Of a DNA stretch of 64,000 nucleotides, positions 1-64,000 are shown piece after piece. Positions within the stretch are counted from its first letter, which is position 1, and every line of letters begins with the position of its first letter. Below the pieces are notes generated by a model. The model saw only the letters and a program-made list of their open reading frames with translations. It had not been told where the DNA came from and did no database searches. Source of the DNA: Blasia pusilla (taxonomy: Eukaryota); NCBI GenBank assembly GCA_050084515.1, contig CM114271.1:29016001-29080000 (forward strand). Direction: 5' to 3'. Position numbers and translations under genes: made by a program.

Positions 1-2883
1 ACCCAACATGATGATGAGGGTAGAGAGTTTGTGGTGGCTTATGCTAGCCGCTCGAACAACGCTGCAGAGGCAAAGCACAGCTCGTATAAGGGTGAGTGTT
101 TGGCTGCGATGTGGGCTGTCGCGCATTTCAGGCGTTACTTATTCGGAAACCCCTTTACCATCATCACTGATCATCAACCACTGAAGTGGTTGATGGAGTC
201 CCACAAGCTCATAGGGAAGCTTGGGAGATGGGCTGTGTTGTTGCAGGAATATGATTTTCAGGTGGTACATAGACCTGGGACGCTCAACCAGGATGCAGAT
301 GGGTTGAGTCGTAACCCATGCCCGAGTCAGCGAGATGCGATTGGAGCTCGATGGCATGGAGAGAGTGATGAGGAGTCAGTGCCAGGATGGCATTCGTCAG
401 CCTATTTAGGCATGTTGGCTATGGAGAGCTAGAGTATGGAGACTTCGATGGCGAGGTCTAGTAGAGAGTCCTTGGATCCCGATGCCAGTGAGGAGACGAC
501 AGGTGGCCGAGATATTCATGATGATGGAGTAGTCTTGGAGTACCTTCGGACTAGCAGCGTTGCGAGCACCGTGGGTGCTAGAGAGCGGGATCGGATCCTA
601 CAGCGGGCCATACAGTTCCGTTGGGAGGGGACACATGTTTTGAGGGTTTGGGAGGATGGCAGAGTACGCGTAGTGCCACATCCTTCGTTGAGAGCACGAC
701 TAGTGCAGCATGCCCACGAGGAGTTGGGTCACTTTGGGGTGAAGCGGACGTATAGCTTGCTCCAGATTCAGTTTTGGTGGCGAGGCATGCAGACTGACGT
801 TCAGCAGTTTGTTTCCAAGTGCATGGTGTGTGATCGGGTCCGAGCATCGTTCAATGCTCCGACTCCACAGTTGCATCCATTACCGATCATGGGCTTAGGG
901 TATAGATGGAGTTTGGATTTTGCAGGACCTTTGCCTTTGACGGAGTGTCACAGTCGTTATGTGTTGGTGATGGTCGAGCACTTCTCGAAGTGGATCGAGT
1001 TGGTTGCATTGCTTGACAAAGCGAGTGAGGGAGTAGCTTATGCCTTCCTTGACAGAGTGCTGAGTCATTATGGCGCACCCGTTGAGGTGTTGACAGACCT
1101 AGGTACTGAGTTTCGCGGTGAGTTCCACGCCTTGTGTGATCACGAGCTCATCGACCATCTTACGACTTCGTGAGATCATCCCGAGGCGGATGGATTAGCG
1201 GAGACAGTTGTGCAGACGGTGAAGAAGGGTTTACGCAAGTATGGCTTGCAAAGAGGTCACCTAGGAGATTGGGACCTCCAGTTGCCCTGGTTGGCGATGG
1301 GATACAGATTCAGCAGGCAGGCATCCTTAGCGTGTTTTTCACCGTACTTGCTACTTTATGGCCGAGAGCCAGATTTACCTGCGGCCATTCGTCGAGATGT
1401 TGGTGAGGTGCTGGACCTTGATGACCTAGATGTATGGGTGCGAGCATGTTCTCAAAGGGCTGAGTTATTTCGGAGAGTGATGCCCATGGCGGTCTAGAAC
1501 TTGACGATTGCGCAACATGGGGATACGTTGAGGTATGCGACTATTCGAGGTGATGGTTATCGACCAACTATCCGAAGGTTTCATCAGGGAGATTATGTCT
1601 ACTTGCAGCAAACGGCACCAACGACGTTGGATGTGACTACAGGGCGCACTATCCTGAGAGTGCATGACGTTTTGCCATCCGGTGTTCTCTTGCTGGAGGG
1701 ACGCGATGGTATGGTATGGAAGGACCATATGTGTAATTTTGCACCATGTCACCTTCTTGACATTGATGGTACAGATCCAAGCTTAGCAGTAGTTCCTGCA
1801 TGCTTGCATTGTATGTTGTGTGGTTCTGCCCGTGGTGCGGCCACAATGCTAGTCTGTGATGGTTGTTCGAGAGGTTGGCATATGGCATGTCTGACGCCAC
1901 CTCTCACTAGGGTTCCTCCGGGACGATGGATGTGTCCCAGATGTACATAAAGGAGATACTAGGTAGGTTTTAATCCCGACTTTTTCTCTAATATGGATGA
2001 CAGGAAGGCGACTAACGATGGAGCCACATGAGCACCCGACCTTCTTGGTCTTAACATCCGAGAGATGTATGTCATGGTAGGTAGGGATAGATGGCTATCC
2101 GGAGTTAGAGGGACCTAACCACCAGCTAGGGGAGCGATTGGAGATATTTTGGTACTTCTTGTCTCGTTGTTTGGATGCCATGAGTTAGCATGGGATTGTG
2201 TGTGTGTTCGGTGACAGCGATGTGTATGCGCACGACAGTTATCACGTCCTTTAGGATAGATCAGTGAGATCTAGTAGAGCTTCTTCAAGAGCAGTGGAGG
2301 ACAGGCCTAGGAGGTCGAGGATGACCTGCTGAGGCCCCGAGAAACCTGAGAGAGCAGGTTTCCCTTTCGTTTTGGCTTATTTGGAGCCATATTGAGGAAC
2401 TTACTATTTTAGGTAAGTACCATATCGAGTATATGATCGACTTTATATTTTTGGTAAGTGGCCCTTGATCTCCTACATCAGGTCAAGAGCCAAGGAGGTG
2501 ACTTGGGAGAATAGGTTACCATGGAGAGGGCTTGGGAGAGGGGAGGGATATATATCCCAAGGAGAGAGAGCTTGAGAGCTCATTCTCTCTTTGTTGAACC
2601 TCTTGGCATGAGGCGGCGGAGCTATGGTCCCTTGCCTTATGAGTGTAACCCGAGCCTCTCATTAGGAGAGTGGGTTTGGTTTGACATGAGAGAGAGTGCA
2701 CACCTTTGAGAGCTATGGTGTGAGATGGTGTAGAGAGAAATTGGATCTTACTTTAATTGGAGATATTTTGGTACTTCTTGTCTCGTTGTTTGGATGCCAT
2801 AAGTTAGCATGGGATCGTGCGTGTTTGTGTGTATGTTCGGTGACAGCGATGTATGTTGTGTAGCGATGTGTATGCGCACGACA
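1..2883 (+). mobile_element. 3' part of a Ty3/Gypsy-type retrotransposon (RNase H, integrase, PHD finger) ending in split repeats B1-GT-A2-B2; degenerate
   Basis: RNase H (VAYASR..ECLAAMWAVAHFRRYL..TDHQPL), integrase HHCC (HAHEELGHFG..CMVC) and core (WSLDFAGP, LTDLGTEF), PHD CMLC..CDGC..WHMAC..CPRC. In-frame stops present. B1 2137-2237, GT 2238-2239, A2 2240-2755, B2 2756-2883 ending GCACGACA. Confidence 0.9.
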
Positions 2884-3160
2884 CGTCTTCCGAACATTGA
2901 CGGTACAGTTGATCCGAGCTTAGCAATAGTTCGTGCAGGCTTGCAGTGTATGTTGAGTGGTTCCGCCCGTGGTGCAGCCACTATGCTAGTCTGTGATGGA
3001 TGTTCGAGAGGATGGCATAGGGGATGTTTAACGCCACCGCTCACTAGGGTTCCTCAGGGACAATGGATGTGTCCTAGATGTTCATTGAGTAGGTAGTTCT
3101 ACATTCCGTCTTGTGTCTCTAACATGGATGACAAGAAGACGACTAACGATGGGCTCGTTC
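2884..3160 (+). mobile_element. Remnant PHD-finger/3' end of a related retrotransposon copy, into which the element ending at 2883 appears to have inserted
   Basis: Sequence resumes mid-domain (LPNIDGTVDPSLAIVRAGLQCMLSGSARGAATMLVCDGCSRGWH..CPRC), nearly the same as about 1750-1950, followed by the shared GACTAACGATGG motif. Confidence 0.75.
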
Positions 3161-3767
3161 CTTCCTTTATCATTTTATTTTACTTTTTCGACCTCAAATT
3201 GAGTACACCATCCAAACAAGCACAATTGGGTTGATAGGAGTTACTTTGATCTAAAAGAACGGTCCTCAAGTTTCATGAACAAAATGTGTGGATAAAAATA
3301 ATTACCCATGTGAATAAAGGTAACCCTCTTCCAACCGCCAATGAAGGCATGGCACGATTGGATCTCCGAAAAAAAATAGTCCCAAATGACAATTAATAAT
3401 AGAGTGCTTCACTTGGCCCATGGAAATAGTAGTGAATGACAAATTTTTTTTCAATGATTCACTTCTTATAGAAGGCAATTTTTTCTTTCTCCTTTCGGTA
3501 ACCCCATTCTAAACCTTACCGGAGAGATTCTAGATGATATAATAAGTTTCATTTTTTCTATGCATGCTCTCACAAATTTCAAAACTCGGCGTGCATCGCA
3601 CCGGTACGGTAGATTCACATCCTTTCCGATGGCTATTCATAGCGGTTATCTCATGATTTGCAAATACCTTTCACATGGGCGTGAGACGACAAGAAGTGTT
3701 TTTGAGTTTCGGACAGATGATTCATGGTAAGAAGAAAAGAAACGACCCTCATATAGATAATGGTTTC

Positions 3768-3827
3768 TTCTAGAAGCCCGGAGCTCCTTCTTCTCCTCGG
3801 CCCTTCGTGGGATTCTCTAGAAGCTGC
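3768..3827 (+). promoter_or_regulatory. Possible heat-shock elements upstream of Hsp70 copy 1
   Basis: TTCtaGAA at 3768-3775 and imperfect GGA-tt-CTC-ta-GAA-gc-TGC at about 3810-3827, roughly 350-400 bp before the ATG. Neither is a perfect 3-unit HSE. Confidence 0.3.
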
Positions 3828-4173
3828 TGGGTTTTCTGCCAGCAGCGCGGATTGAGGTGCTGATTCGCGACGAACCGAGAAGTGACGGTCACTCAAACTC
3901 TGCGGCGAGCTAACATCGTCGTCGGTTCGTCGAATTGCATTCGTTTTCGTTTGTTTAAAAGCTTCGCTCGCGCACTCTGTGGAGACAGATAGCAGCGAGC
4001 TCACGGATTACGAGTCACAGAGCGGAGTGGAGAAGAAGACAGCGGACGAGAGCAGACAAGTAGTAGACTGATTTTCGACTATCGTGGTCGTCATCAATCT
4101 CTCGGGAGGATCACGTCAAGCGCTTTCTGCCGGCGGAATTTCATCTGTGCGCGAGGGGTTTGGATCTGTCACC

Positions 4174-7049
<2,876 letters not shown>

Positions 7050-8410
7050 AACCTTTTGACGAGAATCCATTAGAAAGCAATACAGGAACTCCTTTCGTAG
7101 TAGAAGCATGAGCTCCACATGAGTACATTAACAGAGTGTAGTCTAGTCTCGCGAATTGCTATGTCCTTCATAGTTAGTAGGACATGGTCCCGATGAAGCC
7201 TTGCAACACTCGGTCCCTCAATTGACAGCGGAGGAAGAGCTAGGTGCTGTGTACAATCATCCAGTGCATTTTTGACCATAGAGAATTGCTGCTCTGACCT
7301 TATCTTCCAGTCTGAAGGAAATTTGGTGTGGCCCTGTCAACAGAATATTAGTTGCCGAAGGCTGCATTGTATTATGTTTAGATGGTAGTTTTGTACCATT
7401 ACGATGAAAAGCTGGTCGCGACATGATACGTGACCATTTGAAAGAATTGGGTCGAATTCTCTTCACTTGCTTGGTAAAACCACTTCGTATGACTTTCTGG
7501 AATTGGGACAATGTGCCTAAACCCTCACTGTCGAGTTTGAAATATCCTCCGACCTGGATCAATATTTACCAATTCTCTCACTTCGTGCTGCGTCGCAGTC
7601 GAACTACCATAATGTTGATTTGCTATTGCCTTCACCGTAGTACTGGTGGACATGAATGTTGCACACACTAATTGTCTTTTACTAGTCGGTATCCGGGCAG
7701 ACCAGGACTGTTGCGTCCTCTCCTTCGCACGGTGGCGAATAGAAATGGGATAGCAATACGAGAAATGTCAATTTTTAGCTTCCAAAAATCAATTCATGAA
7801 TCGACGGAAGCCGATCGTAGATAGACTACGACCAAGAACTGTAATGTGGCATCTGATTTTCTACCCAACCGCAACGTGAAGATAGAATAACGCATCATAC
7901 GTCTTAGTGCTCGTAACACTGAGCACTAAGACGACGTGGGGTCCAAACTCAGGTGCATCGGAACCCAGCTGGTGACCGTCCTACCTTCAAGCTGGCAAGT
8001 CAGCCAACTAAATCCTCAAATCCGAACGAATCGATAACCCGGAAAATTTCCTATTTGTTTATCTGAAACCTATAGGATTCTATAGGTGACAGCTATTGCT
8101 ATCTCTAGTTAGGACCAGGAATGGATACTATTTAAATACTCTCTCCATGTACTTCTTAAAGGTAATAGAGTGTCAACGTAAATCTATGTACACGTGTGAG
8201 TATGAGGAGAGAAAAAATAGGCGATTGTAAATCCAAATGTGGACAAATATGGCTAAGGCAATCATATACCTACATAATTAAAAGAGGATGGGATGTGAAG
8301 AACCCTTCCTCCTATATTGGCACAAATCATTGTTCACTCTTATGGGCTTACATGTGTAATGTAAGCACCCGAAATCTTAATAGGTAACTTAAGAAGTTAA
8401 GATGTCTTTC

Positions 8411-8434
8411 ACCCGTGCATAGTGCGGGTCTAGT
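8411..8434 (+). mobile_element. Helitron-like 3' terminus
   Basis: ACCCGTGCATAGTGCGGGT hairpin followed immediately by CTAG|T. The 5' end was not identified. Confidence 0.4.
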
Positions 8435-8819
8435 TTGACATATTTCCGATCAGATGAGCTGCATATGAGGGTGGTGCAAAGGAAGCATGTACATGAGGGT
8501 GGTGGGAAGGTAGCTTGTTAAAGGCGATGGTGCTTATGGGCAACTTACTAGTGTTAATAATTAAAAGATGTGTAAGTAGATAGAAAGAAGGCTAATGAAG
8601 GCGTCCACATAGTTTCCAAGAGCAGAATCGATAATTTCTGGTTATTTAAAGCCAGACACAAATTTTCCATGTGAATTCCAATTGAATAAATATTCACTTT
8701 ATTATAAAAACAAACCTCAAAAGAGGACAAAGAAAGGTAATAACATCTCAAAAGAAGAGTAAAAAAATGCATAATGGAATGAAAAAAGAAAATTGCAACT
8801 AGCCAACTGAAACACCAAC

Positions 8820-9609
8820 TCAACAAGTTACACGATTGATAGTCTGAAACAAATATGACAAGAACACTAGTGGTTGGTCAGATGTGAACGGACGACGAGG
8901 CAAGCGACCCCCTACTACCTCCGCTCGACATATCAATGCCAAGGCTTGTGCACGTTGTGAGGCCATTGAGATGCACCGCCAAAAATAAGTAGTAACTATA
9001 GAGAAAGAAGGACCACATGAAGGGGCAAGGTGATGCTTCTCGAGGGAGTGGTGAGCACATGTTTCTAGGAAAGTATCAAAAGATACATGTAAATGACCAA
9101 ATACTTCCACTGCAAAAGGATTGAATCCATCAGTCGCATGTCTCACAACACAACTTAACTCCTTGATTCTTGCTGCAGCTTCGACCGCCGAACCTTTGGT
9201 ATGTGCGGCTCGACACACCAAATTAGAACGTGTGGGATCAGAAACCACCACATCACTTAGTGTCCAAAATTCACCTCTAGAAATAATAAGATCAACTCTC
9301 CAACAAGAGGTTTATTGTGTGGTCGAAGGTAGGACATGGAGCTTCTCTTGCCCAAAAGTGTACCTTGCAATACAAGCCACCGATGCTAACGCCTCTCTAA
9401 TCACATCATGTGTGGCCGTTCGTTCTCCACCATGTGCACATCGGAGAATATGGATACCTTTTGCATCAATGGAATCCTTGCATACACAATTTGGCACACC
9501 TAACATAGAAGGATGGGGAAGTCCAAGGTGTAACTGCAAAGCTATCGAGAATATACTTTGAGGAAGATAAAATGGAAGAATCAGAGGATTTTCAATAAGC
9601 CATGCCCCC
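8820..9609 (-). pseudogene. C-terminal part (zinc finger plus restriction-like endonuclease) of a CRE-like non-LTR retrotransposon, interrupted by the insertion at 9610-19476
   Basis: CVC..HILRC..G.ERTATHD zinc finger; VVVSDP..KE and FNPFAVEVFG RLE-type motifs. Joins 19477+ in frame (RSCACTGA|GAWL) when a 4-bp TSD is removed. Confidence 0.7.
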
Positions 9610-9978
9610 TGTCATGACCATACGGATTATGTCGTAGAGTATGGTGTGCTAGTAGAGGCCATTCCTTATGTAGGACCGTAGTGGATTGGTAGAGATGCGG
9701 TTCCATACATAGGGTTGGGGTTACTCGGTTGGGGTGACTTTCCCAAGAGGGGCCCGCTCTTAGGTTGGAGGATATAAGGTGGAGTGCACTCAAAGAACAG
9801 TCAGTTCTTTGAGTTGAGCCTCTTGCGTTGGGAGTTAGCCTTGGTAGTGAGTAGAGCTCTTGGCTATGGTGTTTCCCGCAAGCTTCGACCTAGATTCTCC
9901 CATCGTGGAGTGGGTTTGGCTCTCGATTATATGTGATTGTAAACGTGTTTTATGACAGTAGGTCTTTCACGGATTTCA
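9610..9978 (+). repeat. Terminal repeat A1 (369 bp), with a TATA-like GATATAAG at about 9771
   Basis: Near-identical to 19002-19370. Identity stops abruptly after GGATTTCA. No TGG-type tRNA PBS follows. Confidence 0.92.
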
Positions 9979-11689
9979 CTCAAAGAACTGGAGTAGATCG
10001 ATGGTAGCTTCGATTGTAGATCAGTAGGATCTGGTTAGGGCTGATTGTGTACTCAGCCGTGGATGTTCGGGGCTTGTTGCCTATGCTGGAGGTGTGAATC
10101 AGGTGCGTGGTTGGTTGGGAAAGAAGTGCCTTTTAGAGAGCTTTCCAACGCGCTGTAGATCGCCGGATTTCGTCAAGGGAGTTGGAAGTTATCAAGCATT
10201 GAAGATTCTGGTCGTGTTCGACAGTTTTCTGATGTGGAGAGCTTGGAGTGCGGAAGCTGTGTTGAAGTTCATCTAGATCGGGTGAGAGGTTCCTGTTGCT
10301 ACTCGTATTGTGATCTCCTGTGAATCTATCTGCTCGAGTGTGTGGAGCGTTGCGGATTTCTGCGTGCATGAAACTTGGCGGAAGCGCTGTCGGATTTGCG
10401 GTTCTAGAGGTGTATGGACAGCAAGTTTGTTTGATTTTTAGCTCGGAGTACAGAGCTCGGTTGTAGCTGATTTTTTGTGGAGAGATAGCTATGGTGGTCA
10501 ATTGAATTATGATCGAAACAGATTTGATTTCGGTCACGTATTTGTGAAATAATTTCTGATCGAAATTTCGCGGACTAGCTCGAGGTCTGGCTATGGTGGA
10601 CAGCGGATGGGAGGGGCTGGTTGGTTGGTGACTCGTTCATTTTTGGAGACGCCTATCCCGTTGGGGGCGCCCTGGTTGGACCTCTCTCCATAGCGAAGCA
10701 TGGCGAACGGGGCATGTCTCGAGCATTTCTCGAGGCCGAGGCCGAGGCGAGGCCGAGGCAACTCGTGGTAGCTCGGGGCGAGTGGGCGTGAGAGGCGGAG
10801 TAAGGAGCAAGCAAGCAAGCTTGCTTGCTTGGGCGTGAGGCAATTTTTGCAGGATTTGGGATTTGAGTTTTGCATAACTGGTCACCCATCTTTGGGCTAT
10901 TCTGCCTGGAGGACGCTTAACTGCCGAGTTCTTAACTATGCCAGTGTACAGACTGTTGTAGCTCATTTGGTGCTCTTCGGAGATGTGTTAGGCGCTTTAT
11001 GCATCTCAGGTTTTTGGTTGATGTACCTCTAGCGCATAGTACGGTGTAGCCTCTCCATGCAAGTGATATTTTCAGGTGCTGCGAGTTCGACTAGCACGTC
11101 ATCGACCCGCGGCGGAGTAGCTATTGCGTTAGAATTGTGTGGTGGGTTTTGTGGATTCAGGGGGCACCACGTTTGGTGGATTGTGTTACCTTGATTTCCA
11201 TTTGCGGTTGGAGGGTTGTCATTGGACTTCGTATGCGGATCCCCTCCATCGTGCTTCTTCTTGCTTGCGCCCATTGTTAGGGTTGACGCTGATTTCGAGT
11301 AGTGTTACTCTGTGTGCTACCGGTAGTGAGGGTGGAGTGATGACCGATGACCGTGGGAGGCTTCTTGTAGTGATGAGAGGTTAGATTGCCTACACCCATA
11401 GCTAGTAGAGCTACAATAGTAGAGCGACATCGACGTCACTTGGGTAATTTGGTGGTGGTGCGGCATCGGCGTTGGTCATCACAGAGATGTCGGGTGGTCT
11501 GGTTGGGGACCGTGGTGCGGACAGTGGTGGTTTCACACGGAGTGGATTTAGGTATCGGCTACCTTTTCCACTTCCGACGGTTGATTAAGAGGAGGACCAG
11601 GGTGTTCCAAACACCGAGTCTTCTACGTTCTTATCGAGTGTTGCAACTCCATTGATTTGGGACATGGACGGTGGATATGGGGCCATGAA

Positions 11690-14000
11690 GGGCCCACGAC
11701 GATACTCTAAAAATGGGCACCATTGAGTTGGAGGACTTCATGCAAGAGTTTGATACGTGGTGTGATATGCGGATGTTGGTGAACGCACGTTGTTTACACC
11801 CTTCTTGGCTTGGAAGGGGTTGTTTCAGCACTTGGAAGGACCACCCATGGATGATTACCATGAGTTTAGGAAGGACCATGTTGTTGAGATTGAGGCATGG
11901 AGACAATATTGGTCTCCAGGCTATGTGTCTATCACCCATGGTGGTATTGGTAGTAGTGCTCCTACTATGCCAGCCAGCCCGACGTTGAGTGGTACGAGCA
12001 CGAGCCGGGGGGGTACCGGTGGAGGTACTAGTGCCCCACCATCGTTCACCGGTTGCGAGAGTTCTTCAAGAGGTTGAAGAAGAACTATCGAGGAGTGAAG
12101 ACGGAGAAGTTGAGGAATCTTCAGGACTTTGAGCGAAAGACTCGGTGAGAGTCTTCGTGAGGCATACACTCGTATGCAACGCTTGATTTCGATTACCAGG
12201 GTGTGGCGAGGATCAGCGATCGATTTTGGTATGGGATCTTGACAGAGATTTGCGCCGTAGGGTGCGTGATGCTACTCTTATGAGTGATGATTCACCCACA
12301 TTGACCCATGTGTTTGCTTTATCTCAGAAGATTGAGCTTAACATGATGAAGGAGAGAGTGGTGACATCCGCATTCAAGAGGGGATACAACTACTACTTCT
12401 CGTGTTCGGCCGCCCACCTCACGATCTCGTAGTAGTGGTGGTGGTAGTAGTAGTGGGAGTCGTGGGGGTACACACGACCTCGTCAAGTCCTAGAGGGACA
12501 TTTGTGCAAAGACCATTGCCTTCATTTGCTGCCCCGCAGCAGGGCGATCATGTTGGACATGTGGAGGTGATCATGTTAGGAAGTTTTGTCCCCAAGAGGA
12601 TGGGAGACGGACTTTGGAGGATGGGCCTCAATCGGCCCCAACTCAGTGTGATCATTGCAGGAGACTAGGTCATCCACGAGAGCATTGCTTTGATCTTCAT
12701 CCAGAGTTGAGATCAGGCCGTGGCCGTGGTGGAGTAGCTCGAGAGGCCGAGGTGGTTGAGGTGGTAGGGGTGGTAGAGGTGGACCGGTGGTTGGAGAGCC
12801 TACGGTGGCTACCCCTACCCACTACTGACAGAGTCGACTATGGTCGCCATGATTGAGCAGATTGGGAGCGAAGTTGGCTACTATGGTGGTATCCGGGATA
12901 GATCGAGTTCGGGAGCAGGGCTTCCACCTCTTATGGAGGGATGATCTCTCTTATATGGCGAAAAGACAAAGTTGAGGCATCGGTGCGATTTAGAGGAGCC
13001 ACTCGAGCGTCGAGCCACGTGGTGCTCTTCAGGAGTTGGACCCACAGAGGGGTGAGGCCGAGGCAGGCTAGGCTTCCCAGTCATTCTTGTTGTCGAGGTG
13101 CTTAGGACTCCATCCATGGTTCCTCACGCAGCCTATTGAGCGGCAGTGGGGACCGAGGCATCTACATCGAGTGTAGTAGACACGGATGCAAAGCATCCAA
13201 TGCGATGTGCGGATGGCAACCCGGTGTTGGGATCCCCATTGTTTTCGCCACGAGTCGATGGCTTTAGGAGTTGACTTAGCTCTGTATTTCAGTAGCGACC
13301 ACGTTGTGTGAACGTGGAGGTGTTTCTTGCTACACGTGTTGAAGTGGATGAGGGTGTTGCGGTGGAGCGACCCTCTATGTCGGGAGTAGCATTGAGTACG
13401 GTGCTACTTGGCAAAAGCGGCGGCGAAGATGGATGCATTACCAGCCCGGCTAGCCATTGATCGTGAGAGGCTTACACCTGGTGTATGTATGTTGGACAAC
13501 CGGAGTGGGATCTTCCGATTGGTGAGTCCTACAGGACATGTGTATAGACCAGATAGAGTCTTGTTAGACTCTGGTGCCCAACCTTTGATGTTGGGAAAGG
13601 CGGCATGTATTGGTTTGGGTATTCGAAGGTCAGAGCTTGAGCCTTGCCCATTCTAGATTCAAACATCACTTGGAGGAGCCAATGATAGGTTATATATATC
13701 ATTATATTCGAACTCTACTCTGAAAATATTTCGATTAGATGTAAATGATTTCAAACTTGCCCCGCTTGACATCAAAGCAAGGGAGCTTTATCAAGAGGCA
13801 GTGAATGCCCTCAATTCATGACACGGGAGAAGTTTTCTGTACAGTTGAGACTAGATCATGCGACTGATAGCTCCCGGTTGGGAGTATCTGCGGTAGTCAC
13901 ATCAGCCGAGTCGTATGATGTACTAGTTGGAGGAGCAGTATTGTACCCGATGGGTTTTCAGATGGATTATCGGATCGGAGACAGCGTCTTCTGAGACCTG
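11690..14000 (+). pseudogene. Gag (zinc knuckles) and aspartic protease of the retrotransposon
   Basis: CWTCGGDH..C and CDHCRRLGHPREHC knuckles; VLLDSGAQP protease active site at about 13560; YDVLVGGAVL downstream. Multiple frameshifts and an AT-rich insertion at about 13690-13810. Confidence 0.75.
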
Positions 14001-14409
14001 GTTGGCAGTCCGGGGATGGACGTATGAGCCAAGTTCCTGTGAGATTTATTTCTGGGGCTCGACCAGGAGGGTCTTCCCCAACAGTGTTAGCATTTGTGGC
14101 TGGTTTTAGTGGAGTAGTCATTTGGCCCGGAGACTTTTTGGAGGGTAATGTTTCTGCTATGGATTCTCCTGCGCATGAGGAGGTAGAGGAGGTCCCTATT
14201 TTTGCAGCAGTGGCATCCTCATCGTTGGATGTGCCACTTTGGAGTTCAGGCGGTGCACTACCGCAGGAGGCTGATCGCCTAGTGCATGAGGCTTGGTGTG
14301 AGGCTGTTATACCTCACGAGGAAGAGGAGTCCCTACGGCGGACTCCTACTTTTGGTCCAGCTGGGTTATCCCCTTTGGATACTACACCCATTGTATGGCA
14401 GTATCCGCC

Positions 14410-15360
14410 GGAGGGTATTTGTGTGTTAGATCTCTTTGGTGGGATTAGCACTGGTTTGGATGCAGTGTTGCAGGCCGGTATTCCTCTGCGGAGATACGTG
14501 TATGTGGAGCGAGATGAGACGGCCCAGAGAGTCTCATCTCGACATATTGGTCAGTTGATGCGGAGATACCCAAAGTTGTTGCCGCCATCAGCTATTCGTG
14601 GATACCAGCGTGCTTTACCATCACACATTGCATTGTTGAGCGCGGGACCTTGAGAGGGTTGGTCCTGTGGATTTGGTGATTCTTTGGATGGCCATGTCGG
14701 TCATACACGTCTTTGGTCGTGGTGAGGGATTACATGACCCTAGGTCTCGATTGTTTTGGGAGATGTTACGGGTGTTACAACATCTTGAGTTCATCGAGCA
14801 CGTGCTCTAGCTTACATTCGGAGAATGTTCCATTGTTGGGTGACACTCGGACCCGGATGATGGCGAGTGTTCATGAGGTGCGGTCTTGGATTGGACGGTG
14901 GTGTTGGATGCGTGGCGAGTTGGCTCGCGTGCACATAAATCCACGCTTGTGGTGGACAAACTTGTTGCCTAGGGAGGTTCTCGTCGAGCATATGATGCAA
15001 AGGTAACGGGATCCTCGCCTTACGGTGGATAGTATCTTGATCTTTGGCGACTTTCTCAAGTGGTGAGGGTTATTGATCGGTCACCCATGGCGGTGGTGAA
15101 CCGTGTGGGGCGACCTAGGATGGCACTACCCACATTTGTGAGTTTTCCTCGTCACATGCCTCTGAGGAAGGTGGTCAGGGCTTGTATGGGATTCTCATGT
15201 GCGGCGGTTGGTGGAGCCTAACGCTGATGAGAGAGAGCGTGCGATGGGATTCGCTATTGGTGTGACAGCGGTTGCTTCTATTTTACGAGGCTTCACGACG
15301 TCATGTGTTGGGTCAGGCCATGGACCTGGAATTGTTTGACTTGGATTTTGAGTCTTGGTA
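14410..15360 (+). pseudogene. C5 cytosine DNA methyltransferase domain (DNMT3-like) embedded in the retrotransposon pol
   Basis: Motifs in canonical order across frames: I VLDLFGGIS, II YVERD, IV GWPC (about 14686), V GLHDPRSRLF, VI ENVP (14821), VIII PRLWWTNL, IX ERERAMGF, X RRHVLGQAM. Confidence 0.85.
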
Positions 15361-15769
15361 TGGCGGAGCAGCGTCGACTTCGGACTATGTCTGTGGGTCT
15401 TCCACCCTTGTAATGAGCTCGATGGCTACCGGGACGGTAGAGGCATCGGTCAGGCGAGGAGAGTAGTATTTTGCATCCTTGGAGTAAATGGGATGTAATG
15501 GTGGGCATGTGGAGTTGGTTGCTCATCTTTGGTGGCGGAGTTATTTGCTCGGATGATGGTGTAGCTAAGGGTGTACCATCTTGTGAGGGGGTTGCGAGCA
15601 GACCAATGGCATCGTCCTCTCCCTCTAGTGTGCGGTGGAGGAGGAGACTTGGGAGCTATTACTTGGGCCCAAGCTTACGGGAGGTGAGAAACGACGCTGA
15701 CACGCGGTTCCTACGTGCTTATAGGAGTTGTTTTGCCTTTAGCATGAAGGAGTTGGGTTCTCTGGTTGG

Positions 15770-17080
15770 ACCGGTGATATGGATTGATTTGGCTAGTGAT
15801 ACGCCAATCTTCCGTCGTCCCTACCGATATAGTGATATGGAGAGGGACTTGATTGAGTAGGGCGTTGGACCTTTTGGAGGCTGGATTAGTGGAGTTGTCG
15901 CATGGAGAGTATGCATCGCCACTTTGTCATGCTCGCTAAAAGGATATGCGTGGCAACTTCACGGATAGGCGGATGTGTGGAGATTACCGTCCTATCAATC
16001 GGCAAACCAAGGCCGATAGGTATGCCATGCCTACACACGAGAGATCTTTGATGTGGTGGGACAGGCAAAGATTTTCAGTACTTTGGATCTTCGGGCAGGA
16101 TACCATCAATTGCCGATTCGGGAGAGTGACAAGGCCAAGACAGCATTTTGGGGTGTCAACTCTCATGGCAAGGATTGTTTGTACCAATGGAAATTCTTAC
16201 CCTTTGGGTTGAAGAATGCACCTTCCGAGTTTCAAAGAGTGATGGACAGGATCCTAGCAGGGCTGGATTTTGTTCGGTGTTACATTGATGATATCTTGGT
16301 GTTCAATAACACGGTGGAGGAGCATCAGATACATTTGCAGATGGTGTTTGAGCGGTTGAAAGCTCATGGTCTACGTTTGCATCTAGGAAAGTGTAAGTTC
16401 TTCCATGAGGATGTTGAGTACTTGGGTCATGTGATCTATCCAGGTGGTTTGGGAGTTCAGCAAGCAAAGGTGGAGGCTATTGCACTTATTCCGCGTCCGG
16501 TAGATGTGAGTAGAGTTCGAGCATTCATGGGATTGGCGAACTACTATCAGAGGTATGTGAAGGGATTTAGTGCTATGGCAAAGCCTTTGAACCAATTGCT
16601 GAAATCAGATCAAGAGTGGCACTGGGAGATGATCGAGGAGAGAGCTTTTGTGGAGCTTAAGGCCTAGTTGGTGGCGGCGCCTATCTTGAGGAGACCTATC
16701 AGAGGGCGCCCATTTCAATTACACATTGATTGGAGTAGGTTGGGACTTGGAGCGGTGTTGACACAACATGATGATGAGCACATGGAGTTTGTGGTGGCCT
16801 ATGCAAGTCGTTCGAATAATGCAAATGAGTCGCGCTATAGTTCATATGAGGGAGATTGCTTGGCGAGAGTGTGGTGTGGCACACTTTAGGTGTTACTTGT
16901 TTGGCACACAGTTTACCCTTGTTCTGATCACCGGCCGCTCAAGTGGTTGATGGAGTCGGACAAGCTTACAGGGAAGCTTGCACGGTGGGCTCTTATCTTA
17001 CGGGAGTATGACTTCCAGGTTGTACATAGACCTGGAGTTGCCAACCTTGATCTTTGATGGGTTGAGTAGGAACCCATGTA
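15770..17080 (+). pseudogene. Reverse transcriptase and RNase H (Ty3/Gypsy type)
   Basis: RMCGDYRPIN, LDLRAGYHQ, KTAF, LPFGLKNAPSEFQ, YIDDIL, YLGH, VVAYASR. Confidence 0.92.
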
Positions 17081-17439
17081 CTAGCCAAGAGGATACAACG
17101 GGGCTAGATGGCATGGCGAGGTTGATGAGGAGATGGTGCCAGGTTGGCATGCATCCGCCTTTTTATGTTGGTTAGGGGTGGACTCTAGTATGGAGGACCA
17201 CATGATATCTTACTCTAGTCAGAGGGTAGATGGCCAGCCTTCAGATCCTAAGGTTGGAGATGGTGGTACGGATCAGCGTGATATTCATGATGATGCGTTG
17301 GTGTTGGAGTTCCTTCGGACCGGTAGGGTGCCAAGCATAGTGAGTGCCAAGGAGCGAGACCGTGTTCTTCAACGTGCTAAGAGGTATCGATTGGAGGGAA
17401 CACATATTCTCCGCGTGTGGGAGGATGGTAGAGTATGAG

Positions 17440-18720
17440 TAGTGCCACATTTGGCTCAGAGAGAGCGCATTGTGCGACATGCCCATGAGGAGTTGGGACA
17501 TTTTGGGATAAAGCGTACGTATAGCTTACTCCTTGGCCAGTATTGGTGGCGTGGCATGCATACTCAGGTGCAGCAGTTGGTGTCACGTTGTATGGTTTGT
17601 GACCGGGTGAGGGCATCATTTAATGCCCCTACACCACAATTACACCCCTTGCCTATTATGGGGTTGGGTTACCGTTGGAGTGTGGACTTTGCGGGACCGT
17701 TACCGTTGACTGTACGACATCATCGATATGTGTTGGTGATGGTGGAGCACTTCTCCAAGTGGATTGAGTTGGTGGCATTACCGGACAAGGCAAGTGAGGG
17801 AACGGCGTATGCATTTCTGGATAGAGTGCTTAGTCATTTTGGTGCACCAGCTGAAATCTTGACCGACCGAGTCTGAGTTTGGGTGAGTTTCAGGTCTTAT
17901 GTGACAAGGCGTTGATTGATCATCGGACCACGTCTCGAGATCATCCAGAGGCGGATGGTTTGGCTGAGCGTGTGGTTCGAGGCGGTGAAGAGGGCATTGC
18001 GCAAGTATGGCCTCTGAAGGGCATCTTGAGACAGGATATTCGGTTGCCATGGTTAGCCATGGGGTATAGGTTCGATCGCCAAGCATCCTTGGCTTCCTTC
18101 TCACCTTATTTTTACATTATCGGCCGAGATCCAAACTTGCCATCAGCAATTCGTCGAGTCTAGTGAGGTGGTGAACCTTGATGACCCGAGAGATGTGGAT
18201 GAGGGTGTGTTCTCGCGAGCGGAGCTCTTTCGGAGAGTTATGCCAATGACCTTTGAGAATCTTGCCATTGCTCAACACAGGGATACGTTGCGGTATGCAA
18301 CCATTCGGGGTGGAGGTTATCGACCATCGATTCGTAGGTTCCATGTGGGGGACTATGTCTATTTGCAGCAGATTGCCCCGACAACGTTGGATGTGACGGC
18401 AGCCGCACTATTTTACGAAGTGCGTGAGGTGTTAGCTTCCGGAGTTCTCATGTTGGAGGGTCGTGATGGAGTTGTTTGGAAGGACCATGTGCGTAATTGT
18501 GCGCCATGTCATCTTCCAAATGTGGATGGTACTGTTGACCCAAGCTTAGCCATGATACGTGCTAGCTTGAGGTGCATGTTGTGTGGGTCTGCTTGTAACG
18601 CAGCCTGACCCCGTATGTTGGTGTGTGATCGGTGTTCTAGGGGTTGGCACATGATGTGTTTGACTCCACGTTTGGATGTTGTTCCTCTTTGGAAGGTGGG
18701 TTTGTCCTCGATGTACTTAG
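17440..18720 (+). pseudogene. DDE integrase with C-terminal PHD finger
   Basis: HAHEELGHFG..CMVC zinc-binding domain; WSVDFAGP, EILTD, ADGLAER core; C-terminal CMLC..CDRC..WHMMC PHD at about 18570-18716. No tyrosine-recombinase ORF was seen. Confidence 0.9.
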
Positions 18721-18893
18721 GAGAGGTAGATGACTTGATCTTTGCATGATATGGATTACTGGATGTGCGACTAACGATGGGGCAACCTAGCACCCGGCCT
18801 TCGATTCGAGCACCCAAGAAGGTGTATAGCATGTAGTAGATGTATAGGGCTACCTGGGAGTTAGAGGACCTAACCGCTTGATTAGGGGGTCGA

Positions 18894-19476
18894 GTTGTGG
18901 TACACTTGCGTTTGTGGATACTCTCGTCTATGTTATGTATGTATGTGCGTATGGTATGTCAGCGATGTATGTTGTATGACGATGTGGATTCGCACGACAG
19001 TTGTCATGACCATACGGGATTATGTCGTAGAGTATGGTGTGCTAGTAGAGGCCATTCCTTATGTAGGACCGTAGTGGATTGGTAGAGATGCGGTTCCATA
19101 CATAGGGTTGGGGGTTACTCAGTTGGGGGTGACTTTCCCAGTAGGGCCCGCTCTTAGGTTGGAGGATATAAGGTGGAGTGCACTCAAAGAACAGTCAGTT
19201 CTTTGAGTTGAGCCTCTTGTGTTGGGAGTTAGCCTTGGTAGTGAGTAGAGCTCTTGGCTATGGTGTTTCCCGCAAGCTTCGACCTAGATTCTCCCATCGT
19301 GAAGTGGGTTTGGCTCGATTGTATGTGATTGTAAACGTGTTTTATGACACTAGGTCTTTCACGGATTTCAGTTGTGGTACACTTGCGTTTGTGGATACTC
19401 TCGTCTATGTTATGTATGTATATGCGTATGGTATGTCAGCGATGTATGTTGTATGACGATGTGGATTCGCACGACA
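18894..19476 (+). repeat. 3' terminal block: B1 (18894-18999), GT, A2 (19002-19370), B2 (19371-19476)
   Basis: B1 and B2 are 106-bp near-identical direct repeats. Junction reads CACGACA-GT-TGTCATG. Confidence 0.92.
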
Positions 19477-21170
19477 CCCCGCTCCGGTACACGCACATGA
19501 ACGCATAAGAGTTTGATGAGCGTCAAAGGATGCTTTCAAGAGAATGATGGAAAAGTTGATTTGGTGCAAATTCTCAAAGATATGCTCTTGAAGTCGATCA
19601 AGCCCTTTTGTAATCAATTGACTGAAAGAGGGGTAGAATTGCTTATGTAGCAAGAGGAAGAAGAGCTCTGGTTGATCTCAGTTGTTGATTAAATAAAAAG
19701 TCCCCCTCCTCTACATAGGCGACATGATCCATCAAGATGGGTGTATCTCTTTGGAGAAACCTTGAAGCCATAATCGGTGGTACCAAGGCCCAACTCCCCA
19801 AAAAAGCTGATGGAGCATATGCAACTGTGGAGGAAAGTCCCACCCGTCCAAAAGAAATAGGCAAGATAGCTTGTCGTGAAGCTAAGATATCATCCTCTCC
19901 CTTCAATGTATTCGGGCCAAGAAGTTGACCAAAAGTTGCCAAAATAGAAGCGTCAAAAGAGTTCAACCGATGTAAGAACCTTGAAGTGGGAGTCAAGTGC
20001 AAAAAAGGTAGGAAGGACGTCGTAGAAAATATTGGGAGAGAATCCCATAAGCCACTTGGGGATCCCCTAAATGAGGTAACAAATGAAGCCATTCCAGGTC
20101 TTTCAAAAGGGCCTCATCCAAGAATTTCGAGATATATCGGTGAAGCCAATTGGGACCCCAAGAACCCTAACCCCTAAAATGCAGATGAGAAAATCAAGAG
20201 CAGTCAGGGTGAATGTTGAGGGAAGTCATGAAGGAGACCATACTCCACATTTAGTAGGTTGGACTTTAAGGTTTAAGAAAGAGAGTTGCTCCACAAAATA
20301 GATATAAGCAGGAACCACTTCAAAAGGAGGAGCTATAATATGAGTGTCATCAGCAATAGAAGAGAAAAGACCAGATCGAAATGCTTGCGTTAATGCTCGA
20401 AAGGCACAAAATTAAATGGGCAATGGCAAAGAGTGGGTCATCCATGGGATCACGTTGACGCGTGCCACAAGCCGATTGAAGAATTCTATATTCCTAGAAG
20501 TAGCATGATGAGAATAGATAATGGGCGTATCATGGGCATAAGAGGAGCAAAAAATGGAATGAGACTTGCGAGTTGTCCTCTTGCACAACATAACTCCTCA
20601 AACATGGCCTCACGAGAAACTGAATTGAATTCGTTAGCCACATCGACTGGAATTGCTACCCACTCTCGGTGAATATCAAGAGTGGAGCGAATCCCATACC
20701 ACACCTCACAACCACCAAGAGTTGCCACTCCAAATTGATGAGGAAATAAGTGGGCACTAAAATGAGGATGAAATTGCAAGCACGGGGATCGACTAACCAA
20801 GCGGTATAAAACCTCTCCAATAGCCAAACGTGAGACACGTGAAGGAGGCTTATCCATAGCCAAAAAATGACAAGCCCCTAAGAGCCTAGGGATAGAGAAT
20901 GGGAGACGACTTGCCGCAATATCTGCACACACCTTATATAGTGAGACAAAGCCACTTCATGAATCTGCCTGGATAAAGCAATTGTGGAGATGCTCAAAAA
21001 CCATCCCTAATAGCCCGCTTGCTGATAAGTGAGGAGAATGAAGAAAAGCCCTTGTGAAAACCTCCAAGTCAAGCTCCATTGTATAGTCTTCCACAAAAGG
21101 TGATGCATTACCACTTGAAGGAAGGTGAAGAGCTTCTAAGAGAGCCACTGTGTCCGCACTTGGAACCGCC
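19477..21170 (-). pseudogene. RT-containing part of the CRE-like non-LTR retrotransposon
   Basis: RLAIGEVLYRL, PHQFGVATLGGCE, PVDVANEFNSVSRE, IADDTHI, RQAILPISFGRVGL, AFLGSW motifs on the minus strand, with stops and frameshifts. Confidence 0.75.
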
Positions 21171-22148
21171 AGAGAGAGAGGACCAATGCTCGAGCCGCAC
21201 GTGAAAACTCACCAACTTTCTCCAAAAGTACACTTCGTTGAAGGCGTTGTTGTATTGAAGGCCTTCCATGATTGGCATGTTAATACAAACAAATCTTATA
21301 TCTTCAATTATTTTTAGCAATCGTTTTCACCTTTAAAATTGGAAACAAAAATTGGAGGTTTCAATATGTTTGGTTAACATGTATGTAACCACGTTTTCCA
21401 ATAACGTGGAGAGAACTTTGTTTCTTTTATTCTAGAAAAATGAAATAAAGTTTTCATCGTATTATTATGGACAATAGTTTAGTCTAAGAAGCTCTTAATG
21501 AGCTTAATATAAGGTCGGAATTGCATGATTAGTAATATATTTAAACAGAAAATAGTATTTGTAAGGTCTTTTAATTTCCATCCATCAACACACAAGAAAA
21601 AATTACTAGTATTCTTTAGCCAGGAAAAAAAATCCTTAAAACTGATAACATTTCAAAAAACCCTGAGAAATAAATGGAAGAAAAATACATTTGGGGAAGA
21701 TGTTAATCAATGCGCACAGTCAGTCTACTTCTTCTTCCCTAATGAAATTAATAAACAAAATTATGCAGGAAATATTTTTAATTAAAATTTGGCCAAAAAA
21801 AATACTGTAATCTCTTCAAGCGGGGAAATTTATGACCGATATTTGTTAAGGAAAAATCTTCCAAAAATAGTCAATTGATAAGGTTTTCAGAGTGGATTTT
21901 CATGGAAGGAATAAGTATGCGGCCCTAGATTCATCTTATTGAAGTAAATATTGTGGACATAGGTTGTCTTAATGGGTATGCGTATCGTGTTGTAGAAGGC
22001 ATAATAATTGATAAGGAATTTTAAATAAGGATACACAAGAGCTCATCTTAAAATATATATACTTAGTTGAACCATTTGGGCTAATCCTTTTTACTCACTT
22101 ATGTTATTGTTTAATAACTCGCAAATAGTAAGCGCCCAAAGAACGAGT

Positions 22149-22210
22149 TGTCGTGCTCCTACACATCGCTACACAATGTACATCGCCGTCACTAATCAAC
22201 ACACACAACT
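22149..22210 (-). repeat. Isolated fragment of a B-type terminus of the split-repeat retrotransposons
   Basis: Reverse complement reads GTGACGGCGATGTACATTGTGTAGCGATGTGTAGGAGCACGACA, resembling the B ends at 2883 and 29560. Confidence 0.55.
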
Positions 22211-22470
22211 ACTAGCTTAATTCAATCATCCACTGAATATAATCACAGAGGCAAGTTGTTACCAGCAGTGGACCCTAAGATGAGCTGTGAAGACTGGAAA
22301 AAAAAGTCACTCCTCATCGAGATTTTACTCGTCATGAATAAGAAAGCATGTTCAAATTTTTGCATGATGGCTTGGTGGTTAGTCACTTTAGTGGTATGGA
22401 AATAAATTTATGAAATAATTTCTTATGCAGTAGTAGAGAATATTAGATAATTGCAATGAGTACAATATAT

Positions 22471-22680
22471 ACTAGTGTGAAGATCGTGCCATGCACAAGA
22501 TTGAAGGACTAATCATGTTGCACACAAATTATTTTTCTTGTTTTCCGTGGAATTAATAGAAATAATTTTCTTACTTCCCGTATAATAAGAAATATTTTCT
22601 TGTTGCCCAATTGCCACATGTCAAGCAAAGAGGTGTTTGCAAATCAAGAAGGCACTCTCCAATAATAACATGGTTGTTGC
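22471..22680 (-). mobile_element. Helitron-like 3' end and dispersed repeat shared with about 52324-52440
   Basis: Minus strand ends TGTGCATGGCACGA..CACTAG|T. CAAAGAGGTGTWTGCAAATCAAGAAGGCA is shared with about 52387. Confidence 0.35.
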
Positions 22681-23921
22681 AGGGGTTGTGAACAAACCTA
22701 AGAACGTGATTTTTTTGGATAAATGATGAGTTTTTTTCCGTGAATGGGTACACAACTAAGAAAGTATGAGAGTGTAGCAATAGATAGATAGTGATTGAGC
22801 TGGTACCTGGTGTAGTGAATATTTATTTCACACCAACCCAAATAAATACCCATGGTGGCAAACAGAAGACGTGCATATGAGTTATAACTATTCTTGCATA
22901 ACTCCAATCCATTTAACCTTACATGCAGCTTCTTCAAAATACCTCGGTTCCTATTCTTGAAGGACATTCATCATATATGCATGATGTGTTGTAGGAAATG
23001 CTTCATCTATGAATCTATGAATAGTATGTGTGACTCTTCTTAATCTAGAAAGTTGTTTTTCATAAGTGGATGTCTTTGACATCTAACTTGAGCTCTAACT
23101 AGTGATAGCAAACTAAATACGTACTCTTCTTAACTATGGATTGATAGATTTAACTGAGGAGTCTATGACCTCTGCTCACCTTGCGCTAGTACTTGGGACT
23201 ATATAGGCAATATATCTTGGTTTATAGTCATATTCCTCCCCCCCTTTCCTCAACAAATATTTTTAGAGGTGGAATAGGTTTTAGATGGGGCATAATATGA
23301 CTTAAATTCATAAAAATAACTTTGCAAATAAAATTAAGTGGCTTAGAGGATGAAATATAACACTTATATTCCTTATTTGTTATGAACATAGCCAATGAAG
23401 CTGCATGTCTCAAATTTAGGATCTAATTTCGTACCTCTTTAAAAAGGAAGATAAGCATAAAAAGTGAACCAAAGACTTTCAAGAATGCAAAATCAGGTTT
23501 ATTTCTTGTGGAGACTTTGGATAGAGCCTTATTAGTTTGAATTTCGTTGATTAAGGAGACTACTTAGCTTTTAGAAAGTATACTCATATATATCTAGAGA
23601 AGTCATTAATAAATGAAACAAAATATAAAAAACCATTAATGATAGATTGTGAGGATGTCCACATATGATTGTGAAGCACTATTGCAAGATCTTTTATAGG
23701 TTCCATACTACTAAATCATTTAGCTTGTGAGGTTATATGTTTTGACACACCAAAGTTGATGTATTATTCTTTTGTATAATTTTTCTTGGCCATTGCTCCC
23801 ATATGATGAGTTAAGATCAAGAGATGCTTAGTTTGTGAGTCTTGTTGTTCTTAATATTGCACTTAATGTTGTTGTTCCATAAAGTTTTCTTGTTGTAAGA
23901 CTATTGCTCTCATGTTTGCCT

Positions 23922-26128
23922 TGTCACATCTTATTTCGACGTAGGTAGAGTTCTATCGCGTCGACGGCATAGGGAGTCATCGGGCTGTTCCGATGTAACT
24001 TTGTCCCGAGATGTCGGATGAGGTTGGCGACAGGTGTGTTATGTCAGGAACGTCGTTTATGGCGATTTTCCTATTTTGGTTTTAGTCTGTCAGGTGAACC
24101 GTTGACCGAGTCAACGGTCATCCGGTAACTTATGCACGTAGGTTATCGTTGGTACGGCTATTTTTGGGGAAAGAGCCTTTTGGCTCTTCCCAAGGGTATA
24201 AGAGTGAGGAAGATGGCTTTCTCAAGCCATCTTTCTCATGTTGAGCCTTAGGAGCGCCTCTCTTGCATAGACGTGTGTGGGTGTGTAGGAGTTAGGGTGC
24301 TAGTGTCCGGATTCCCTCATGGTAGAGGATGGATGTGGTTTGATATGCCGATGTAGATTCATGAGTGGATTTTTAGGCCGGGTGAGCCATTTTTACTACT
24401 CTTGAGTACTCTAGGAGGAGACGGCTTCTTATAAGCCAGGGTGGCGATCATGGACATGTGAGCCATCTACGAGTGTTGTTTGCACGGAGTAGTGGTGGTT
24501 GACCACGTGAGGATACGGTGACAATGCTGGCAGCATTCACAAGTACATGCGGAGGACATTCATGTAGCGGATAGTCCCACGGAGAGATATGTCAGGGTGG
24601 GTGTCTCTTCCCATGGTGCAGAGCTTCGTTATTGTTGTTGGGGATGAGCGTGGAGTGCAGACAAGCTTGTGAGGCAAGCGTGGAGCCGTGTCTATGTTTG
24701 GAGGAGGGTACGAGAGTGTTAGATCTCTTTGAAGGGATCAACACAGTTTTGTGTGTAACAGTGTTGCGGAGATGACGGCACTGATGGTGCTAGATATATA
24801 TAGGATAGGAGATCATGTCGGGGACATATGTGTGTGCTATCTGGAGTTAGGGGGACCCAACTGCCAACTAGGGGGGTGGTTGTGGGATCCCTTTCATGGT
24901 TGCAAAAAAATGAACAAGTCCTTCCTTAGGACGGACAAGTCCATGGACATGGGTTCCATGAGGTGGGACCCACACTTGTACTCCATGATGGAAGGTGAGG
25001 CAAGGATGAGTGGATTAATAAGGGAGGAGGTAGTGGAGTTAGAGGGAGGAAGAAACTGGGGATTATGGAACACGAAGGCAAGTAAGGGGACGGAGAAAGA
25101 AGGGAAATGTGGAGCCCATATGGACAAGTCCTTCCATAGGATGGACATAAGTCCACGAACACAAACTTTTTCCATATGCGATCTTGGTCCCTTTGTATAT
25201 GCGACGTACACAAGTTACCGGGCGATCGTTGACTTGGTCAATGGTTCATGTGCCAAACTAAAACTAACATAGGAAAATGGCCATAAACGACATTCCCGAC
25301 ACAATAGACATATCGCCAACCTCATCTGGTATCTCGGAATAAAGTTACACCCAAACAACCCGCTAACTCTCTATGTCGTCAACGTGATAGAACTCTACCT
25401 ACGTCAAAATAAGATGGCCCAGACCTGAGAGTAGCTAGTGTGACGTCAGCCTCCACATCTTACCACGATGCTAGTTTATGTGTGGATCTACCCGTATGTT
25501 GGGAAAGATTGGTGTTGTGTGGTGTGTAGATGTGACAAGTGATGTGGGTTTTGTAGCGATATGTATGCGCACAATAATTTTCATATCTTATTTTGAGGTA
25601 GGTAGAGTTCTATCGCGTCGTCGATGGCATAGAGAGTTAGTAAGTTGTTTGGGTGTAACTTCTTCTCGAGATGTCGGATGAGGTTGATGACAGTTATGTT
25701 GTGTCGGAAACGTTGTTTATGGAAAATTCCCTATTTTGGTTTTAGTCCGGTAACCTGATCACGCAGGTTACCGTTGGTAGGGCTATTTTTGGGGAAAGAG
25801 CAAGGAAGATAGCTTTCCCAAGCCATCTTTCTCATGTTGAGCCTTAGGAGCGCCTCTCTTGCATAGACCTGTGTGGGCGTGTAGGAGATAGGATGTTAGC
25901 ATCCGGATTCCCTCATAGTGGAGGGTGGATGTGGTTCGATATGCCGATGTAGATTCATGAGTGGAGTTTTAAGTCAAGTGAGCCATTTTTACTACTCTTG
26001 ATTTTGTTGTGGGGTCTCGATGTATATGCGTAATTTTATTTTGTTTATGTGTGGATCTACGCGTACGTTGGGGTAGATTAATGTTGTGTGATGTGTAGAT
26101 ATGACTAGCGATGTGTATGCGGATGACA
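23922..26128 (+). mobile_element. Non-autonomous split-repeat retroelement: A1 23922-24405; B1 about 24889-25576 (interrupted); A2 25579-26001; B2 26002-26128
   Basis: Starts TGTCACATC, ends GATGACA. TSD GCCT/ACCT; removing 4 bp restores the Copia zinc-knuckle sequence seen uninterrupted at about 55430-55480. No pol motifs inside. Confidence 0.8.
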
Positions 26129-27539
26129 ACCTACTTCTTGAAGTAAAATTTGCATAGTGACCCTTCATCCCATAGAAATTGCAAGATCCAAGGATCTTTT
26201 GTTATTCATCTCAACCAAATAATTTCCACCATCACCAACTTACCATTATGTTTAGGACTGATTCATAGTTGGCTAATTGAAGTGATATTGAGTGTATATG
26301 CCTCCATATCCTTGATATCCACCACACACGGAAGGTTCTACCACTATCTCTACCTTTGTTTGATCCGTGAAAAGCAAATAGAGCACTCTCTTGCGTAAAA
26401 GGTGAGCTATTGCTACTTACTAGATGCATCTCCTCTCTAATTAATGATGAAACTAACTCTTAGAAGGTTGGATATTTATCTCTTACGAAGATAGAGGTAT
26501 CAAAAAACTTGTAATCTTTTGGAAGACCTTGACGAGTGAACAAAATCATATCATCATCTTCTACAATCGCTCCAATGGTATTCAATGATCAATAATATGT
26601 ATGATACTCAAAACATAGTTAGTGATGTTTTGCGATCATTTTCTCACTTCGTTCAATTTTTATTTCAATTGAAGCTTTCTAGCCTTTGTAGGTGTCTTGA
26701 ACAGCTTCTCCTATGCGTCCAACCCCTCCAAAATATCAACATCTTACATCTGAAAGATTCTTGGCAGATTGATCATTATTGAGATGAAGTGGATTACTTG
26801 CCTTGCGTGTTTGTTCTAGGAATGAACATTCAAGTTTGTTGAACCATCTTTCAGTTTGGCTCCATCACTTGTAATAAACTCCCTTAATTCTTGATCCATG
26901 AGAAATTATTTCATGCAAAACTTCCACACATTATATTTCTCCTTAATATATAACTTCTTGCATGTGATTGTTGTTGAGAAATACTCCGTCAAGAACGATT
27001 TTACTTATAAATGATAATTTCATGCTCTACACCACTGCAATTGAAGCATAGATCACTCCTACGCATAAATTGATCTGAAATTTAGAAAAATTAACCTAAT
27101 ATATGAAAGAACTAGTTGAAATTGGATTGTAGAGAGAAAATTGCATAACTTTCCTTCATTAATTGTACTTTCCTACGTTGAAATTGCTATTGCAGAAGTT
27201 CACATTATCATAATCGAATAATTTTGGATGCTTTGGAAAGCTCTTAATAAGCTTTAAAAGACGTTTAGAACACGCCTTTGGAAATTTTAAATCCATTGCA
27301 GACCTAGATTTCGAAATTCATAAAGAAAATCCGAAAAGTCGCCTCTCAAGTTTTGTTACTTCTCAACTCCGTTGAAATCTTCTACGATTGAGCTTCGAAG
27401 GAAGTTTTCTTGCCCTTAACTAAAATTTTTCCTTCTCTTGCTTCTCTTTTCTTCTCATACATCAAGAATTTTAATGGATGTTCTCATATTGCTCTAATAC
27501 AATATAGAAAAGCATTAAACAAGCATAAGTGATGAAATA

Positions 27540-27693
<154 letters not shown>

Positions 27694-27949
27694 CATCATG
27701 GAGAATAAAAATTTACAATTAGAGAGTAAGTGGGGGCTGATGCCTTCCTCAATATATAACTAAAGTTATACCAATTATGGTTAACTAACCCTAGTTAAAA
27801 TAATCGCACTTACCTAACTGACAAATATTAAACTTTCCTTCTTTGTGTAAGTACCAAATGGAGTATTTTGTGTGTTTGATAAGGTTGACTATAACTCAAT
27901 TTTTAGTATTGCATATACCCTCCTCAAAACCTCGTGTGGAACCAAGTTG

Positions 27950-30900
27950 ATCCATCACAACCGCGGACAATATGCTAGTGAATCCACATTCGATGCATCC
28001 AAAAACAGCGTTGACTCCTCACAATAAACCAAGGTGAATCCCGTTGGGTACAATGTTGCTCCACTAACTAAGATATGATACGTTTTGGCATCGACTACTA
28101 TGAACTCATTTGTCAGATGTCTTGGTTGAATCTTCAACACGACCTTATGTTGGGTTATAAACTACGTTGTACTCACTCCACCAAGGAGGTATGGATCCTA
28201 AATGGGCAACGCTCCACATTGGTCTTTGTCACATCCAATCCAGTAAATACCACCTTACCCAACATCAAGGGTTGCGCTCTTAAATCCAATAAGACATATT
28301 GTAGAAAAAACACTCTACAACCTAGACTAAAAAAAATGGAAGATCTCTCCACGGTTATGTAGCAAAACAATACTCGACGACACCTTTGGAAAACTCTATC
28401 ATTGGCGTAGCGAGCATCTTTGCCATTCTAGCAATTGTAACTTGCCATGACTTTGAGGTGGACATTTCGAGTATAGGCTCTAAGGGAGCTTCCACCACCT
28501 CCTCTACAACTGCCTCTGAATACGAGGCAATAACACCATCTCCATCCTTTCATAACAGATCGGCCGACCTGAACATCTTAGTGGGCAAATGTCTCAATAT
28601 CACAACATTGGAAGCCAAAACCACAAGATACTATAAATGATAGTGGTTGCCCTGAAAATAATACTCAACATGAGCTCTTCTTAAGCATTAGCAATAGGAG
28701 TCTTTGCACTTGCTTCTCCCATTGCTTGTCGTGCTTACACATGAACGACACTCGACTTGCGAGAACTCTAATTAAGACCCGTCAATGGAATTCTCATCAC
28801 CTCGAAGATTGTAAAGGACTAAGAAAGCTTCGTCTATTTCCTAGCCTCCCCCATATGTGGATCCAACTTCACGACTGTTTCACGTGGAATGACATCGAAA
28901 ACCTCGATCTATATAGCCCTGCATATCCTCCTTTTCACATCTTATTTCGACGTAGGTAGAGTTCTATCGCATCGACGGCATAGAGATTCACCGGGTTGTT
29001 CTGGTGTAACTTCGTCCCGAGATGTCGGATGAAGTTGGCGATAGGTGTGTTGAGTCGGGAACCTCGTTTATGGCGATTTTCCTATTTTGGTTTTAGTCTG
29101 TCAGGTGAACCGTTGACAGAGTCAACGGTCATCCGATAACCTATGCACGTAGGTTACGGTTGGTAGGGCTATTTTTGGGAGAAGAGCCTTTTGGCTCTTC
29201 CCAAGGGTATAAGAGTGAGGAAGATGGCTTTCCCAAGCCATCTTTCTCATGTTGAGCCTTAGGAGCGCCTCTCTTGCATAGACGTGTGTGGGTGTGTAGG
29301 AGTTAGGGTGCTAGTGTCCGGATTCCCTCATAGTAGAGGGTGGATGTGGTTTGATATGCCGATGTAGATTCATGAGTGAAGTTTTAGGCTGGGTGAGTCA
29401 TTTTTACTACTCTTGATTATTGTTATGGGATCCTAGTGTATATACGTGAGTATGTTCATTTATGTGTGGATCTACCCGTATGTTGGGGGAGATCGGAGTC
29501 GTGTGGTGTGTAGATGTGACCAGCGATGTGGGTTGTGTAGCAATATGTATGCGCACGACATCCTAGATATCCTTGTGCATATCCAACCAAGATCCTCCAT
29601 TTCCTTGGGTGCTCCATATGAGGTCGATGCCACCAAGGTTGCACATGGACAAAGTCCGTTGTCGTGTCGAGAATCTTTCTTCGAGCAAGGGCGGGCCTTC
29701 TAGCTGCGGTAGATGCGGTCGATGCAAGGTGAACTCTCTAATAAGTTCTCCTTTTTCAATACAAAATTATGATGTACACTCTCCATTCTCTCACGACAGG
29801 TATCACAAATGGAAGTGCCGAGGCGATAACTTCTTCGTAACATCGGATCCCGAAATTCCTGACTATAAAATCCCTATAAACTATTTTACGTTTGTACACG
29901 AGAAAGATAGCACAACTAGTGTTAAACCCTACTTGATCAGGCCTATTGACATCCATGGATCGCTATATAAGGACATACAAAGTACAATCCCATGTCCTTC
30001 CATATGTGACGATAGGAAGAATCACCGAAGTTGGAGATTGCATGACCTGGTTCATGAACGCCTCCCCAAAGTGATAAACTAAATAGCGAGTGAACCAGTG
30101 CCTATCTACAAAGAGTACCTTGACATGGTAAGGATTGAGAAAGGAAAGTCGGGCATAGCTCGTGCTCCACCCCTATCCATGCTTGACAGACATTCTCTAC
30201 TCTCCTCAAGAATGGGTTTGGCGGAGTTATTCTCCCAAGGGGTAATCCACTCTCATTGGGAAAGTAACAAGCCAAAACATCCGCTATTTTAGTATGACTA
30301 AACTCCTCTCGGTGACAAACCTCTCATCCCCCCACACACACACACCACACTCTAGAAACCTCTCGAAGAATAGACCATGATCAAGTTACTCTCCCAAGAG
30401 GGGTGATCCACTCTCATTGGAAGAACAAGCAATCCCAAAGCCATACACTCAAGAGAGACACTAGAGACTCAAGATGTGGAATAGAAGGTGATGAACCCTT
30501 GAAGGTCCCTCCTCTTTATATACTCACAAGGGATCCACAAGAGTACGAAATAGAGCTTATCTTATCTTGTGCCACATGGCTTCCTCTCAAGGCTTAGCCA
30601 ATCACATTTTGACACAAGTAGATTTCCTCTTATCTCTTCAAAAATATCCTCTTTTACCCACATGATATTTTCCAAATTACCCCAACTAACCTAGCCACCA
30701 ACCAAGACTACTTTTACTTTTCATTAAAGCAACTACTTTACTTTTATAAAGTCATCTTTTATTTATTACCTCATTTTCTTAAAGTTGGGCCCGCATAAAA
30801 GAGACACCATAAAGAGGTTTAAACATAAGAATCTCCCTTTTCTAAGCCAATTTACTTAATACTAATGAAACTCTATCTAACACTTAATGACGAAGGAGTT

Positions 30901-31330
30901 TACACACTGGTTGATTTTACTATACGACACCGTGACCGCAAACTTATGTCTTTCCTAGGGAAAGACATGTCCGTGCAGGCTCGATATGGTCTTGGCGAGG
31001 GCTTGTAGCGTGCAGATCCGTTTGATCCCTTCCTACACCTGTTCGTGCATCCCAAGCCCTCGCGGGGGACTGGGGTACAAAGAAAACCCAAGTGGGGGAT
31101 TGTTGGGCGTGGGACAGACAAGTTTGCTTCCATGCAATCTTGGATGCCATTGGGCATCTAGTAATCTCAACGCCATCACGGCAATCTAGATTATCTATTG
31201 TTGTAACTACTCTATCTTAGCAGCCATCCCAACTTCACGCCTAGAGCCCCCCTTGACTTATTTAGTTTGGGGACCTTTACCTCTTCCACGAGCATATCCC
31301 CCTCTCCGGTGGACGTATCCAACTCATCAT
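27950..31330 (-). mobile_element. Highly degenerate relative of the split-repeat Gypsy element (protease/gag/5' region); boundaries approximate
   Basis: VLLDLRAQPLMLGK..ERCPFRIHTSL (28173-28370) and YHILVSGATLYPTGF (27955-28140) match the protease at 13558-13970. Confidence 0.55.
28933..29560 (+). mobile_element. Solo A-B terminal repeat of the 23922-26128 family
   Basis: Highly similar to A1 (23922-24405), followed by a B segment ending GCACGACA. Flanked by TCCT/TCCT. Confidence 0.85.
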
Positions 31331-33526
31331 CCTACTACGGGACCACCTAGTACATTACTTATAGCCTTAGGTTTGGATGTAACTTACAACTTGGGCTACG
31401 TTTGGATTGAGTGCCAAATAGGACACCAAAGTGAGGTGTCAGCATTTAGTTACATAACATAAAATGAAATTTATGATTTCCAAACAAAGAAAGAGGGAAT
31501 AATTTTTTTAGTTATGATATTCGGTGTATTAGTAGATGGTGAAGGGGATGTGAGCTTGTTTTAAATAAGAGGATTAAATTTATTTATGAAATGAATGGTT
31601 ATCAAATGAAGAAAAAGAAGAAATCCAAAAGGGAAGAAATTAAATTTAAAATCAAGAAGAGGAGGAATAAAAAGGGGAAGAGGATTGAAATAAGATATCA
31701 AAATATTATGGCTGTTAATCAAATCTCGTAATAAACTCTACATATAAAATATTTCAACTCTATTTAATTTTACCCTATATTAAGCTAAAAATTAATGGAA
31801 AAGAGGTTTTGGTAATTCTATTTATTTTAAGAATATACGTAAATTCTGTAAATTTTTATCAATTGTTATGAATTTTGTAAGTCTCCCTTAGTTTTTATTT
31901 ATTTCAAATTAAACATATTTCTAAATATTTTTGTAAAAAAATCGTGAAATTTTTTTATTTAAATTTTCGTTTCCAGTTCAATTTTCATTTTTTTAAAAGT
32001 GCAAGGATAACAAGAGAAGAGTGGAAAATTAATCATTCTTCAAAGCGATTTGAAGATTTAAATTTTTAAAATTTGGTTGTGAGGGATTTCTAGACCATAT
32101 TCTAAAAAAAGGAATGGAAAATATATTTTTATATTTTATTAATTGAGATATGGAGGTTGAAAAAATCTAATTTCCATATGAGTTAATAAGAAAATAAACA
32201 TGACATTTTAAAAAATGAAATAAAAAATTAATGATTATTAATATAGTTATATTTAAACATAAATTTATTTCGATATCAAAATTTATAAATTCAACCTGTA
32301 TCTTTATGGTTTCATTATCTATATTAATAAGAGAGGATGGGGTGAGAGAAACCCCTTGTGATGTTGACACATGTCCTTTCAAATCTCTTTTGCTTTTGAT
32401 ACTTGTCAAATTTGAAAAGTAGTTAAATTAAGATGACCAAATATTTTAGGGATGAAAACAATTTCATCTCACTCATGCATAGCAAGGGCATCATACTAGT
32501 ATTTTCTATTTGTGGGATTTCTCATTTCCAACAAATTACTAGTACTAACTTTTTGAGGAAGAAGAGACGATCACGCAGAAAAATTAAATACCCACTAAAT
32601 ATTCTTTTTGAAATGGAATTATTTAAGAACTAGTATAAATCCAATGCAATGCATAAATTAAATTATCTTTCATATTTAATTTCTAAATTTTTCAGATATT
32701 ATTTTAAGTTTAATTCTGAACAATTCCATGACTCATAGTAAGAATAATTTTATTCACTGCAAAAGTAAAAAATATCAAATTAGTAAAATGAAAGAGCACT
32801 TTCCAATAATATTATAGAAAAGAAGTTTTATTTAAAAAATTAACAATTTTTCATGCAATTCCAAACCTCATGCACAAGTAAATTTTTAACCGCTCTTATG
32901 GATACGTCGAAGTGTGTTAGGGCCATTCAACTACGGACTTCTAAGTCTCTCGAGAGTTTTGGTTACGGCGAATCCCGTCCAAAGAAACATGTCCCTAAAT
33001 AGTTGTGCCATTTTTGTAAATGGAGATTGTACACGGAAATAAATTTCTATGATATCAATAATAAATAGGATTGTAAAAGAGAGTGCCTTCTTGGTTTGTA
33101 GACACCTCTATACTTAACACAGAAAAAAACGTTTCTCTTTATCAGATAAAATTTTAAAAAATTTGTGCGCATCGTACGAAATTCTATAAAAAAAACTCTT
33201 CAAATTCTTATTTTACTCAGGTATTTGCTTAAGTGGTATTTGCCCTACTTATGTTGCTTAAGTGGTCCCCCTACGAAATCTCTTGCTTGAGTGGCCCCTA
33301 TGAACTGCCACGTCAGAGTTCCCACCGGTTGGTAGAAATGTTCTTTCTACGTAGTTACTGTAGCCCAAAAGTTTTGGATATAGGAACAATCCCGAGTTAG
33401 GGTTTGTCACTTTCGAGTTAGGACTGTTGATCATGCAAATCGTGATCAACACTCGTACTTACACTCTCAAGCACATGTTAATTTGTTTACTAATCAGTGT
33501 TTATTGTTCATAAGCTTGATTAGAGA

Positions 33527-36500
33527 ATGGATGGTGTGAAGCTACCCAAACATCCTGACCTCTCGTATACTGATGACGATTTTCCAGACTTGAGCAGACA
33601 ACATTTTCCTCTGGATGACAATGGATTTTTTGGTTCTAGTCGCAAAGACCAAAACTATGGATCTTATGAACGAAGGCCATCATCACTAGAGTCATCGGCT
33701 GCTTTCGAGTTATGGCGAGCCTCCACGTCCAAGAATGATCCCTGTCTCGAAGGGTTCAGCTTGGAAGAAGGTAAGATGACGCCGGGTTTAGTGGGCGTCA
33801 AAATAGCCGCCGAGATGGATACTCGATCCAGAAATGATGATTATTGTCGCAATAGCCGCCACCATAATCGAAATAGCCGCCGTTTTAGATTATTCGTTTC
33901 CTGAGAGGTGATCCTACTCAGAATAGCCGGAAAAATATCCGCCGTTGTAGTTATTTTGATTTCCTGAGATCTAAGCCTCCTCACACTATAGCCGCCGAAT
34001 TAGCTTCCGTGGTAGTTTTGTAGTTTTCCTTAGAGGGTCGCCTTCTCAAAATAGCGTCCGAATTAGCCGCCGTTGTAGTATTTTTGTTGTCTTGAGAGTT
34101 GAGCCTAGTCATAAGAGTGGTCGACTTAGCCGCATTTGTAATTGATTTCCTTTCTTGAGAGCTTAGCCTACTGAGAATAACCACCGAAATAGCCGCCGTT
34201 GTTGTTGTTTTGTTTTCATGAGAGGCGAGCCAACTCAGAATAGCCGCTAAGTCACCGAATTAGCCACCGTTGAAGATGTCTAACTTTCCCTAGAGGTGAG
34301 CCAACTCTGAATAGCCGCCGAATTATCCGCCGTTGTAGTTGTTTTGGTTTCGGGAGATATTGGGCTACTTAGAGTAGCCTCCGAAATAGCCGCCGTTGTA
34401 GTAATTTTGTTCTCTTCAAAGGTGAGGCTACTCAGAGTATCCTCCGTTGTAGTTGTTCGTACTCTTGATAGGTGAGCCTACTCAAAGTAGTTGCCGTTGC
34501 AGTAAGAGGTGATAGTACTCAGAATAGCTGCCTAAATAGCAGCCATTGCAGTTGTTTTGTACTCCTGAAAGGTCAGCCTACTCTGAATAGCCGCCGTTGC
34601 AATTGTTTTGTACTTCTTAGAGGTTAGCCTACTCACAATAGCCGCCGTAGTGGATATTTGGATGACATAATGTAAGTTTTCATTTACGATTTGTATCGGC
34701 GTGGCGTAGTCATCAGCCGCTGTGAAAGTTAGATTCATTAACAACCCTGGGTCATCATGTGCAGTAAGGAGGCATGCCGAGCGGATACAATTGAAGCAAG
34801 TGTTCCACAGCTTCGATGAGTTTGAGTTTTCACTAGATTGTTGGTGCTCGCTGAATTATAGAGCAAAGCATTGCGCACGCAACAAGAAATGGTATCGGCT
34901 TAGAATATGTAGATTTGGCGCAAAGATCAGAGGCAAAGGCCTTCCTATTTTCAATGAGAACAAACCCTCTAGCGGTTCGAAGACTTCAAGAAATGGACCG
35001 TATCCTAAGAGGGAGGATACTCTTGTGAAGAAATGTAGTTTTGTATGCCATGGTATTAACAACATGTCCGACACCGTAGGATTGGAGGAAAATATTCAGG
35101 AATATTCAACGGTTGCTAATCACAGTGGAAAAAAGTCGCACGATGTTAGGGAGAGGTCGGCGAACAATAGCACGGCGGTTTATGTCAACGAAGTTGCAGT
35201 TAATGTGTGTGGATCCTCTGTTGGAGATATTGGGGGACATAGTGTAGAATTTCAAGACCCACGTATCTCGAGGCTTGCATGTGGAATGGGGGTCCCGTGG
35301 AGACCTCAACATAGTAAGAGGCCTAACCAGCCAATTTTCAAGAATTCTTTCTCAGAACCTAGCGTAAGCTTAGACGTTCCCACGGAGAAAAGGAGAAAGA
35401 GTGGTGAAGCGAGAGTCCCCACCGCCAGGAATGGGGCATGTGGTCAATTTGCTAGGTACATACTTTCAAGGAAGGAGAATGGTACATCATGTAAAGATGA
35501 AGTTTGCGAGTGGAGGGTCCGTTGCCAACGGCATAAAAGTACATGCCTATGTGAGATAACGGTGTGTAATTTGAAACACACTTGCATTCACGGGCACATT
35601 CATACATGGAGGGGTCCTACCCACAAGGCAAAGTGGTTATCAATGGTATTAGCAGATAGGGTTGTAAACCAACCAAGCATCCTTGTAGGTAGCCTTGTAG
35701 AAGTCCTTGCGCAGACGTACAAGAAGCGAACAACTTACTTTCCTGCATGGAGATGCAAAGAAATATATCGGGATTGGATGAATAGAGGTGAACGAGTAGG
35801 TTTCCATTTGATTCCTTCTTTCATACAGGCAGTAAAGGAAGCCGACCCCTTTGCCACCTCCGCTTGGGATGTTTGGAATTTAGAATCTGCCATCGTCAAG
35901 AGGCTATTTATTTGTCCATCTGCCATGAAGAACATCATTCCTTATGTGCAAAAGGTAGTTGGCTTGGATGCATGCCATACAAAGAATAGGAAGTATCCCA
36001 TGCAGATTTTCATTGCGTCCATGTTGGATGGAAATGCCAATACGATAATTTTGGCATTTGGCATATCTCCTCTGGAGAACAATGAGGAATGGGAATGGTT
36101 TTGTGCACATCTGAAGAAAGCCATCCCAGCTTTAGATGATCCCAGAATTGTTATTGTTTCAAATAGACAAAAGAGCCTTTTACACGCCGTGCGTATAATA
36201 ATCCCCCAAAATATACATAGCATGTGTGGCCAACATTTGAGACAAAATGTTCGAACACGGTATGGAAAAGTTGTCGAAGGATTTTTCATTGCCCGCCTTT
36301 ACGCCATGACCTGGGAGAAGTAAGCAAACTATCCATTTCATTCTTCCTTACATTTTGCATATGGGAGTCTTGCATATTCAGTGAGGTGGAATATTGCATA
36401 GGCTGCGACTATTTTGGACTGCTCTTCTCTATAGGACGGCGGCTATTCACAGTAAAGACGATTGCTATTCCCTAAAGGACAATGGATAGTCACTGTTAGG

Positions 36501-38159
36501 ACGGCTGCTATTTCCTATTGGCTATTCACTGTTAGGACGGCTGGTAATTTGATACCTTGTTATGAGGACGGAGGCTATTCAGGAAAAATTCGGTATCTAG
36601 ATTCCAACCAATCTTTTTAGAACGGCGGCTATTTTCAGCTAAATTAGCATCTAAATTTGAACCCTTTGTGGACGGCGGCTAATGACAGATTATATTTCGA
36701 TTGCGCTATTCACAGTTATGCAGCGGCTAACAATGGCTAACAACAATTGAGGAACTTGTTTTCCAGGTATGACATGTGGATTAACAAATTGGAAAGGCAT
36801 CATATTCAACGAATAGCTGATGCAACCTCGTACATACGAGAGATAGGACAAGAGAAGTTTGCGAGGTGTGCATTCTCTTTGCCATGCTATGGCAAAGTGA
36901 GTTCAAATCTTGTAGAGGTCATAAATTCCGCCATCAAACCTATCAGGGAGGGACCTCCACTTGTCATTGCTCGTGAGTTGTGGAATTACATGATGAAAAC
37001 TTACGCATCAAGAAAAGTAGAGGCATGTCACCCAGAGAAGTTCTCCAACAAACTGACTACTTATGCACTTATTCGTTATCGAGAGAACGAAGCCAACTGT
37101 CAAAGTTTTGATGTACTAGCCTCAGATGCAAAAAATGCACTTGTCACTTCCACAAGTAGTGCACACCAATTTCATGTCCGCTTACATCCTGAGTGCAGTT
37201 GTTCATGCCTAGAGTTCCAAGATACTTGTTGGCCATGTACGCATGTAATGGCTTGGGATGTCATTACTGGAATGGACTCACAGAAACTTGTTGATCCTAT
37301 CTGGACCAATGACTTCATAAGGAAGATCTACAAAAGCAGTATACCGATTGTGAAGAGTGATGAACTTATACCATCTTGGGATTGCCGACCTGCCCTTCCT
37401 GCAGTTCGGCGTGGTAGATATCGTTATGTGCGCATTCCAAGTGGAAAAGGTGGCGAGATGCGAAGAGGACAAGGAGGTGGTAAAGAGATTTCTTATCCTG
37501 TACATGAAGATTTTTTGAATGAAGATGATGTTGGGAGTGGCCATCATGAGTATATCCCACAACGAGGTCCGTTAGGTATTCGTAACGGGCGTAGGGCACC
37601 AACGACAAGGGTTGCTCGCACTTTTGAAAGACGTTGTGGCCATTGTCCACTTCAAGGGCATAATCGGAAAACGTGCCAAGTGCTGAAAGCGGACCAACTT
37701 GTAGGGAGATCTATATCTGATGTCCCAACACGAAGACGTCCCGATGCAAGTCGGTTTCTAGGAGAGTATGGAAATCAGAGTAGGCTTTACTCAGGAGTGG
37801 AAAGTTTATATTCCCAAGAGACTAGAGCAGATACTACTGAAGAACTTAATGTAGAGGGTATTGTTGTATCAGGGGGAAATTTGGTGCAGTCTACCATGGA
37901 GAATGTTTCCACTCCCATGGATCTTGGTAATAGCCCCTCTAATCGCATACCAAATAGTCTAGTATTTCCGAGTGTTTCTCTTGTTTATGGGAAGTCTGAA
38001 TCTGATGAAGAGTCTGATGATTGTGAGGAGCAAAATACTGGCATATCCTTGGTAGAACTTGCTACTGATTCCCAGTGGAACCCAGAGGAAGAAGCATTTT
38101 ATATTAGTTTGGCAGAGGAAGTTGTGAAAGAATGTCAGATTTCAGAAAGAAATTTATAA
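33527..38159 (+). CDS. MuDR/MULE transposase, predicted 1063 aa. Exons 33527-33770, 34765-36319, 36767-38159
   Basis: C.WRV..C..HTC zinc motif, GLDACH, IVSNRQKSL, C.QHL, SSNLVE.IN, SWIM CSC..CWPCTH, knuckle CGHC..GHNRKTC. Both GT-AG introns splice in frame. Confidence 0.88.
33790..34720 (-). repeat. Tandem array of about 60-70-bp units with core AATAGCCGCC, filling transposase intron 1
   Basis: Recurrent CCTACTCAGAATAGCCGCCG(AAATAGCCGCCG)TTGTAGTT..TTTTG unit. Confidence 0.9.
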
Positions 38160-38444
38160 ACTCAAATGGAATTGTCATATGTAGCCCATTTGTTTCTTGG
38201 TATGCAAAATTATGATATTTGTTCATGTTGGAATGCAAAGTATGTTCTCAATGACGTATTAATGTTCATAAACCAAATGGACCAAACCATTCCCGGTTCA
38301 AGAACAAACAGGCTTGGAGTGACGCCTATTCTCCATGACTGCTAATCACAGGCCGAGAGCTAAATCACCAAACGCCTTTCCTCGCTCTTTCTGAGGCTTT
38401 TTTTTGTTTAACTCCCTTCCCTCCCTCTCCTCACTTCTCCGATC

Positions 38445-39230
38445 AAGCCCGGCGGCTATTCTCTGGACGGCTGCTATTTACAGGCCCGGCGGCTATTCTC
38501 GGGATGGCTGCTATTGACAGGCCCGGCGGCTATTGTCGGCACGGCTGCTATTCATAGGCCCGGCGGCTATTCTCGGGACGGCGGCTATTCACAGGCCCGA
38601 CGGCTATTTTCTAGGTAATTTGCTATTCACAGCAGCGGCTATTCTGGAATATTTGCTAATCACGATCCCGGCTAATCACAAATGGCGGCTATTTTCTGGA
38701 CGGCGGCTAATCACAGGCCGGCGGCTATTTTCAGGATGGCTGCTAATCACAGTCCGGCGACTATTCTCTGGACGACGGCTAATCACAGGCCGACGGCTAT
38801 TCTCTAGACTGCTGCTAATCACAGTCCGGCTATTCTCTGGACGGCGACTAATCACAGGCCGACGGCTATTTTCAGGACAGCTGCTAATCACAGTCCGGCG
38901 GCTATTCTCTAGACGGCGGCTAATCACAAATGGCGGCTAATCACAGGCCGGCGGCTATTTTCAGGACAGCTGCTTATCACAGTCCGGCGGCTATTCTCTG
39001 GACGGAGGCTAATCACAGGCCGGCGGCTATTCTCTAGACGGCTACTAATCACAGTCCGGCTATTCTCTGGACGGCGGCTAATCACAGGCCGGCGGCTAAT
39101 CACAGGCCGGCGGCTATTCTCTGGTCGGCGGTTAATCACAAATGGTGGCTATTTTCTGGACGGCTGCTAATCACAGTCCGGCGGCTAATCACAGGCCGGC
39201 GGCTATTCTCAGGACAGCGGCTAATCACAC
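38445..39230 (+). repeat. Minisatellite of about 18-20-bp units with core GGCGGCTAWT, downstream of the transposase
   Basis: Alternating CCGGCGGCTATTCTCTGGA / CGGCGGCTAATCACAGG units. Confidence 0.95.
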
Positions 39231-39600
39231 CCTCCCTCTCCTTCCATTTTATTTTCTTCTACACCCTCCCTCTCCTCCCTTCATGTTTCCTCCATTCCCT
39301 GCTTAATTTTTCCCTTCCCTTCCTTAATTTTCCTCCCTCTTCTTCATTTTTTTTCCTCTCCTCCCTTCATTTCTCCTCCATTCCTAGTTTTTCCTCCCTC
39401 TTCTTCAACTTTTTTCCTCTCCTCTATTCCTTCACTAATCTTAACCCCTTCAAATTTTTTCCTCTCCTCCCTTCATGTTTCCTCCATTCCCTACTTTATT
39501 TTTCCCTTCCCTTCCTTATTTTTCCTCCCTTCATGTTTTCTCCATTCCCTCCTTTATTTTTCCTCCCTCTTCTTCATTTTTTTTCCTCTCCTCCCTTCCT
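39230..39600 (+). repeat. Pyrimidine-rich imperfect tandem repeat
   Basis: Repeated CCTCCCTTCATGTTTCCTCCATTCCCT and TTTTTCCTCTCCTCCC. Confidence 0.85.
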
Positions 39601-40289
39601 CTCAAAATTTAGCCGCTGGTACAGAAGTGCGGCTAAGGGAGTCAGGCCGGCTTGCGGCTACGATGCGCAGAAGGGAGTCAAGCCCGCCTGCGGCTATTCT
39701 CTGGACAGAAGGGAGTCAAGCCGGCCTGCGGCTACGGTGCGGAGAAGGCAGTCAAGCCGGCATGTGGCTATAGTGCGTACTAGGGGACGGGCTGGCGTCT
39801 AGGTATGTAAATCGATCTTGGATATTGAATAGAAACCTAGAATGCATGCGCGCGAGTGGGGGACGGGCAGGCACGGCCAGGACGTGAGGCCAATTTTCAG
39901 ATTCAGATTTGAGATTTCAAATTTTAGGTCAATTTTCAGCTTTCACATTTCAGATTTGAGAGTGATGAAGGTCAAATGTGCTCTTGGGCCGCTTGCGATT
40001 GTAGAGCGCAAGCGGCTACTGTGCGGATTGGGGACGAGCTTTTCGGAAGATTGCGAATGTAGAGGGACGGCTGTCCTCTTGGGCGGATTGCGATTGTGGA
40101 GCTTTGGCGGCTAATGTGTGGATTTTGGACACTAGGGTCTCAAGTGCAGCCCGCGACAGGTTTGAGGTCAAATTGATGCCATTTGAAGTGAAATGCCGGG
40201 CTTGGGGTTTCAAGTTTTTGATTTTAGGTCAATTTGAAGCAATATGCTGTTGCAGATTTGGACGCAGGCGGGTAGATGCCTTTTTAGTA

Positions 40290-40630
40290 ATTTCAAGATG
40301 GTAGAAATTAGCCGCAGCCGGCGGCTAATTTCAAGATAGTAGAAATAGATGCCTTGTTAGTAATTTCAATATGGCAGAAATTAGCCGCAGCCGGAGGCTA
40401 ATTTCAAGATGGTAGAAATCAGCCGCAGGCGGCGGTTAATTTCAAGATGGTAGAAATTAGCCTGAGTCGGCGGCTAATTTCAAGATGGAGGTATGAGCCA
40501 CAGCCGGCAGCTAATTTCAAGATGCTAGAAACTAGCCGCAGCCGGCGGCTAATTTCAAGACGGAGGTATGAGCCGCTGCCGGCGGCTATTTTCTAGATGG
40601 TAGAAATTAGCCGCAGTCGGCGGCTAATTT
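40290..40630. repeat. Tandem array of about 37-bp self-complementary units GAAATTAGCCGCAGCCGGCGGCTAATTTC
   Basis: About 9 units; most contain the GCGGCTAAT core on both strands. Confidence 0.9.
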
Positions 40631-41875
40631 CTTGCAAAACTTCTTGGAGTTCGGGAGTTTTCATGCAGCCGGTGGTTAATTGATACAGCCGTTCATGGTG
40701 ACATTATCCTAGATGCGAGGCCTACGGGGACGTCAACTCTTCAATTTCGTGGCGATCAATGAGATCTCTTGCGAGTGGTTATGTGGCTCTTGGCTTATAT
40801 TTCGGAGATTGATTCGCAGGAAAAATGTCTCCAAATATTCCGGAGAGATTACTCAAAAGCGGTTCAGGCTGCCGCGCTTTCACGTTACTTTACTTTCCTT
40901 GCTGGTTCCTAACGTCACGCGGATGTACTCTTCTGCCGTGGAGAATGCTGCACTAACAGGTCTTTTCCGCTCACTACTATCTCTCAAGCAGAACGGTGAG
41001 GATGGGAAGGATAGGCAGTTGAGAGAAGGCAGGGCATCTTGTTTGTGTGGTACTTGCATCACTCACTACATATGATTTATAAGATTATTTTGAGATTCAG
41101 AGTAATTTGGAATGAAGCCAGTCAGATTGACCTCATGGCAACTCATGATAATCACCCTCCCAGAATAAGACCAAGGAATGAAGAAATTTTCTGCAGAGTT
41201 GAGATTTCTTAAAATCCATTCTCGTTAACTTTGGTGTGGACTCTGGAGCGTCACGCTTCCTGGAACAGCTTAAATACACCTCTGAACATTTGGTTAGAAT
41301 GCATTCAGAATCACGTCATGACCCTTTTCGTTGCCTCCATAGGCTCACACGGAAGGCACTCTGTTGTTCTCTGTTGTTATAATCATCAGCCAAAAAGAAG
41401 GGGAAGAAGAAGAAAGGGGGACCTGTAGAGACTGCTGTGAATAAGGAGATACGCTTTACGATTGGAGTTTTGCTACTTCAATGCTACATTGACCTCTGCA
41501 AAGGCTTCATTTGGGTAACTTCACTACCTTTGCTTGTATAGCCAATGCCACTTGTCTTGAGCCTCCATGAGATGCAATGTTTTCTTGGATTGCTCACAAT
41601 CACCAGAAGTTCTGGCCATCAAATTGTATATCTTCTGTGTTTGGGTGCAAAAATCTCAATTTACACTTAATTTCATTATCAGTGGTTTATGTAAATACAC
41701 AGATAGATTTTTTGCATGGTCCAAGCTCTTGTAATGATTTTTCATAAAACTTTTCAACCACTTCTTAGAAAGCAAGAACTTATTCTGTACTGATATTATG
41801 TGTATGCAGATGCTTGCAGCATTTATTGCTGATCACAAAATTGTGTATCGTGAAACAATTTTCAATTCTAAGCTA

Positions 41876-42681
41876 GAGGTATGAGGGCTTTGACAGTACT
41901 TCTTTGTATTTTATACTTTCTAAGAAATCCGGTAATTTTCTTTGTTATTTTTTCTAACTGGGCAGGTGGACAGTGTCTCCTTATGAATTGGGATGACTGC
42001 TTAGTCATGTCAGATGGGGACTCCAGAAGCCCCTGACATATCCTCTTGTGTGGGACTTGTATCTTTTTTCCCCTGCAAAGATTCACTCAAAGATTTGAGG
42101 TTTCCAAAACATCACTGACAGCTGATTCCTCAGCAATTGAAGTTGGACTATCGACCATAGGACCTGAACTTCCCTCCGGTAAAGCCTCAGGTACAGAGTC
42201 CTTGGGTAATTTGACTCGGGCAGATTTTGGTTTATCATCTGCTCTTCTGATCTCTGGTATCGGCTAATATCAAGATGGTAGAAATTAGCCGCAGCCGGCG
42301 GCTAATTTCAAGATGGAGGTATGAGGGCTTTGACAATACTTCTTTGTATTTTATACTTTATAAGAAATCCGGTACTTTCCTTTGTTACTGTTTCTAACTG
42401 GGCAGGCGGCTATTTTCTTATGGATCGATGCTCAATCATGTCAGATGGGGACTCCAGAAGTGCCTGACATATCCTCTTGTGTGGGACTTGTATCTTTTTT
42501 CCCCTGCAGAGATTCACTCAAAGATTTGAGGTTTCCAAAACATCACTGACAGCTGATTCCTCAACAATTGAAGCTGGATTATCGACCATAGGACCTAAAC
42601 TTCCCTCGGTAAAGCCTCGTCTGAGTCCTTGGGTAATTTGTTAGGCGAAGGGAGTCATCTCGCACTTCGATCTCTGGTATC
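41876..42681. repeat. Tandem duplication (period 440 bp) with a motif-array filler at the junction
   Basis: 41876-42261 is similar to 42316-42681; 42262-42325 matches the 40290-40630 array. Confidence 0.85.
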
Positions 42682-43242
42682 CGAGGACGGTAAATCTGCT
42701 GAATGCAATTCAGAATTGTCTTTGGATGAAACTTCCTTTGCTACGTCTATGCAAATGGCATTTGTTCTTGTATCTCATTCTTCATGTTGACATCTGTCTT
42801 TTTGGCAGACGAATCCACGGATCTACATAAAGGATCGGACTTCCCACAGGTGCATACTCCTCTACTAGTGTCAGATGAAACTACATGCTTAATTCCACCG
42901 GCAGTAGAATATGATACTTCTGTTCCATGACCGACCATCTCTACAGCACTACATTCCAAAGGGCTACTTATATATACTTTTCTGTACCACTTCCAACCCC
43001 AGCTAACCCAGGTTCTCCTGAACGTGGGTTAGCTGTCGTCACATCTGGATCAAGACTTCCATGTGATTTATTCGCTCTCACAGAACTCCATTGGAAGTAC
43101 TTCACATTCTATGTTTGTATTCACCAAGGGCTATACCCTCCCATTGATAAGAGTTGTCACTGATGTGCTTAGTTGGGTTTGGTGCATTTACCATACTAAC
43201 ACGAAAATTAATTTCTTGCAGGGACGACATCTAAGTCAAGCT

Positions 43243-46200
43243 ATGGAAGTAGGGTTCCTATTAAAAGATGTCGTTTATCGGACAGACTTTGCTAGGTTGG
43301 AGGAAGATGTAGATAAGGACATGGCTGTTACCATGGGAGTCGTTGGAGTGTGGGAGGTGGATTGGACCGTCTGTGATAAGGATATGGTCATAAACTTCTT
43401 GAGCACGTTCAACCCCGACACTTCAGAGGGGATGCTTCGACGAATCTACGGGCATACAATGTCACAGTATGCGTTATGTATCTCCACAACTCATAGCAAA
43501 TGCTTTCCAATTCAAACACCTTGGCTCATTCTTATCTATGGAGCGCCAACACACTGATCAAGAGGAGCCAAGAATTTATTCCAAGTACCTCACCAAGCTC
43601 GACAAGAATAGCCACGGATACAAGCTAGGGTGTGTTGTGCCAGAGAACTTTCGGGCAATCCTATTACAACTGAATCGTTGCTTTCATATGAAAGCAAACC
43701 CCGAGTGTGTCCCTGCAAGCATGTTATCAATGGCATGTCGGGCTTGGGAAGGGATTCCGGTGGATTGGGCAAGCTATGTCTACAGGAAACTCATGCTTGA
43801 TATCAGGAAAGTCCTCCGACCAAGAGCCAAGAGAGAGAAAGTGAGAGAAAGCGGAGTTGGAGTTATTTTGACCATTCTCTTCAACCATGGCGATGATCTG
43901 ACCTCACATGAGGTGACTGTAGCAGAGGCTGCCCTAGTATCGGATCCGAAATTGAAAGGGAAGGCAAAGCTGAGTGGGACTCCACCGACCGAGCCCAAGA
44001 ATCCTCGGAAGAGGAAAATTGCAGGAAAGGAGGAGAGTGAGCCCAAAGACAAATCATAGCGATTGCGCATAAAACTGAAGCTACCTACCAAAGACACTAC
44101 TACAGGGAAGGCACAAACTTCAGATGATAGCGATGATTTCATTGCTCAAAAGAAAATACCGAGAAATAAGAGTTCCTCACATGGAGCCGGGAAGGAGCTT
44201 CCACAATCGCAGGTGAAGAATCCGAAGTCTCGGCCAAAAACCCAAGGAAAGAAGAAAGTGAGGGTTCTAACCATTTCTATTCATTTTGTTTTAGTTTCTT
44301 GGCTATATGCATGAACGGCGGCTATTCATAGCCCAGGGCACTTGCAAGCATTAACATGCGGCTAAATTGTAGACTAATAGCAGCCGGCGGCGGCTATTCA
44401 CAGCCTTTGCACAAGGATGCCAGAATGAACCGGCGTCTATTATAGCAGAAGCCCGCGGCTATTTTAATTCTCTGGATGGCGACTAAGAGCAGCCGCCGGT
44501 GACTATTAAGCGCGCCTTTGGACAAGGCTACCAGAAAGAGTCGGCGTCTATTCTAGCACATGGGGGCGACTATGCACTCTCTTTGGACAAAAAAAAATAG
44601 CAGGCGGAGGGGGGCTATTCACAACCATTGTACAAGGTCGGCGGCTATCCACAGCGTTTGGGCAAGGCTACTAGCTTACACAAGGCTGCCTACACTTTTT
44701 TTTGTTTTCTTTATATGTAAATATAACTTTTGGGGTTCATTGGTGTGTACTAGGGGACGTCTACACTTCCAGCAAAAGGAGACGTCATTCGGATTGGACT
44801 GAGGGCTAGCCCTCAGTCCAATCCGAATGACACTCACACCAACAGGCATGATTCACCTTCACCTGTACATGGAGTGAAGAATGGAGAAAGCAAAGGGAAT
44901 GAGCAACGGAAGGATGGTATCGATGGCTTGGATTGGCAAGAATTTGGGAACTTGCCTGAATGGAACACTCAGAAGGTAGGAGGTTGGGAAGTTCCCAATG
45001 TTTCTCAGTTCGGGCCTTCACAACACCGTAGAGAGTCTCTAGGCACAACAAGGAAAGACACGGCAGATGCACCTATGAAGAACACTACAGAGGGCCCTCA
45101 TGGGAATATGGCAAGCGGCACACCACGTGCTCACCCTACAACAACGACCAAGGCCCATCTTTTCGTGGAGCCTATGGTGATTACCCGAGGCTCTCAAACC
45201 ATGGACAAGTTTCTTGTGAACAGAATGAGTCAAACTGACCATATGTTCACAGTGGATCAACAATTGCAAATAGATAGTATCCCTGAGGTGCATATGGTTA
45301 ACCACTTATGCCAGACTGAGAGCGTGTACCATGTGAACAACTATGTGCAAACTGAGGACTCCACATGGTGGTTGAATCACATGCGGTCCAAAGCGCTAGC
45401 AATGGTTCCAACACGCGGTGCTCCACAACCCAAACCATCAAGTGAAGATGGTGTACTCCCTAATGCTAGGGGAGCTGAAGGTTTGGACGGAAAAGAAGAT
45501 GGGCTCAAATCACAGAAGGTATTATACCAATCTTCAATTTCCCATCTTCCTTAATATGGCCTCTATTCTCCAATCGTTGTTCACAAATTGCAGTAAGTTC
45601 TTATGGATTTTTGGCATCCTCAGTGGAGGAGTCAATGTATAGGTGAAGGTTTACTCTATACTTGTTGGATTGTCCCTAAACCCTATCCAAAAATCCTTAG
45701 TGATCACAACCGGCGCCTATTCACTGTGGGCGGCTATTCACACAGCCTTAGTATCACAACCGGCGGGTAAACATAGCCGGCGCCTATTCATAGTGGGCGG
45801 CTATGCACACCCAATGCCAATTCACATTTGGCGGCTAAGCACAAAGTGGGGCTAATCACACATGACGGCTTTTTTCCATTGTAGGTTATTTCATGTACAC
45901 ATTCCGTTTGTCTTTGGATGTAGGGACCAACGGAAGAAGTACGAGAGGAAGACCCGAGTGTGCCACAAGGAGGGTTTCTGATTGATGAGAGAATCATACA
46001 ATTGTGGATTAACTATTTGGGGATGCCCGCGGAAGATGTGGTGCATTTGGAGTGTTGGGAGGACAAAATTCATCTCACTGAACGAACCACAGCTAGAGTA
46101 GACAAGTATGTTGAAGTCCTGGAGCTAAGGCACGCAACTCTTCTCGCTGAAAGAGGAGATCTCATTACAAAGTTAGGAGTGACCGGCTATGACAACAAAG

Positions 46201-46394
46201 GTGGGTGGGAAGAAGCCTTGCCTAGAGTGACAACCTTGCAAGATTCGGCAGCAAGGAATTCACAGTTTATTCGTGATCTCTTGAGTAGGCTAGGTGTGTC
46301 ATCAGACGGCTTGGACGAGGCATCCTGTTTCTCCAGGGTTCTAGTGGCTATTTTTGACTTGCAGCGGTTGGATTCTTCAGGTCCAAGCATGTAA
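43243..46394 (+). pseudogene. Accessory gene of the MULE, unknown function. Predicted exons 43243-44257, 44754-45518, 45924-46394; one frameshift (about 43460) and one stop (44057-44059)
   Basis: Phase-0 GT-AG junctions join the ORFs in frame. N-terminal region (VINFLSTF..IANAF..VDWASYV) loosely resembles plant-transposon accessory domains (Athila ORF1/PMD-like), followed by a basic NLS-like tract PRKRK, QT repeats and a helical C-terminus. Confidence 0.6.
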
Positions 46395-46539
46395 TAAATC
46401 TTTGTAAAGTTCCTTTTTGTTTTATGGTGAAACGGTGATCACATCCATGTTGTATAATGTATGTGAAGCGCTGAAATTTGTGCACTTCCACCCCAAACCC
46501 TACAACCTGCGTCTAAAACGCTCACCAGCCTTGTTTTAG

Positions 46540-46810
46540 CCGCTAGAATGCCATGACACACTGGAGCTGCGGCTACAACCTGCGGCTAACTCCAAACCCT
46601 AAACCTACGGCTAAAACCTGCGGCTAAAACCTGCGGTTAAATTGGTCCATCCTCTCCCCCTTGGCTGAAACTTCATCAGCTCACTGCAATGCCATGACAC
46701 ACTGGAGCTACGGCTAAAACCTGCGGCTAAATCCAAAATTCCACCCTAAACTTGCGGCTAAATTGGTCCCTCCTCTCCCCCTTGGTTGAAACTTCAGAAC
46801 TTCTGCGGTT
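46540..46810 (+). repeat. Subterminal repeats with CTGCGGCTAAA and a duplicated segment of about 140 bp
   Basis: AATGCCATGACACACTGGAGCT..GCGGCTAAATTGGTCC..CCCCTTGG occurs twice. Confidence 0.8.
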
Positions 46811-47723
46811 AAGTGCAAAGGTCTACTACTATGGAAATGGTGCTAGAACAATTACCGGACTTCCCGGTAGCTCATATCCCATGAACAGGGTGTTGTAGGT
46901 AAGAGCCCCACTCAAGCAAGAGATTTCGTAGGGGGGCCACTTAAGCAACATAAGTAGGGCAGGGGGCCACTTAAGCAAATACCTGTATTTTACTTCCCGT
47001 GCATGACATAGGAACTAGGATTAATTATTCAAACGACAATGTCCCCCTCCCCGTGGGGAAGAATTATTCCATCCACAAACAACCAACCGTCGCGTCATCA
47101 TCCCATCTACGGCGCAGCGATCCTCTAAAGACAATCTCACGTTTCTACGGTCCCACAAGCACCACAAGAACGAACTGTGACACGAGCGTGCCACCGCTCT
47201 GCGTTGCGGTGGCACAAATCTCGTACTTGGAGCCACGTTAGTTTAACCTAAACTACGCGCCACTTGGTTCTGCATTTATGATCCGACTGCAGTTGAGCAG
47301 AGACAACCACGGCACAAATCCAGATTCCGGACTCCTTCCCCTCACTACGGCTGCGATGCTTGGAGTCGCCGCAGTAGGGACTTCGGTCCTCGGCGCCCCA
47401 GCCAGAAATAGATACGTGGTTTGGAACAGAAGTCGGGAGTCCGCAGTAGCGCTACGGTGGTCGCTAGCTAAGTGGCGTGCTTCCGCACATCCAAGTGCCC
47501 CATGAGAGAAAGGAGAGGGAGAGGGGAGAAAGAGAAGGAAGGAGAGACACACAAAATCCTTATCGCCGATTTGTGCCAGTGATCCATCCATTCAGCTTCG
47601 CTCCGGGTGCTGCGGTGGTGGTGGTGGTATTTGAAGCGAGGAGTGGGGTTTGTGAAGTCCCTTTGCTGTTCTTCTCGCTTCGTTCCGTTGGTAGTGTGTC
47701 CAGACAAGAGAGAGTGTGTCGCC

Positions 47724-50940
<3,217 letters not shown>

Positions 50941-52022
50941 ACTTTTTAGGAAAAAGCAAGAATACGAATACTTCCATTTCCAGTAATAAGAGCACCAAAA
51001 GGGTGCAGGTGTAACACAATTAGTGTAGGTAGAGTTGAGAAAATATACTCTGAGGAATCCATCCAAACCATAAAATTTATGGTCCTCGGTGTTTAGGAGG
51101 ACATCAACTCTTTATAATGCTTCCAGCTTTAAGGAGTTGTGGCGGATAGACAGTGGAGGTGAGCGACAGATGGTTTGCGGTGAGCAACAGATGATGCAAA
51201 CCATCGCCCTGCAGATTTTTGACTGAGGAATACCGTTTCTAGGCGTTTCTTCCGTGCTTTAAGGGAGTCTGGTGTTGACTTATCAGATGTCAGCGGCCTA
51301 AGTGCGATTTTACATGGTATGTTTGTACCATTATGATGAAAACCAGAAAGCAATATGAGTGAATCTAGCTGTCTCTACGGAGGCAGCAGCGAGCTCTCCA
51401 GGATTTGTCATATGCTTTCTACTTGGCTACTTGTGGGTCATAATAACTCAAGGTGTAGTAATTGTTGGTGCAGAAAGGATAATAGAAGCCCACGATTTAC
51501 GCTTCATTGTCACAAATTATCCTTCATCAGTGCATCTGCCGATTGTGCCCACTCGTTTTGAGAGATGTTAGCTGTTATAGAAGTCTACAGTGCGACTTGG
51601 AACGTGGAACACCACATGAACTGGACAAACGATATAGAACGGGGTATGGACATAATCTCCCCGAAAGTGGAGACTCTTGCAGTGAATGTTCAGCGAATCA
51701 AGCAATCTGAGTCCAGTCCAATCGTGATGGAAGCGTGTTTGGTAGGGTGAATGGCGGCTACAAACGTCATGCCACGCTTAACACCAACGAAATTGCGCAC
51801 TCACCGCCGCCTCCATAGACAGCCACTCACACCTTGCAATTAATTGGACTTCTCGGTTAGTTTCGACACATGCAACTTCTGGGATCAGTTTCGGGCCAGT
51901 GATCGTAAGCGCAGCACGCTTGCCCAAGTGGCGCAGGCCTAGAAATTATGGCAGCAACTCCGGAGGAAAGCTATCCCCTTGCAGTGGCCATAACCCGGTG
52001 AGCTACTCCGCTTATTTCTGTT

Positions 52023-52180
52023 TGGGCCCGAGCGTAACACGTGGTCCGGTTCTGAATCTTGGACGGTCTCTCTTCGTCTTTAGAATGGCACAACTACTGT
52101 CTTTTCTGGTTGGGCCCGGGCTTAACACGTGATCCGATTCTGAATCTTGAACGGTCTCTCTTCGTCATTAGAATGGCAAC
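52023..52180 (+). repeat. Short direct duplication (period 88 bp) containing TGGGCC and CACGTG boxes
   Basis: TGGGCCCG..TAACACGTG..TCTGAATCTTG.ACGGTCTCTCTTCGTC.TTAGAATGGCA occurs twice. Confidence 0.8.
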
Positions 52181-53990
52181 CACTGTCTACGACTCCTCGA
52201 CCCACTGGCCCTACTTTTCGAACTCCGACGCGGGTTGAGGTGTAACGATAAAGGAGAAAGGGGTTTGAAAGCCTGCACATGGATCCCACACACATTTTTG
52301 AGAAACATATTTTTTTATTTTATACTAGTGGGTATAATGGGAATGGGTATAATGGGAAATTTATTTATTTTACATGTCAAACGAACAAAGAGGTGTATGC
52401 AAATCAAGAAGGCATTTTCCAATAATAATACAAATTATTATATGAAAATATTTTTTTAAATATAAATCAAAAAATGATATTGAGATAACATGAAAATCTT
52501 GGGATAGCAAAAAATTTTTAAGAAAAAATTAATCACCATTGGTCTCGTGCATACAAGAGGTTCGAATACTATTATGATTGGAGCAAGATGTCTACATTTC
52601 ATTATTGAAGTTATGTTTTACCACCATTGTTTATTTTGCTCCTAAAATTAGTTTCTACGGATTGTAATGGTCTTTTTTAGTGTTTTTATTTATTTTGCTT
52701 GTATATTATTTTACGGGTTCTTCCTTTCTTTTCTATTTATATCAACTTTTTCTCTTAAACATATGCAAGGAAAAACTCAAAAAGATTCGTCATTATTTTC
52801 TTTTCTACCTTCGAAATGAGGGGATCATTAAGCATGTAAATGATTTTTTAAAAATTAACAAAAACTTCTTACAATTTCATTTTGGCACAAAGTTATCAAC
52901 TAAGAAACTTTCAAAATATATTTTAACCTTCATCTATCTTAACCCTATCACTCTAGAGAAAAACCATCCCTCTAAAGTTGTATAAGTCTCCTTCAATCAA
53001 TCCAAATAGCAAAATTTATATATTTATCCATGCATATAATCTCAACGCATGTCTTTCTAGTAAAGCGAAAAAAATCGGGTAATTTATTAACAAATGTGGT
53101 GTAATTTAGTTCAAGCATTAGTTAGATCATTTGATTATGGGACATCAATTTTCTTACAAGGATTGAGAATAGCAAGACTTTGTACTTTCCATCAATCTAT
53201 AATATTGAGGGAGGAACAATTCTTGGCTAGGACTATCATGTGTTAGCCACATATCCTTTAGTAAGTTAGGTTGTAGAAAAACAAATTTGAGAAGGCAAGT
53301 ATTGTACCAACTAAGGGTTGTAGAGTGGAATCAGTTTTCCTTGTACATAGCATAAGCATTAATACACTGGTGATAGCCCAATGCTACACATAAGCCTTAG
53401 ATACACGTTTTCTTACTTTAAAAGTTACATAACATTTTGTTATATGACAAAATTGTCCAATGAAATCATTCCAATTATAAGCCTTGTAAGTTGTACGGGA
53501 TTGATTGAATGTATGAGTAATAATCTTATACCCATGGAAAATAGAGAGATAAGGCACTAGTAATATATGTATTATAGAGTTAATTGTGATAAGAAAAATG
53601 GCAAGTTAGGTCTACACGCTCTATTGACATAATCAAGTATCTTAGTTGGTACAATTCTTGTTGCCTTCGTAAAAGTATGTGCATACTATGTTGAAATACA
53701 AGATTCACAAGAGATATACATTACAATTTTTATTTATGAAATATAAGTTTTATCGAAAGTCAAAAAAATAATGGAGAGAGGAGTGGTTTAGAATGTAATT
53801 GATCAATTATTGTTATTCGAGATAACCTGATTATATCCAATTTTGTGATTTAGATTGTAAATTAATGATTATTTTCAAGAGGACCAACCAAGCTACAATG
53901 GAGATTAAATTTCTCATGTCTTGCATTTAAAAGGGATCCTATTTATTTATTTTTGGATTTCTTACTATCCTAAGGATTGATGGTCTATAG

Positions 53991-54486
53991 AGATCACATG
54001 TGTAAGCAAAAGACCACTCATAATTTCCAATTATTTATATCTTGAAAGTTTTTTTATAATAAGACTTTAAGATTTGTAGTCTTCTTACTCTAGAGGCATC
54101 AAATCCAAATTCATTTCTTTATTGTCCCTATTAGAGCTCCACGTACATTTTCAACTCTTTTATTGTTCTATATCTCACATCCAACCTAAAATAGTGACTT
54201 ATGTCATCCTTAGCCTTCTTATTGTCTAACCATTGTGACATCTAAGATTATACCAAAATAAAGCTAACGATGACATAAGGCAATATTTTAGGTTGGATGT
54301 GAGATATAGAACAATAAAAGAGTTGAAAATATACGTGGAGTTCTAATAGGGACAATAAAGAAATGAATCTGGATTTGGTGCCTCTAGAGTAAAAAGACGA
54401 CAAATCTAAAAGTCTTATTATAAAAAAACTATCAAGATATAAAGAATTGGAAATTATGAGTGATATTTTGTTTACACATCTGATCT
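53991..54486. mobile_element. Foldback/MITE-like long inverted repeat
   Basis: Arms of about 224 bp (53991-54214 and 54263-54486) are reverse complements with scattered mismatches, around a spacer of about 48 bp. No clear TSD. Confidence 0.75.
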
Positions 54487-55129
54487 TCATTGTGACTCTA
54501 TTCACTCATCAAAGTGCTTATGTAATATTCTCAAAAGAGTTAGATGATTATTATGTTTATATTTTATGAGTATCACTGATGTTGTAAATATTTACAACTA
54601 TATGAAGTGTAATTATAACATGTGTATTTTATGTCCTGCAATATTATACATTTCTCTTATTTTCTTATGTTTTACAAGTAGTGTTAATAGATACATGGTT
54701 AATAACATGATATTGGTAGGTTTGTTTTAAAAAATCAATCAACTATATACTTCTCTGTAAAAAAAACATACTAAGCTCAATTTTTCCATGTCATATGTGA
54801 GAGATCTTCAAGGATTTAGGGAATTTTTCTATAATAACAATACAAAACTATATTTATAGAGGAAATTATGTTATACTATATTAAAATATGACTCCTCCTT
54901 GATTCCCAAATCCTTCACCATATGTTGCATGAGCATTACTTTTCTTCCACTTGTTAATATGTATTTGCTTATTTCATTTCTTATCAATAAAACTATTGTG
55001 TTCAATTTGATCTCGAAAATATCAACTATTACTTTATGCATTACACAAGTTGTGTACTATATATTTAGGATTAGATAGAGAACTACTCTAATCGTTAATA
55101 GTAGTTTTTTTACCTATATGATGTATTTT

Positions 55130-55680
55130 CCTTAAGGGAGGATGGATAATTAGTTAGGAGATGCACCTAGTAGGTAACGATAGCTCACCTAGTCTGCAAG
55201 AGAATGCGCAATTTGCAAGTAATGGATCAAACATACGTAGAGGTCATGGTAGAAGCTTTGGTGGTCGTGATGGATATCAAGCACATGGAGGAAGAGGTGC
55301 TCACCATAACATTTCTCATTCATCTGCAAACTAGTACCTGAAACAATCATAAAGTGGTGATGGTGGAAACCGTTGGGATTTTGATCAACAGTAGAGGGTC
55401 CTTAGATCTTGCAATTACTGTGGGATAAAGGGTCACTATGCAAGTTTTTGCTTCAAGAAGAAGGCAGATATGAGAAAGGAAGTCTTACAACAACAAAAAT
55501 ATGTGGCGCAACAATACCAAGGGCAATATCAAGAACAATAACATTTACAAACTGAGCGTCTCTTGATCGTGACTCATCAAATGGGAGCAATGCTCAAGAA
55601 AGACTCCATAATTGATTTGTATTTTGGCTCTGTGCATCAAATCACATGATCTCACATGTGCATACCAAGTTTGATAAGGA
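55130..55680 (+). pseudogene. Copia gag zinc knuckle and protease remnant
   Basis: CNYCGIKGHYASFCFKKK knuckle and ASNHM protease-like motif; homologous to the minus-strand Copia at 23700-23921 and 26129-26200. Confidence 0.65.
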
Positions 55681-55967
55681 TTATGATTATGAGGAAGACA
55701 TTGGGGGAAAGGAAAATTGCCCAACATTAGCGAAAGGACATAACCATCGAGGAAGAAATTTGGAATTTATGGATTTATTTGTTTCTCTCTCTACGTATAA
55801 TACAAAAGAAATAAATAGGAGTGTGCCATGTGTTTTGTTTGGTTTAGGGTTTTTTTCTTGTTAGGGTGGGAACTTGTGACTTAAAGAAGGTCTTAGGGTA
55901 CTTTAACATAAACTACACTAGGTTAGTTCCAACCTCTATTGCTTGGACGTTGCAGTTTTCTCATAGA

Positions 55968-58210
55968 TGGCTAAGAGACAGTGAACTCTGAGCAAGATGT
56001 TAAACAAAGAAGTAAACCAAGACTTTCCAAAGGATAGAAGTCGTTTAGGGTCATCGAATGGCAGGAAATTGACAAATCTTGTGCTCCTTCCACGAGTTAA
56101 ATCGAGAAGAATCAATTGGCTTGGAAGGATGTGTGGTACACCTTATTTGATTGGATAGAGTTTCATGTAGAATCCACTAGAATATTTTGCAAAGTTTGTA
56201 GCTAGAGGAAGGATAAGAATTCCTTTGCAAGAGATGGTGCCATAAATTATAAGGTTTTGGCCTTTACATATCATGGTAAATCCAATGAAATAATAAAGCT
56301 TGCTTAGGCTACTAATGTAGAAAATATGTCCATGGCCAAGGCCATAGCAAATACTAATCGACTTGTGACAATGCCTTGTTGACTTTGTTTAAATGTACAT
56401 ATTTTATTGCGAAGGAAACCATGGCTTTTGCCAAATTTCCGAATCTATGTAAGTTGCTACTTTTGATGACTGCACCCATTACCCAAGATTTATACTAAGA
56501 TGAGAAGAGTTGTGTTGATATATGTTATTATATTAGTCAATTTTTGCACAAAAGAACCCTTTAAAAAGTGCAAAACTCCTTTCTTTGGGATAATTATTGA
56601 TGAGTCTCCTAATATTTCAGTAACGGGTCCTCTCGTAGTATTTGCAACTTACTTACAAGAGGGGAAAGTCAATAATTATCTTATAGGATTGTTGCATTGT
56701 CTAGAAAGTGTTCCAATGCAACTACTAACAATCTTATAGAGTTGATCAAGGACTCTAGACTAGATATTTCTAAGATAATGGCTTTTGGATCATATGGATC
56801 TTCCACTATGGTAGGTAGTCAGAATGGAGTAGCATCTCAGTTGAAGCAAAAGGTAAACCCTTTTATGCTCTCTATACATTACGTTGCGCATAGGACCAAC
56901 CTAGCTACTTTGATAGCAACCAAAGGTATTAAGATGTATCTATAGAAATAGATTTTATCTTGAATACTATATTTGGATACTTTAGAAGGTCTTCAAAGAG
57001 GAAGTGTTGTCTTGCAACTTTGCACAAGAAGTTGAATGATTCTCAAAGGGTCATAAAAAAATATCATAAAATTCGTTGGTTGTCGCGATGGCGAGCCGTG
57101 ACTAGTTTGTGTGACTCTTTGGAGTCTATCCTCACATATTTCAAGGATATTCTTCACTCCAAAGACAATTGTAATGTTGCTTATATGTATAACAAGTTGA
57201 GGTCATTTGAAAAGATCTACCAGTTGTACTTTCTGGCAGACATATTGTTTATACTTGCTAACTTCAGTAAGGTTTTCAATTACAAGTTTGTAGATGTTAG
57301 TACCATTGGTAGTATTATGAATTTTGAGATTTCCTTTATTACAATGAACTTTGTCATGGAGAATCATGACTTGAATGCTTCTACATTCTCTTAGGCAATG
57401 CGTTATCATCTCTTACATGATTTTGGACCCCTTGGTGGATATTCAAAACAATTGCAAATATGAGATCATGGGTAGAAAGTACCATGACATTGAAATGATG
57501 AGGGATGGTACTAGAAGGGATTTATAGGCTGCTCTAACTTTCCAGAAGAGTTATGTTGAGAATGTATGTGCGGCCTTACAAGATCGATTCAAGGACAATA
57601 ATTTGATAGGTGCAATGAGGATTATGAATCCTCTGCCTATGCCCTCAAGGCTAGTAGGGTTGAACACTTGGGGTTGCAAGGATGTAGATGATCTTTGTGC
57701 ACATTTTGGAAGGGATGTTCCTTTGAGGGGTTATTTGCAACTTGTTGTTGTGAACTCAAGAGCCGTGCAACTAGAGTTTCTGCCCTCTAAGCTCATGGCC
57801 ACAAAAAAATGGAAAAACATAAACTTCGAGATTTGTGCATAATGGTAAGTTGAAGCCCATCCTTGCAATGTAAGTTCTCCAATTTGCTTGTATTAGCCAA
57901 CATTTCTAGGGTACAATGTGTAAATACTGCAATTTATGAGAGAGCTTTCTCTGTGCAGAATATGATAAAGAAAAAGTGTCGTAATAGATTAATGACTAAG
58001 CATTTAGATGTTGTTCTTAGGATAGCCTTGGAGGGGAAGATTGTTGACTAGGAGGATCTACTGGTCGAATCGGTAGTGCTTTGGAAAATGTTTGCACACT
58101 TTAGATATGTGTATGCTAATCCTGAGAGATATGTGAATAATTTGGACAGTGCAGTAGTGGCTGAAATTGTACAAGATTCTCCAAGAGCACCAATTTCAAA
58201 TGTTTACTAG
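55968..58210 (+). pseudogene. hAT-family (ZNF862/DUF4371-like) transposase remnant
   Basis: FFGIIIDES.NIS, GS.GSSTMVG.QNGV, IHYVAHRTNLA, KIRWLSR and ERAFS.QN.IK.K.RNRL dimerisation motif. Many stops and frameshifts; TIRs not found. Confidence 0.8.
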
Positions 58211-58386
58211 GTGGGGAGGGAGGGGTAAGAGGTGAGGGTCCCTTTTGTAGTACATTAAAGGTTTTGTCGAAAACTCTTTAATGTACTATGAAGGGGTTGG
58301 ATCCTTGGTTCCCAATTAGTGGGAAGCTTGGTTAGATTCAATTCCTGCAAAGGATGTGAACGTGGGATATAGGGAGTGAGGAAAGT

Positions 58387-59740
58387 ATTGAAGACTAAGT
58401 TATAGTCAAGCTCATTGGATATCCAAACTGCTACATTTGGTACTCACACAAAGTAGGAAAGTTTAGTCTTGGTTAGTTAGTTAAACACGATTATCTTAAC
58501 TAGGATTAGTTAATAATAATTAGTTTAAATGAAGACTATGGTTAAGATTAGGGTTAAAGTTACTTGAACATACCCTATATAATTGAGAAGGGGAACAACC
58601 TCCACTCATTCCCTCATTGCAAATTTGGTTCTTCATGATGGTGTGTGAGTGAGAGAGTCGTATCCCACCTGTTATGCTTCTTTAGCAATTTTCTACATGG
58701 TATTAGAGCGATATAATAACATCAATTGAAATTCTTGATGTTTGAGGAGAGAAGAGAGGCAAGAGAAGGCACACTTCTAGTTTGGGAGAAGGAAATTTCA
58801 ATCAAAGCTCAATGGCAGAAGATTTCAAGTGGAACTCTAGAGCTGAAGAAACTTTGGAGGCATTTTTTAGGTCCTTTCCGGTCGATTAAGCAATTTGGAT
58901 TTGCGTTGATCAAAACGATGTCAAAGTCTAGTTCTATTTGTTTTGTACAGCTCGTCGAGAGCTTTCCAACGTATCCAAAATTTCTTGATTGTCACATTGT
59001 GAACTCTTGCAAGAGCAATTTCAATGTAGGAAAGTGCAATTAGTGAAGGAAAGTTGTGCAGTTTGCTCTCTATAGGCCAATTTCGACTAGTTATTCCATA
59101 TAGTTGGTCAATTTTGGTCAATTTCTGTGTAGGAGTGGTCTGTGTTTTAATTGGAGTAGTGGAGAGTTTGAAATTACACTTTGTGTGTAAAATCGTTGTT
59201 CATGGAGTATTCCTCTACAACAATTATAGGCCAGAATCTAGATAAGCAGAGTTACAATGTCTAGAAGTTTTGCATGAAGCAATTTCTCATGGTTCAAGAA
59301 CTATGGGAGCTTGTACGAGTGATGAAGCTAAACGAGGAGGTGAGAGGTGACTCAACAAACTTGAATGTTCGCGTTTGGAACAAACACGCAAGGCAAATAA
59401 TCCACTACATTTCAATAACGATCAATTCACCAATGATTGGTCACATTCAAGATGTTGATACTCCCACAGATGATTATGATGCATTGGAAAAGTTGTTCCA
59501 CACATCTATTAAGGCCAAAAAACTTCAATGGAAGCAAAAATTAAATGAAGTGAGGAAATGATCACAAAGCATCAATGACTACGTTTTGAGTATCAAACAA
59601 ATTGTTGATTATTTGAATAGCATAGGAGTGACTGTAGAAGATGATGATCTCATTTTGTTCACCCGTCAAAGCCTTCCAAGAGATTACAAGTCTTTTGAGA
59701 CATCTATCTCTGTGAGAGAGAAGTATTCAACCTTTCAAGA
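58387..59740 (+). mobile_element. Truncated Copia element: LTR (about 58387-58697), tRNA-Met PBS (58698-58709), gag remnant
   Basis: CA|TGGTATTAGAGC PBS; gag-like MKQFL..QELWELV, IKQIVDYLNSIG..VEDDDLI..LPRDY; homologous to 26150-27910 on the minus strand. Confidence 0.75.
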
Positions 59741-62254
59741 CGGTAAATACGTTTTGTTGATTTGCTTCTTGTTTGTAATGACGAAAAGGAAACAAGAAGC
59801 AAGTGATAACTTGTTGCGGAGATGCGGAAGAAGGACAATAACTAAAAGTCTAAAACTTGTGAAATAACAAATGAAAAGCACCAAAAATTGCGTTAAGTAA
59901 CCTCTGTCAAGTTAGAAGTTATATCTAAATACATAGCAGGCTGAAGTCGATTGTGGGTTTTATAATACTCTAAAAAAATGGAATATCCTAAGGGCTAACC
60001 AATATGCAAAAATGTTGTGCAAGCGAAGCTTGGTCTCGGGTAGAACCTACAAATTATGGAGCTGATAGATTGGATCCCTCGCAGATTGCGGAGTTGAAAG
60101 ATTTGTAGGAAGAGCGTAGCTTTGCACAACGTCCGAGAGAGAACTAGAGCTGCCACAACTACTATAGTGTGTTCTTGCAATAGCGAGACGCAACGAGAAT
60201 CGGTGTAAGAATGCAGCGAGATTCGTCACAAGAATGCACAATAGCATTACAGTGGGCCAGACTCCAAAGGCTAGGGCTCTAACAAGGTAAAATGACAGGA
60301 AGCGTCGACTCAATCGACATTGCTGAAAGCGTGCAAAGATGAGAGACGAGTCACAACTGCGCGGCGAGAGTCACTCTGTCACAGTTGCACAGTGAGAGTC
60401 GAGATAGAGTTACAGCTGCGCTGCCGTAGTGCCTCAAAACGAAACTCGAAAGTCGAGACTCGACCGAAGAGTCACACGGTCTCACACCCGCAGTGCCACA
60501 CAGCGAGAGCAAGTCTAGAGACAAAGAGACTAGAGAGTCGAGACGAAGAGATGAGCCACGAGAGAATGCAGGGGCAAATGGTAGCCCCCAGCCTCCGCTC
60601 AACCCACTAACCCCTTCGAATATGGAGCCGTTGGGAATTGGAGTCGTCTCAGTCACAGACCCTACAGTGGACTCTGGAGGCATCTTGCCCTGAAGTGGAC
60701 GACCCTAAACTTGCAGAAAGATTCCAATGGATGTGAACATCTACTCAAGGTCCATTTAGATGCTGCCACCTCGCGCTCCTGAACTTGCTACTCTTAATAT
60801 TGTCTTGTCGGTTTTCCGGCGCTCAGATAGTAGCCCGGCGATAATCCGGATCTGAAATTGCAACGCAGCCATCTTCCGGCAACATCTTCTCGGAAATGGA
60901 CATTTACCGGCGAGATCCTCCCGGGAAGCAGCAAACTACCGGCAGATAATTCCCGGCAGACAATTTCTCGGCCGGGTAGGCGACACTCGGAAATGCTGCC
61001 GACTTTTTCCCCGGGACGACGGCAATTTCGTATTTCAGCCGGCCATCTCTACTCGCAGCCCCGAGCGTTGGTTTGGGTTTGAATATTGACGTATGTGTCT
61101 ATGACGCCTACTTTTAGACATTCTTTGCGGGCGCGGGCGGAGCGGTTTCCACATCTACCCGGGTGAAATGAAGTGCGAGTTTGTCGTTTCATTTGGTTTG
61201 GTTATTCGGCGATTTGACCTCTAACTCACGGCCGACTGTGGACGCCGACACCGTGGCACTGAATGAGCGGCCTTGCGGATCCGGCTTCCGTCTGCTCTCT
61301 GCAGTTCTGTACTTCGCCGTAACGGAATATACTGCGCCACCGGCACTTTCTTTGTTGCCGACCTAGTTTCCCAGCGTTTCAGCTTAGGAATGCTAATAGA
61401 GATTTAGGGTCACGGATGAGCACAACGTTAGGCAGATGGAATATTCGTTGAATGTGGTAAGTTGACTGATGTTGCTTTACCTGGACCACCGGGGCGGGGC
61501 GGGTTCGGACAAGGTGGTAGCGTGAACGATGTGAAGGCGAGAGAGCATCAGAAGCAGGATGTCGAGGAGGAGGAGGAGGAGGAACGAGGACGAGGGGGGA
61601 AATATTATTGTTGTCGTTGCGGGACGAGAAGCGCAGGAGCGGAGTTGCGTCGAGGAGACGAGAGAGAGAGGGAGAGAGAGAGAGAGAGAGCATGCGAGAC
61701 CTAAAAAACAGCAGGAACCCTAGGTGGGAATAAGCCGGTGCGCAGGGGAAGAAATCGGTACCGTAAGCAGGTTTGTTATGCGTGGAACAGGTTGATGAGA
61801 ATGAGCAATTGACGGGAATTTTTTAGAGCAGTGGAGGCGTAGGGGATGTGAGACGAATGGGGCCGGGATGAGGAGGAAGGTGGGAAGACGGAATTTGAAC
61901 GGAAAAGCAGTGCGAGAGGACCGGGGAGACGGAAATGATAAGGCAGCCATGGGATGAAGTGAGAATTGAGAGTGTGTACGGAGATGTTTCATGTGCGGTT
62001 GAAGTTTGATCGCAGAGGGTTGAGCAGAGAATGAGTTCTGAGCGGAATTACGAGCCACATGGACGAGCGCAGACGGAGTGATGGAGGAGGGTGAGAGGGA
62101 GGAACCAGGAGAGAGAAACACAGAGGAAGAGGAGGAGGAAGAAGAGGAAGAAGAAGGAGAACTAGGAGTACAGGGACAGGGGAACGATTTTAAGGAATCA
62201 GGAGAGAACGAGTATTGTGAAGGACGCTAGATAGCTGGATATCACTCAGGGACA

Positions 62255-62475
62255 ATGGCGGAGGGAGTGGGATACACTCCGGGGCAACAGACAGTTGAGT
62301 TTTCTGTGTTAGTGAAGAAGGCTGCGGAAGACTCTTATTCAACTCTGAAGGAGCTGTGCGGAATAGCCCCAGAGCAGTCAGATTCTGAAAGAAAACTAAG
62401 CCTTCTGAAATACATTCTACGGACTCGCCAACGAATGCTTCGCTTGCTGGTTCTCTCGAAATGGTGTCGACAGGT

Positions 62476-62517
<42 letters not shown>

Positions 62518-64000
62518 GGTCGCAAGGCTACGACAGGCACTACCTAATGAGTACAGTCTCTCTCTCGCTCTCTTCTGAGAGTCGCAAGTCATGACGTAAT
62601 CAGTAGACTCTATGGCAAACAGCACCGTCCGTCTAGGGCTCGGGTTCCATGGACGCAAGGCTTGGACCGACATCACTAAATGATACAATCTCTCTGGGAA
62701 TGTTTTTAAATCGTAAATTGGGTCCTCGTGGACGATAGATAACTTATGCTTGACGTAAAGTCAAACCTTCGTCTGCTGACTGTATGCTGAACCAACAGGC
62801 CCGAAGGGTATTTGCGTAGGATTCCTTCTTTTTGAACACCTGGGTTGGCTCCCTGCGCCCAAGACGTGCTCTTTTAATTCAAACTTTCTGTGTCCTAATT
62901 GCAAGAGAACTTACTGAAGAATGGCAAAGTTTGTAATTGCATTGGTTGTCGTCCACACTCAACGATCTACATACTTTTAATCCGTACCTTTCACTTATGC
63001 TACTTCGCATCTGCTGCTACACTCTACCAGAGTCTTCTCTCCTTTGTGAGACAGACTCCAACCAGTGACCAGCCAGGTTTAAGAATTGGGTGAATAGGTG
63101 AATGCAACTCCATGTACTGATCTTCTCTTCATTTTTCTCATTTTTGCCTCTTGCCATACAAATATTTTTCCCTTTTGTCATGATGTGTTCCGCCAAGGTT
63201 GTCACTTTGCCACCTACCTTAGGTGCCCGTTTCCACATCTATCCACTGTACTTACTTTGTGCCAGCCAACAACCAACTCGAGTTTTCTAATTGCCTCTAG
63301 AGCAGTGGGATAAGCCTAAAGTACCAATAGCCTTTGCAATTCCCTATACCCAATGGTTGGGACTAGACGAAGTCACTGTCATGTCCTGGTAATCAGACAT
63401 AGCCAGCTTGGTTGTTGGTTACAGTCTCTGGAAAAGGTGCAAGTCAGTGTGTTGACCATGCAGCATGTACTGTCAGACTTTTCAAATTTCTTCATGGCAC
63501 ATGTGTGATCTCCTTACCCTTGTCAATTCGTTCTAGCCAGGGGATCGGGATATCTGGTACATGCCACACAGGTTATCTAATCCAACCAACCATCTTGTAT
63601 GTTTTGTTATCATTATGGATATCTGTTGCTGCTTGTGTACAGAGTAATACTGCCCGCCCACTTCTTTCAATCTGTGAAACAGTCTTGTGTAGATTTTGTA
63701 AGATGAGCAGACCTCTCATATTCTTCTAAAACTTGACAGTAGGAGGTCAGTTGGTGGCATAGTCTTGTAATTCGTATCTAGTTTCTTCCATAGGGACACG
63801 TTGACCTTACTGGGAAGTCTTGTGTCTTTTTGTGTGCAGATTCCTTTGGTTGAGCGATGCCAACAGTTGGCAGGGACAGTATCCAACCATGACACAAGTT
63901 TTACTCAGGCAGCTGATTTCCTCTTTTTCCTACATGAGGGTTTGCAACAAGCCCGGGCTCCTATCTATGATATCCCTACTGCAGCAGAGGTGCTTCTTAC
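62255..64000 (+). CDS. MED14: Mediator of RNA polymerase II transcription subunit 14 (5' part). Exon 1 62255-62473; exon 2 from 63840 to the window end
   Basis: GQQTVEFS.LV..AAE.S..LKEL..SDSERKLSLLKY..TRQRMLRL..L.KWCRQ spliced to IPLVERCQQL..HD..FTQAAD.LFFLHEGLQQARAPIYDIP.A.EVLL, matching the plant MED14/STRUWWELPETER N-terminus. Confidence 0.93.
62479..62515. repeat. (CT)n microsatellite at the start of MED14 intron 1; (GA)n also at 61660-61690
   Basis: Direct reading of the sequence. Confidence 0.95.

Follow-up and report, generated by a model that had tools for sequence, protein, structure and literature searches.

The window analysed here, a 64,000-nucleotide stretch of Blasia pusilla DNA, contains a retroelement (element 1) with the following ends and repeats:

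9606-9609, no strand: left target-site duplication (TSD) CCCC, read directly; identical to 19477-19480
9610-9978, plus strand: A1, starting with TGTCATG, with a promoter-like part and a predicted R region; 96.5% identical to A2; repeat families D1, D3 and D4
18894-18999, plus strand: B1, GT-rich, ending in GCACGACA; 99% identical to B2
19000-19001, plus strand: junction dinucleotide GT (GC in other copies), read directly; the T at 19001 is C in sequence runs X1, X3 and X6
19002-19370, plus strand: A2, from the repeat comparison with A1
19371-19476, plus strand: B2, with the right end of the element (...CACGACA), from repeat comparison and direct reading
19477-19480, no strand: right TSD CCCC, read directly

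Direct reading and repeat comparison confirmed the layout TSD(CCCC)-A1-internal-B1-GT-A2-B2-TSD(CCCC) at the same coordinates as in the initial annotation, together with the 4-bp TSD and the TG..CA termini (TGTCATG...CACGACA) reported there. A1 and A2 align over 372 columns, and B1 (18893/4-18999) and B2 (19370/1-19476) over 107 positions. The left flank reads gccatgCCCC followed by TGTCATGACC, the right end reads TCGCACGACA followed by CCCCgctcc, and B is absent after A1 at the left end. The internal B-A joint, ...TCGCACGACA-GT-TGTCATGACC, is indeed like a circle junction, as had been proposed. The window holds 7 copies of the 8-mer GCACGACA (0.97 expected) and two of the degenerate junction pattern CRYRAYARYTRTCAY (0.03 expected); the latter is also present in 17 of 80 related loci. 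Removal of element 1 and one TSD copy in silico gave an empty site with a 164-codon open frame on the minus strand. As a separate observation, overlooked at first, the A2-B2 junction also reads CA-GT-TG (A end ..TTTCA, B start GTTGTGG).

Between the repeats, the following coding remnants were found:

12494-12853, plus strand: Gag-like frame with two CX2CX4HX4C zinc knuckles, from motifs in the translation; no Pfam match
13396-13653, plus strand: aspartic protease remnant (LLDSGAQ), from a motif in the translation that is also present in homologues P0121 and P0134; no Pfam match
14405-15336, plus strand: broken DNMT3-like cytosine methyltransferase, with DLFGGIS, GWPC and ENV motifs over three frames
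16020-16664, plus strand: reverse transcriptase (RVT_1, E 5e-31)
16668-17054, plus strand: RNase H in two frames split by a stop (RT_RNaseH_2, E 4e-17; RT_RNaseH, E 3e-6)
17439-17873, plus strand: integrase with HHCC zinc domain and DDE core (Integrase_H2C2, E 3e-17; rve, E 2e-9)
18573-18710 (approximate), plus strand: PHD-finger remnant at the end of pol, from homology to window positions 1810-1944 (PHD there, E 6e-12)

Element 1 is old and broken, with 113-171 stops per frame. Pfam detected RVT_1, RNase H, Integrase_H2C2 and rve in its internal region, and none of the 20 plus-strand open frames scanned matched Phage_integrase, in agreement with the earlier reading of a DDE integrase without a tyrosine recombinase. 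The Marchantia homologue of the Gag-like frame (P0121) carries the source name CCHC-type domain protein. In the methyltransferase region motifs I, IV and VI are broken and PDB matches to DRM and DNMT3A are weak (E 0.037-0.8). PF00145 was found in 19 of 28 longer homologues, and homologues at 62-66% identity have it; in P0134 it occurs together with RVT_1 and RNase H. The nearest cellular matches are fish DNMT3-type proteins. The PHD finger and the DNMT3-like methylase of element 1 are putative assignments, read from its relatives, of which the named ones come from Marchantia, Calypogeia and Sphagnum. Element 1 is best explained as a decayed member of a bryophyte Ty3/Gypsy lineage whose pol order is gag, PR, DNMT3-like methylase, RT, RNase H, HHCC/DDE integrase and PHD.

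The order of reverse transcriptase, RNase H and integrase, the HHCC and DDE motifs, the TG..CA ends and the 4-bp TSD, which falls in the usual 4-6-bp range, are those of Ty3/Gypsy elements, but in place of two complete identical end LTRs there is only A at the 5' end and B-NN-A-B (NN being the junction dinucleotide) at the 3' end. The repeat order A1-internal-B1-A2-B2 is shared with PAT, Ngaro and TOC, as these are described in PMC4157794. Element 1 has the split direct repeats of PAT, Ngaro and DIRS elements; unlike them, it has an HHCC/DDE integrase, no tyrosine recombinase in the 20 frames mentioned, TG..CA ends and 4-bp TSDs. Tyrosine-recombinase retroelements are not known to generate a TSD on insertion.

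A split-repeat layout in a Gypsy element is already known from one figure legend, which describes KnitGypsy-Dnmt3 of Klebsormidium nitens as having DIRS-like repeats (A-coding-B-A-B) and Gypsy-typical domains (Fig. 4c legend, de Mendoza et al. 2018, PMC5890265). The layout as such cannot count as new, and the caveat of the initial annotation that algal Gypsy elements of this kind might have been described before proved justified (PMC5890265). Like element 1, KnitGypsy-Dnmt3 combines a Gypsy-type pol and a DNMT3-like methylase with DIRS-like repeats (PMC5890265). Its host is Klebsormidium, whereas the hosts here are bryophytes, and the likeness is one of description, no Klebsormidium sequence being among the matches of the homologue search. 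Both marks of this group, named 'streptophytes (Gypsy-DNMT3)' in a 2026 preprint (10.64898/2026.05.21.726589), are found in element 1: a putative DNMT3-related C5 methyltransferase in the pol region, and A-coding-B-A-B repeats with Gypsy domains. Section 9 and the Fig. 4 legend of PMC5890265 give no TSD, PBS, polypurine tract (PPT), junction sequence or mechanism for KnitGypsy-Dnmt3, and the supplementary files may hold more. Our literature search found no published mechanism for a Gypsy split-repeat layout.

Further copies with this architecture lie in the same window:

1-2883, plus strand: 3' half of element 2, a related element with 73% nucleotide identity to element 1 in pol
2126-2134, plus strand: PPT of element 2
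2137-2237, plus strand: B1'
2238-2239, plus strand: GT
2240-2755, plus strand: A2'
2756-2883, plus strand: B2'
23922-26128, plus strand: element 3, a third family, internally deleted but with the same layout; flanks GCCT and ACCT
23922-24405, plus strand: A1''
24866-24880, plus strand: PPT of element 3
end at 25576, plus strand: B1'', interrupted
25577-25578, plus strand: AT
25579-26001, plus strand: A2''
26002-26128, plus strand: B2''
28933-29560, plus strand: solo A-B copy of the third family, with a perfect TCCT duplication at its flanks

The split-repeat layout is a lineage trait and not a peculiarity of one damaged copy: it is common to the two further families in the window and to at least four families among 80 metagenome loci. 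The long-form 3' structure was found at 15 main-family loci, corresponding to 11 distinct insertions; L053, L064/L065 and L069 show the same structure, and L059 and L063 the junction alone. Four full-length copies (L010, L029, L047 and L074) have A1 without B. Perfect 4-bp TSDs, found in L010, L029, L047, L013, L014, L032 and L054, include AAGG, TCTC and AATC in addition to the CCCC of element 1 and the TCCT of the solo copy. The initial annotation had named as its own counter-case a full A+B 5' LTR followed by a PBS in most copies. This does not hold: B lies neither before nor after A1 at any of 14 related loci whose 5' end is visible, or at either of two in the window.

It is hardly credible, given these copies, that element 1 began as a canonical Gypsy element with complete A+B LTRs and lost its 5' B, or that its layout is a tandem or assembly artefact confined to this copy. 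Its age and decay would fit such a reading, as would the resemblance of the solo A-B copy at 28933-29560 to an ordinary solo LTR. However, the same layout occurs in three window families and, among the metagenome contigs, independently in several more families; 0 of 16 copies show A-B with a PBS behind it, and the PBS-like sequence adjoins A, not B. A 506-nt contig in sequence run X6 also bridges the B1-A2 joint. The copies examined refute the deletion or artefact reading.

The split repeats can be related to reverse transcription through the candidate priming sites of element 1:

9772-9778, plus strand: TATA-like box ATATAAG, read directly; the RNA is predicted to start about 30 nt downstream
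9802-9814, plus strand: predicted 5' end of the genomic RNA, CAGTTCTTTGAGT, a 13-nt perfect complement of the PBS that closes the predicted RNA fold
9978-9990, plus strand: self-priming PBS-like sequence ACTCAAAGAACTG, adjoining the end of A1, from complementarity; conserved in metagenome relatives
18880-18889, plus strand: PPT-like sequence GATTAGGGGG, read directly, 4 nt upstream of B1

Element 1 has no tRNA-type PBS and looks self-primed, its RNA 5' end being predicted from the TATA-like box. That no tRNA PBS follows A1 had been stated before; what follows it instead is the self-priming-like complement. At equivalent sites, 9 of 16 copies tested have a perfect PBS-partner complement of 10-14 nt, 6 have none of at least 8 nt and one has only an 8-nt match elsewhere, all copies being degenerate. 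A paired change (..ACTG/CAGT.. in element 1 versus ..ACTAT/ATAGT.. in L010 and L009) keeps the two segments matched, their pairing closes predicted RNA folds, and in the relative L013 the distance from a TATAAA to the partner segment downstream of it is 31 nt. Tf1/sushi-type elements and the Tcn1 clade in mosses likewise have no tRNA PBS (PMC6317226), and the complementarity between the sequence next to the repeat and the first ~12 nt predicted for the RNA resembles that in Tf1. These elements differ from element 1 in having two complete LTRs and a chromodomain, as against permuted repeats and a C-terminal PHD finger. On the other side of the internal region, CTAGGGGGG is conserved 2-4 nt before B1 in six families.

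Because the PBS directly follows A and the PPT directly precedes B, the LTR of reverse transcription should be B-NN-A. The Gypsy rule of a PBS after the 5' LTR and a PPT before the 3' LTR fits only with this LTR and not with the integrated end repeat, and the predicted placement of PBS and PPT would therefore make the integrated copy a circular permutation of LTR-internal-LTR. The description of split repeats 'instead of LTRs' accordingly held for the split layout, while LTRs themselves would not be lacking. The fixed integrated form is best explained as A1-PBS-internal-PPT-B1-NN-A2-B2 with a flanking 4-bp TSD.

At the B-A joint, both conserved integrase ends (..GCACGACA and TGTCAYR..) flank a single dinucleotide, which across copies is GC, AC, AT or GT. 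Because each of these is GC or differs from it by transitions only, the reconstructed ancestral joint is the palindrome ACA-GC-TGT containing both integrase ends; the joint of L010 is a perfect 16-nt palindrome. The A2-B2 joint corresponds to the predicted right terminus followed by the predicted left terminus, and keeps 1-2 additional PPT-proximal bases in 2 of 12 distinct copies (L006 and L028/L029), as expected with variable plus-strand start sites and a joint remade every cycle. These observations suggest that joining to the host takes place at the palindrome inside the repeat and not at the repeat ends.

We propose, at somewhat short of an even chance, that the integrase cuts the B-A palindrome in end-joined cDNA resembling a 2-LTR circle. 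Transcription would start in A1 and end in A2, reverse transcription would be self-primed in the manner of Tf1, and ordinary rules of reverse transcription would give a cDNA flanked on both sides by the LTR B-NN-A. Its termini (A end and B start) would then be joined as in a 2-LTR circle. In the PBS-proximal LTR, the palindrome would be cut behind both of its CA dinucleotides, leaving 3'-recessed ends with 2-nt 5' overhangs, and the permuted molecule A-...-B-NN-A-B would be inserted by the integrase. For PAT, Ngaro and TOC the implied circle is internal-B-A-B-A, and its topology is that of a 2-LTR circle with B-A as the LTR. The earlier idea that both ends are regenerated from the internal junction survives in that this junction holds both ends; integration at a palindrome within the LTR would be a more apt description.

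Several points stand against palindrome cutting. A 2-LTR circle has two identical palindromes, yet only one permutation was found, in four full-length copies and two in the window; the other, A-B-NN-A-PBS-internal-PPT-B from a PPT-proximal cut, is seen at none of the 14 loci whose 5' end is visible and at neither of the two in the window, an asymmetry that the model does not explain. The A end is not conserved as CA among families (TTTCA, TTTAA, CTTGA), and a perfect PBS complement is missing in the 6 of 16 copies noted above. The sequence runs, all of them contigs and none recorded as RNA, showed neither cDNA, circular or linear, nor an RNA terminus, and the short form discussed below may come from assembly collapse. 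The asymmetry would be explained by a route without a circle, in which the reverse transcriptase itself makes a linear cDNA already ending A...B and the integrase acts at or near the termini. This could involve an additional end-to-end plus-strand template switch of the A end onto the B start, or PAT/Ngaro-style end completion on the internal B1-A2 junction. Such a route is deterministic and would explain A1...B1-NN-A2-B2 alone (other permutation 0/16), PAT and Ngaro have the same A1-B1-A2-B2 architecture of split direct repeats (PMC4157794), and linear single-stranded cDNA intermediates are reported for DIRS-1 (PMC7192593). We nevertheless regard it as rather unlikely. The left end would still need a cut ~110 nt inside the cDNA, the PPT lying before B and not before A; the B-A joint lacks a purine-rich primer site; the predicted RNA has no B template downstream of A; and the palindrome, with both ends and a 2-nt spacer, is left without a role.

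Metagenome contigs commonly show a shorter form, A-internal-B, which may be genuine or an assembly collapse. Under palindrome cutting, it would be a dead-end product, released when a 1-LTR circle is cut or when linear cDNA is cut at both of its inner sites. It seems improbable that only the long form is inserted, with short copies and solo A-B arising by later B1/B2 or A1/A2 recombination, or short copies by short-read collapse of the B loop. Intra-element recombination preserves the TSD, which is perfect in 4 of 7 short-form copies; short and long copies are intermingled on the tree (9 label changes versus 10.2-10.3 in shuffles); all three elements in the genome-assembly window are long; and L006 and L007, at 99.4% identity as far as B, part ways inside it. 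On the other hand, terminal branches are alike (short ~0.05-0.15, long 0.04-0.09, leaving aside one outlier per form, L070 at 0.28 and L047 at 0.57), and B1 and B2 differ by 4-10% in long-form copies of similar age, which makes k-mer collapse less likely. Moreover, one family has 20 distinct 3' ends of the short form and 11 of the long form, a high conversion rate for a 113-bp repeat.

Palindrome cutting by an integrase has retroviral parallels, since the PFV (PMC1180852) and HIV-1 (PMC1905944, PMC4372172) enzymes are described as cleaving palindromic LTR-LTR junctions of 2-LTR circles. There, as in our proposal, a DDE integrase cuts an end-to-end palindrome and releases integration-competent ends. 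In retroviruses, however, the junction consists of the LTR termini and is a side path, whereas here the palindrome would lie inside the reverse-transcription LTR and is apparently the sole site. In IS3, IS30 and IS911, bacterial DNA elements without reverse transcription, the inverted ends abut around a 2-3-bp spacer in a circle or (IS)2 junction, which is a reactive DDE substrate. The junction of element 1, with its ends abutting around a short spacer, is reminiscent of these.

It is possible, although we would lean slightly against it, that in an entire lineage of retroelements with a DDE integrase the attachment site has shifted from the ends of the LTR to a palindrome within it, so that end-joined, circular cDNA is integrated in the manner of the IS3/IS30 circle junction. 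If true, this would be the first retroelement with circular cDNA as an obligatory integration substrate, and a living intermediate linking canonical LTR elements with the split-repeat PAT, Ngaro and DIRS elements.

Element 1, the Gypsy copy at 9610-19476, carries two repeat parts, A and B, whose copies in element order (A1, B1, A2, B2) lie where the initial annotation had placed them.

Split-repeat elements in the window (forward-strand positions; a prime marks parts of element 2)
9610-9978, element 1, A1
18893/4-18999, element 1, B1
19002-19370, element 1, A2
19370/1-19476, element 1, B2
1-2883, element 2, with a polypurine tract (PPT), B1' 2137-2237, GT, A2' 2240-2755 and B2' 2756-2883; pol 73% identical in nucleotides to element 1
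23922-26128, third-family element, internally deleted, 3' structure as in element 1
28933-29560, solo A-B of the third family, with a perfect TCCT duplication

A1 and A2 were 96.5% identical over 372 aligned columns and B1 and B2 99% over 107, and no B follows A1. The target-site duplication (TSD), the TG..CA ends and the joint resembling a circle junction, all claimed initially, could be read directly: CCCC followed by TGTCATG at the left, CACGACA-GT-TGTCATG internally, and CACGACA followed by CCCC at the right. The end motif GCACGACA occurred 7 times in the window where 0.97 occurrences were expected, and a degenerate junction pattern twice where 0.03 were expected. Pfam searches of the internal region identified RVT_1, RNase H, Integrase_H2C2 and rve, and the copy is dead, with 113-171 stops in each frame.

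When element 1 and one TSD copy were removed in silico, the minus strand had an open frame of 164 codons running through the site, in keeping with a clean insertion. The two halves of this frame lie at 9315-9609 and 19481-19677, and further long minus-strand frames are found nearby (8820-9311 and 19643-20113). No Pfam family was detected in the minus-strand frames around the site, which may belong to an older unclassified element or gene disrupted by element 1. Strand asymmetry is strong over element 1 (within 10001-20000, a GC skew of +0.20 to +0.27 and an AT skew as low as -0.21) and genomic copies of its family differ mainly by transitions, a combination consistent with heavy C-to-T decay in a methylated repeat. 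Abundance of the family was extreme in sequencing runs X1 and X3; in X1, 242,797 contigs were placed on 9400-19700 at a likeness of at least 90%, their depths summing to tens of thousands.

Two further elements in the window share the 3' structure of element 1. A 269-bp fragment (2884-3152) abutting the right end of element 2 is the pol C-terminus of another copy, from LPNIDGTVDPS... through the PHD region, and matches 1774-2021 of element 2 itself at 87-92% identity, so that element 2 is apparently nested in a third, truncated copy. In the third-family element, B1 is broken by foreign sequence (24890-25460), part of which is an inverted copy, 220 nt long, of the A start (25197-25416, 82% complementary to 23927-24146). 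Three tandem arrays in the window are unrelated to element 1: 33897-34660 (units of ~63 bp), 38444-39250 (18 and 37 bp, CGGCTAATCACAGG-type) and 39231-39600 (CT-rich, ~60 bp).

To extend the comparison, A and B of the reference copy L010 were mapped on all 80 metagenome loci retrieved by integrase alignment. B-A-B downstream of pol was present at 15 of these loci, representing 11 distinct insertions; it also occurred in other families (L053, L064/L065, L069), and at L059 and L063 the junction alone was seen. Four full-length copies (L010, L029, L047, L074) have A1 without a B there, three of them with perfect 4-bp TSDs (AAGG, TCTC, AATC), the A1 start of L074 being damaged. No B was found before or after the A that precedes the primer-binding-like sequence (PBS) at any of 14 distinct 5' ends among the metagenome loci or at the two in the window. 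None of these 5' ends thus shows the full A+B LTR followed by a PBS that, if present in most intact copies, would according to the initial annotation have made element 1 a deletion or tandem artefact, and the split-repeat layout now extends from a single copy to a lineage. Junction-like matches at L019 were rejected as instances of this architecture, being tandem repeats beside TTAGGG-like arrays, and a scan of viral contigs revealed no relatives.

The limits of the LTR used in reverse transcription can be predicted from the priming sites. At the end of A1, ACTCAAAGAACTG (9978-9990) is perfectly complementary to CAGTTCTTTGAGT (9802-9814), which lies ~30 nt downstream of a TATA-like box. Of 16 copies tested, nine have a perfect complement of 10-14 nt at this site, one matches over just 8 nt and at another place, and no complement was found in the other six. 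A paired change was also seen, L010 and L009 having ..ACTAT with ATAGT.. whereas element 1 has ..ACTG with CAGT.., and the pairing closes predicted RNA folds. These features point to a Tf1-type self-priming arrangement. No tRNA gene or Rfam family was detected when the window was scanned. A further conserved box, TGG(G)AGTAG, lies 1-10 nt beyond the self-priming site, but A2 stops before reaching it; the box therefore cannot set the repeat boundary and was rejected as a primer site. Since the self-priming site abuts A, the right boundary of the LTR would be the end of A. Likewise, the PPT CTAGGGGGG, located 2-4 nt upstream of B1 in six families, would make the start of B the left boundary. By ordinary rules the cDNA LTR would then be B-NN-A, where NN is the junction dinucleotide, and the integrated copy, A-PBS-internal-PPT-B-NN-A-B, would represent a circular permutation of LTR-internal-LTR. 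As a guess, B2 might act as a GU-rich downstream polyadenylation element, its absence after A1 preventing premature 3' end formation.

The two joints bear on how such a permutation could arise. At the B/A joint a dinucleotide (GC, AC, AT or GT, depending on the copy) separates the conserved ends ..GCACGACA and TGTCAYR.., and its variants are all transitions from GC; position 19001 is C in other genomic copies, and in L010 the joint is a perfect palindrome of 16 nt. If ACA-GC-TGT were cut behind each CA, the products would have recessed 3' ends and 5' overhangs of 2 nt, the normal processed integrase substrate. The A2/B2 joint consists of the predicted right terminus followed by the predicted left terminus (..TTTTC and AGTTGTGG..). 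One or two extra PPT-side bases were kept there in 2 of 12 distinct copies (L006 and L028/L029), as expected if the joint is made anew in each cycle from cDNA termini. A 506-nt contig from run X6 corresponds to one B-NN-A period plus ~29 nt; it may have arisen as a graph cycle, with either tandem B-A-B or circular DNA as the source.

IS3/IS30-type elements use abutted ends, and our best, still tentative, reading of these sequence features parallels them in this respect. An RNA running from A1 to A2 would be reverse transcribed by self-priming into cDNA with B-NN-A LTRs, the cDNA termini would be joined as in a 2-LTR circle, and integrase would cut the palindrome of the PBS-proximal LTR, the permuted molecule then being inserted. 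Integrase cleavage of palindromic LTR-LTR junctions is described for PFV and HIV-1 (PMC1180852, PMC1905944). The initial proposal that both ends are regenerated from the internal junction by a probably tRNA-independent route is supported in part, and sharpened to self-priming and a particular palindrome. The other palindrome of the circle would yield A-B-NN-A-PBS-internal-PPT-B, which was never seen (0/14 distinct 5' ends, 0/2 in the window); this lack is left unexplained and is the main weakness of the circle model. A rival route in which template switching by reverse transcriptase produces the A...B molecule, with no circle, accounts for it but gives the palindrome and the PPT position no role; we regard this route as less likely than the circle.

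A short form, A-internal-B, was also observed. At 21 loci (20 distinct) of the same family as the L010-type long form, a single B was followed by unrelated flank, and at seven of them both ends of A-PBS-internal-PPT-B were visible. Four of the seven had perfect TSDs (TGTT, TACA, ATTA, TGTG), two matched at 3 of 4 bases and one did not match. The short form would be the expected product of a 1-LTR circle, or of inner-site cutting of linear cDNA; B1/B2 recombination or assembly collapse of the B loop could equally produce it. In a tree of the integrase-to-PPT region, long and short forms were interspersed (9 label changes versus ~10 in shuffles) and had similar terminal branches. L006 (1-2713) and L007 (38-2750) share 99.4% identity across pol and most of B and then diverge, L006 continuing into A2-B2 and one flank and L007 straight into a different flank. 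Some contigs may thus be chimeric, and this pair reflects either a chimera assembled within the repeat or near-identical copies that exist in two forms. On balance, the short form is probably a real integrated form.

The closest relatives of the element 2 integrase were proteins of Marchantia polymorpha, Calypogeia fissa and Sphagnum fallax, together with many metagenome proteins, and the C-terminus of element 2 is a PHD finger (E 6e-12). In element 1, the frame 13919-14650 has Marchantia homologues at 62-66% identity; 19 of 28 longer homologues contain PF00145, and the homologous protein P0134 adds RVT_1 and RNase H. The Marchantia protein order is gag(CCHC)-PR-DNMT-RT-RH-IN, and among cellular proteins the methylase is closest to those of DNMT3 type. 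The methylase domain of element 1 is broken, with weak PDB matches (E 0.037-0.8); PDB phmmer found no match for frame 14680-15003, and Pfam gave none, or one below threshold, for the gag, PR and DNMT frames of element 1 and the metagenome copies. By these homologies the lineage is assigned to the Gypsy-DNMT3 kind described for Klebsormidium nitens. Five unbroken polyproteins of 1,800-2,200 aa (P0152, P0155, P0156, P0160, P0168), encoded on 7-20 kb metagenome contigs, contain RVT_1, RNase H, DNA_methylase, integrase and PHD; with DNMT identity to the Marchantia copies of only 35-40%, they are possibly intact, more distant relatives.

Split direct repeats are regarded as a hallmark of tyrosine-recombinase retroelements, and here they coexist with a DDE integrase, clean 4-bp TSDs and a putative self-priming site. 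The figure legend for KnitGypsy-Dnmt3 of K. nitens presents a split-repeat layout in a Gypsy-type element (PMC5890265), so the layout as such is already in print. The main text of that paper, supplements aside, is silent on TSD, priming sites, junction and mechanism, and the portion of the REXdb survey consulted (PMC6317226) adds nothing on layout or mechanism. Our literature search on split repeats, PHD/DNMT Gypsy elements, self-priming and circular forms found no description of a mechanism. The layout itself is not new, but its anatomy and likely mechanism had not been explored. In annotation pipelines, A-internal-B-NN-A-B, A-internal-B and solo A-B should be represented as variants of a single family. 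If integrase does use the LTR-internal palindrome in joined cDNA, this would explain why a bryophyte family of very high copy number is overlooked or wrongly annotated by LTR finders, the long-discarded idea of circles as integration precursors would be valid for a natural lineage, and the origin of the PAT/Ngaro/DIRS architecture would become testable.

Follow-up and report, generated by a model that had tools for sequence, protein, structure and literature searches.

A decayed Ty3/gypsy-like retrotransposon with a DNMT3-like methyltransferase remnant between protease and reverse transcriptase, and its relatives in liverworts and Sphagnum

Cytosine methylation is the main route by which plants silence transposons, so a transposon with a de novo methyltransferase of its own presents a paradox. 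Does the DNA analysed here (a stretch of 64,000 nucleotides, hereafter the window) hold such an element, and what might the element gain from the enzyme? Methyltransferase-carrying transposons described so far come from dinoflagellates and one charophyte alga, Klebsormidium, according to the accessible text of PMC5890265, and the mention of these reports in a preliminary description of the window proved to be accurate. We identified a Ty3/gypsy-like element at 9610-19476 (plus strand), in which a DNMT3-type remnant is sited between protease and reverse transcriptase (RT). The domains follow the order gag (CCHC), protease, DNMT3-like methyltransferase, RT, RNase H, DDE integrase and PHD finger (Table 1). 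Consistent with the position proposed earlier for the methyltransferase, a D-S-G protease stretch is found within 13396-13656, before the domain, and a Pfam RVT_1 match at 16020-16667 (E 5e-31) after it, followed by RT_RNaseH_2 and RT_RNaseH matches at 16668-16889. The protease remnant is 91% identical to a Sphagnum troendelagicum protein, and 119 bases within it (13691-13809) are missing from most other copies, the joint 13690>13810 being present in both RNA and DNA reads. We assign the element with considerable confidence to the Gypsy-DNMT3 kind, and 9610-19476 is likely to represent a decayed insertion of such a retrotransposon, bounded by split direct repeats in the arrangement A-coding-B-A-B.

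Table 1. Features of the DNMT3-bearing element and of related sequences in the window
Feature	Position	Strand	Remarks
3' part of related element: RNase H, integrase, PHD finger	1..1950	+	one frame, 3 stops, cut by window edge
Candidate 4-base target-site duplication CCCC	left 9606..9609, right 19477-19480	.	chance 1 in 256, weak support for element ends
Repeat A1	9610..9978	+	starts TG, ends CA; 96.5% identical to 19002-19370
TATAAG within A1	9773-9778	+	
11-mer AGTTCTTTGAG within A1	9803-9813	+	
Primer-binding-site candidate CTCAAAGAACT	9979..9989	+	directly 3' of A1; perfect complement of 9803-9813
gag remnant	11664..13250	+	many frame changes; tblastn to P0020 residues 1-530; frame-aware alignment
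Two CCHC knuckles of gag	in 12494-12856 ORF	+	seen in ORF translation
Aspartic protease remnant LLDSGAQPLMLG	13417..13970	+	78% identity to P0020 residues 588-680
Conserved protease-methyltransferase linker	13991..14353	+	single frame; 74/113 residues identical to P0020 residues 739-851
DNMT3-like C5 cytosine methyltransferase remnant	14354..15551	+	motifs in 14410-15340; 16-17 frame changes
RT and RNase H remnants	15702..17120	+	84% identical to Marchantia protein P0031
DDE integrase remnant: zinc-binding domain and rve core	17439..18160	+	Pfam Integrase_H2C2 E 3e-17, rve E 2e-9
PHD finger remnant, integrase C-terminus	18576..18720	+	one stop and one frame change; aligns to PHD finger of neighbouring element
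Purine run AGGGGG, putative polypurine tract	18884..18889	+	just 5' of B1; similar run precedes B1 in locus L013
Repeat B1	18893..19001	+	99% identical to 19370-19476; 80-83% identical to B in related loci
Repeat A2	19002..19370	+	second copy of 11-mer at 19197-19207
Repeat B2	19370..19476	+	element end ...CACGACA
Older, internally deleted remnant of DNMT-element family	27901..28462	-	protease piece and DNMT motif VIII piece

The methyltransferase remnant can be read across several frames. DLFGGIS and YVERDE share one frame, up to 14653, GWPC, ENVPLLGD and PRLWWTNL lie in the frame 14680-15006, ERERAMGF is found at about 15232-15265 and RRHVLGQAMD in the frame of 15266. The conserved C5 motifs I, IV (PC), VI (ENV), VIII, IX and X are canonical in order and align to DNMT3A and to the intact Marchantia protein P0020, and their places in the preliminary description are borne out by the sequence and the ORF translations. 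P0020 is collinear with 11664-15509 (tblastn, linked E 7.7e-134); searched by itself against 1.3 kb, its methyltransferase part still matches at E 3e-47 and 6e-46. By frame-aware alignment, residues 860-1260 of P0020 map to 14354-15551 with 270 of 391 residues identical, 16 frame changes and zero in-frame stops; a second relative, P0008, has 293 of 401 residues identical to the domain remnant, with 17 frame changes. The copy is frameshifted, as had been noted. None of the window's five methyltransferase fragments, searched separately rather than as a frame-joined translation, matches Pfam PF00145, because the core of the profile is split over several frames. The PF00145 search suggested at the outset is negative for these fragments and positive for most intact relatives: eight of ten, plus five of six in a second set, score above the 22-bit cut-off (24.7-44.8 bits), most of the matches covering profile positions 48-127 only and two extending to about 158.

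Among solved methyltransferases, DNMT3A, 3B and 3C rank first by sequence, profile and fold searches. P0020 has DNMT3A as its top match (phmmer, E 1.7e-8), and a 36-sequence profile of the domain places DNMT3A (3e-28), DNMT3C (4e-26) and DNMT3B (1e-25) ahead of tobacco DRM (9e-17), Arabidopsis DRM2 (3e-13), HhaI (2e-9) and DNMT2 (2e-5); the 57 sequences at E<=1 include no DNMT1 chain. In a Foldseek search with the AlphaFold model of P0008 (pLDDT 77.6, most 10-residue blocks of 91-420 above 90), every PDB match listed is DNMT3A, 3B or 3C (best E 2e-17, target TM about 0.8). Together with the collinearity of P0020, these rankings uphold the reading of the locus as a retrotransposon-borne DNMT3-like cytosine methyltransferase. 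The domain shares with the animal enzymes (2qrv, 6f57, 6u8p, 8tci) the canonical motif order, and the PC, ENV, R-x-R..W.N stretch and E-x-E..GF...LG tail all align. In contrast to these enzymes, with which identity is about 20%, it lies inside a retrotransposon polyprotein and lacks N-terminal PWWP/ADD reader domains (none found by Pfam in P0020, P0013, P0025, P0048 and P0050), and its motif VIII-IX region has roughly double the DNMT3A length, so that the target context cannot be read off. Plant DRM (tobacco 4onj, Arabidopsis DRM2 7l4c) forms the second-best solved group; its motifs, however, are circularly permuted.

If the resemblance were due to chance, or to a host gene fragment captured by this copy alone, the failure of the window's own fragments to match Pfam would be expected. 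This explanation is barely credible given the extended homology to proteins that themselves pass the PF00145 cut-off, the second methyltransferase remnant in the window, 14 related loci found in metagenome contigs and hundreds of related proteins, those of Marchantia among them; other copies, too, carry the domain. Related elements bear members of the same large and conserved DNMT3-like family as the remnant. Searches among 1.84 billion representatives returned 230 clusters at E<=1e-30, the best 150 representatives all matching at E 1e-39 or better. Most of the relatives in the protein searches are without a species name; those with names come from Marchantia polymorpha, Calypogeia fissa, Riccia sorocarpa, Sphagnum fallax, Sphagnum troendelagicum and Sphagnum tenellum. 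The preliminary description had held that methyltransferases are not standard in land-plant elements. This statement needs qualification: the domain is not the oddity of one element, its family being large and spanning three liverwort genera and three Sphagnum species. Across 178 full-length domains, 28-85% identical, the motif I Gly is kept in 177, the catalytic Cys in 176, the ENV Glu in 178, the ENV Asn in 172 and the two motif VIII Arg in 175 and 176.

The related loci are themselves all decayed: 2-11 in-frame stops interrupt the domain, and the family part of all 14 lacks an ORF of at least 300 residues; the uninterrupted forms are known as database protein models only, not from their DNA. 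Pairwise dN/dS among these loci is 0.43-1.03, mostly 0.5-0.7, which is of limited value in decayed copies, in contrast to the Ka/Ks below 0.2 reported for the Klebsormidium element methyltransferase (PMC5890265, text as accessible). Values for the window against the loci are lower (0.30-0.43), but here dS is saturated at 0.99-1.46. These calculations left out L015 and L016 (34% partial matches that are not family), minus-strand matches, extra L013 copies and all codons with stops or gaps.

The Marchantia gag-protease-methyltransferase proteins might instead be domesticated host genes, with the window copy as a pseudogene derived from one of them. P0020 represents 18 member sequences, and four Marchantia models (P0020, P0013, P0002 and P0014) stop at one place, just after the methyltransferase, as domestication could explain. 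Against this speak the terminal repeats of the window copy, its TG..CA ends and its candidate target duplication, and its methyltransferase tail is followed in frame by RT, RNase H and integrase. Each search also returned from at least 7 to at least 15 Marchantia models, and in P0025 and P0031 methyltransferase and RT occur together, so we regard domestication as highly improbable. The common end of the four models had also prompted us to consider a programmed frameshift between methyltransferase and RT. We rejected this for the Sphagnum-like lineage, because the methyltransferase tail and the RT head are in one frame in seven of nine loci and in the window.

The window copy itself is dead: it is unable to make the enzyme and is without function. 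We counted about 16 frame changes in the methyltransferase domain and about 52 over the coding part, and the same frame-aware program gave 0-1 in five control alignments. Assembly error as the source of the frame changes is not supported, since the neighbouring element at 1-1950 has none, with the proviso that the present stretch may differ. At the breaks 15281, 15328 and 15404 other copies differ by one letter in length, as seen in DNA contigs at 15281 and in most RNA reads at 15328 and 15404.

Family members appear to be transcribed. Three stranded RNA runs from one study gave 4249, 4118 and 4520 reads over the length of the element, with first mates mainly on the minus strand in 90 of 90 bin-by-run cells; the strand excess was more than 5-fold in all cells but one flank cell and at least 10-fold in most. 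Only 153, 134 and 159 reads of the three runs were at least 99% alike to the window copy, and the RNA depth in this one study comes mostly from other family copies. Sense-strand RNA of these other copies is present in runs that share their species label with the best-matching DNA run. The family is also very abundant in the host DNA run, from which 241,094 contigs aligned. Twenty-four molecules in the RNA reads begin at 19164; they do not fix the start or end of the transcript.

The ends of the element depart from the ordinary Ty3/gypsy form, in which two identical terminal LTRs accompany a tRNA-complementary primer site. This element has split repeats instead (A...B A B). The full A-coding-B-A-B arrangement is complete in the window and in two of the 14 related loci (L006 and L013), A-B is seen at the 3' end of L010 and L011, and none of the eight copies showing an A1 has a B upstream of it. 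The site following A1 complements the element's own repeat and is without the TGG start of a tRNA site. Its 11 bases have three matches in the window against 0.07 expected, and none of 100 shuffles reached three. The same 11-mer was found in eight of 16 loci, and it stands at the end of A1 wherever that end could be placed (L002, L005, L006, L007, L008, L010 and L013). From this arrangement, the primer of reverse transcription would probably be the 5' end of the transcript itself, folded back onto the 11-base site that follows A1. Fold-back of the transcript 5' end is the self-priming mode of Tf1. As in the Tf1/sushi group of Ty3/gypsy elements, which is self-priming, the 11-base site after the 5' repeat complements sequence inside the repeat that follows a TATA-like box by about 25 bases; in Tf1 the LTRs are ordinary, and a methyltransferase is absent.

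The closest described counterpart is KnitGypsy-Dnmt3 of Klebsormidium nitens (de Mendoza et al. 2018, PMC5890265). As given in the accessible text of that paper, it is a Gypsy-type element whose Pol ORF includes a methyltransferase related to DNMT3 and without rearrangement, with conserved key catalytic residues and with repeats in the order A-coding-B-A-B, as in DIRS elements. The present family is alike in its Gypsy-type domains with a DDE integrase, in DNMT3 within Pol, in its A-coding-B-A-B repeats and in its conserved catalytic residues, and the first three of these shared features indicate that the two are most likely elements of one kind. Kinship with the Klebsormidium copies is judged from shared anatomy only, none of the named relatives in the protein searches being from that alga. 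Unlike KnitGypsy-Dnmt3, the family has land-plant hosts (liverworts and Sphagnum, by the names of the closest proteins) and a PHD finger; the text of PMC5890265, so far as accessible, names neither a PHD finger nor a self-complementary primer site. SymbioDIRS-Dnmt3 of Symbiodinium, described in the same text, likewise has a DNMT3-like domain in Pol and A-coding-B-A-B repeats, and its domain methylates CG de novo according to the discussion there, but DIRS elements carry a tyrosine recombinase in place of the DDE integrase (Integrase_H2C2, rve) found here.

In the open full-text literature, to which the search was confined (subscription journals and supplements lying outside its scope), we found no description of DNMT-bearing retrotransposons from liverworts or mosses. 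Marchantia and liverworts are unmentioned in the accessible text of PMC5890265; a survey of plant LTR elements (PMC6317226) mentions neither methyltransferase, PHD nor Marchantia, and PMC6453930 holds nothing relevant to DNMT-bearing bryophyte elements. Nor did that literature yield an account of a PHD finger downstream of the integrase, of a self-complementary candidate primer site of 11 bases or of sense RNA along the entire element. The window holds a land-plant element of a kind known from one alga and, in mosses and liverworts, apparently undescribed so far.

What would the methyltransferase do in an intact copy? It would arise by translation within the Gag-Pol polyprotein, from which the protease could release it, as the preliminary description proposed, and is predicted to be an S-adenosylmethionine-dependent DNA cytosine-5 methyltransferase. 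Judging by sequence, we think it somewhat probable that the intact relatives are active DNA methyltransferases. Such an enzyme may act de novo on the element's new double-stranded cDNA or on a fresh insertion, and the PHD finger could steer the integrase to chromatin with a particular histone H3 tail state. Self-methylation of cDNA was raised as a hypothesis for DIRS elements in the 2018 paper (PMC5890265, accessible text); that the element's own cDNA is the target here we infer, and propose only tentatively.

An active enzyme could also be directed elsewhere, either to host chromatin around insertions or, as a self-limiting brake that spares the host, to the silencing of new copies; both ideas appear in the accessible discussion of PMC5890265. 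The PHD finger, if taken as showing an interaction of the element with chromatin, and the great abundance of the family in the host DNA run would fit a target of this type. The present data, however, do not separate action in cis from action in trans, and we consider a target other than the cDNA rather unlikely. Methylation of DNA might also not be the role at all: the domain could methylate RNA (element RNA or primer) in the manner of DNMT2, or serve as a DNA-binding or scaffolding module like DNMT3L. A LINE-borne DNMT tested in yeast gave no DNA methylation, with RNA suggested as its target (accessible text of PMC5890265), and the target-recognition region here differs from that of DNMT3A. 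Both versions are improbable, as the match to DNMT2 is far weaker than that to DNMT3A, and the retention of the catalytic Cys, ENV, motif I Gly and motif VIII Arg in 172-178 of the 178 domains would be unexpected of a non-catalytic module.

On the preferred reading of a DNA methyltransferase, the DNMT3 enzymes borne by such elements could, if active, contribute to the methylomes of bryophytes, which is genetically testable in Marchantia. Bryophytes carry elements of this kind in abundance and transcribe them, and long uninterrupted protein models come from the model liverwort Marchantia polymorpha, so that a tractable land plant is available for testing directly what a transposon gains from a methyltransferase. 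Three further features, namely the PHD finger, the putative self-priming site and the pairing of split repeats with a DDE integrase, bear on element replication and target choice. It is possible, if distinctly speculative, that Gypsy-DNMT3, rather than being peculiar to Klebsormidium, represents an old green-plant retroelement lineage that made its way into land plants, with transcription persisting in bryophytes. Each element would pair a DNA-methylation writer (DNMT3) with a histone reader (PHD finger) and would replicate by self-priming, via an intermediate of unusual form from which A-coding-B-A-B ends result in spite of the DDE integrase, and the domain would have moved within Pol between two architectures (PR-DNMT-RT and RT-RNaseH-DNMT-INT).

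Other traces of related elements occur in the window. A nucleotide match at 24703-24767 (77% identity) was dropped, protein-level support being absent. The minus-strand remnant at 27901-28462 is matched by P0020, P0031 and P0008 (tblastn, E 8e-11 to 2e-5). The neighbouring element at 1-1950 has 71.6% nucleotide identity to 16761-18875, and its PHD finger is recognized by Pfam PF00628 at E 5.7e-12.

The C5-methyltransferase motifs that the preliminary description placed inside pol are present in canonical order, as read from stop-to-stop ORFs and the sequence itself, and the surrounding domains are those of a Gypsy-type element. None of the five DNMT fragments of the window was matched by Pfam DNA_methylase. 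With the fragment at 14680-15006 as query, we identified 23 matches in 87 candidates among longer proteins, seven of which are named proteins from Marchantia polymorpha, 961-1278 residues in length. PF00145 was passed by eight of ten scanned matches (27-36 bits, cut-off 22), the other two being without a match. Window positions 11664-15509 are collinear (linked E 7.7e-134) with P0020, an uninterrupted gag-protease-DNMT protein of 1278 residues from M. polymorpha that represents 18 member sequences.

Features of the element and of related remnants in the window
Feature	Position	Strand	Detail
A1	9610-9978		96.5% identical to A2
Two CCHC knuckles	upstream of methyltransferase		stop-to-stop ORFs
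D-S-G protease stretch	upstream of methyltransferase		stop-to-stop ORFs
DLFGGIS + YVERDE	up to 14653		single frame; ORF translation/sequence
GWPC + ENVPLLGD + PRLWWTNL	14680-15006		one frame; ORF translation/sequence
ERERAMGF	~15232-15265		ORF translation/sequence
RRHVLGQAMD	15266 frame		ORF translation/sequence
RVT_1	downstream of methyltransferase		Pfam E 5e-31
RNase H, integrase zinc-binding domain, rve core	downstream of methyltransferase		
PHD finger	downstream of methyltransferase		broken
B1	18893-18999		99% identical to B2
A2	19002-19370		96.5% identical to A1
B2	19370-19476		99% identical to B1
RNase H-integrase-PHD end of related element	1-1950		
Second, older remnant	28462-27901	-	protease piece and DNMT motif VIII piece

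Frame-aware alignment was performed with a purpose-written program, which called 0-1 frame changes in each of five control alignments. The DNMT remnant (14354-15551) aligned to P0020 at 270 of 391 identical residues with 16 frame changes and no in-frame stop, and to P0008, a second reference protein, at 293 of 401 with 17 frame changes and one stop. The gag-protease part (535/838 identical to P0020) required 24 frame changes and three stops, and the RT-integrase part (509/1085 identical to the protein P0048) 12 and four. The copy is therefore not only frameshifted, as had been claimed, but thoroughly dead. The route of decay is unusual, proceeding by one-letter length changes rather than stops. 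Across 11500-19000 there are ~52 frame changes versus seven in-frame stops. In the adjacent element (1-1950) and in the 14 copies on metagenome contigs, stops occur and frame changes are nearly absent. The excess may stem from a defective lineage that was copied in trans, from misassembly of this region or from another kind of mutation process. In addition, 119 bases of the protease region (13691-13809) are missing from most other copies in RNA and DNA reads, and are probably a local duplication since P0020 residues 653-680 align to each flank.

Ranked similarity, as opposed to phylogeny, suggests that the domain is DNMT3-like. When P0020 was compared with all solved chains by phmmer, DNMT3A came first (E 1.7e-8), followed by DNMT3B and DNMT3C and then HaeIII, tobacco DRM, DNMT2 and HhaI. 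A profile built from 36 short sequences of the family gave DNMT3A 3e-28, DNMT3C 4e-26 and DNMT3B 1e-25, with weaker scores for DRM (9e-17 to 3e-13), HhaI (2e-9) and DNMT2 (2e-5), and no DNMT1 chain among the 57 sequences at E<=1. Unlike DRM, the family domain has the canonical motif order. The AlphaFold2 model of P0008 (20-row alignment) reached pLDDT 77.6 and pTM 0.78, with most 10-residue blocks of residues 91-420 above 90 in pLDDT. The Foldseek matches listed against the PDB were all DNMT3A, DNMT3B or DNMT3C, the best pairing for this predicted structure having E 2e-17 and a target-normalised TM of ~0.8. No PWWP or ADD domain was found in the relatives scanned.

The family extends well beyond the window. 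With the DNMT part of P0020 as query there were 78 matches, including 15 named Marchantia models, Calypogeia fissa (77% identity), Sphagnum fallax (51%), many contigs and, from the chlorophyte genera Monoraphidium and Haematococcus, partial matches; the best 120 of 244 profile matches add Riccia sorocarpa, Sphagnum troendelagicum and Sphagnum tenellum. A HMMER search of 1.84 billion cluster representatives returned 2363 proteins at E<=1e-3, of which 793 also reached E<=1e-10 and 230 reached E<=1e-30. Functional residues hardly vary in the 178 domains with a complete core (28-85% identity to P0008, median 34%): the motif I Gly is kept in 177, the catalytic Cys in 176, the Glu and Asn of ENV in 178 and 172, and the two motif VIII Arg residues in 175 and 176. 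This near-invariance argues against a non-catalytic role. The putative methyltransferase would act on cDNA or a fresh insertion, which we consider, at modest odds, its most likely role. According to the discussion in a 2018 paper (PMC5890265), the DNMTs of SymbioDIRS-Dnmt3 from Symbiodinium can methylate CG de novo; roles proposed in that paper are cDNA methylation on reverse transcription, protection from editing, chromatin effects at the insertion site and a brake on transposition.

Two architectures were found among 316 fetched proteins, with Pfam checks on some. The layout of the window, PR-DNMT-RT, was assigned to 47 from the order of neighbouring domains, RT-RNaseH-DNMT-INT-PHD accounts for 103, and 166 comprise the DNMT part alone. 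In the commoner architecture (P0050, P0058, P0063 and others) a ~40% identical domain lies between RNase H and integrase, a position suggesting that the domain was relocated within Pol or exchanged between related elements. Over the linker and first motifs, the window copy is about as similar to Marchantia copies as to Sphagnum-type ones (64-69%). Its RT shares 84% identity with a Marchantia protein, and for its protease the identity is 91%, to a Sphagnum protein. By homology, the host belongs to the bryophytes. Four Marchantia models (P0020, P0013, P0002, P0014) share an end ~70 residues past the methyltransferase, just before RT, which may mark a stop common to one subfamily; other models span this point. 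Seven of nine Sphagnum-like loci have DNMT and RT in one frame.

The element is bounded by split direct repeats in the order A-coding-B-A-B, also complete in the metagenome-contig loci L006 and L013, with the 3' A-B visible in L010 and L011. No B was found upstream of A1 in the eight copies showing an A1. Between the window and the related loci, conservation is higher in B (80-83%) than in A, for which it is 71-76% over part of the repeat. The element begins with TG, terminates in CA and has CCCC on both flanks; at the B1/A2 junction (...ACA GT TGT...) the two element ends are joined. The 2018 paper gives the SymbioDIRS-Dnmt3 repeats as "A-coding region-B-A-B" and describes KnitGypsy-Dnmt3 of Klebsormidium nitens as having DIRS-like repeats with Gypsy-element domains (PMC5890265). 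Because Gypsy-type domains, a DNMT3 in Pol and the rare repeat layout are shared, we file the window element with KnitGypsy-Dnmt3, as compared by published description. DNMT3-bearing Gypsy elements are already known from that paper, and a passage of a 2026 preprint cites "streptophytes (Gypsy-DNMT3)" as prior work. In the full-text literature, outside supplements and subscription journals, which may hold such descriptions, we found no description of liverwort or moss elements of this kind, of a PHD finger in DNMT3-bearing Gypsy elements or of a self-complementary primer site in them.

Tf1-type elements self-prime, and the sequence following A1 looks like an analogous arrangement. Directly after A1, CTCAAAGAACT (9979-9989) is the perfect complement of AGTTCTTTGAG (9803-9813), which sits ~25 bases past a TATAAG box and occurs again in A2. 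With an expectation of 0.07, three matches for this 11-mer pairing occur in the window, a number reached in none of 100 shuffles. The same 11-mer is present in 8 of 16 loci, at the A1 end wherever that end is placed, and its partner in L007, L008 and L013. We regard it as a candidate primer site. Within repeat A (9789-9813), CTCAAAGAAC and GTTCTTTGAG pair perfectly over 10 bases around a 5-base loop, giving a hairpin whose first arm is the same sequence as the candidate. An AGGGGG run lies just 5' of B1 in the window and L013.

Expression was assessed in three stranded RNA runs of one study, with the species label of the best-matching DNA run. Reads at least 90% alike over 9500-19600 numbered 4249, 4118 and 4520, with depths of 7-190 inside the element versus ~5-12 in flanking bins. 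First mates fall mainly on the minus strand, indicating mainly sense RNA by the convention of most stranded libraries. Few reads were at least 99% alike (153, 134 and 159), and the RNA therefore derives mostly from other copies. A one-letter length change sets most RNA reads apart from the window copy at 15328 and 15404, and roughly half the DNA contig depth at 15281; these positions coincide with three frame changes of the P0020 alignment. With 241,094 contigs matched, the family is very abundant in the DNA run. A joint of 17241 to 18250, with 18 other letters between, was seen in 16, 28 and 41 RNA reads and in none of the DNA contigs, and may represent an expressed derivative without most of the integrase.

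Every one of the 14 related metagenome loci (67-80% identical to P0008) has decayed; their domains carry 2-11 in-frame stops and only a few frame changes. Pairwise dN/dS among them was 0.43-1.03, and between window and loci 0.30-0.43 at dS 0.99-1.46. The signal is weak, as would be expected if both partners decayed neutrally since insertion. Elsewhere in the window, a B-like repeat fragment (2822-2883) is directly followed by a second PHD-like stretch (2884-3084), ~900 bases past the PHD finger that belongs to the 1-1950 element. The coding strand of the element at 9610-19476 strongly favours G over C (31% and 19%) and T over A, as do L013 6258-15223 (G 27%, C 17%) and window 1-1950, and this skew seems characteristic of the family. 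Observed/expected CpG ratios are 0.76 for the window element and 0.54 for L013.

What the first reader, a model, noticed from the sequence alone, without database searches (positions are those of the whole stretch)
23922..29560. Non-autonomous derivative and solo A-B repeat follow the same split-repeat rules
Seen: a third family (A about 480 bp) forms a 2.2-kb element without pol motifs: A1 (23922-24405)...B1-AT-A2-B2 (to 26128). A lone A-B unit sits at 28933-29560 with a TCCT TSD. Inference: A1 x A2 recombination of a split-repeat element should leave exactly A-B between TSDs. A short non-coding version points to a trans-mobilised (TRIM/LARD-like) class and delimits the cis requirements.
Basis: partly seen in the sequence, partly recalled or inferred. 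Interest (0 to 1): 0.7.

Follow-up and report, generated by a model that had tools for sequence, protein, structure and literature searches.

The report
Deleted copy and solo of split-repeat Gypsy
A decayed, gene-less copy and a lone repeat unit of a plant Gypsy retrotransposon lineage whose chromosomal copies carry their terminal repeats in a split, circularly permuted order yet are inserted by an ordinary integrase.

Summary
23922-26128 is one insertion, shown by a paralogous empty site (target duplication GCCT/ACCT), laid out A1-internal-B1-AT-A2-B2. 28933-29560 is a lone A-B unit between perfect TCCT duplications.

Corrections:
- B1 is split by a 583-bp insertion that holds an inverted piece of A.
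- The true internal region is about 470 bp (24406-24876). It ends in a G-run (polypurine tract) and holds a fragment of a methyltransferase coding region.
- The unit is therefore an old, internally deleted copy, not shown to be a TRIM/LARD-like class.
- A1 is closer to the solo (93.8%) than to its own A2 (86.9%).

The split-repeat rule is real and general. The window's complete 9.9-kb element has it. So do 16 of 29 evaluable related metagenome loci, with no conventional LTR pair among the 29. Genomic reads show A-to-B, B-NN-A and G-run-to-B joints.

These elements encode RT, RNase H, a DDE integrase, a PHD finger and a DNMT, and make 4-bp target duplications. The B|A junction is a palindrome (consensus GACA-GC-TGTC).

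My reading, by inference, is that the chromosomal copy is a two-LTR circle opened by integrase at that palindrome. A 2018 figure legend already notes DIRS-like repeats in the Klebsormidium relatives, so this is a new member of a known kind.

The parts
23918..23921 (+). left target-site duplication GCCT of the 2.2-kb unit
   Evidence: An empty-site paralog (reverse strand about 55465-55480) has a single GCCT.
23922..24405 (+). A1 (484 bp). It starts TGTCAC. TATA is at 24197. A 9-10-bp hairpin lies at 24210-24233. A1 ends ..CTCTTGA.
   Evidence: It is 93.8% identical to the solo A.
24406..24876 (+). True internal region (about 470 bp). It holds a leader, a fragment of the DNMT motif-I coding region (24703-24767), and a conserved tract (24836-24876) that ends in the G-run AGGGGGG (24870-24876), read as the polypurine tract.
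   Evidence: 24703-24767 is about 77% identical to 14410-14471, and 24836-24882 about 81% to 2094-2140; frame 1 reads ..VLDLFEGI.. against element 2's ..VLDLFGGI..; loose ends at 24615, 24738, 24836 and 24876.
24880..24891 (+). B1, first about 12 bases (TTGTGGGATCC..)
   Evidence: joints run from 24889-24894 to 25474-25500; it aligns with the solo at 29420.
24892..25474 (+). 583-bp insertion inside B1 that replaces about 25 bases. It holds a 42-bp direct repeat (24910-24949 / 25120-25161) and an inverted partial A (25197-25416).
   Evidence: the inverted piece may extend about 25 bp into the left flank (1 of 500 shuffles reach the score).
25475..25576 (+). B1, 3' part, ending AATA (decayed GACA)
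   Evidence: the read consensus behind 25572 is GACA + 2 letters + TGTCACATCT.
25577..25578 (+). AT dinucleotide between B1 and A2 (family consensus GC)
25579..26001 (+). A2, with two internal deletions, one of which removes the TATA box
   Evidence: It is 86.9% identical to A1.
26004..26128 (+). B2, ending GACA, with a 17-bp deletion
26129..26132 (+). right target-site duplication ACCT (one transition from GCCT)
28929..28932 (+). left TCCT duplication of the solo
28933..29560 (+). Solo A-B unit: A 28933-29416, three bases TTA, B 29420-29560 ending GACA.
29561..29564 (+). right TCCT duplication of the solo
9610..19476 (+). Complete autonomous-type relative (element 2), used as the reference for the architecture. 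A1 9610-9978. Leader from 9979. G-run at about 18885. B1 18893-18999, then GT, A2 19002-19370, B2 19370-19476. CCCC lies on both sides.

Best explanation
Both features belong to the streptophyte Ty3/gypsy lineage that carries a DNMT and a PHD finger. Its chromosomal copies are laid out A1 - leader..internal..G-run - B1 - NN - A2 - B2.

Shown:
- The unit that reverse transcription would treat as its LTR is B-NN-A. A polypurine-type G-run sits immediately before B1.
- A holds a TATA box.
- The first 8-13 bases after A1 are the reverse complement of the stretch 20-30 bases downstream of the TATA. This pairing co-varies between families. It is the layout of a Tf1-type self-primer.
- The ends used for insertion, TGTCA.. 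and ..GACA, lie back to back inside that LTR as a palindrome (consensus GACA-GC-TGTC).
- Insertions make 4-bp duplications, as a DDE integrase does.

Inferred:
- The cDNA ends (end of A, start of B) are joined, as in a two-LTR circle.
- The integrase then opens one of the two palindromes. The inserted copy is thus a circular permutation of the cDNA and keeps one intact palindrome (B1-NN-A2).

The 2.2-kb unit is an old copy of such an element. It lost nearly all of its interior, later took a 583-bp insertion in B1, and is decayed (A1-A2 87%).

The solo most simply arose by A1 x A2 recombination within a full copy.

The confidence of 0.7 is for the identity and anatomy. The circle-and-palindrome step alone I put at about 0.35-0.4.
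For: The unit is one insertion with a 4-bp duplication. The solo has TCCT on both sides.

The same order is seen in element 2, where A1-A2 match at 353/367 aligned bases and B1-B2 at 106/107, with CCCC on both sides and the junction CA-GT-TG. It is also seen at the 3' end of element 1.

Protein domains: RVT_1, RT_RNaseH, Integrase_H2C2 + rve, and PHD. None of the 56 plus-strand ORFs of element 2 hits a tyrosine recombinase.

Relatives: liverwort proteins at 84% and 79% identity, then charophyte proteins, with PF00145 + rve + PHD. The DNMT homology is confirmed.

Metagenome loci:
- 16 of 29 evaluable loci (14 distinct) have a B1..B2 pair just after pol.
- 6 of 6 with a detectable A1 have A2 between B1 and B2.
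- 0 of 29 have a conventional LTR pair.
- The junction dinucleotides are GC x4, GT x3, AC x3, AT x2, TA x1 and unclear x1.
- A G-run precedes B1.
- Perfect 4-bp duplications are found in 4 of 5 evaluable loci.

Leader and post-TATA complementarity: 12 nt in element 2, 10 in L020, 13 in L025, 8 in L021 and 8 in L049.

Reads (X9 / X10, which may be one data set):
- A-end to B: 113 / 107.
- G-run to B: 72 / 92.
- B-end to A: 30 / 39.
- 623 / 670 loose ends behind 25572 have the consensus GACA + GC or AC + TGTCACATCT, with agreement about 0.5.

The interior holds a coding fragment.
Against: - A1 is nearer to the solo (93.8%) than to its own A2 (86.9%). Repeats that were identical at insertion and decayed equally should not show this. 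It needs gene conversion, unequal decay or a chimeric origin.
- 13 of the 29 loci show no repeats at my thresholds.
- One locus (L021) has only 2 of 4 duplication bases matching.
- The leader/post-TATA complementarity is absent at 8 nt or more in family 3, L004 and L034.
- No circle, transcript start or poly(A) site was observed. The circle-and-palindrome step is inference.
- Read laying shows only the 15 best joints. 137 more were not shown, so G-run-to-A joints cannot be excluded.
Confidence: 0.7

Rival explanations
1. The 2.2-kb unit represents a TRIM/LARD-like class of short non-coding elements that autonomous partners mobilise in trans, and it delimits what is needed in cis.
For: It keeps A1, a leader, the G-run, B1-NN-A2-B2 and a target duplication. 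The leader bin 24428-24518 has depth about 108 against less than 7 in the least repeated flank bin. So the leader is multi-copy.
Against: The interior contains a coding-region fragment. At 24615, 24738 and 24836 the listed loose ends (572, 594 and 697 reads) go on or begin as one other dominant sequence, with agreement 0.90-0.94. Only 26 of 12677 reads are at least 99% alike. B1 is broken, A2 lacks TATA, and A1-A2 identity is 87%.
Confidence: 0.15
2. The solo A-B was not made by recombination. It was inserted directly. If integrase cuts both palindromes of a two-LTR circle, the small fragment released is exactly A-B, with integrase-ready TG..CA ends.
For: This follows from the inferred circle model. 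The solo has intact ends and a perfect 4-bp duplication. Reads give more A-to-B joints than G-run-to-B joints (113 against 72 in X9).
Against: There is no direct evidence. A1 x A2 recombination gives the same product and is the established origin of solo LTRs. The read ratio is biased by how joints are detected.
Confidence: 0.2
3. Ordinary LTR retrotransposons with A-B LTRs, rearranged in this window by nested insertions or deletions so that they only look split.
For: The solo A-B looks like a normal solo LTR with TG..CA ends. The 2.2-kb copy is visibly rearranged.
Against: The same order is found in three families here and in 16 metagenome loci. The G-run always abuts B and not A. The self-primer site abuts A and not B. 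No conventional LTR pair was found among 29 loci.
Confidence: 0.03
4. A DIRS-order (PAT/Ngaro-type) tyrosine-recombinase retroelement, the group for which split direct repeats are known.
For: The repeat order is identical: A1..B1A2B2. The passages of PMC5890265 that I read give A-coding-B-A-B as typical of DIRS. TOC1 is a non-autonomous DIRS element (PMC9940879, passage).
Against: The relatives encode rve integrases and no tyrosine recombinase: 0 of 56 ORFs in element 2 and 0 of 47 in L020, L025 and L049. There are 4-bp target duplications and TG..CA ends.
Confidence: 0.03

Closest known systems
KnitGypsy-Dnmt3 / streptophyte Gypsy-DNMT3 retrotransposons (de Mendoza et al. 2018, PMC5890265; passages and the Fig. 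4 legend read)
   Same: Both have a Gypsy pol with an inserted DNMT. [quoted passage not shown] The RT of the window's element 2 finds Klebsormidium proteins at 48-49% identity, and relatives with PF00145 + rve + PHD.
   Different: The copies here come from a genome whose closest proteins are liverwort proteins. The passages I read do not mention the palindromic junction, the 4-bp duplications, the G-run before B1, the self-primer site, solos or deleted derivatives. I did not open that paper's supplements.
DIRS-order elements with split direct repeats (PAT, Ngaro, TOC1/TOC3)
   Same: The order A1-internal-B1-A2-B2. The logic that joining B2 to A1 recreates the internal B-A unit. The existence of non-autonomous members (TOC1).
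   Different: Those elements use a tyrosine recombinase and leave no target duplication (recalled). Here there is a DDE integrase, TG..CA ends and 4-bp duplications.
Tf1/sushi/Tcn1 chromoviruses (self-priming Ty3/gypsy; Neumann et al. 2019, PMC6317226, passages read)
   Same: There is no tRNA-type primer site. A site next to U5 is complementary to the predicted 5' end of the transcript.
   Different: Those elements have ordinary LTRs and a chromodomain. Here the repeats are split and there is a PHD finger. The phylogenetic relation was not tested.
Solo LTRs, and TRIM/LARD non-autonomous LTR elements
   Same: The solo is flanked by a duplication. The short copy is non-coding and keeps its terminal repeats and polypurine tract.
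   Different: The repeats are split and not paired. The short copy is a decayed deletion derivative and is not shown to be a propagating family.

Membership tests
Ty3/gypsy, DNMT+PHD (Gypsy-DNMT3) lineage | pol order RT - RNase H - DDE integrase (H2C2 + rve) | tested here: met
   Elements 1 and 2 meet it. The 2.2-kb unit has no ORF hits (0 of 11). It is linked to the lineage only by cis sequences.
Ty3/gypsy, DNMT+PHD (Gypsy-DNMT3) lineage | C5-DNA methyltransferase domain within pol | tested here: met
   Pfam and NCBIfam find nothing in element 2's decayed ORF. The PDB match is weak (E 0.037 to a plant DNA methyltransferase). But the ORF aligns with PF00145-bearing relatives at E 5e-23 and 2e-8. 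Family 3 keeps a 65-bp fragment of this region.
Ty3/gypsy, DNMT+PHD (Gypsy-DNMT3) lineage | DIRS-like split repeats A1..B1-A2-B2 | tested here: met
   for the window. 16 of 29 metagenome loci.
Ty3/gypsy, DNMT+PHD (Gypsy-DNMT3) lineage | Sequence relation of family 3 to coding members | tested here: met
   The B end is 83% identical to element 1's B. The tract before the G-run is 81% identical over 47 bp to element 1, and the DNMT fragment 77% over 65 bp to element 2. These are short stretches, so the link is moderate.
DIRS order | tyrosine recombinase; no target-site duplication | tested here: not met
   No PF00589 hit in any ORF scanned. 4-bp duplications are present.
TRIM/LARD | two complete LTRs around a non-coding interior with primer site and polypurine tract | tested here: not met
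   The repeats are split. The interior holds a coding remnant.
TRIM/LARD | many copies sharing the same short structure | tested here: inconclusive
   the listed loose ends at the three internal breakpoints carry one dominant other sequence, and the table does not give how many reads cross them as in this copy. 26 of 12677 reads are at least 99% alike. No whole genome is held.
Solo LTR-type remnant | single repeat unit flanked by the target duplication | tested here: met
   TCCT on both sides of 28933-29560.
Tf1-type self-priming elements | The site next to U5 is complementary to the transcript's 5' end | tested here: inconclusive
   Co-varying complementarity of 8-13 nt in 5 of 8 elements, 20-30 nt after the TATA. 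The transcript start was not measured. Family 3 shows only a 9-of-10 pairing, judged by eye.

The most novel reading that the evidence does not exclude
This Gypsy lineage has moved its integrase recognition ends from the outer edges of the LTR to a back-to-back palindrome inside U3. Its obligatory integration substrate would then be the end-joined (two-LTR circle) form of the cDNA, opened by a DDE integrase at the palindrome. That is the circle-junction route once proposed for retroviruses and later set aside (recalled), and it converges on the DIRS/PAT layout. Solo A-B units and A-internal-B units could then be direct integration products as well as recombination products.
Probability: 0.35. 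Interest if true: 0.8.

Novelty: new member of a known kind. Interest (0 to 1): 0.5.

Why it matters
Standard LTR finders expect two matching terminal repeats. They will mis-annotate or miss this lineage, its solos and its deleted copies. This matters for repeat annotation and insertion dating in bryophyte and charophyte genomes.

Mechanistically, the lineage offers a natural test of whether a DDE integrase can use a palindromic junction on a joined cDNA as its substrate. It also asks why a split-repeat layout arose independently of tyrosine recombinases.

The two features examined here add little on their own. They show that the usual after-lives of LTR elements, internal deletion and solo formation, also occur under the split-repeat layout.

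Tried and rejected
I used one read-laying run instead.
- The search of earlier findings by place, sequence and words gave nothing relevant.
- Pfam and NCBIfam see no domain in element 2's DNMT-like ORF. The PDB search gave only E 0.037. The identity rests.
- A degenerate junction motif found 3 window sites against 1.8 expected by chance. The third site, 29789-29805, is probably chance.
- Protein-level comparison of the interior gave only the DNMT fragment and the G-run tract. The other hits had E above 0.3.
- 13 of the 29 evaluable metagenome loci showed no repeat pair. L043 has one 82-bp long-range pair that I could not classify.
- L004's B2 is cut short, so its duplication cannot be read. 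L021's duplication matches at only 2 of 4 bases.
- No leader/post-TATA complement of 8 nt or more was found in family 3, L004 (only a 9-mer at leader +21, probably chance) or L034's expected place.
- The idea that the inverted A piece was copied from this very locus rests on about 25 flank bases (1 of 500 shuffles). It is tentative.
- Literature searches for split repeats together with an integrase, a Gypsy element, a target duplication or a palindromic circle junction found no description beyond the 2018 legend. Subscription journals and that paper's supplements were not seen.
- I rejected a tandem pair of solo LTRs with a chance insertion. The insert starts with the family leader and ends with the family G-run tract.
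- I rejected an assembly artefact, because the same joints occur in raw reads and in unrelated contigs.
Full report
**What is there**

The window is plant-like nuclear DNA. It holds two HSP70 genes with introns, a MULE transposase and several retroelements.

- A1 is 23922-24405 (484 bp), A2 is 25579-26001, and the solo A is 28933-29416.
- The B copies end at 25576, 26128 and 29560.
- The junction between B1 and A2 is a decayed ..GACA-NN-TGTCAC.. with NN = AT.
- None of the 11 ORFs of 24406-25470 hits Pfam.

**The unit is one insertion**

The DNA flanking the 2.2-kb unit is itself a repeat, with a second copy on the reverse strand near 55147-55601. That copy lacks the unit and reads ..TCTGCCT|TCTTCTTGAAG...

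So 23922-26128 went in as one piece. Its 4-bp target duplication is GCCT on the left and ACCT on the right, one transition apart. The solo has TCCT on both sides.

**Corrections to the anatomy**

I laid raw genomic reads on 23700-26400 at 85% likeness. The runs were X9 and X10, about 2 Gb each. They are of equal size and may be one data set. Two contig sets, X1 and X2, were laid as well.

87% of the laid reads run on into unlike sequence. The region is therefore a mosaic of short stretches shared with larger families.

Three things follow.
1. B starts right after a G-run (AGGGGGG, 24870-24876), at 24880. Reads from other copies join 24889-24894 directly to 25474-25500 (66 reads in X9, 86 in X10). 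The roughly 25 letters between match the solo's B. A further 6 reads in each run join 24878 to the start of B2, which gives the G-run-to-B totals of 72 and 92 used below. In this copy B1 is therefore broken by a 583-bp insertion, 24892-25474. That insertion holds an inverted partial A (25197-25416, about 82%).
2. The real interior is only 24406-24876. Its last 41 bases match the tract before the G-run of element 1 (81%). Before 24836, 697 loose-end reads carry element-1-type sequence.
3. 24703-24767 is a fragment of the DNMT motif-I coding region of element 2 (77% nucleotide identity..VLDLFEGI.. against ..VLDLFGGI..).

The unit is an internally deleted copy of a coding element. At 24615, 24738 and 24836 the listed loose ends (572, 594 and 697 reads in X9) continue or begin as one dominant other sequence, with agreement 0.90-0.94. 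The table does not say how many reads run on as in this copy. Only 26 of 12677 laid reads are at least 99% alike, so I see no recent burst of this exact copy.

**An awkward fact**

A1 is 93.8% identical to the solo but only 86.9% to its own A2. A2 is 86.9% to the solo. B1-B2 is 83%.

If A1 and A2 were identical at insertion, A2 has changed about three times as much as A1. Otherwise A1 was converted by another copy, or the copy was chimeric from the start. I cannot tell which. In element 2 the pairs behave as expected, with A at 353/367 aligned bases and B at 106/107.

**The split-repeat rule is general**

Element 2 (9610-19476) is complete. Its layout is A1 9610-9978, B1 18893-18999, then GT, A2 19002-19370 and B2 19370-19476, with CCCC on both sides. 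Element 1 is cut by the window start and shows the same 3' end, B1-GT-A2-B2.

Both elements encode RVT_1, RT_RNaseH, Integrase_H2C2 + rve and a PHD finger. None of the 56 plus-strand ORFs of element 2 hits a tyrosine recombinase.

The RT finds liverwort proteins at 84% and 79% identity, then charophyte proteins. Many of these relatives also carry PF00145, rve and PHD. Element 2's decayed ORF 13919-14650 aligns with the DNMT part of two such relatives (E 5e-23 and 2e-8).

An alignment of 14 relatives pulled 75 loci out of metagenome contigs. 29 of these reach the C-terminus of pol and have at least 700 bp downstream.
- 16 of the 29 (14 distinct, since L030 = L032 and L033 = L034) have a B1..B2 pair starting within about 300 bp of the end of pol. 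The spacing is 450-630 bp, and 1317 bp in one case.
- In all 6 loci where an upstream A1 is detectable, A2 lies between B1 and B2.
- No locus shows a conventional LTR pair.
- 13 show nothing at my thresholds.

**Conserved cis features**

- A G-run lies directly before B1 in most loci.
- The B1|A2 junction is CA-NN-TG. NN is GC x4, GT x3, AC x3, AT x2, TA x1 and unclear x1 among the 14 distinct loci.
- The read consensus behind 25572 is GACA + GC or AC + TGTCACATCT, from 623 and 670 reads with agreement about 0.5.
- GACAGCTGTC is a perfect palindrome. GT, AC and AT are what C-to-T decay of CAGCTG on either strand would give. Transitions make up about three quarters of the A-copy differences here.
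- Perfect 4-bp duplications flank A1 and B2 in L020, L025, L034 and L049. L021 matches at 2 of 4 bases.
- The first bases after A1 are the reverse complement of a stretch 20-30 bases downstream of the TATA in A. This pairing co-varies between families: 12 nt in element 2, 10 in L020, 13 in L025, 8 in L021 and 8 in L049. There is none of 8 nt or more in family 3, L004 or L034.

**Reads and the refuting condition**

Joints in X9 / X10:
- end of A to B: 113 / 107;
- G-run to B: 72 / 92;
- end of B back to A: 30 / 39.

A-to-B excludes a plain B-NN-A LTR element. G-run-to-B and B-NN-A exclude a plain A-B LTR element. Together they fit the split layout. Only the 15 best joints were listed and 137 were not shown.

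**How it most likely works**

Shown:
- For reverse transcription the LTR is B-NN-A. The polypurine tract lies before B, the promoter lies in A, and the primer site lies after A.
- The insertion ends are the start of A and the end of B.
- Duplications are 4 bp.

Inferred from the established scheme of LTR reverse transcription:
- The cDNA would be B-NN-A..internal..B-NN-A.
- To obtain A..internal..B-NN-A-B, the end of A must be joined to the start of B, and one palindrome must be opened.
- Nicks after each CA of CA-GC-TG leave recessed CA-3'OH ends with 2-nt overhangs. That is the form integrases use.
- The joining may come before insertion, as a two-LTR circle, or after it. The two are the same topologically.

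This is the logic proposed for PAT/Ngaro elements (recalled), carried out by a DDE integrase. I give this step about 0.35-0.4.

Under it a solo A-B can arise by A1 x A2 recombination, or directly if both palindromes are cut.

**What is known**

- Split direct repeats are the mark of DIRS-order elements. The passages of PMC5890265 that I read give A-coding-B-A-B as typical of DIRS. PMC9940879 (passage) calls TOC1 a non-autonomous DIRS element.
- The Fig. [quoted passage not shown] The layout is therefore in print for this lineage.
- A 2026 preprint (10.64898/2026.05.21.726589, passages read) names streptophyte Gypsy-DNMT3 but says nothing on the repeats in the passages I read.
- Neumann et al. 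2019 (PMC6317226, passages read) report 4- or 5-bp duplications by lineage and predict self-priming for Tcn1. They have no PHD-bearing clade.
- My searches found no account of the palindrome, the duplications, the primer and tract positions, solos or deleted copies. I did not open supplements, and subscription journals are not covered.

**Verdict**

The split-repeat reading and the solo logic are supported. The TRIM/LARD-like reading is not.

The two features are ordinary after-lives of an unusual element type that has already been noticed. The interest lies in the lineage's integration mechanism, which these data make testable.

Noticed in passing
window 9610-19476: A complete 9.9-kb split-repeat Gypsy element with CCCC duplications. 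Its ORFs are decayed: RT, RNase H, integrase, PHD and a DNMT remnant at about 14400-14700. Ten bases at 9789-9798 (CTCAAAGAAC) recur at 9979-9988, right after A1. They pair with 9804-9813, just after the TATA.
   Followed up: yes
window 1-3152: Element 1 is cut by the window start and ends at 2883 (B2). It sits inside the PHD-finger region of an older related copy: 2894-3152 is 84% identical to 1760-2021. This is a nested insertion of like into like.
   Followed up: partly
window 22149-22209 (minus strand): A lone B-end fragment of about 65 bp, ending ..CACGACA, with no A next to it. It is 84% identical to element 1's B. Its inner boundary is undefined, so no duplication can be read.
   Followed up: partly
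window 23782-23902, 26130-27896 and 55147-55601, 58398-59734 (reverse): The DNA around the 2.2-kb unit belongs to another dispersed repeat, 75-82% identical to a reverse-strand copy 30 kb away. Read depth shows it is multi-copy in the genome.
   Followed up: partly
window 4072-7057 and 47583-50947: Two HSP70 gene copies with introns, about 79-84% identical at nucleotide level, in the same orientation and 43.6 kb apart.
   Followed up: no
window 34710-38159: A MULE transposase ORF (537 aa) followed by a 472-aa ORF with no family hit. 18-bp-period tandem repeats lie at 38442-39229.
   Followed up: no
window 53991-54486: A near-perfect inverted repeat with 239-nt arms (91%) and an 18-nt loop, in AT-rich DNA. 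Its nature is unknown.
   Followed up: no
window 27543-27669: A perfect 6-bp-period microsatellite of about 127 bp.
   Followed up: no
L003-L049 (metagenome loci): Related elements in metagenome contigs share a very conserved start of B (ATACATGAGAATTTCATC) and end of B (..CACGTCACGACA) across loci whose A parts differ. This suggests selection on the B ends.
   Followed up: partly

Follow-up and report, generated by a model that had tools for sequence, protein, structure and literature searches.

A short motif in differently built non-coding arrays of a young Mutator-like element: possible binding sites for an element-encoded protein

Why does one transposon hold the same short motif in arrays that are built differently each time, and which protein, if any, would read it? 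An earlier note on this locus had placed a Mutator-like element (MULE) at 33218..46985 and had proposed a system analogous to VANC of Arabidopsis, in which the product of an accessory gene is the binder. Our repeat and alignment analysis of the 64-kb window (the whole stretch of DNA that was analysed) found a complete 13.8-kb copy with exactly these borders, 33218-46985, marked by target-site duplications (TSD) and terminal inverted repeats (TIRs) as follows.

33209..33217, no strand: left target-site duplication, TATTTTACT; the same 9-mer flanks both ends
33218..33294, plus strand: left TIR, 77 nt, inverted-repeat pair I1, full alignment
46908..46985, minus strand: right TIR, 78 nt; it repeats the three 12-mers of the left TIR
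46986..46994, no strand: right target-site duplication, TATTTTACT

The TSD is a perfect 9-bp TATTTTACT, within the 9-11 bp range of MULEs, and pair I1 showed 98% identity across 54 nt. Each TIR holds three copies of the 12-mer TTGCTTRAGTGG, those of the left TIR at 33225, 33254 and 33283 (29-nt spacing), and the rest of the window has none. GCGGCTA was searched in both TIRs and was not found. The TIRs and the TSD, together with a MULE transposase domain, place the element among the MULEs. CACTA elements have a 3-bp TSD; here the TSD is 9 bp, the termini read CAGG..., and the arrays are mostly internal, which is not the pattern of Spm/CACTA elements with TnpA. An Hsp70 gene lies nearby, with the element about 700 bp upstream of it.

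This MULE is young, and its transposase gene is undamaged: three exons give an intact spliced ORF of 1063 aa with one terminal stop.

33527..33770, plus strand: transposase exon 1; ATG at 33527, ORF; donor backed by an RNA junction, frame continuing into exon 2
33771..34764, plus strand: transposase intron 1, with array A1; RNA splice junction, GT..AG
34765..36319, plus strand: transposase exon 2, which encodes the MULE domain PF10551
36320..36766, plus strand: transposase intron 2, with cluster A2; inferred from GT..AG and a fitting phase
36767..38159, plus strand: transposase exon 3; ORF, whose translation shows a SWIM-like CxCxnCxH and, towards the C-terminus, a CCHC knuckle

The splice from 33770 to 34765 (GT..AG) was carried by 46 first-mate-minus reads from three RNA runs, and the array at 33790-34720 is intronic, as had been claimed. 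Exon 2 matched PF10551 in Pfam (E = 1.2e-11, 45.3 bits against a cut-off of 27.6) and had an RNA depth of 19-43, with reads from a relative 95-99% identical. Downstream of the catalytic domain, the match to SWIM (PF04434) was weak (E = 0.032, 14.2 bits, under the cut-off of 19.6), and the CxCxnCxH pattern is present in the translation.

The remaining coding and transcribed parts lie further along the element.

41385..43020, no strand: probable captured host-gene fragments (RNA reads, blastn)
43243..44257, plus strand: accessory exon 1; ATG at 43243, ORFs in two frames, exon end inferred
44258..44803, plus strand: accessory intron 1, with A6; contig boundary at AG/44804
44804..45560, plus strand: accessory exon 2; ORF 44754-45554, 3' boundary approximate
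45561..45923, plus strand: accessory intron 2, with A7; inferred
45924..46394, plus strand: accessory exon 3; 156-aa ORF

RNA reads over 41385-43020 probably came from loci elsewhere, with sharp loose ends at six places and a splice from 41513 to 41809. Such ends and such a splice fit mRNAs of parent genes, which suggests that the segment probably consists of captured host fragments, a Pack-MULE feature. It also holds an internal duplication of 350 nt (41864-42213 against 42304-42640, 88% identical), in which one A5-type unit is embedded at 42261-42325.

The accessory gene lies on the same strand as the transposase gene, with ORFs of 218, 266 and 156 aa. It is broken in the window copy: the frame shifts near 43480, an in-frame stop occupies 44057-44059, and the exon borders 44257 and 44804 are out of phase with each other. 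Relatives' contigs do not have the frameshift, and one has 2 extra bases behind 43480. Sense RNA over the gene was at most 1.3x in three RNA runs, and the low signal was mostly antisense.

The accessory gene had been called unknown, and our searches agree. No Pfam family was found for the accessory protein with five ORF pieces at E <= 0.1, and a 271-aa accessory read-through, with X at the break, matched nothing in Pfam at E <= 10. Thus neither DUF1985 (PF09331) nor DUF287 was found, nor any recognisable DNA-binding domain in Pfam. Among 1.84 billion proteins there was no credible homologue; the single database match was rejected as a spurious repeat protein. A phmmer search against PDB chains, a set not confirmed to include 9LNK, gave chance-level matches only (SETMAR, Src; E >= 0.48). 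Language-model comparison gave a weak lead to PMD and DUF1985 clusters (0.85-0.87), which the N-terminal piece did not repeat. The protein has K/R-rich stretches resembling nuclear-localisation signals, and its exon 3 product is predicted, at low confidence, to be mainly helical; AlphaFold models were too poor for use (pLDDT 38 and 48).

We counted the motif, whose core is (C)GGCGGCTAWT with GCGGCTA as the most constant part. Exact GGCGGCTAWT gave 42 matches in the window, all within the element (span 33802-45738), against an expectation of 0.06, and 0 of 100 shuffles reached 42. Allowing one mismatch gave 86 matches, 85 of them inside 33218-46985; the sole outside match is at 16472, so that the 50 kb outside the element, two host genes included, contain 0 exact matches and 1 near match. 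The 7-mer GCGGCTA occurs 70 times inside the element and twice in the window outside it, and the element has 49 GGCGGC hexamers. The motif had been described as largely absent from exons and outside DNA, and a count in exons versus non-coding parts had been suggested. That count left no exception among exons: the inferred exons (5,435 nt) contain 0 of the 85 matches and 0 of the 70 7-mers, and the non-coding element DNA (8,333 nt) contains all of both. By compartment, there are 16 matches in transposase intron 1, 5 in transposase intron 2, 48 in the spacer 38160-41384, 3 in 41385-43242, and 8 and 5 in accessory introns 1 and 2. In transposase intron 1 the motif is on the minus strand; in the other places the plus strand predominates. 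The 43 single-mismatch variants differ at positions 1-6 (n = 39) or position 10 (n = 4), and never at positions 7-9 (TAW).

The motif or its reduced core lies in the following arrays and clusters, two of which are separated by a CT-rich block.

33790-34720, transposase intron 1: array A1, 16 minus-strand matches with up to one mismatch; units 50, 51 and 71 nt long
36400-36740, transposase intron 2: cluster A2, 5 matches, 50-67 nt apart
38445..39230, plus strand: array A3, about 42 units of 18 nt, GGCGGCTATTCTCTGGAC alternating with GGCGGCTAATCACAGGCC
39231..39600, plus strand: CT-rich low-complexity block, 20-23-nt units, zero CpG
39610..39780, plus strand: array A4, 36-nt units (repeat span 39626-39777), reduced core TGCGGCTA
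40288..40631, plus strand: array A5, built of 38-nt units that form head-to-head dyads, GAAATTAGCCGC-AGCCG-GCGGCTAATTTC
44315-44670, accessory intron 1: cluster A6, 8 irregular matches, one head-to-head dyad at 44376/44389
45700-45870, accessory intron 2: array A7, 5 matches, units of about 50 nt (repeat span 45695-45790)
46540..46810, plus strand: array A8, 3' subterminal, 13-nt units CTGCGGCTAAAAC (repeat span 46567-46641), reduced core only

In two of the eight arrays named in the earlier note, A4 and A8, no exact GGCGGCTAWT was found, and variants of the shorter TGCGGCTA take its place. Unit lengths do vary as described, from 13 to 113 nt across at least eight arrays, on both strands and in direct and head-to-head layouts. 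The repeat periods are 18/36 nt in A3, where RNA depth was 0 in every run, and 38/75/113 nt in A5; the tandem-repeat finder made no call at A2 or A6 (44315-44670), both of which are irregular. Family copies also differ in their arrays: reads revealed an extra 38-nt unit at 42270-42307 and a rearranged 46614-46733, and contigs depart from the window sequence inside A1 and A5.

The flanks had been said to differ while the core is kept. This is correct for A1, A5 and A8, whose flanks are unrelated and which have the core alone in common. However, GGACGGCGGCTATTCACAG strings of 14-19 nt are common to A2, A3, A6 and A7, and part of the sharing may therefore reflect common descent. When nine motif regions were compared (the eight arrays and the 42255-42420 copy), the longest common string included at least part of the core in 36 of 36 pairs. 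Within A3, mismatches per site were 0.04 in the core versus 0.15 in the spacer for T-type units, and 0.08 versus 0.04 for A-type units. The core is thus not consistently better kept than the spacer, and an argument for constraint has to be drawn only from sharing between arrays; units inside one array are not independent, so counts overstate the number of events. The CG dinucleotides are mostly intact, as claimed (CpG observed/expected about 1.0 in arrays versus 0.4-0.7 in exons), but this is uninformative on methylation, because the amplified motif itself contains CG and the element is young.

The arrays may be sites, particular to this family, at which the accessory protein of intact copies binds and acts like VANC or TnpA. 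We consider this possible and prefer it tentatively, given that the motif is confined to non-coding DNA of the element, that one core recurs in separately built arrays, that mismatches spare TAW, that the TIRs have a signal of their own, that a second coding region lies on the same strand, that arrays vary among family copies, and that VANC and TnpA offer a precedent. Against it stand the accessory protein, in which no DNA-binding domain is recognisable and whose gene is broken and barely expressed here, the uneven conservation within A3, and the flanks common to four arrays. The core would have been gained repeatedly in non-coding DNA through local tandem-repeat formation, and a DNA-binding protein of the family, distinct from the activity by which the transposase binds the TIRs, would dock at these dense clusters. 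Its likeliest source would be the gene at 43243-46394, whose product would be supplied by intact family copies because the accessory gene of the window copy is broken. Binding would mark cognate copies and lead to lost silencing marks or transcriptional activation, as for VANC on VANDAL21 and TnpA on Spm. Since the TIRs have a different 12-mer without GCGGCTA, the element has two cis-signals, and a second DNA-binding specificity for the internal motif is plausible. The data show how the element is built, how the motif is distributed, that one array is intronic and that arrays vary among family copies; binding by a protein, the choice of binder and the effect of binding are plausible inferences.

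According to PMC5735166, VANC21 recognises YAGTATTAY sites in the introns of VANDAL21 and in its intergenic and terminal non-coding parts, these targets evolve as tandem repeats form, and VANC brings about a loss of methylation that is sequence-specific. This matches what the earlier note had said of this literature. VANC is described as dicot-specific in PMC13547354, where the solved structure of VANC21 (PDB 9LNK) is cited. As described by Hosaka et al. (2017, PMC5735166) and Sasaki et al. (2023, PMC10398659), VANDAL21 resembles our element in belonging to the Mutator superfamily, in having a transposase and an extra gene, and in a 9-10-nt motif that lies in introns, intergenic and terminal non-coding parts, not in exons, with tandem repeats varying between copies. 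However, binding and demethylation are established there and putative here. The motif here is GC-rich with CG rather than AT-rich, there is one extra coding region, not two, and the 77-nt TIRs are clear. To our knowledge, VANDALs have no long TIRs. The proposed VANC-like system is thus borne out in its layout, in which non-coding arrays of different build have a short core in common and the TIRs a separate 12-mer, but not by the accessory ORF, which is broken in this copy, barely covered by sense RNA (<= 1.3x) and without detected DUF1985, DUF287 or a credible homologue.

Spm TnpA also has a 10-nt CG-containing motif and is an element-encoded non-catalytic regulator, as the putative binder here may be; it requires dense motif clusters, and cluster density decides which copies are targeted (bioRxiv 10.64898/2026.08.24.746577). 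However, Spm/CACTA is another superfamily, and TnpA motifs are terminal, whereas those here are in introns and the central spacer, with only the variant A8 subterminal. Like our element, maize MuDR is a MULE with TIRs that encodes, besides a transposase, an accessory protein specific to its lineage and without known domain (MURA, MURB). Transcription of its two genes starts at the TIRs and is convergent, whereas both genes here are on one strand, and we know of no amplified internal motif in MuDR. MURA and MURB have been reported to interact (PMC12973397).

The motif could instead be read by no protein. A GC-rich minisatellite unit would then have been copied around the non-coding DNA, for example by template switching in gap repair or unequal exchange, and expanded locally. 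The absence from exons would be expected anyway, because arrays there would destroy genes; the flanks common to A2, A3, A6 and A7 and the pattern within A3 agree with such copying, and the A5 unit inside the duplicated segment means that units do move within the element. We nevertheless find this account somewhat unlikely: it needs at least eight separate seedings of one core in varied unit lengths, both orientations and dyad forms, while A1, A5 and A8 have the core alone in common and TAW is invariant among near-matches.

It is also unlikely that the transposase binds the internal motif by a second DNA-binding specificity. The arrays would then serve activation or hypomethylation mediated by the transposase, or the assembly of a transposition complex, and some other role would fall to the accessory protein. 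AtMu1c, likewise a MULE with TIRs, shows sequence-specific self-activation, and its transposase alone causes sequence-specific hypomethylation and activation of cognate copies; however, its binding sites, as described, are in TIRs and not in internal arrays, and it is described without an accessory gene (bioRxiv 10.64898/2026.08.24.746577). Long variable N-termini of MULE transposases (PMC12973397), an intact transposase with a close relative transcribed at depth 19-43, and an accessory gene that is broken and barely expressed would suit this explanation. Against it, the TIRs here have a different triple 12-mer and lack the amplified motif, and the intron arrays are up to 3 kb away from the closer end, which sets them apart from known transposase sites.

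A host transcription-factor site, with arrays as enhancers coupling element transcription to a host signal, is quite improbable: although the motif includes, in reverse complement, AGCCGCC, which we take to be the GCC box bound by AP2/ERF factors, the GGCGGC hexamers are frequent, the Hsp70 gene is near, and stress-responsive retrotransposons with tandemly repeated host sites offer a precedent, GGCGGC is the variable half of the motif and TAW does not vary, A4 and A8 retain TGCGGCTA and lose GCCGCC, and the DNA outside the element, with its two host genes, is nearly free of matches.

To return to binding by the accessory protein, we regard a stronger form of it as doubtful: a convergent anti-silencing or self-activation module, sequence-unrelated to VANC, in which CGGCGGCTAWT clusters, re-created by the element in its introns and spacers, are recognised by an orphan accessory protein whose DNA-binding fold is new, perhaps in a host lineage without known VANC-type systems. 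Sequence-specific anti-silencing by transposons has already been shown in Arabidopsis for VANDAL/VANC, Spm TnpA and AtMu1. The present element would be a second MULE lineage with VANDAL-like cis-architecture, with an accessory protein without detectable VANC domains, and it would test the repeated origin of motif arrays together with their binder. It would offer a candidate new 10-nt motif/protein pair for targeted epigenome editing and a signature to search for in other genomes, namely one core in many differently built non-coding arrays. If the convergent module is real, co-evolution of a regulator with its tandem-repeat targets would be a general Mutator strategy and not a dicot peculiarity.

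The earlier note had placed the borders of the element at 33218 and 46985, and both are exact, with CAGGTATTTGCTTAAGTGG... beginning at the left border and its reverse complement ending at the right one. The two TIR arms measure 77 and 78 nt, and a 5-nt patch is the sole difference between them. The 9-mer TATTTTACT flanks the element on both sides as a target-site duplication of the length usual for Mutator elements, and all structural tests applied identify a MULE. Each TIR contains the 12-mer TTGCTTRAGTGG three times with 29-nt spacing (33225-33294; 46908-46978), and this 12-mer is absent from the rest of the 64-kb window. Judged from the sequence, the triplets are likely bound by the transposase, and they differ from the internal motif. 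A metagenome scan with the double-12-mer pattern of the TIR gave 12 loci, of which none showed blastn similarity to the element, and the total of GCGGCTA in those loci was 1.

The internal motif was strongly concentrated in the element. Exact GGCGGCTAWT was found in 42 copies, all within 33802-45738, where 0.06 were expected for the 64-kb window. When one mismatch was allowed, 85 of the 86 matches in the window lay inside the element, and the 7-mer GCGGCTA had 70 copies inside and 2 outside. Each of the commonest 8-, 10- and 12-mers of the element was either contained in this core or extended it. The scarcity of the motif in exons, which had been noticed by eye, was borne out by the counts, since the inferred exons (5,435 nt) contained none of the 85 matches and none of the 70 7-mers. 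The arrays were also found to be differently built around one core, with varying unit lengths, strand and arrangement.

Motif arrays of the element
A1, transposase intron 1: 50-, 51- and 71-nt units, motif on the opposite strand
A3, 38445-39230: 18-nt units, two types alternating
A4, 39610-39780: 36-nt units
A5, 40288-40631: 38-nt units, each a head-to-head dyad
A7, accessory intron 2: units of about 50 nt
A8, 46540-46810 (3' subterminal): 13-nt units
A2 and A6, transposase intron 2 and accessory intron 1: two irregular clusters

Some claims held only in part. The core had been described in all eight arrays, but A4 and A8 lack the exact 10-mer and carry only TGCGGCTA variants. The flanks do differ between arrays, except among A2, A3, A6 and A7, which have up to 19 nt in common (GGACGGCGGCTATTCACAG); this would mean either that the full site exceeds 10 nt or that these four arrays have a joint ancestry. 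The CpGs of the core are intact as observed, but this is a by-product of amplifying a CG-containing unit, and we rejected the preserved CpGs as an indicator of hypomethylation because the argument is circular.

We compared nine motif regions in pairs (the eight arrays and the copy at 42255-42420), and the longest string common to two regions included at least part of the core in 36 of 36 pairs. The base directly before the motif was C in 70 of the 85 matches, and positions 7-9 were changed in none of the 43 single-mismatch variants. The pattern thus suggests a core constrained across arrays. Because the units of one array are mutual copies, the arrays (about eight to ten) give a better estimate of the number of independent events than the 85 matches do. 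Within A3, mismatches per site in core and spacer were 0.04 vs 0.15 for T-type units and 0.08 vs 0.04 for A-type units, which gave no consistent signal of selection on the core. It is conceivable, if rather doubtful, that the arrays reflect the neutral spread of a minisatellite seed.

The ORFs at 34710-36323 and 36741-38159 encode the transposase, with a MULE domain (PF10551, E=1.2e-11) as well as a weak match to SWIM. Intron 1 was set by RNA: 46 reads from three runs with the same species label skip 33771-34764 (GT..AG), and their first mates map to the minus strand, as those of the plus-strand Hsp70 gene do in these libraries. Intron 2 is inferred at 36320-36766 from GT..AG and matching phase. 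The spliced frame comprises 1063 codons with one stop, which is terminal. All RNA reads of exon 2 carried fixed differences from the window sequence; therefore, the transcribed copy is a relative 95-99% identical and not this copy. Eight synonymous and 21 nonsynonymous changes made up the best-supported 29 differences of exon 2 from this relative (191 further differences lay outside the tally), and there was no sign of purifying selection among these 29 in this N-terminal part of the transposase. The RNA depth drops from 19-43 to 0-3 past about 35842 (35842-38159), where the transposase ORF continues, which probably reflects truncation or rearrangement of the expressed relative beyond this point, or an identity below 95% there. 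The protein search for transposase relatives gave a single match, a 1085-aa Ulp1+MULE protein with 29% identity over 37% of the query, and in metagenomes 39 pattern matches gave no confirmed relative.

In MULEs studied so far the transposase binds the TIRs, as is reported for AtMu1c (bioRxiv 10.64898/2026.08.24.746577). The presence of two repeated signals, the terminal 12-mer and the internal 10-mer, together with this TIR binding by a MULE transposase, hints at a second protein. The motif arrays may be a binding-site system for a second element-encoded protein, which would have a VANC-like or TnpA-like regulatory role. We favour this reading, but tentatively, because the binding is putative and the candidate, an orphan, is disrupted in this copy. 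Binding of the internal motif by the transposase itself, for which the TIR triplets are the predicted site, seems unlikely. Host-factor sites are quite improbable, and the GCC-box-like half of the motif is its variable half, which counts against ERF factors in particular.

The candidate for the second protein is the product of the accessory gene (43243-46394), a stretch filled on the plus strand by ORFs of 174, 218, 84, 266 and 156 aa. The 174- and 218-aa ORFs lie in two different frames and overlap in this copy; in a relative's contig, two additional bases after 43480 would merge them into a single frame, and the window copy is thus frameshifted. This copy also has an in-frame TAG at 44057-44059. 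A contig boundary (AG|44804) marks an accessory exon start, whose phase is mismatched with the inferred donor at 44258. Sense RNA did not exceed 1.3x in any of the three RNA runs, and the faint RNA over the gene was mostly from the opposite strand with a peak near the right TIR. Low-level RNA at 45982-46995 (depth 0.4-4.3, first mates on the plus strand) corresponds to transcripts of the minus strand, directed from the right TIR into the element and antisense to the accessory ORF.

No Pfam domain was found in the five separate pieces (E<=0.1) or in the 271-aa read-through with X at the break (E<=10). The protein search gave no homologue for accessory exon 2 among proteins of near length or for exon 3 among longer ones, and PDB sequences gave only chance-level matches. 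A single phmmer match of the 218-aa piece among 1.84 billion representatives, a 31-residue stretch of a 377-aa internally repeated protein, was judged spurious. AlphaFold without an alignment gave models too poor to use (pLDDT 38.0 for the 218-aa piece, 48.2 for exon 3). In a language-model search, the nearest to the 218-aa piece were Streptophyta clusters named plant mobile domain (PMD) and DUF1985 (0.85-0.87, a lead-only level by the tool's own rating; 124-133 features in common), and the N-terminal 80 aa gave nothing relevant and did not repeat this lead. This lead is of interest since PMD-C is reported to resemble the DUF1985 domain of VANC in structure (bioRxiv 10.1101/2024.09.27.615353; PMC13547354), but it is not evidence of membership.

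Other sequences are present within the element. RNA reads 95-100% identical cover 41385-43020, with sharp ends at 41385, 42095, 42099, 42708, 42866 and 42972, a splice at 41513|41809 and a strand switch from plus (41419-41925) to minus (41926-43446). The region 41385-43020 looks like host-gene fragments taken up by the element in a Pack-MULE-like manner, and the reads would stem from the parent genes. A 350-nt direct duplication (41864-42213 / 42304-42640, 88% identical) has one 38-nt A5-type motif unit (42261-42325) between its copies. Between A3 and A4, 39231-39600 consists of CT-rich degenerate 20-23-nt units (TCCCTTC-type) with zero CpG and zero RNA depth.

The window also contains two Hsp70 genes, Ty3/Gypsy remnants and spliced GT..AG introns. 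The Hsp70 genes (4072-7049 and 47583-50940) lie on the same strand with 79% identity over 582 nt in the first coding exon, and the MULE is about 700 bp upstream of the second. Their upstream regions share no similarity, so the first paralogue offers no empty-site comparison. Within 1-1950, the remnant of a Ty3/Gypsy pol with RNase H, integrase zinc-binding and integrase core domains precedes an ORF (1498-1950) that encodes a PHD finger (PF00628, E=5.7e-12) at the position where a chromodomain is usual in chromoviruses. The GC skew is strongly positive (0.2-0.3) across most of 1-20000, where plus-strand Gypsy RT and integrase ORFs are located.

Sites of the Ac type are subterminal. TnpA sites are likewise subterminal (bioRxiv 10.64898/2026.08.24.746577), whereas the internal motif here lies in introns and spacers along the entire element, like the VANC21 targets (PMC5735166). 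The RNA reads and contigs of other family copies have an additional 38-nt unit at 42270-42307, are rearranged at 46614-46733 and depart from the window sequence within A1 and A5. Therefore, the arrays vary between family copies, as is reported for those of VANDAL21 (PMC5735166). In the literature covered we found no MULE with this architecture beyond Arabidopsis and its relatives; the 2022 EMBO J work on eudicot VANC co-evolution lies outside this coverage and may bear on novelty. Because the domain searches recovered no VANC domain, the element is not demonstrable as a member of the VANC family; judged by its motif layout, it resembles a VANC system in cis-element design.
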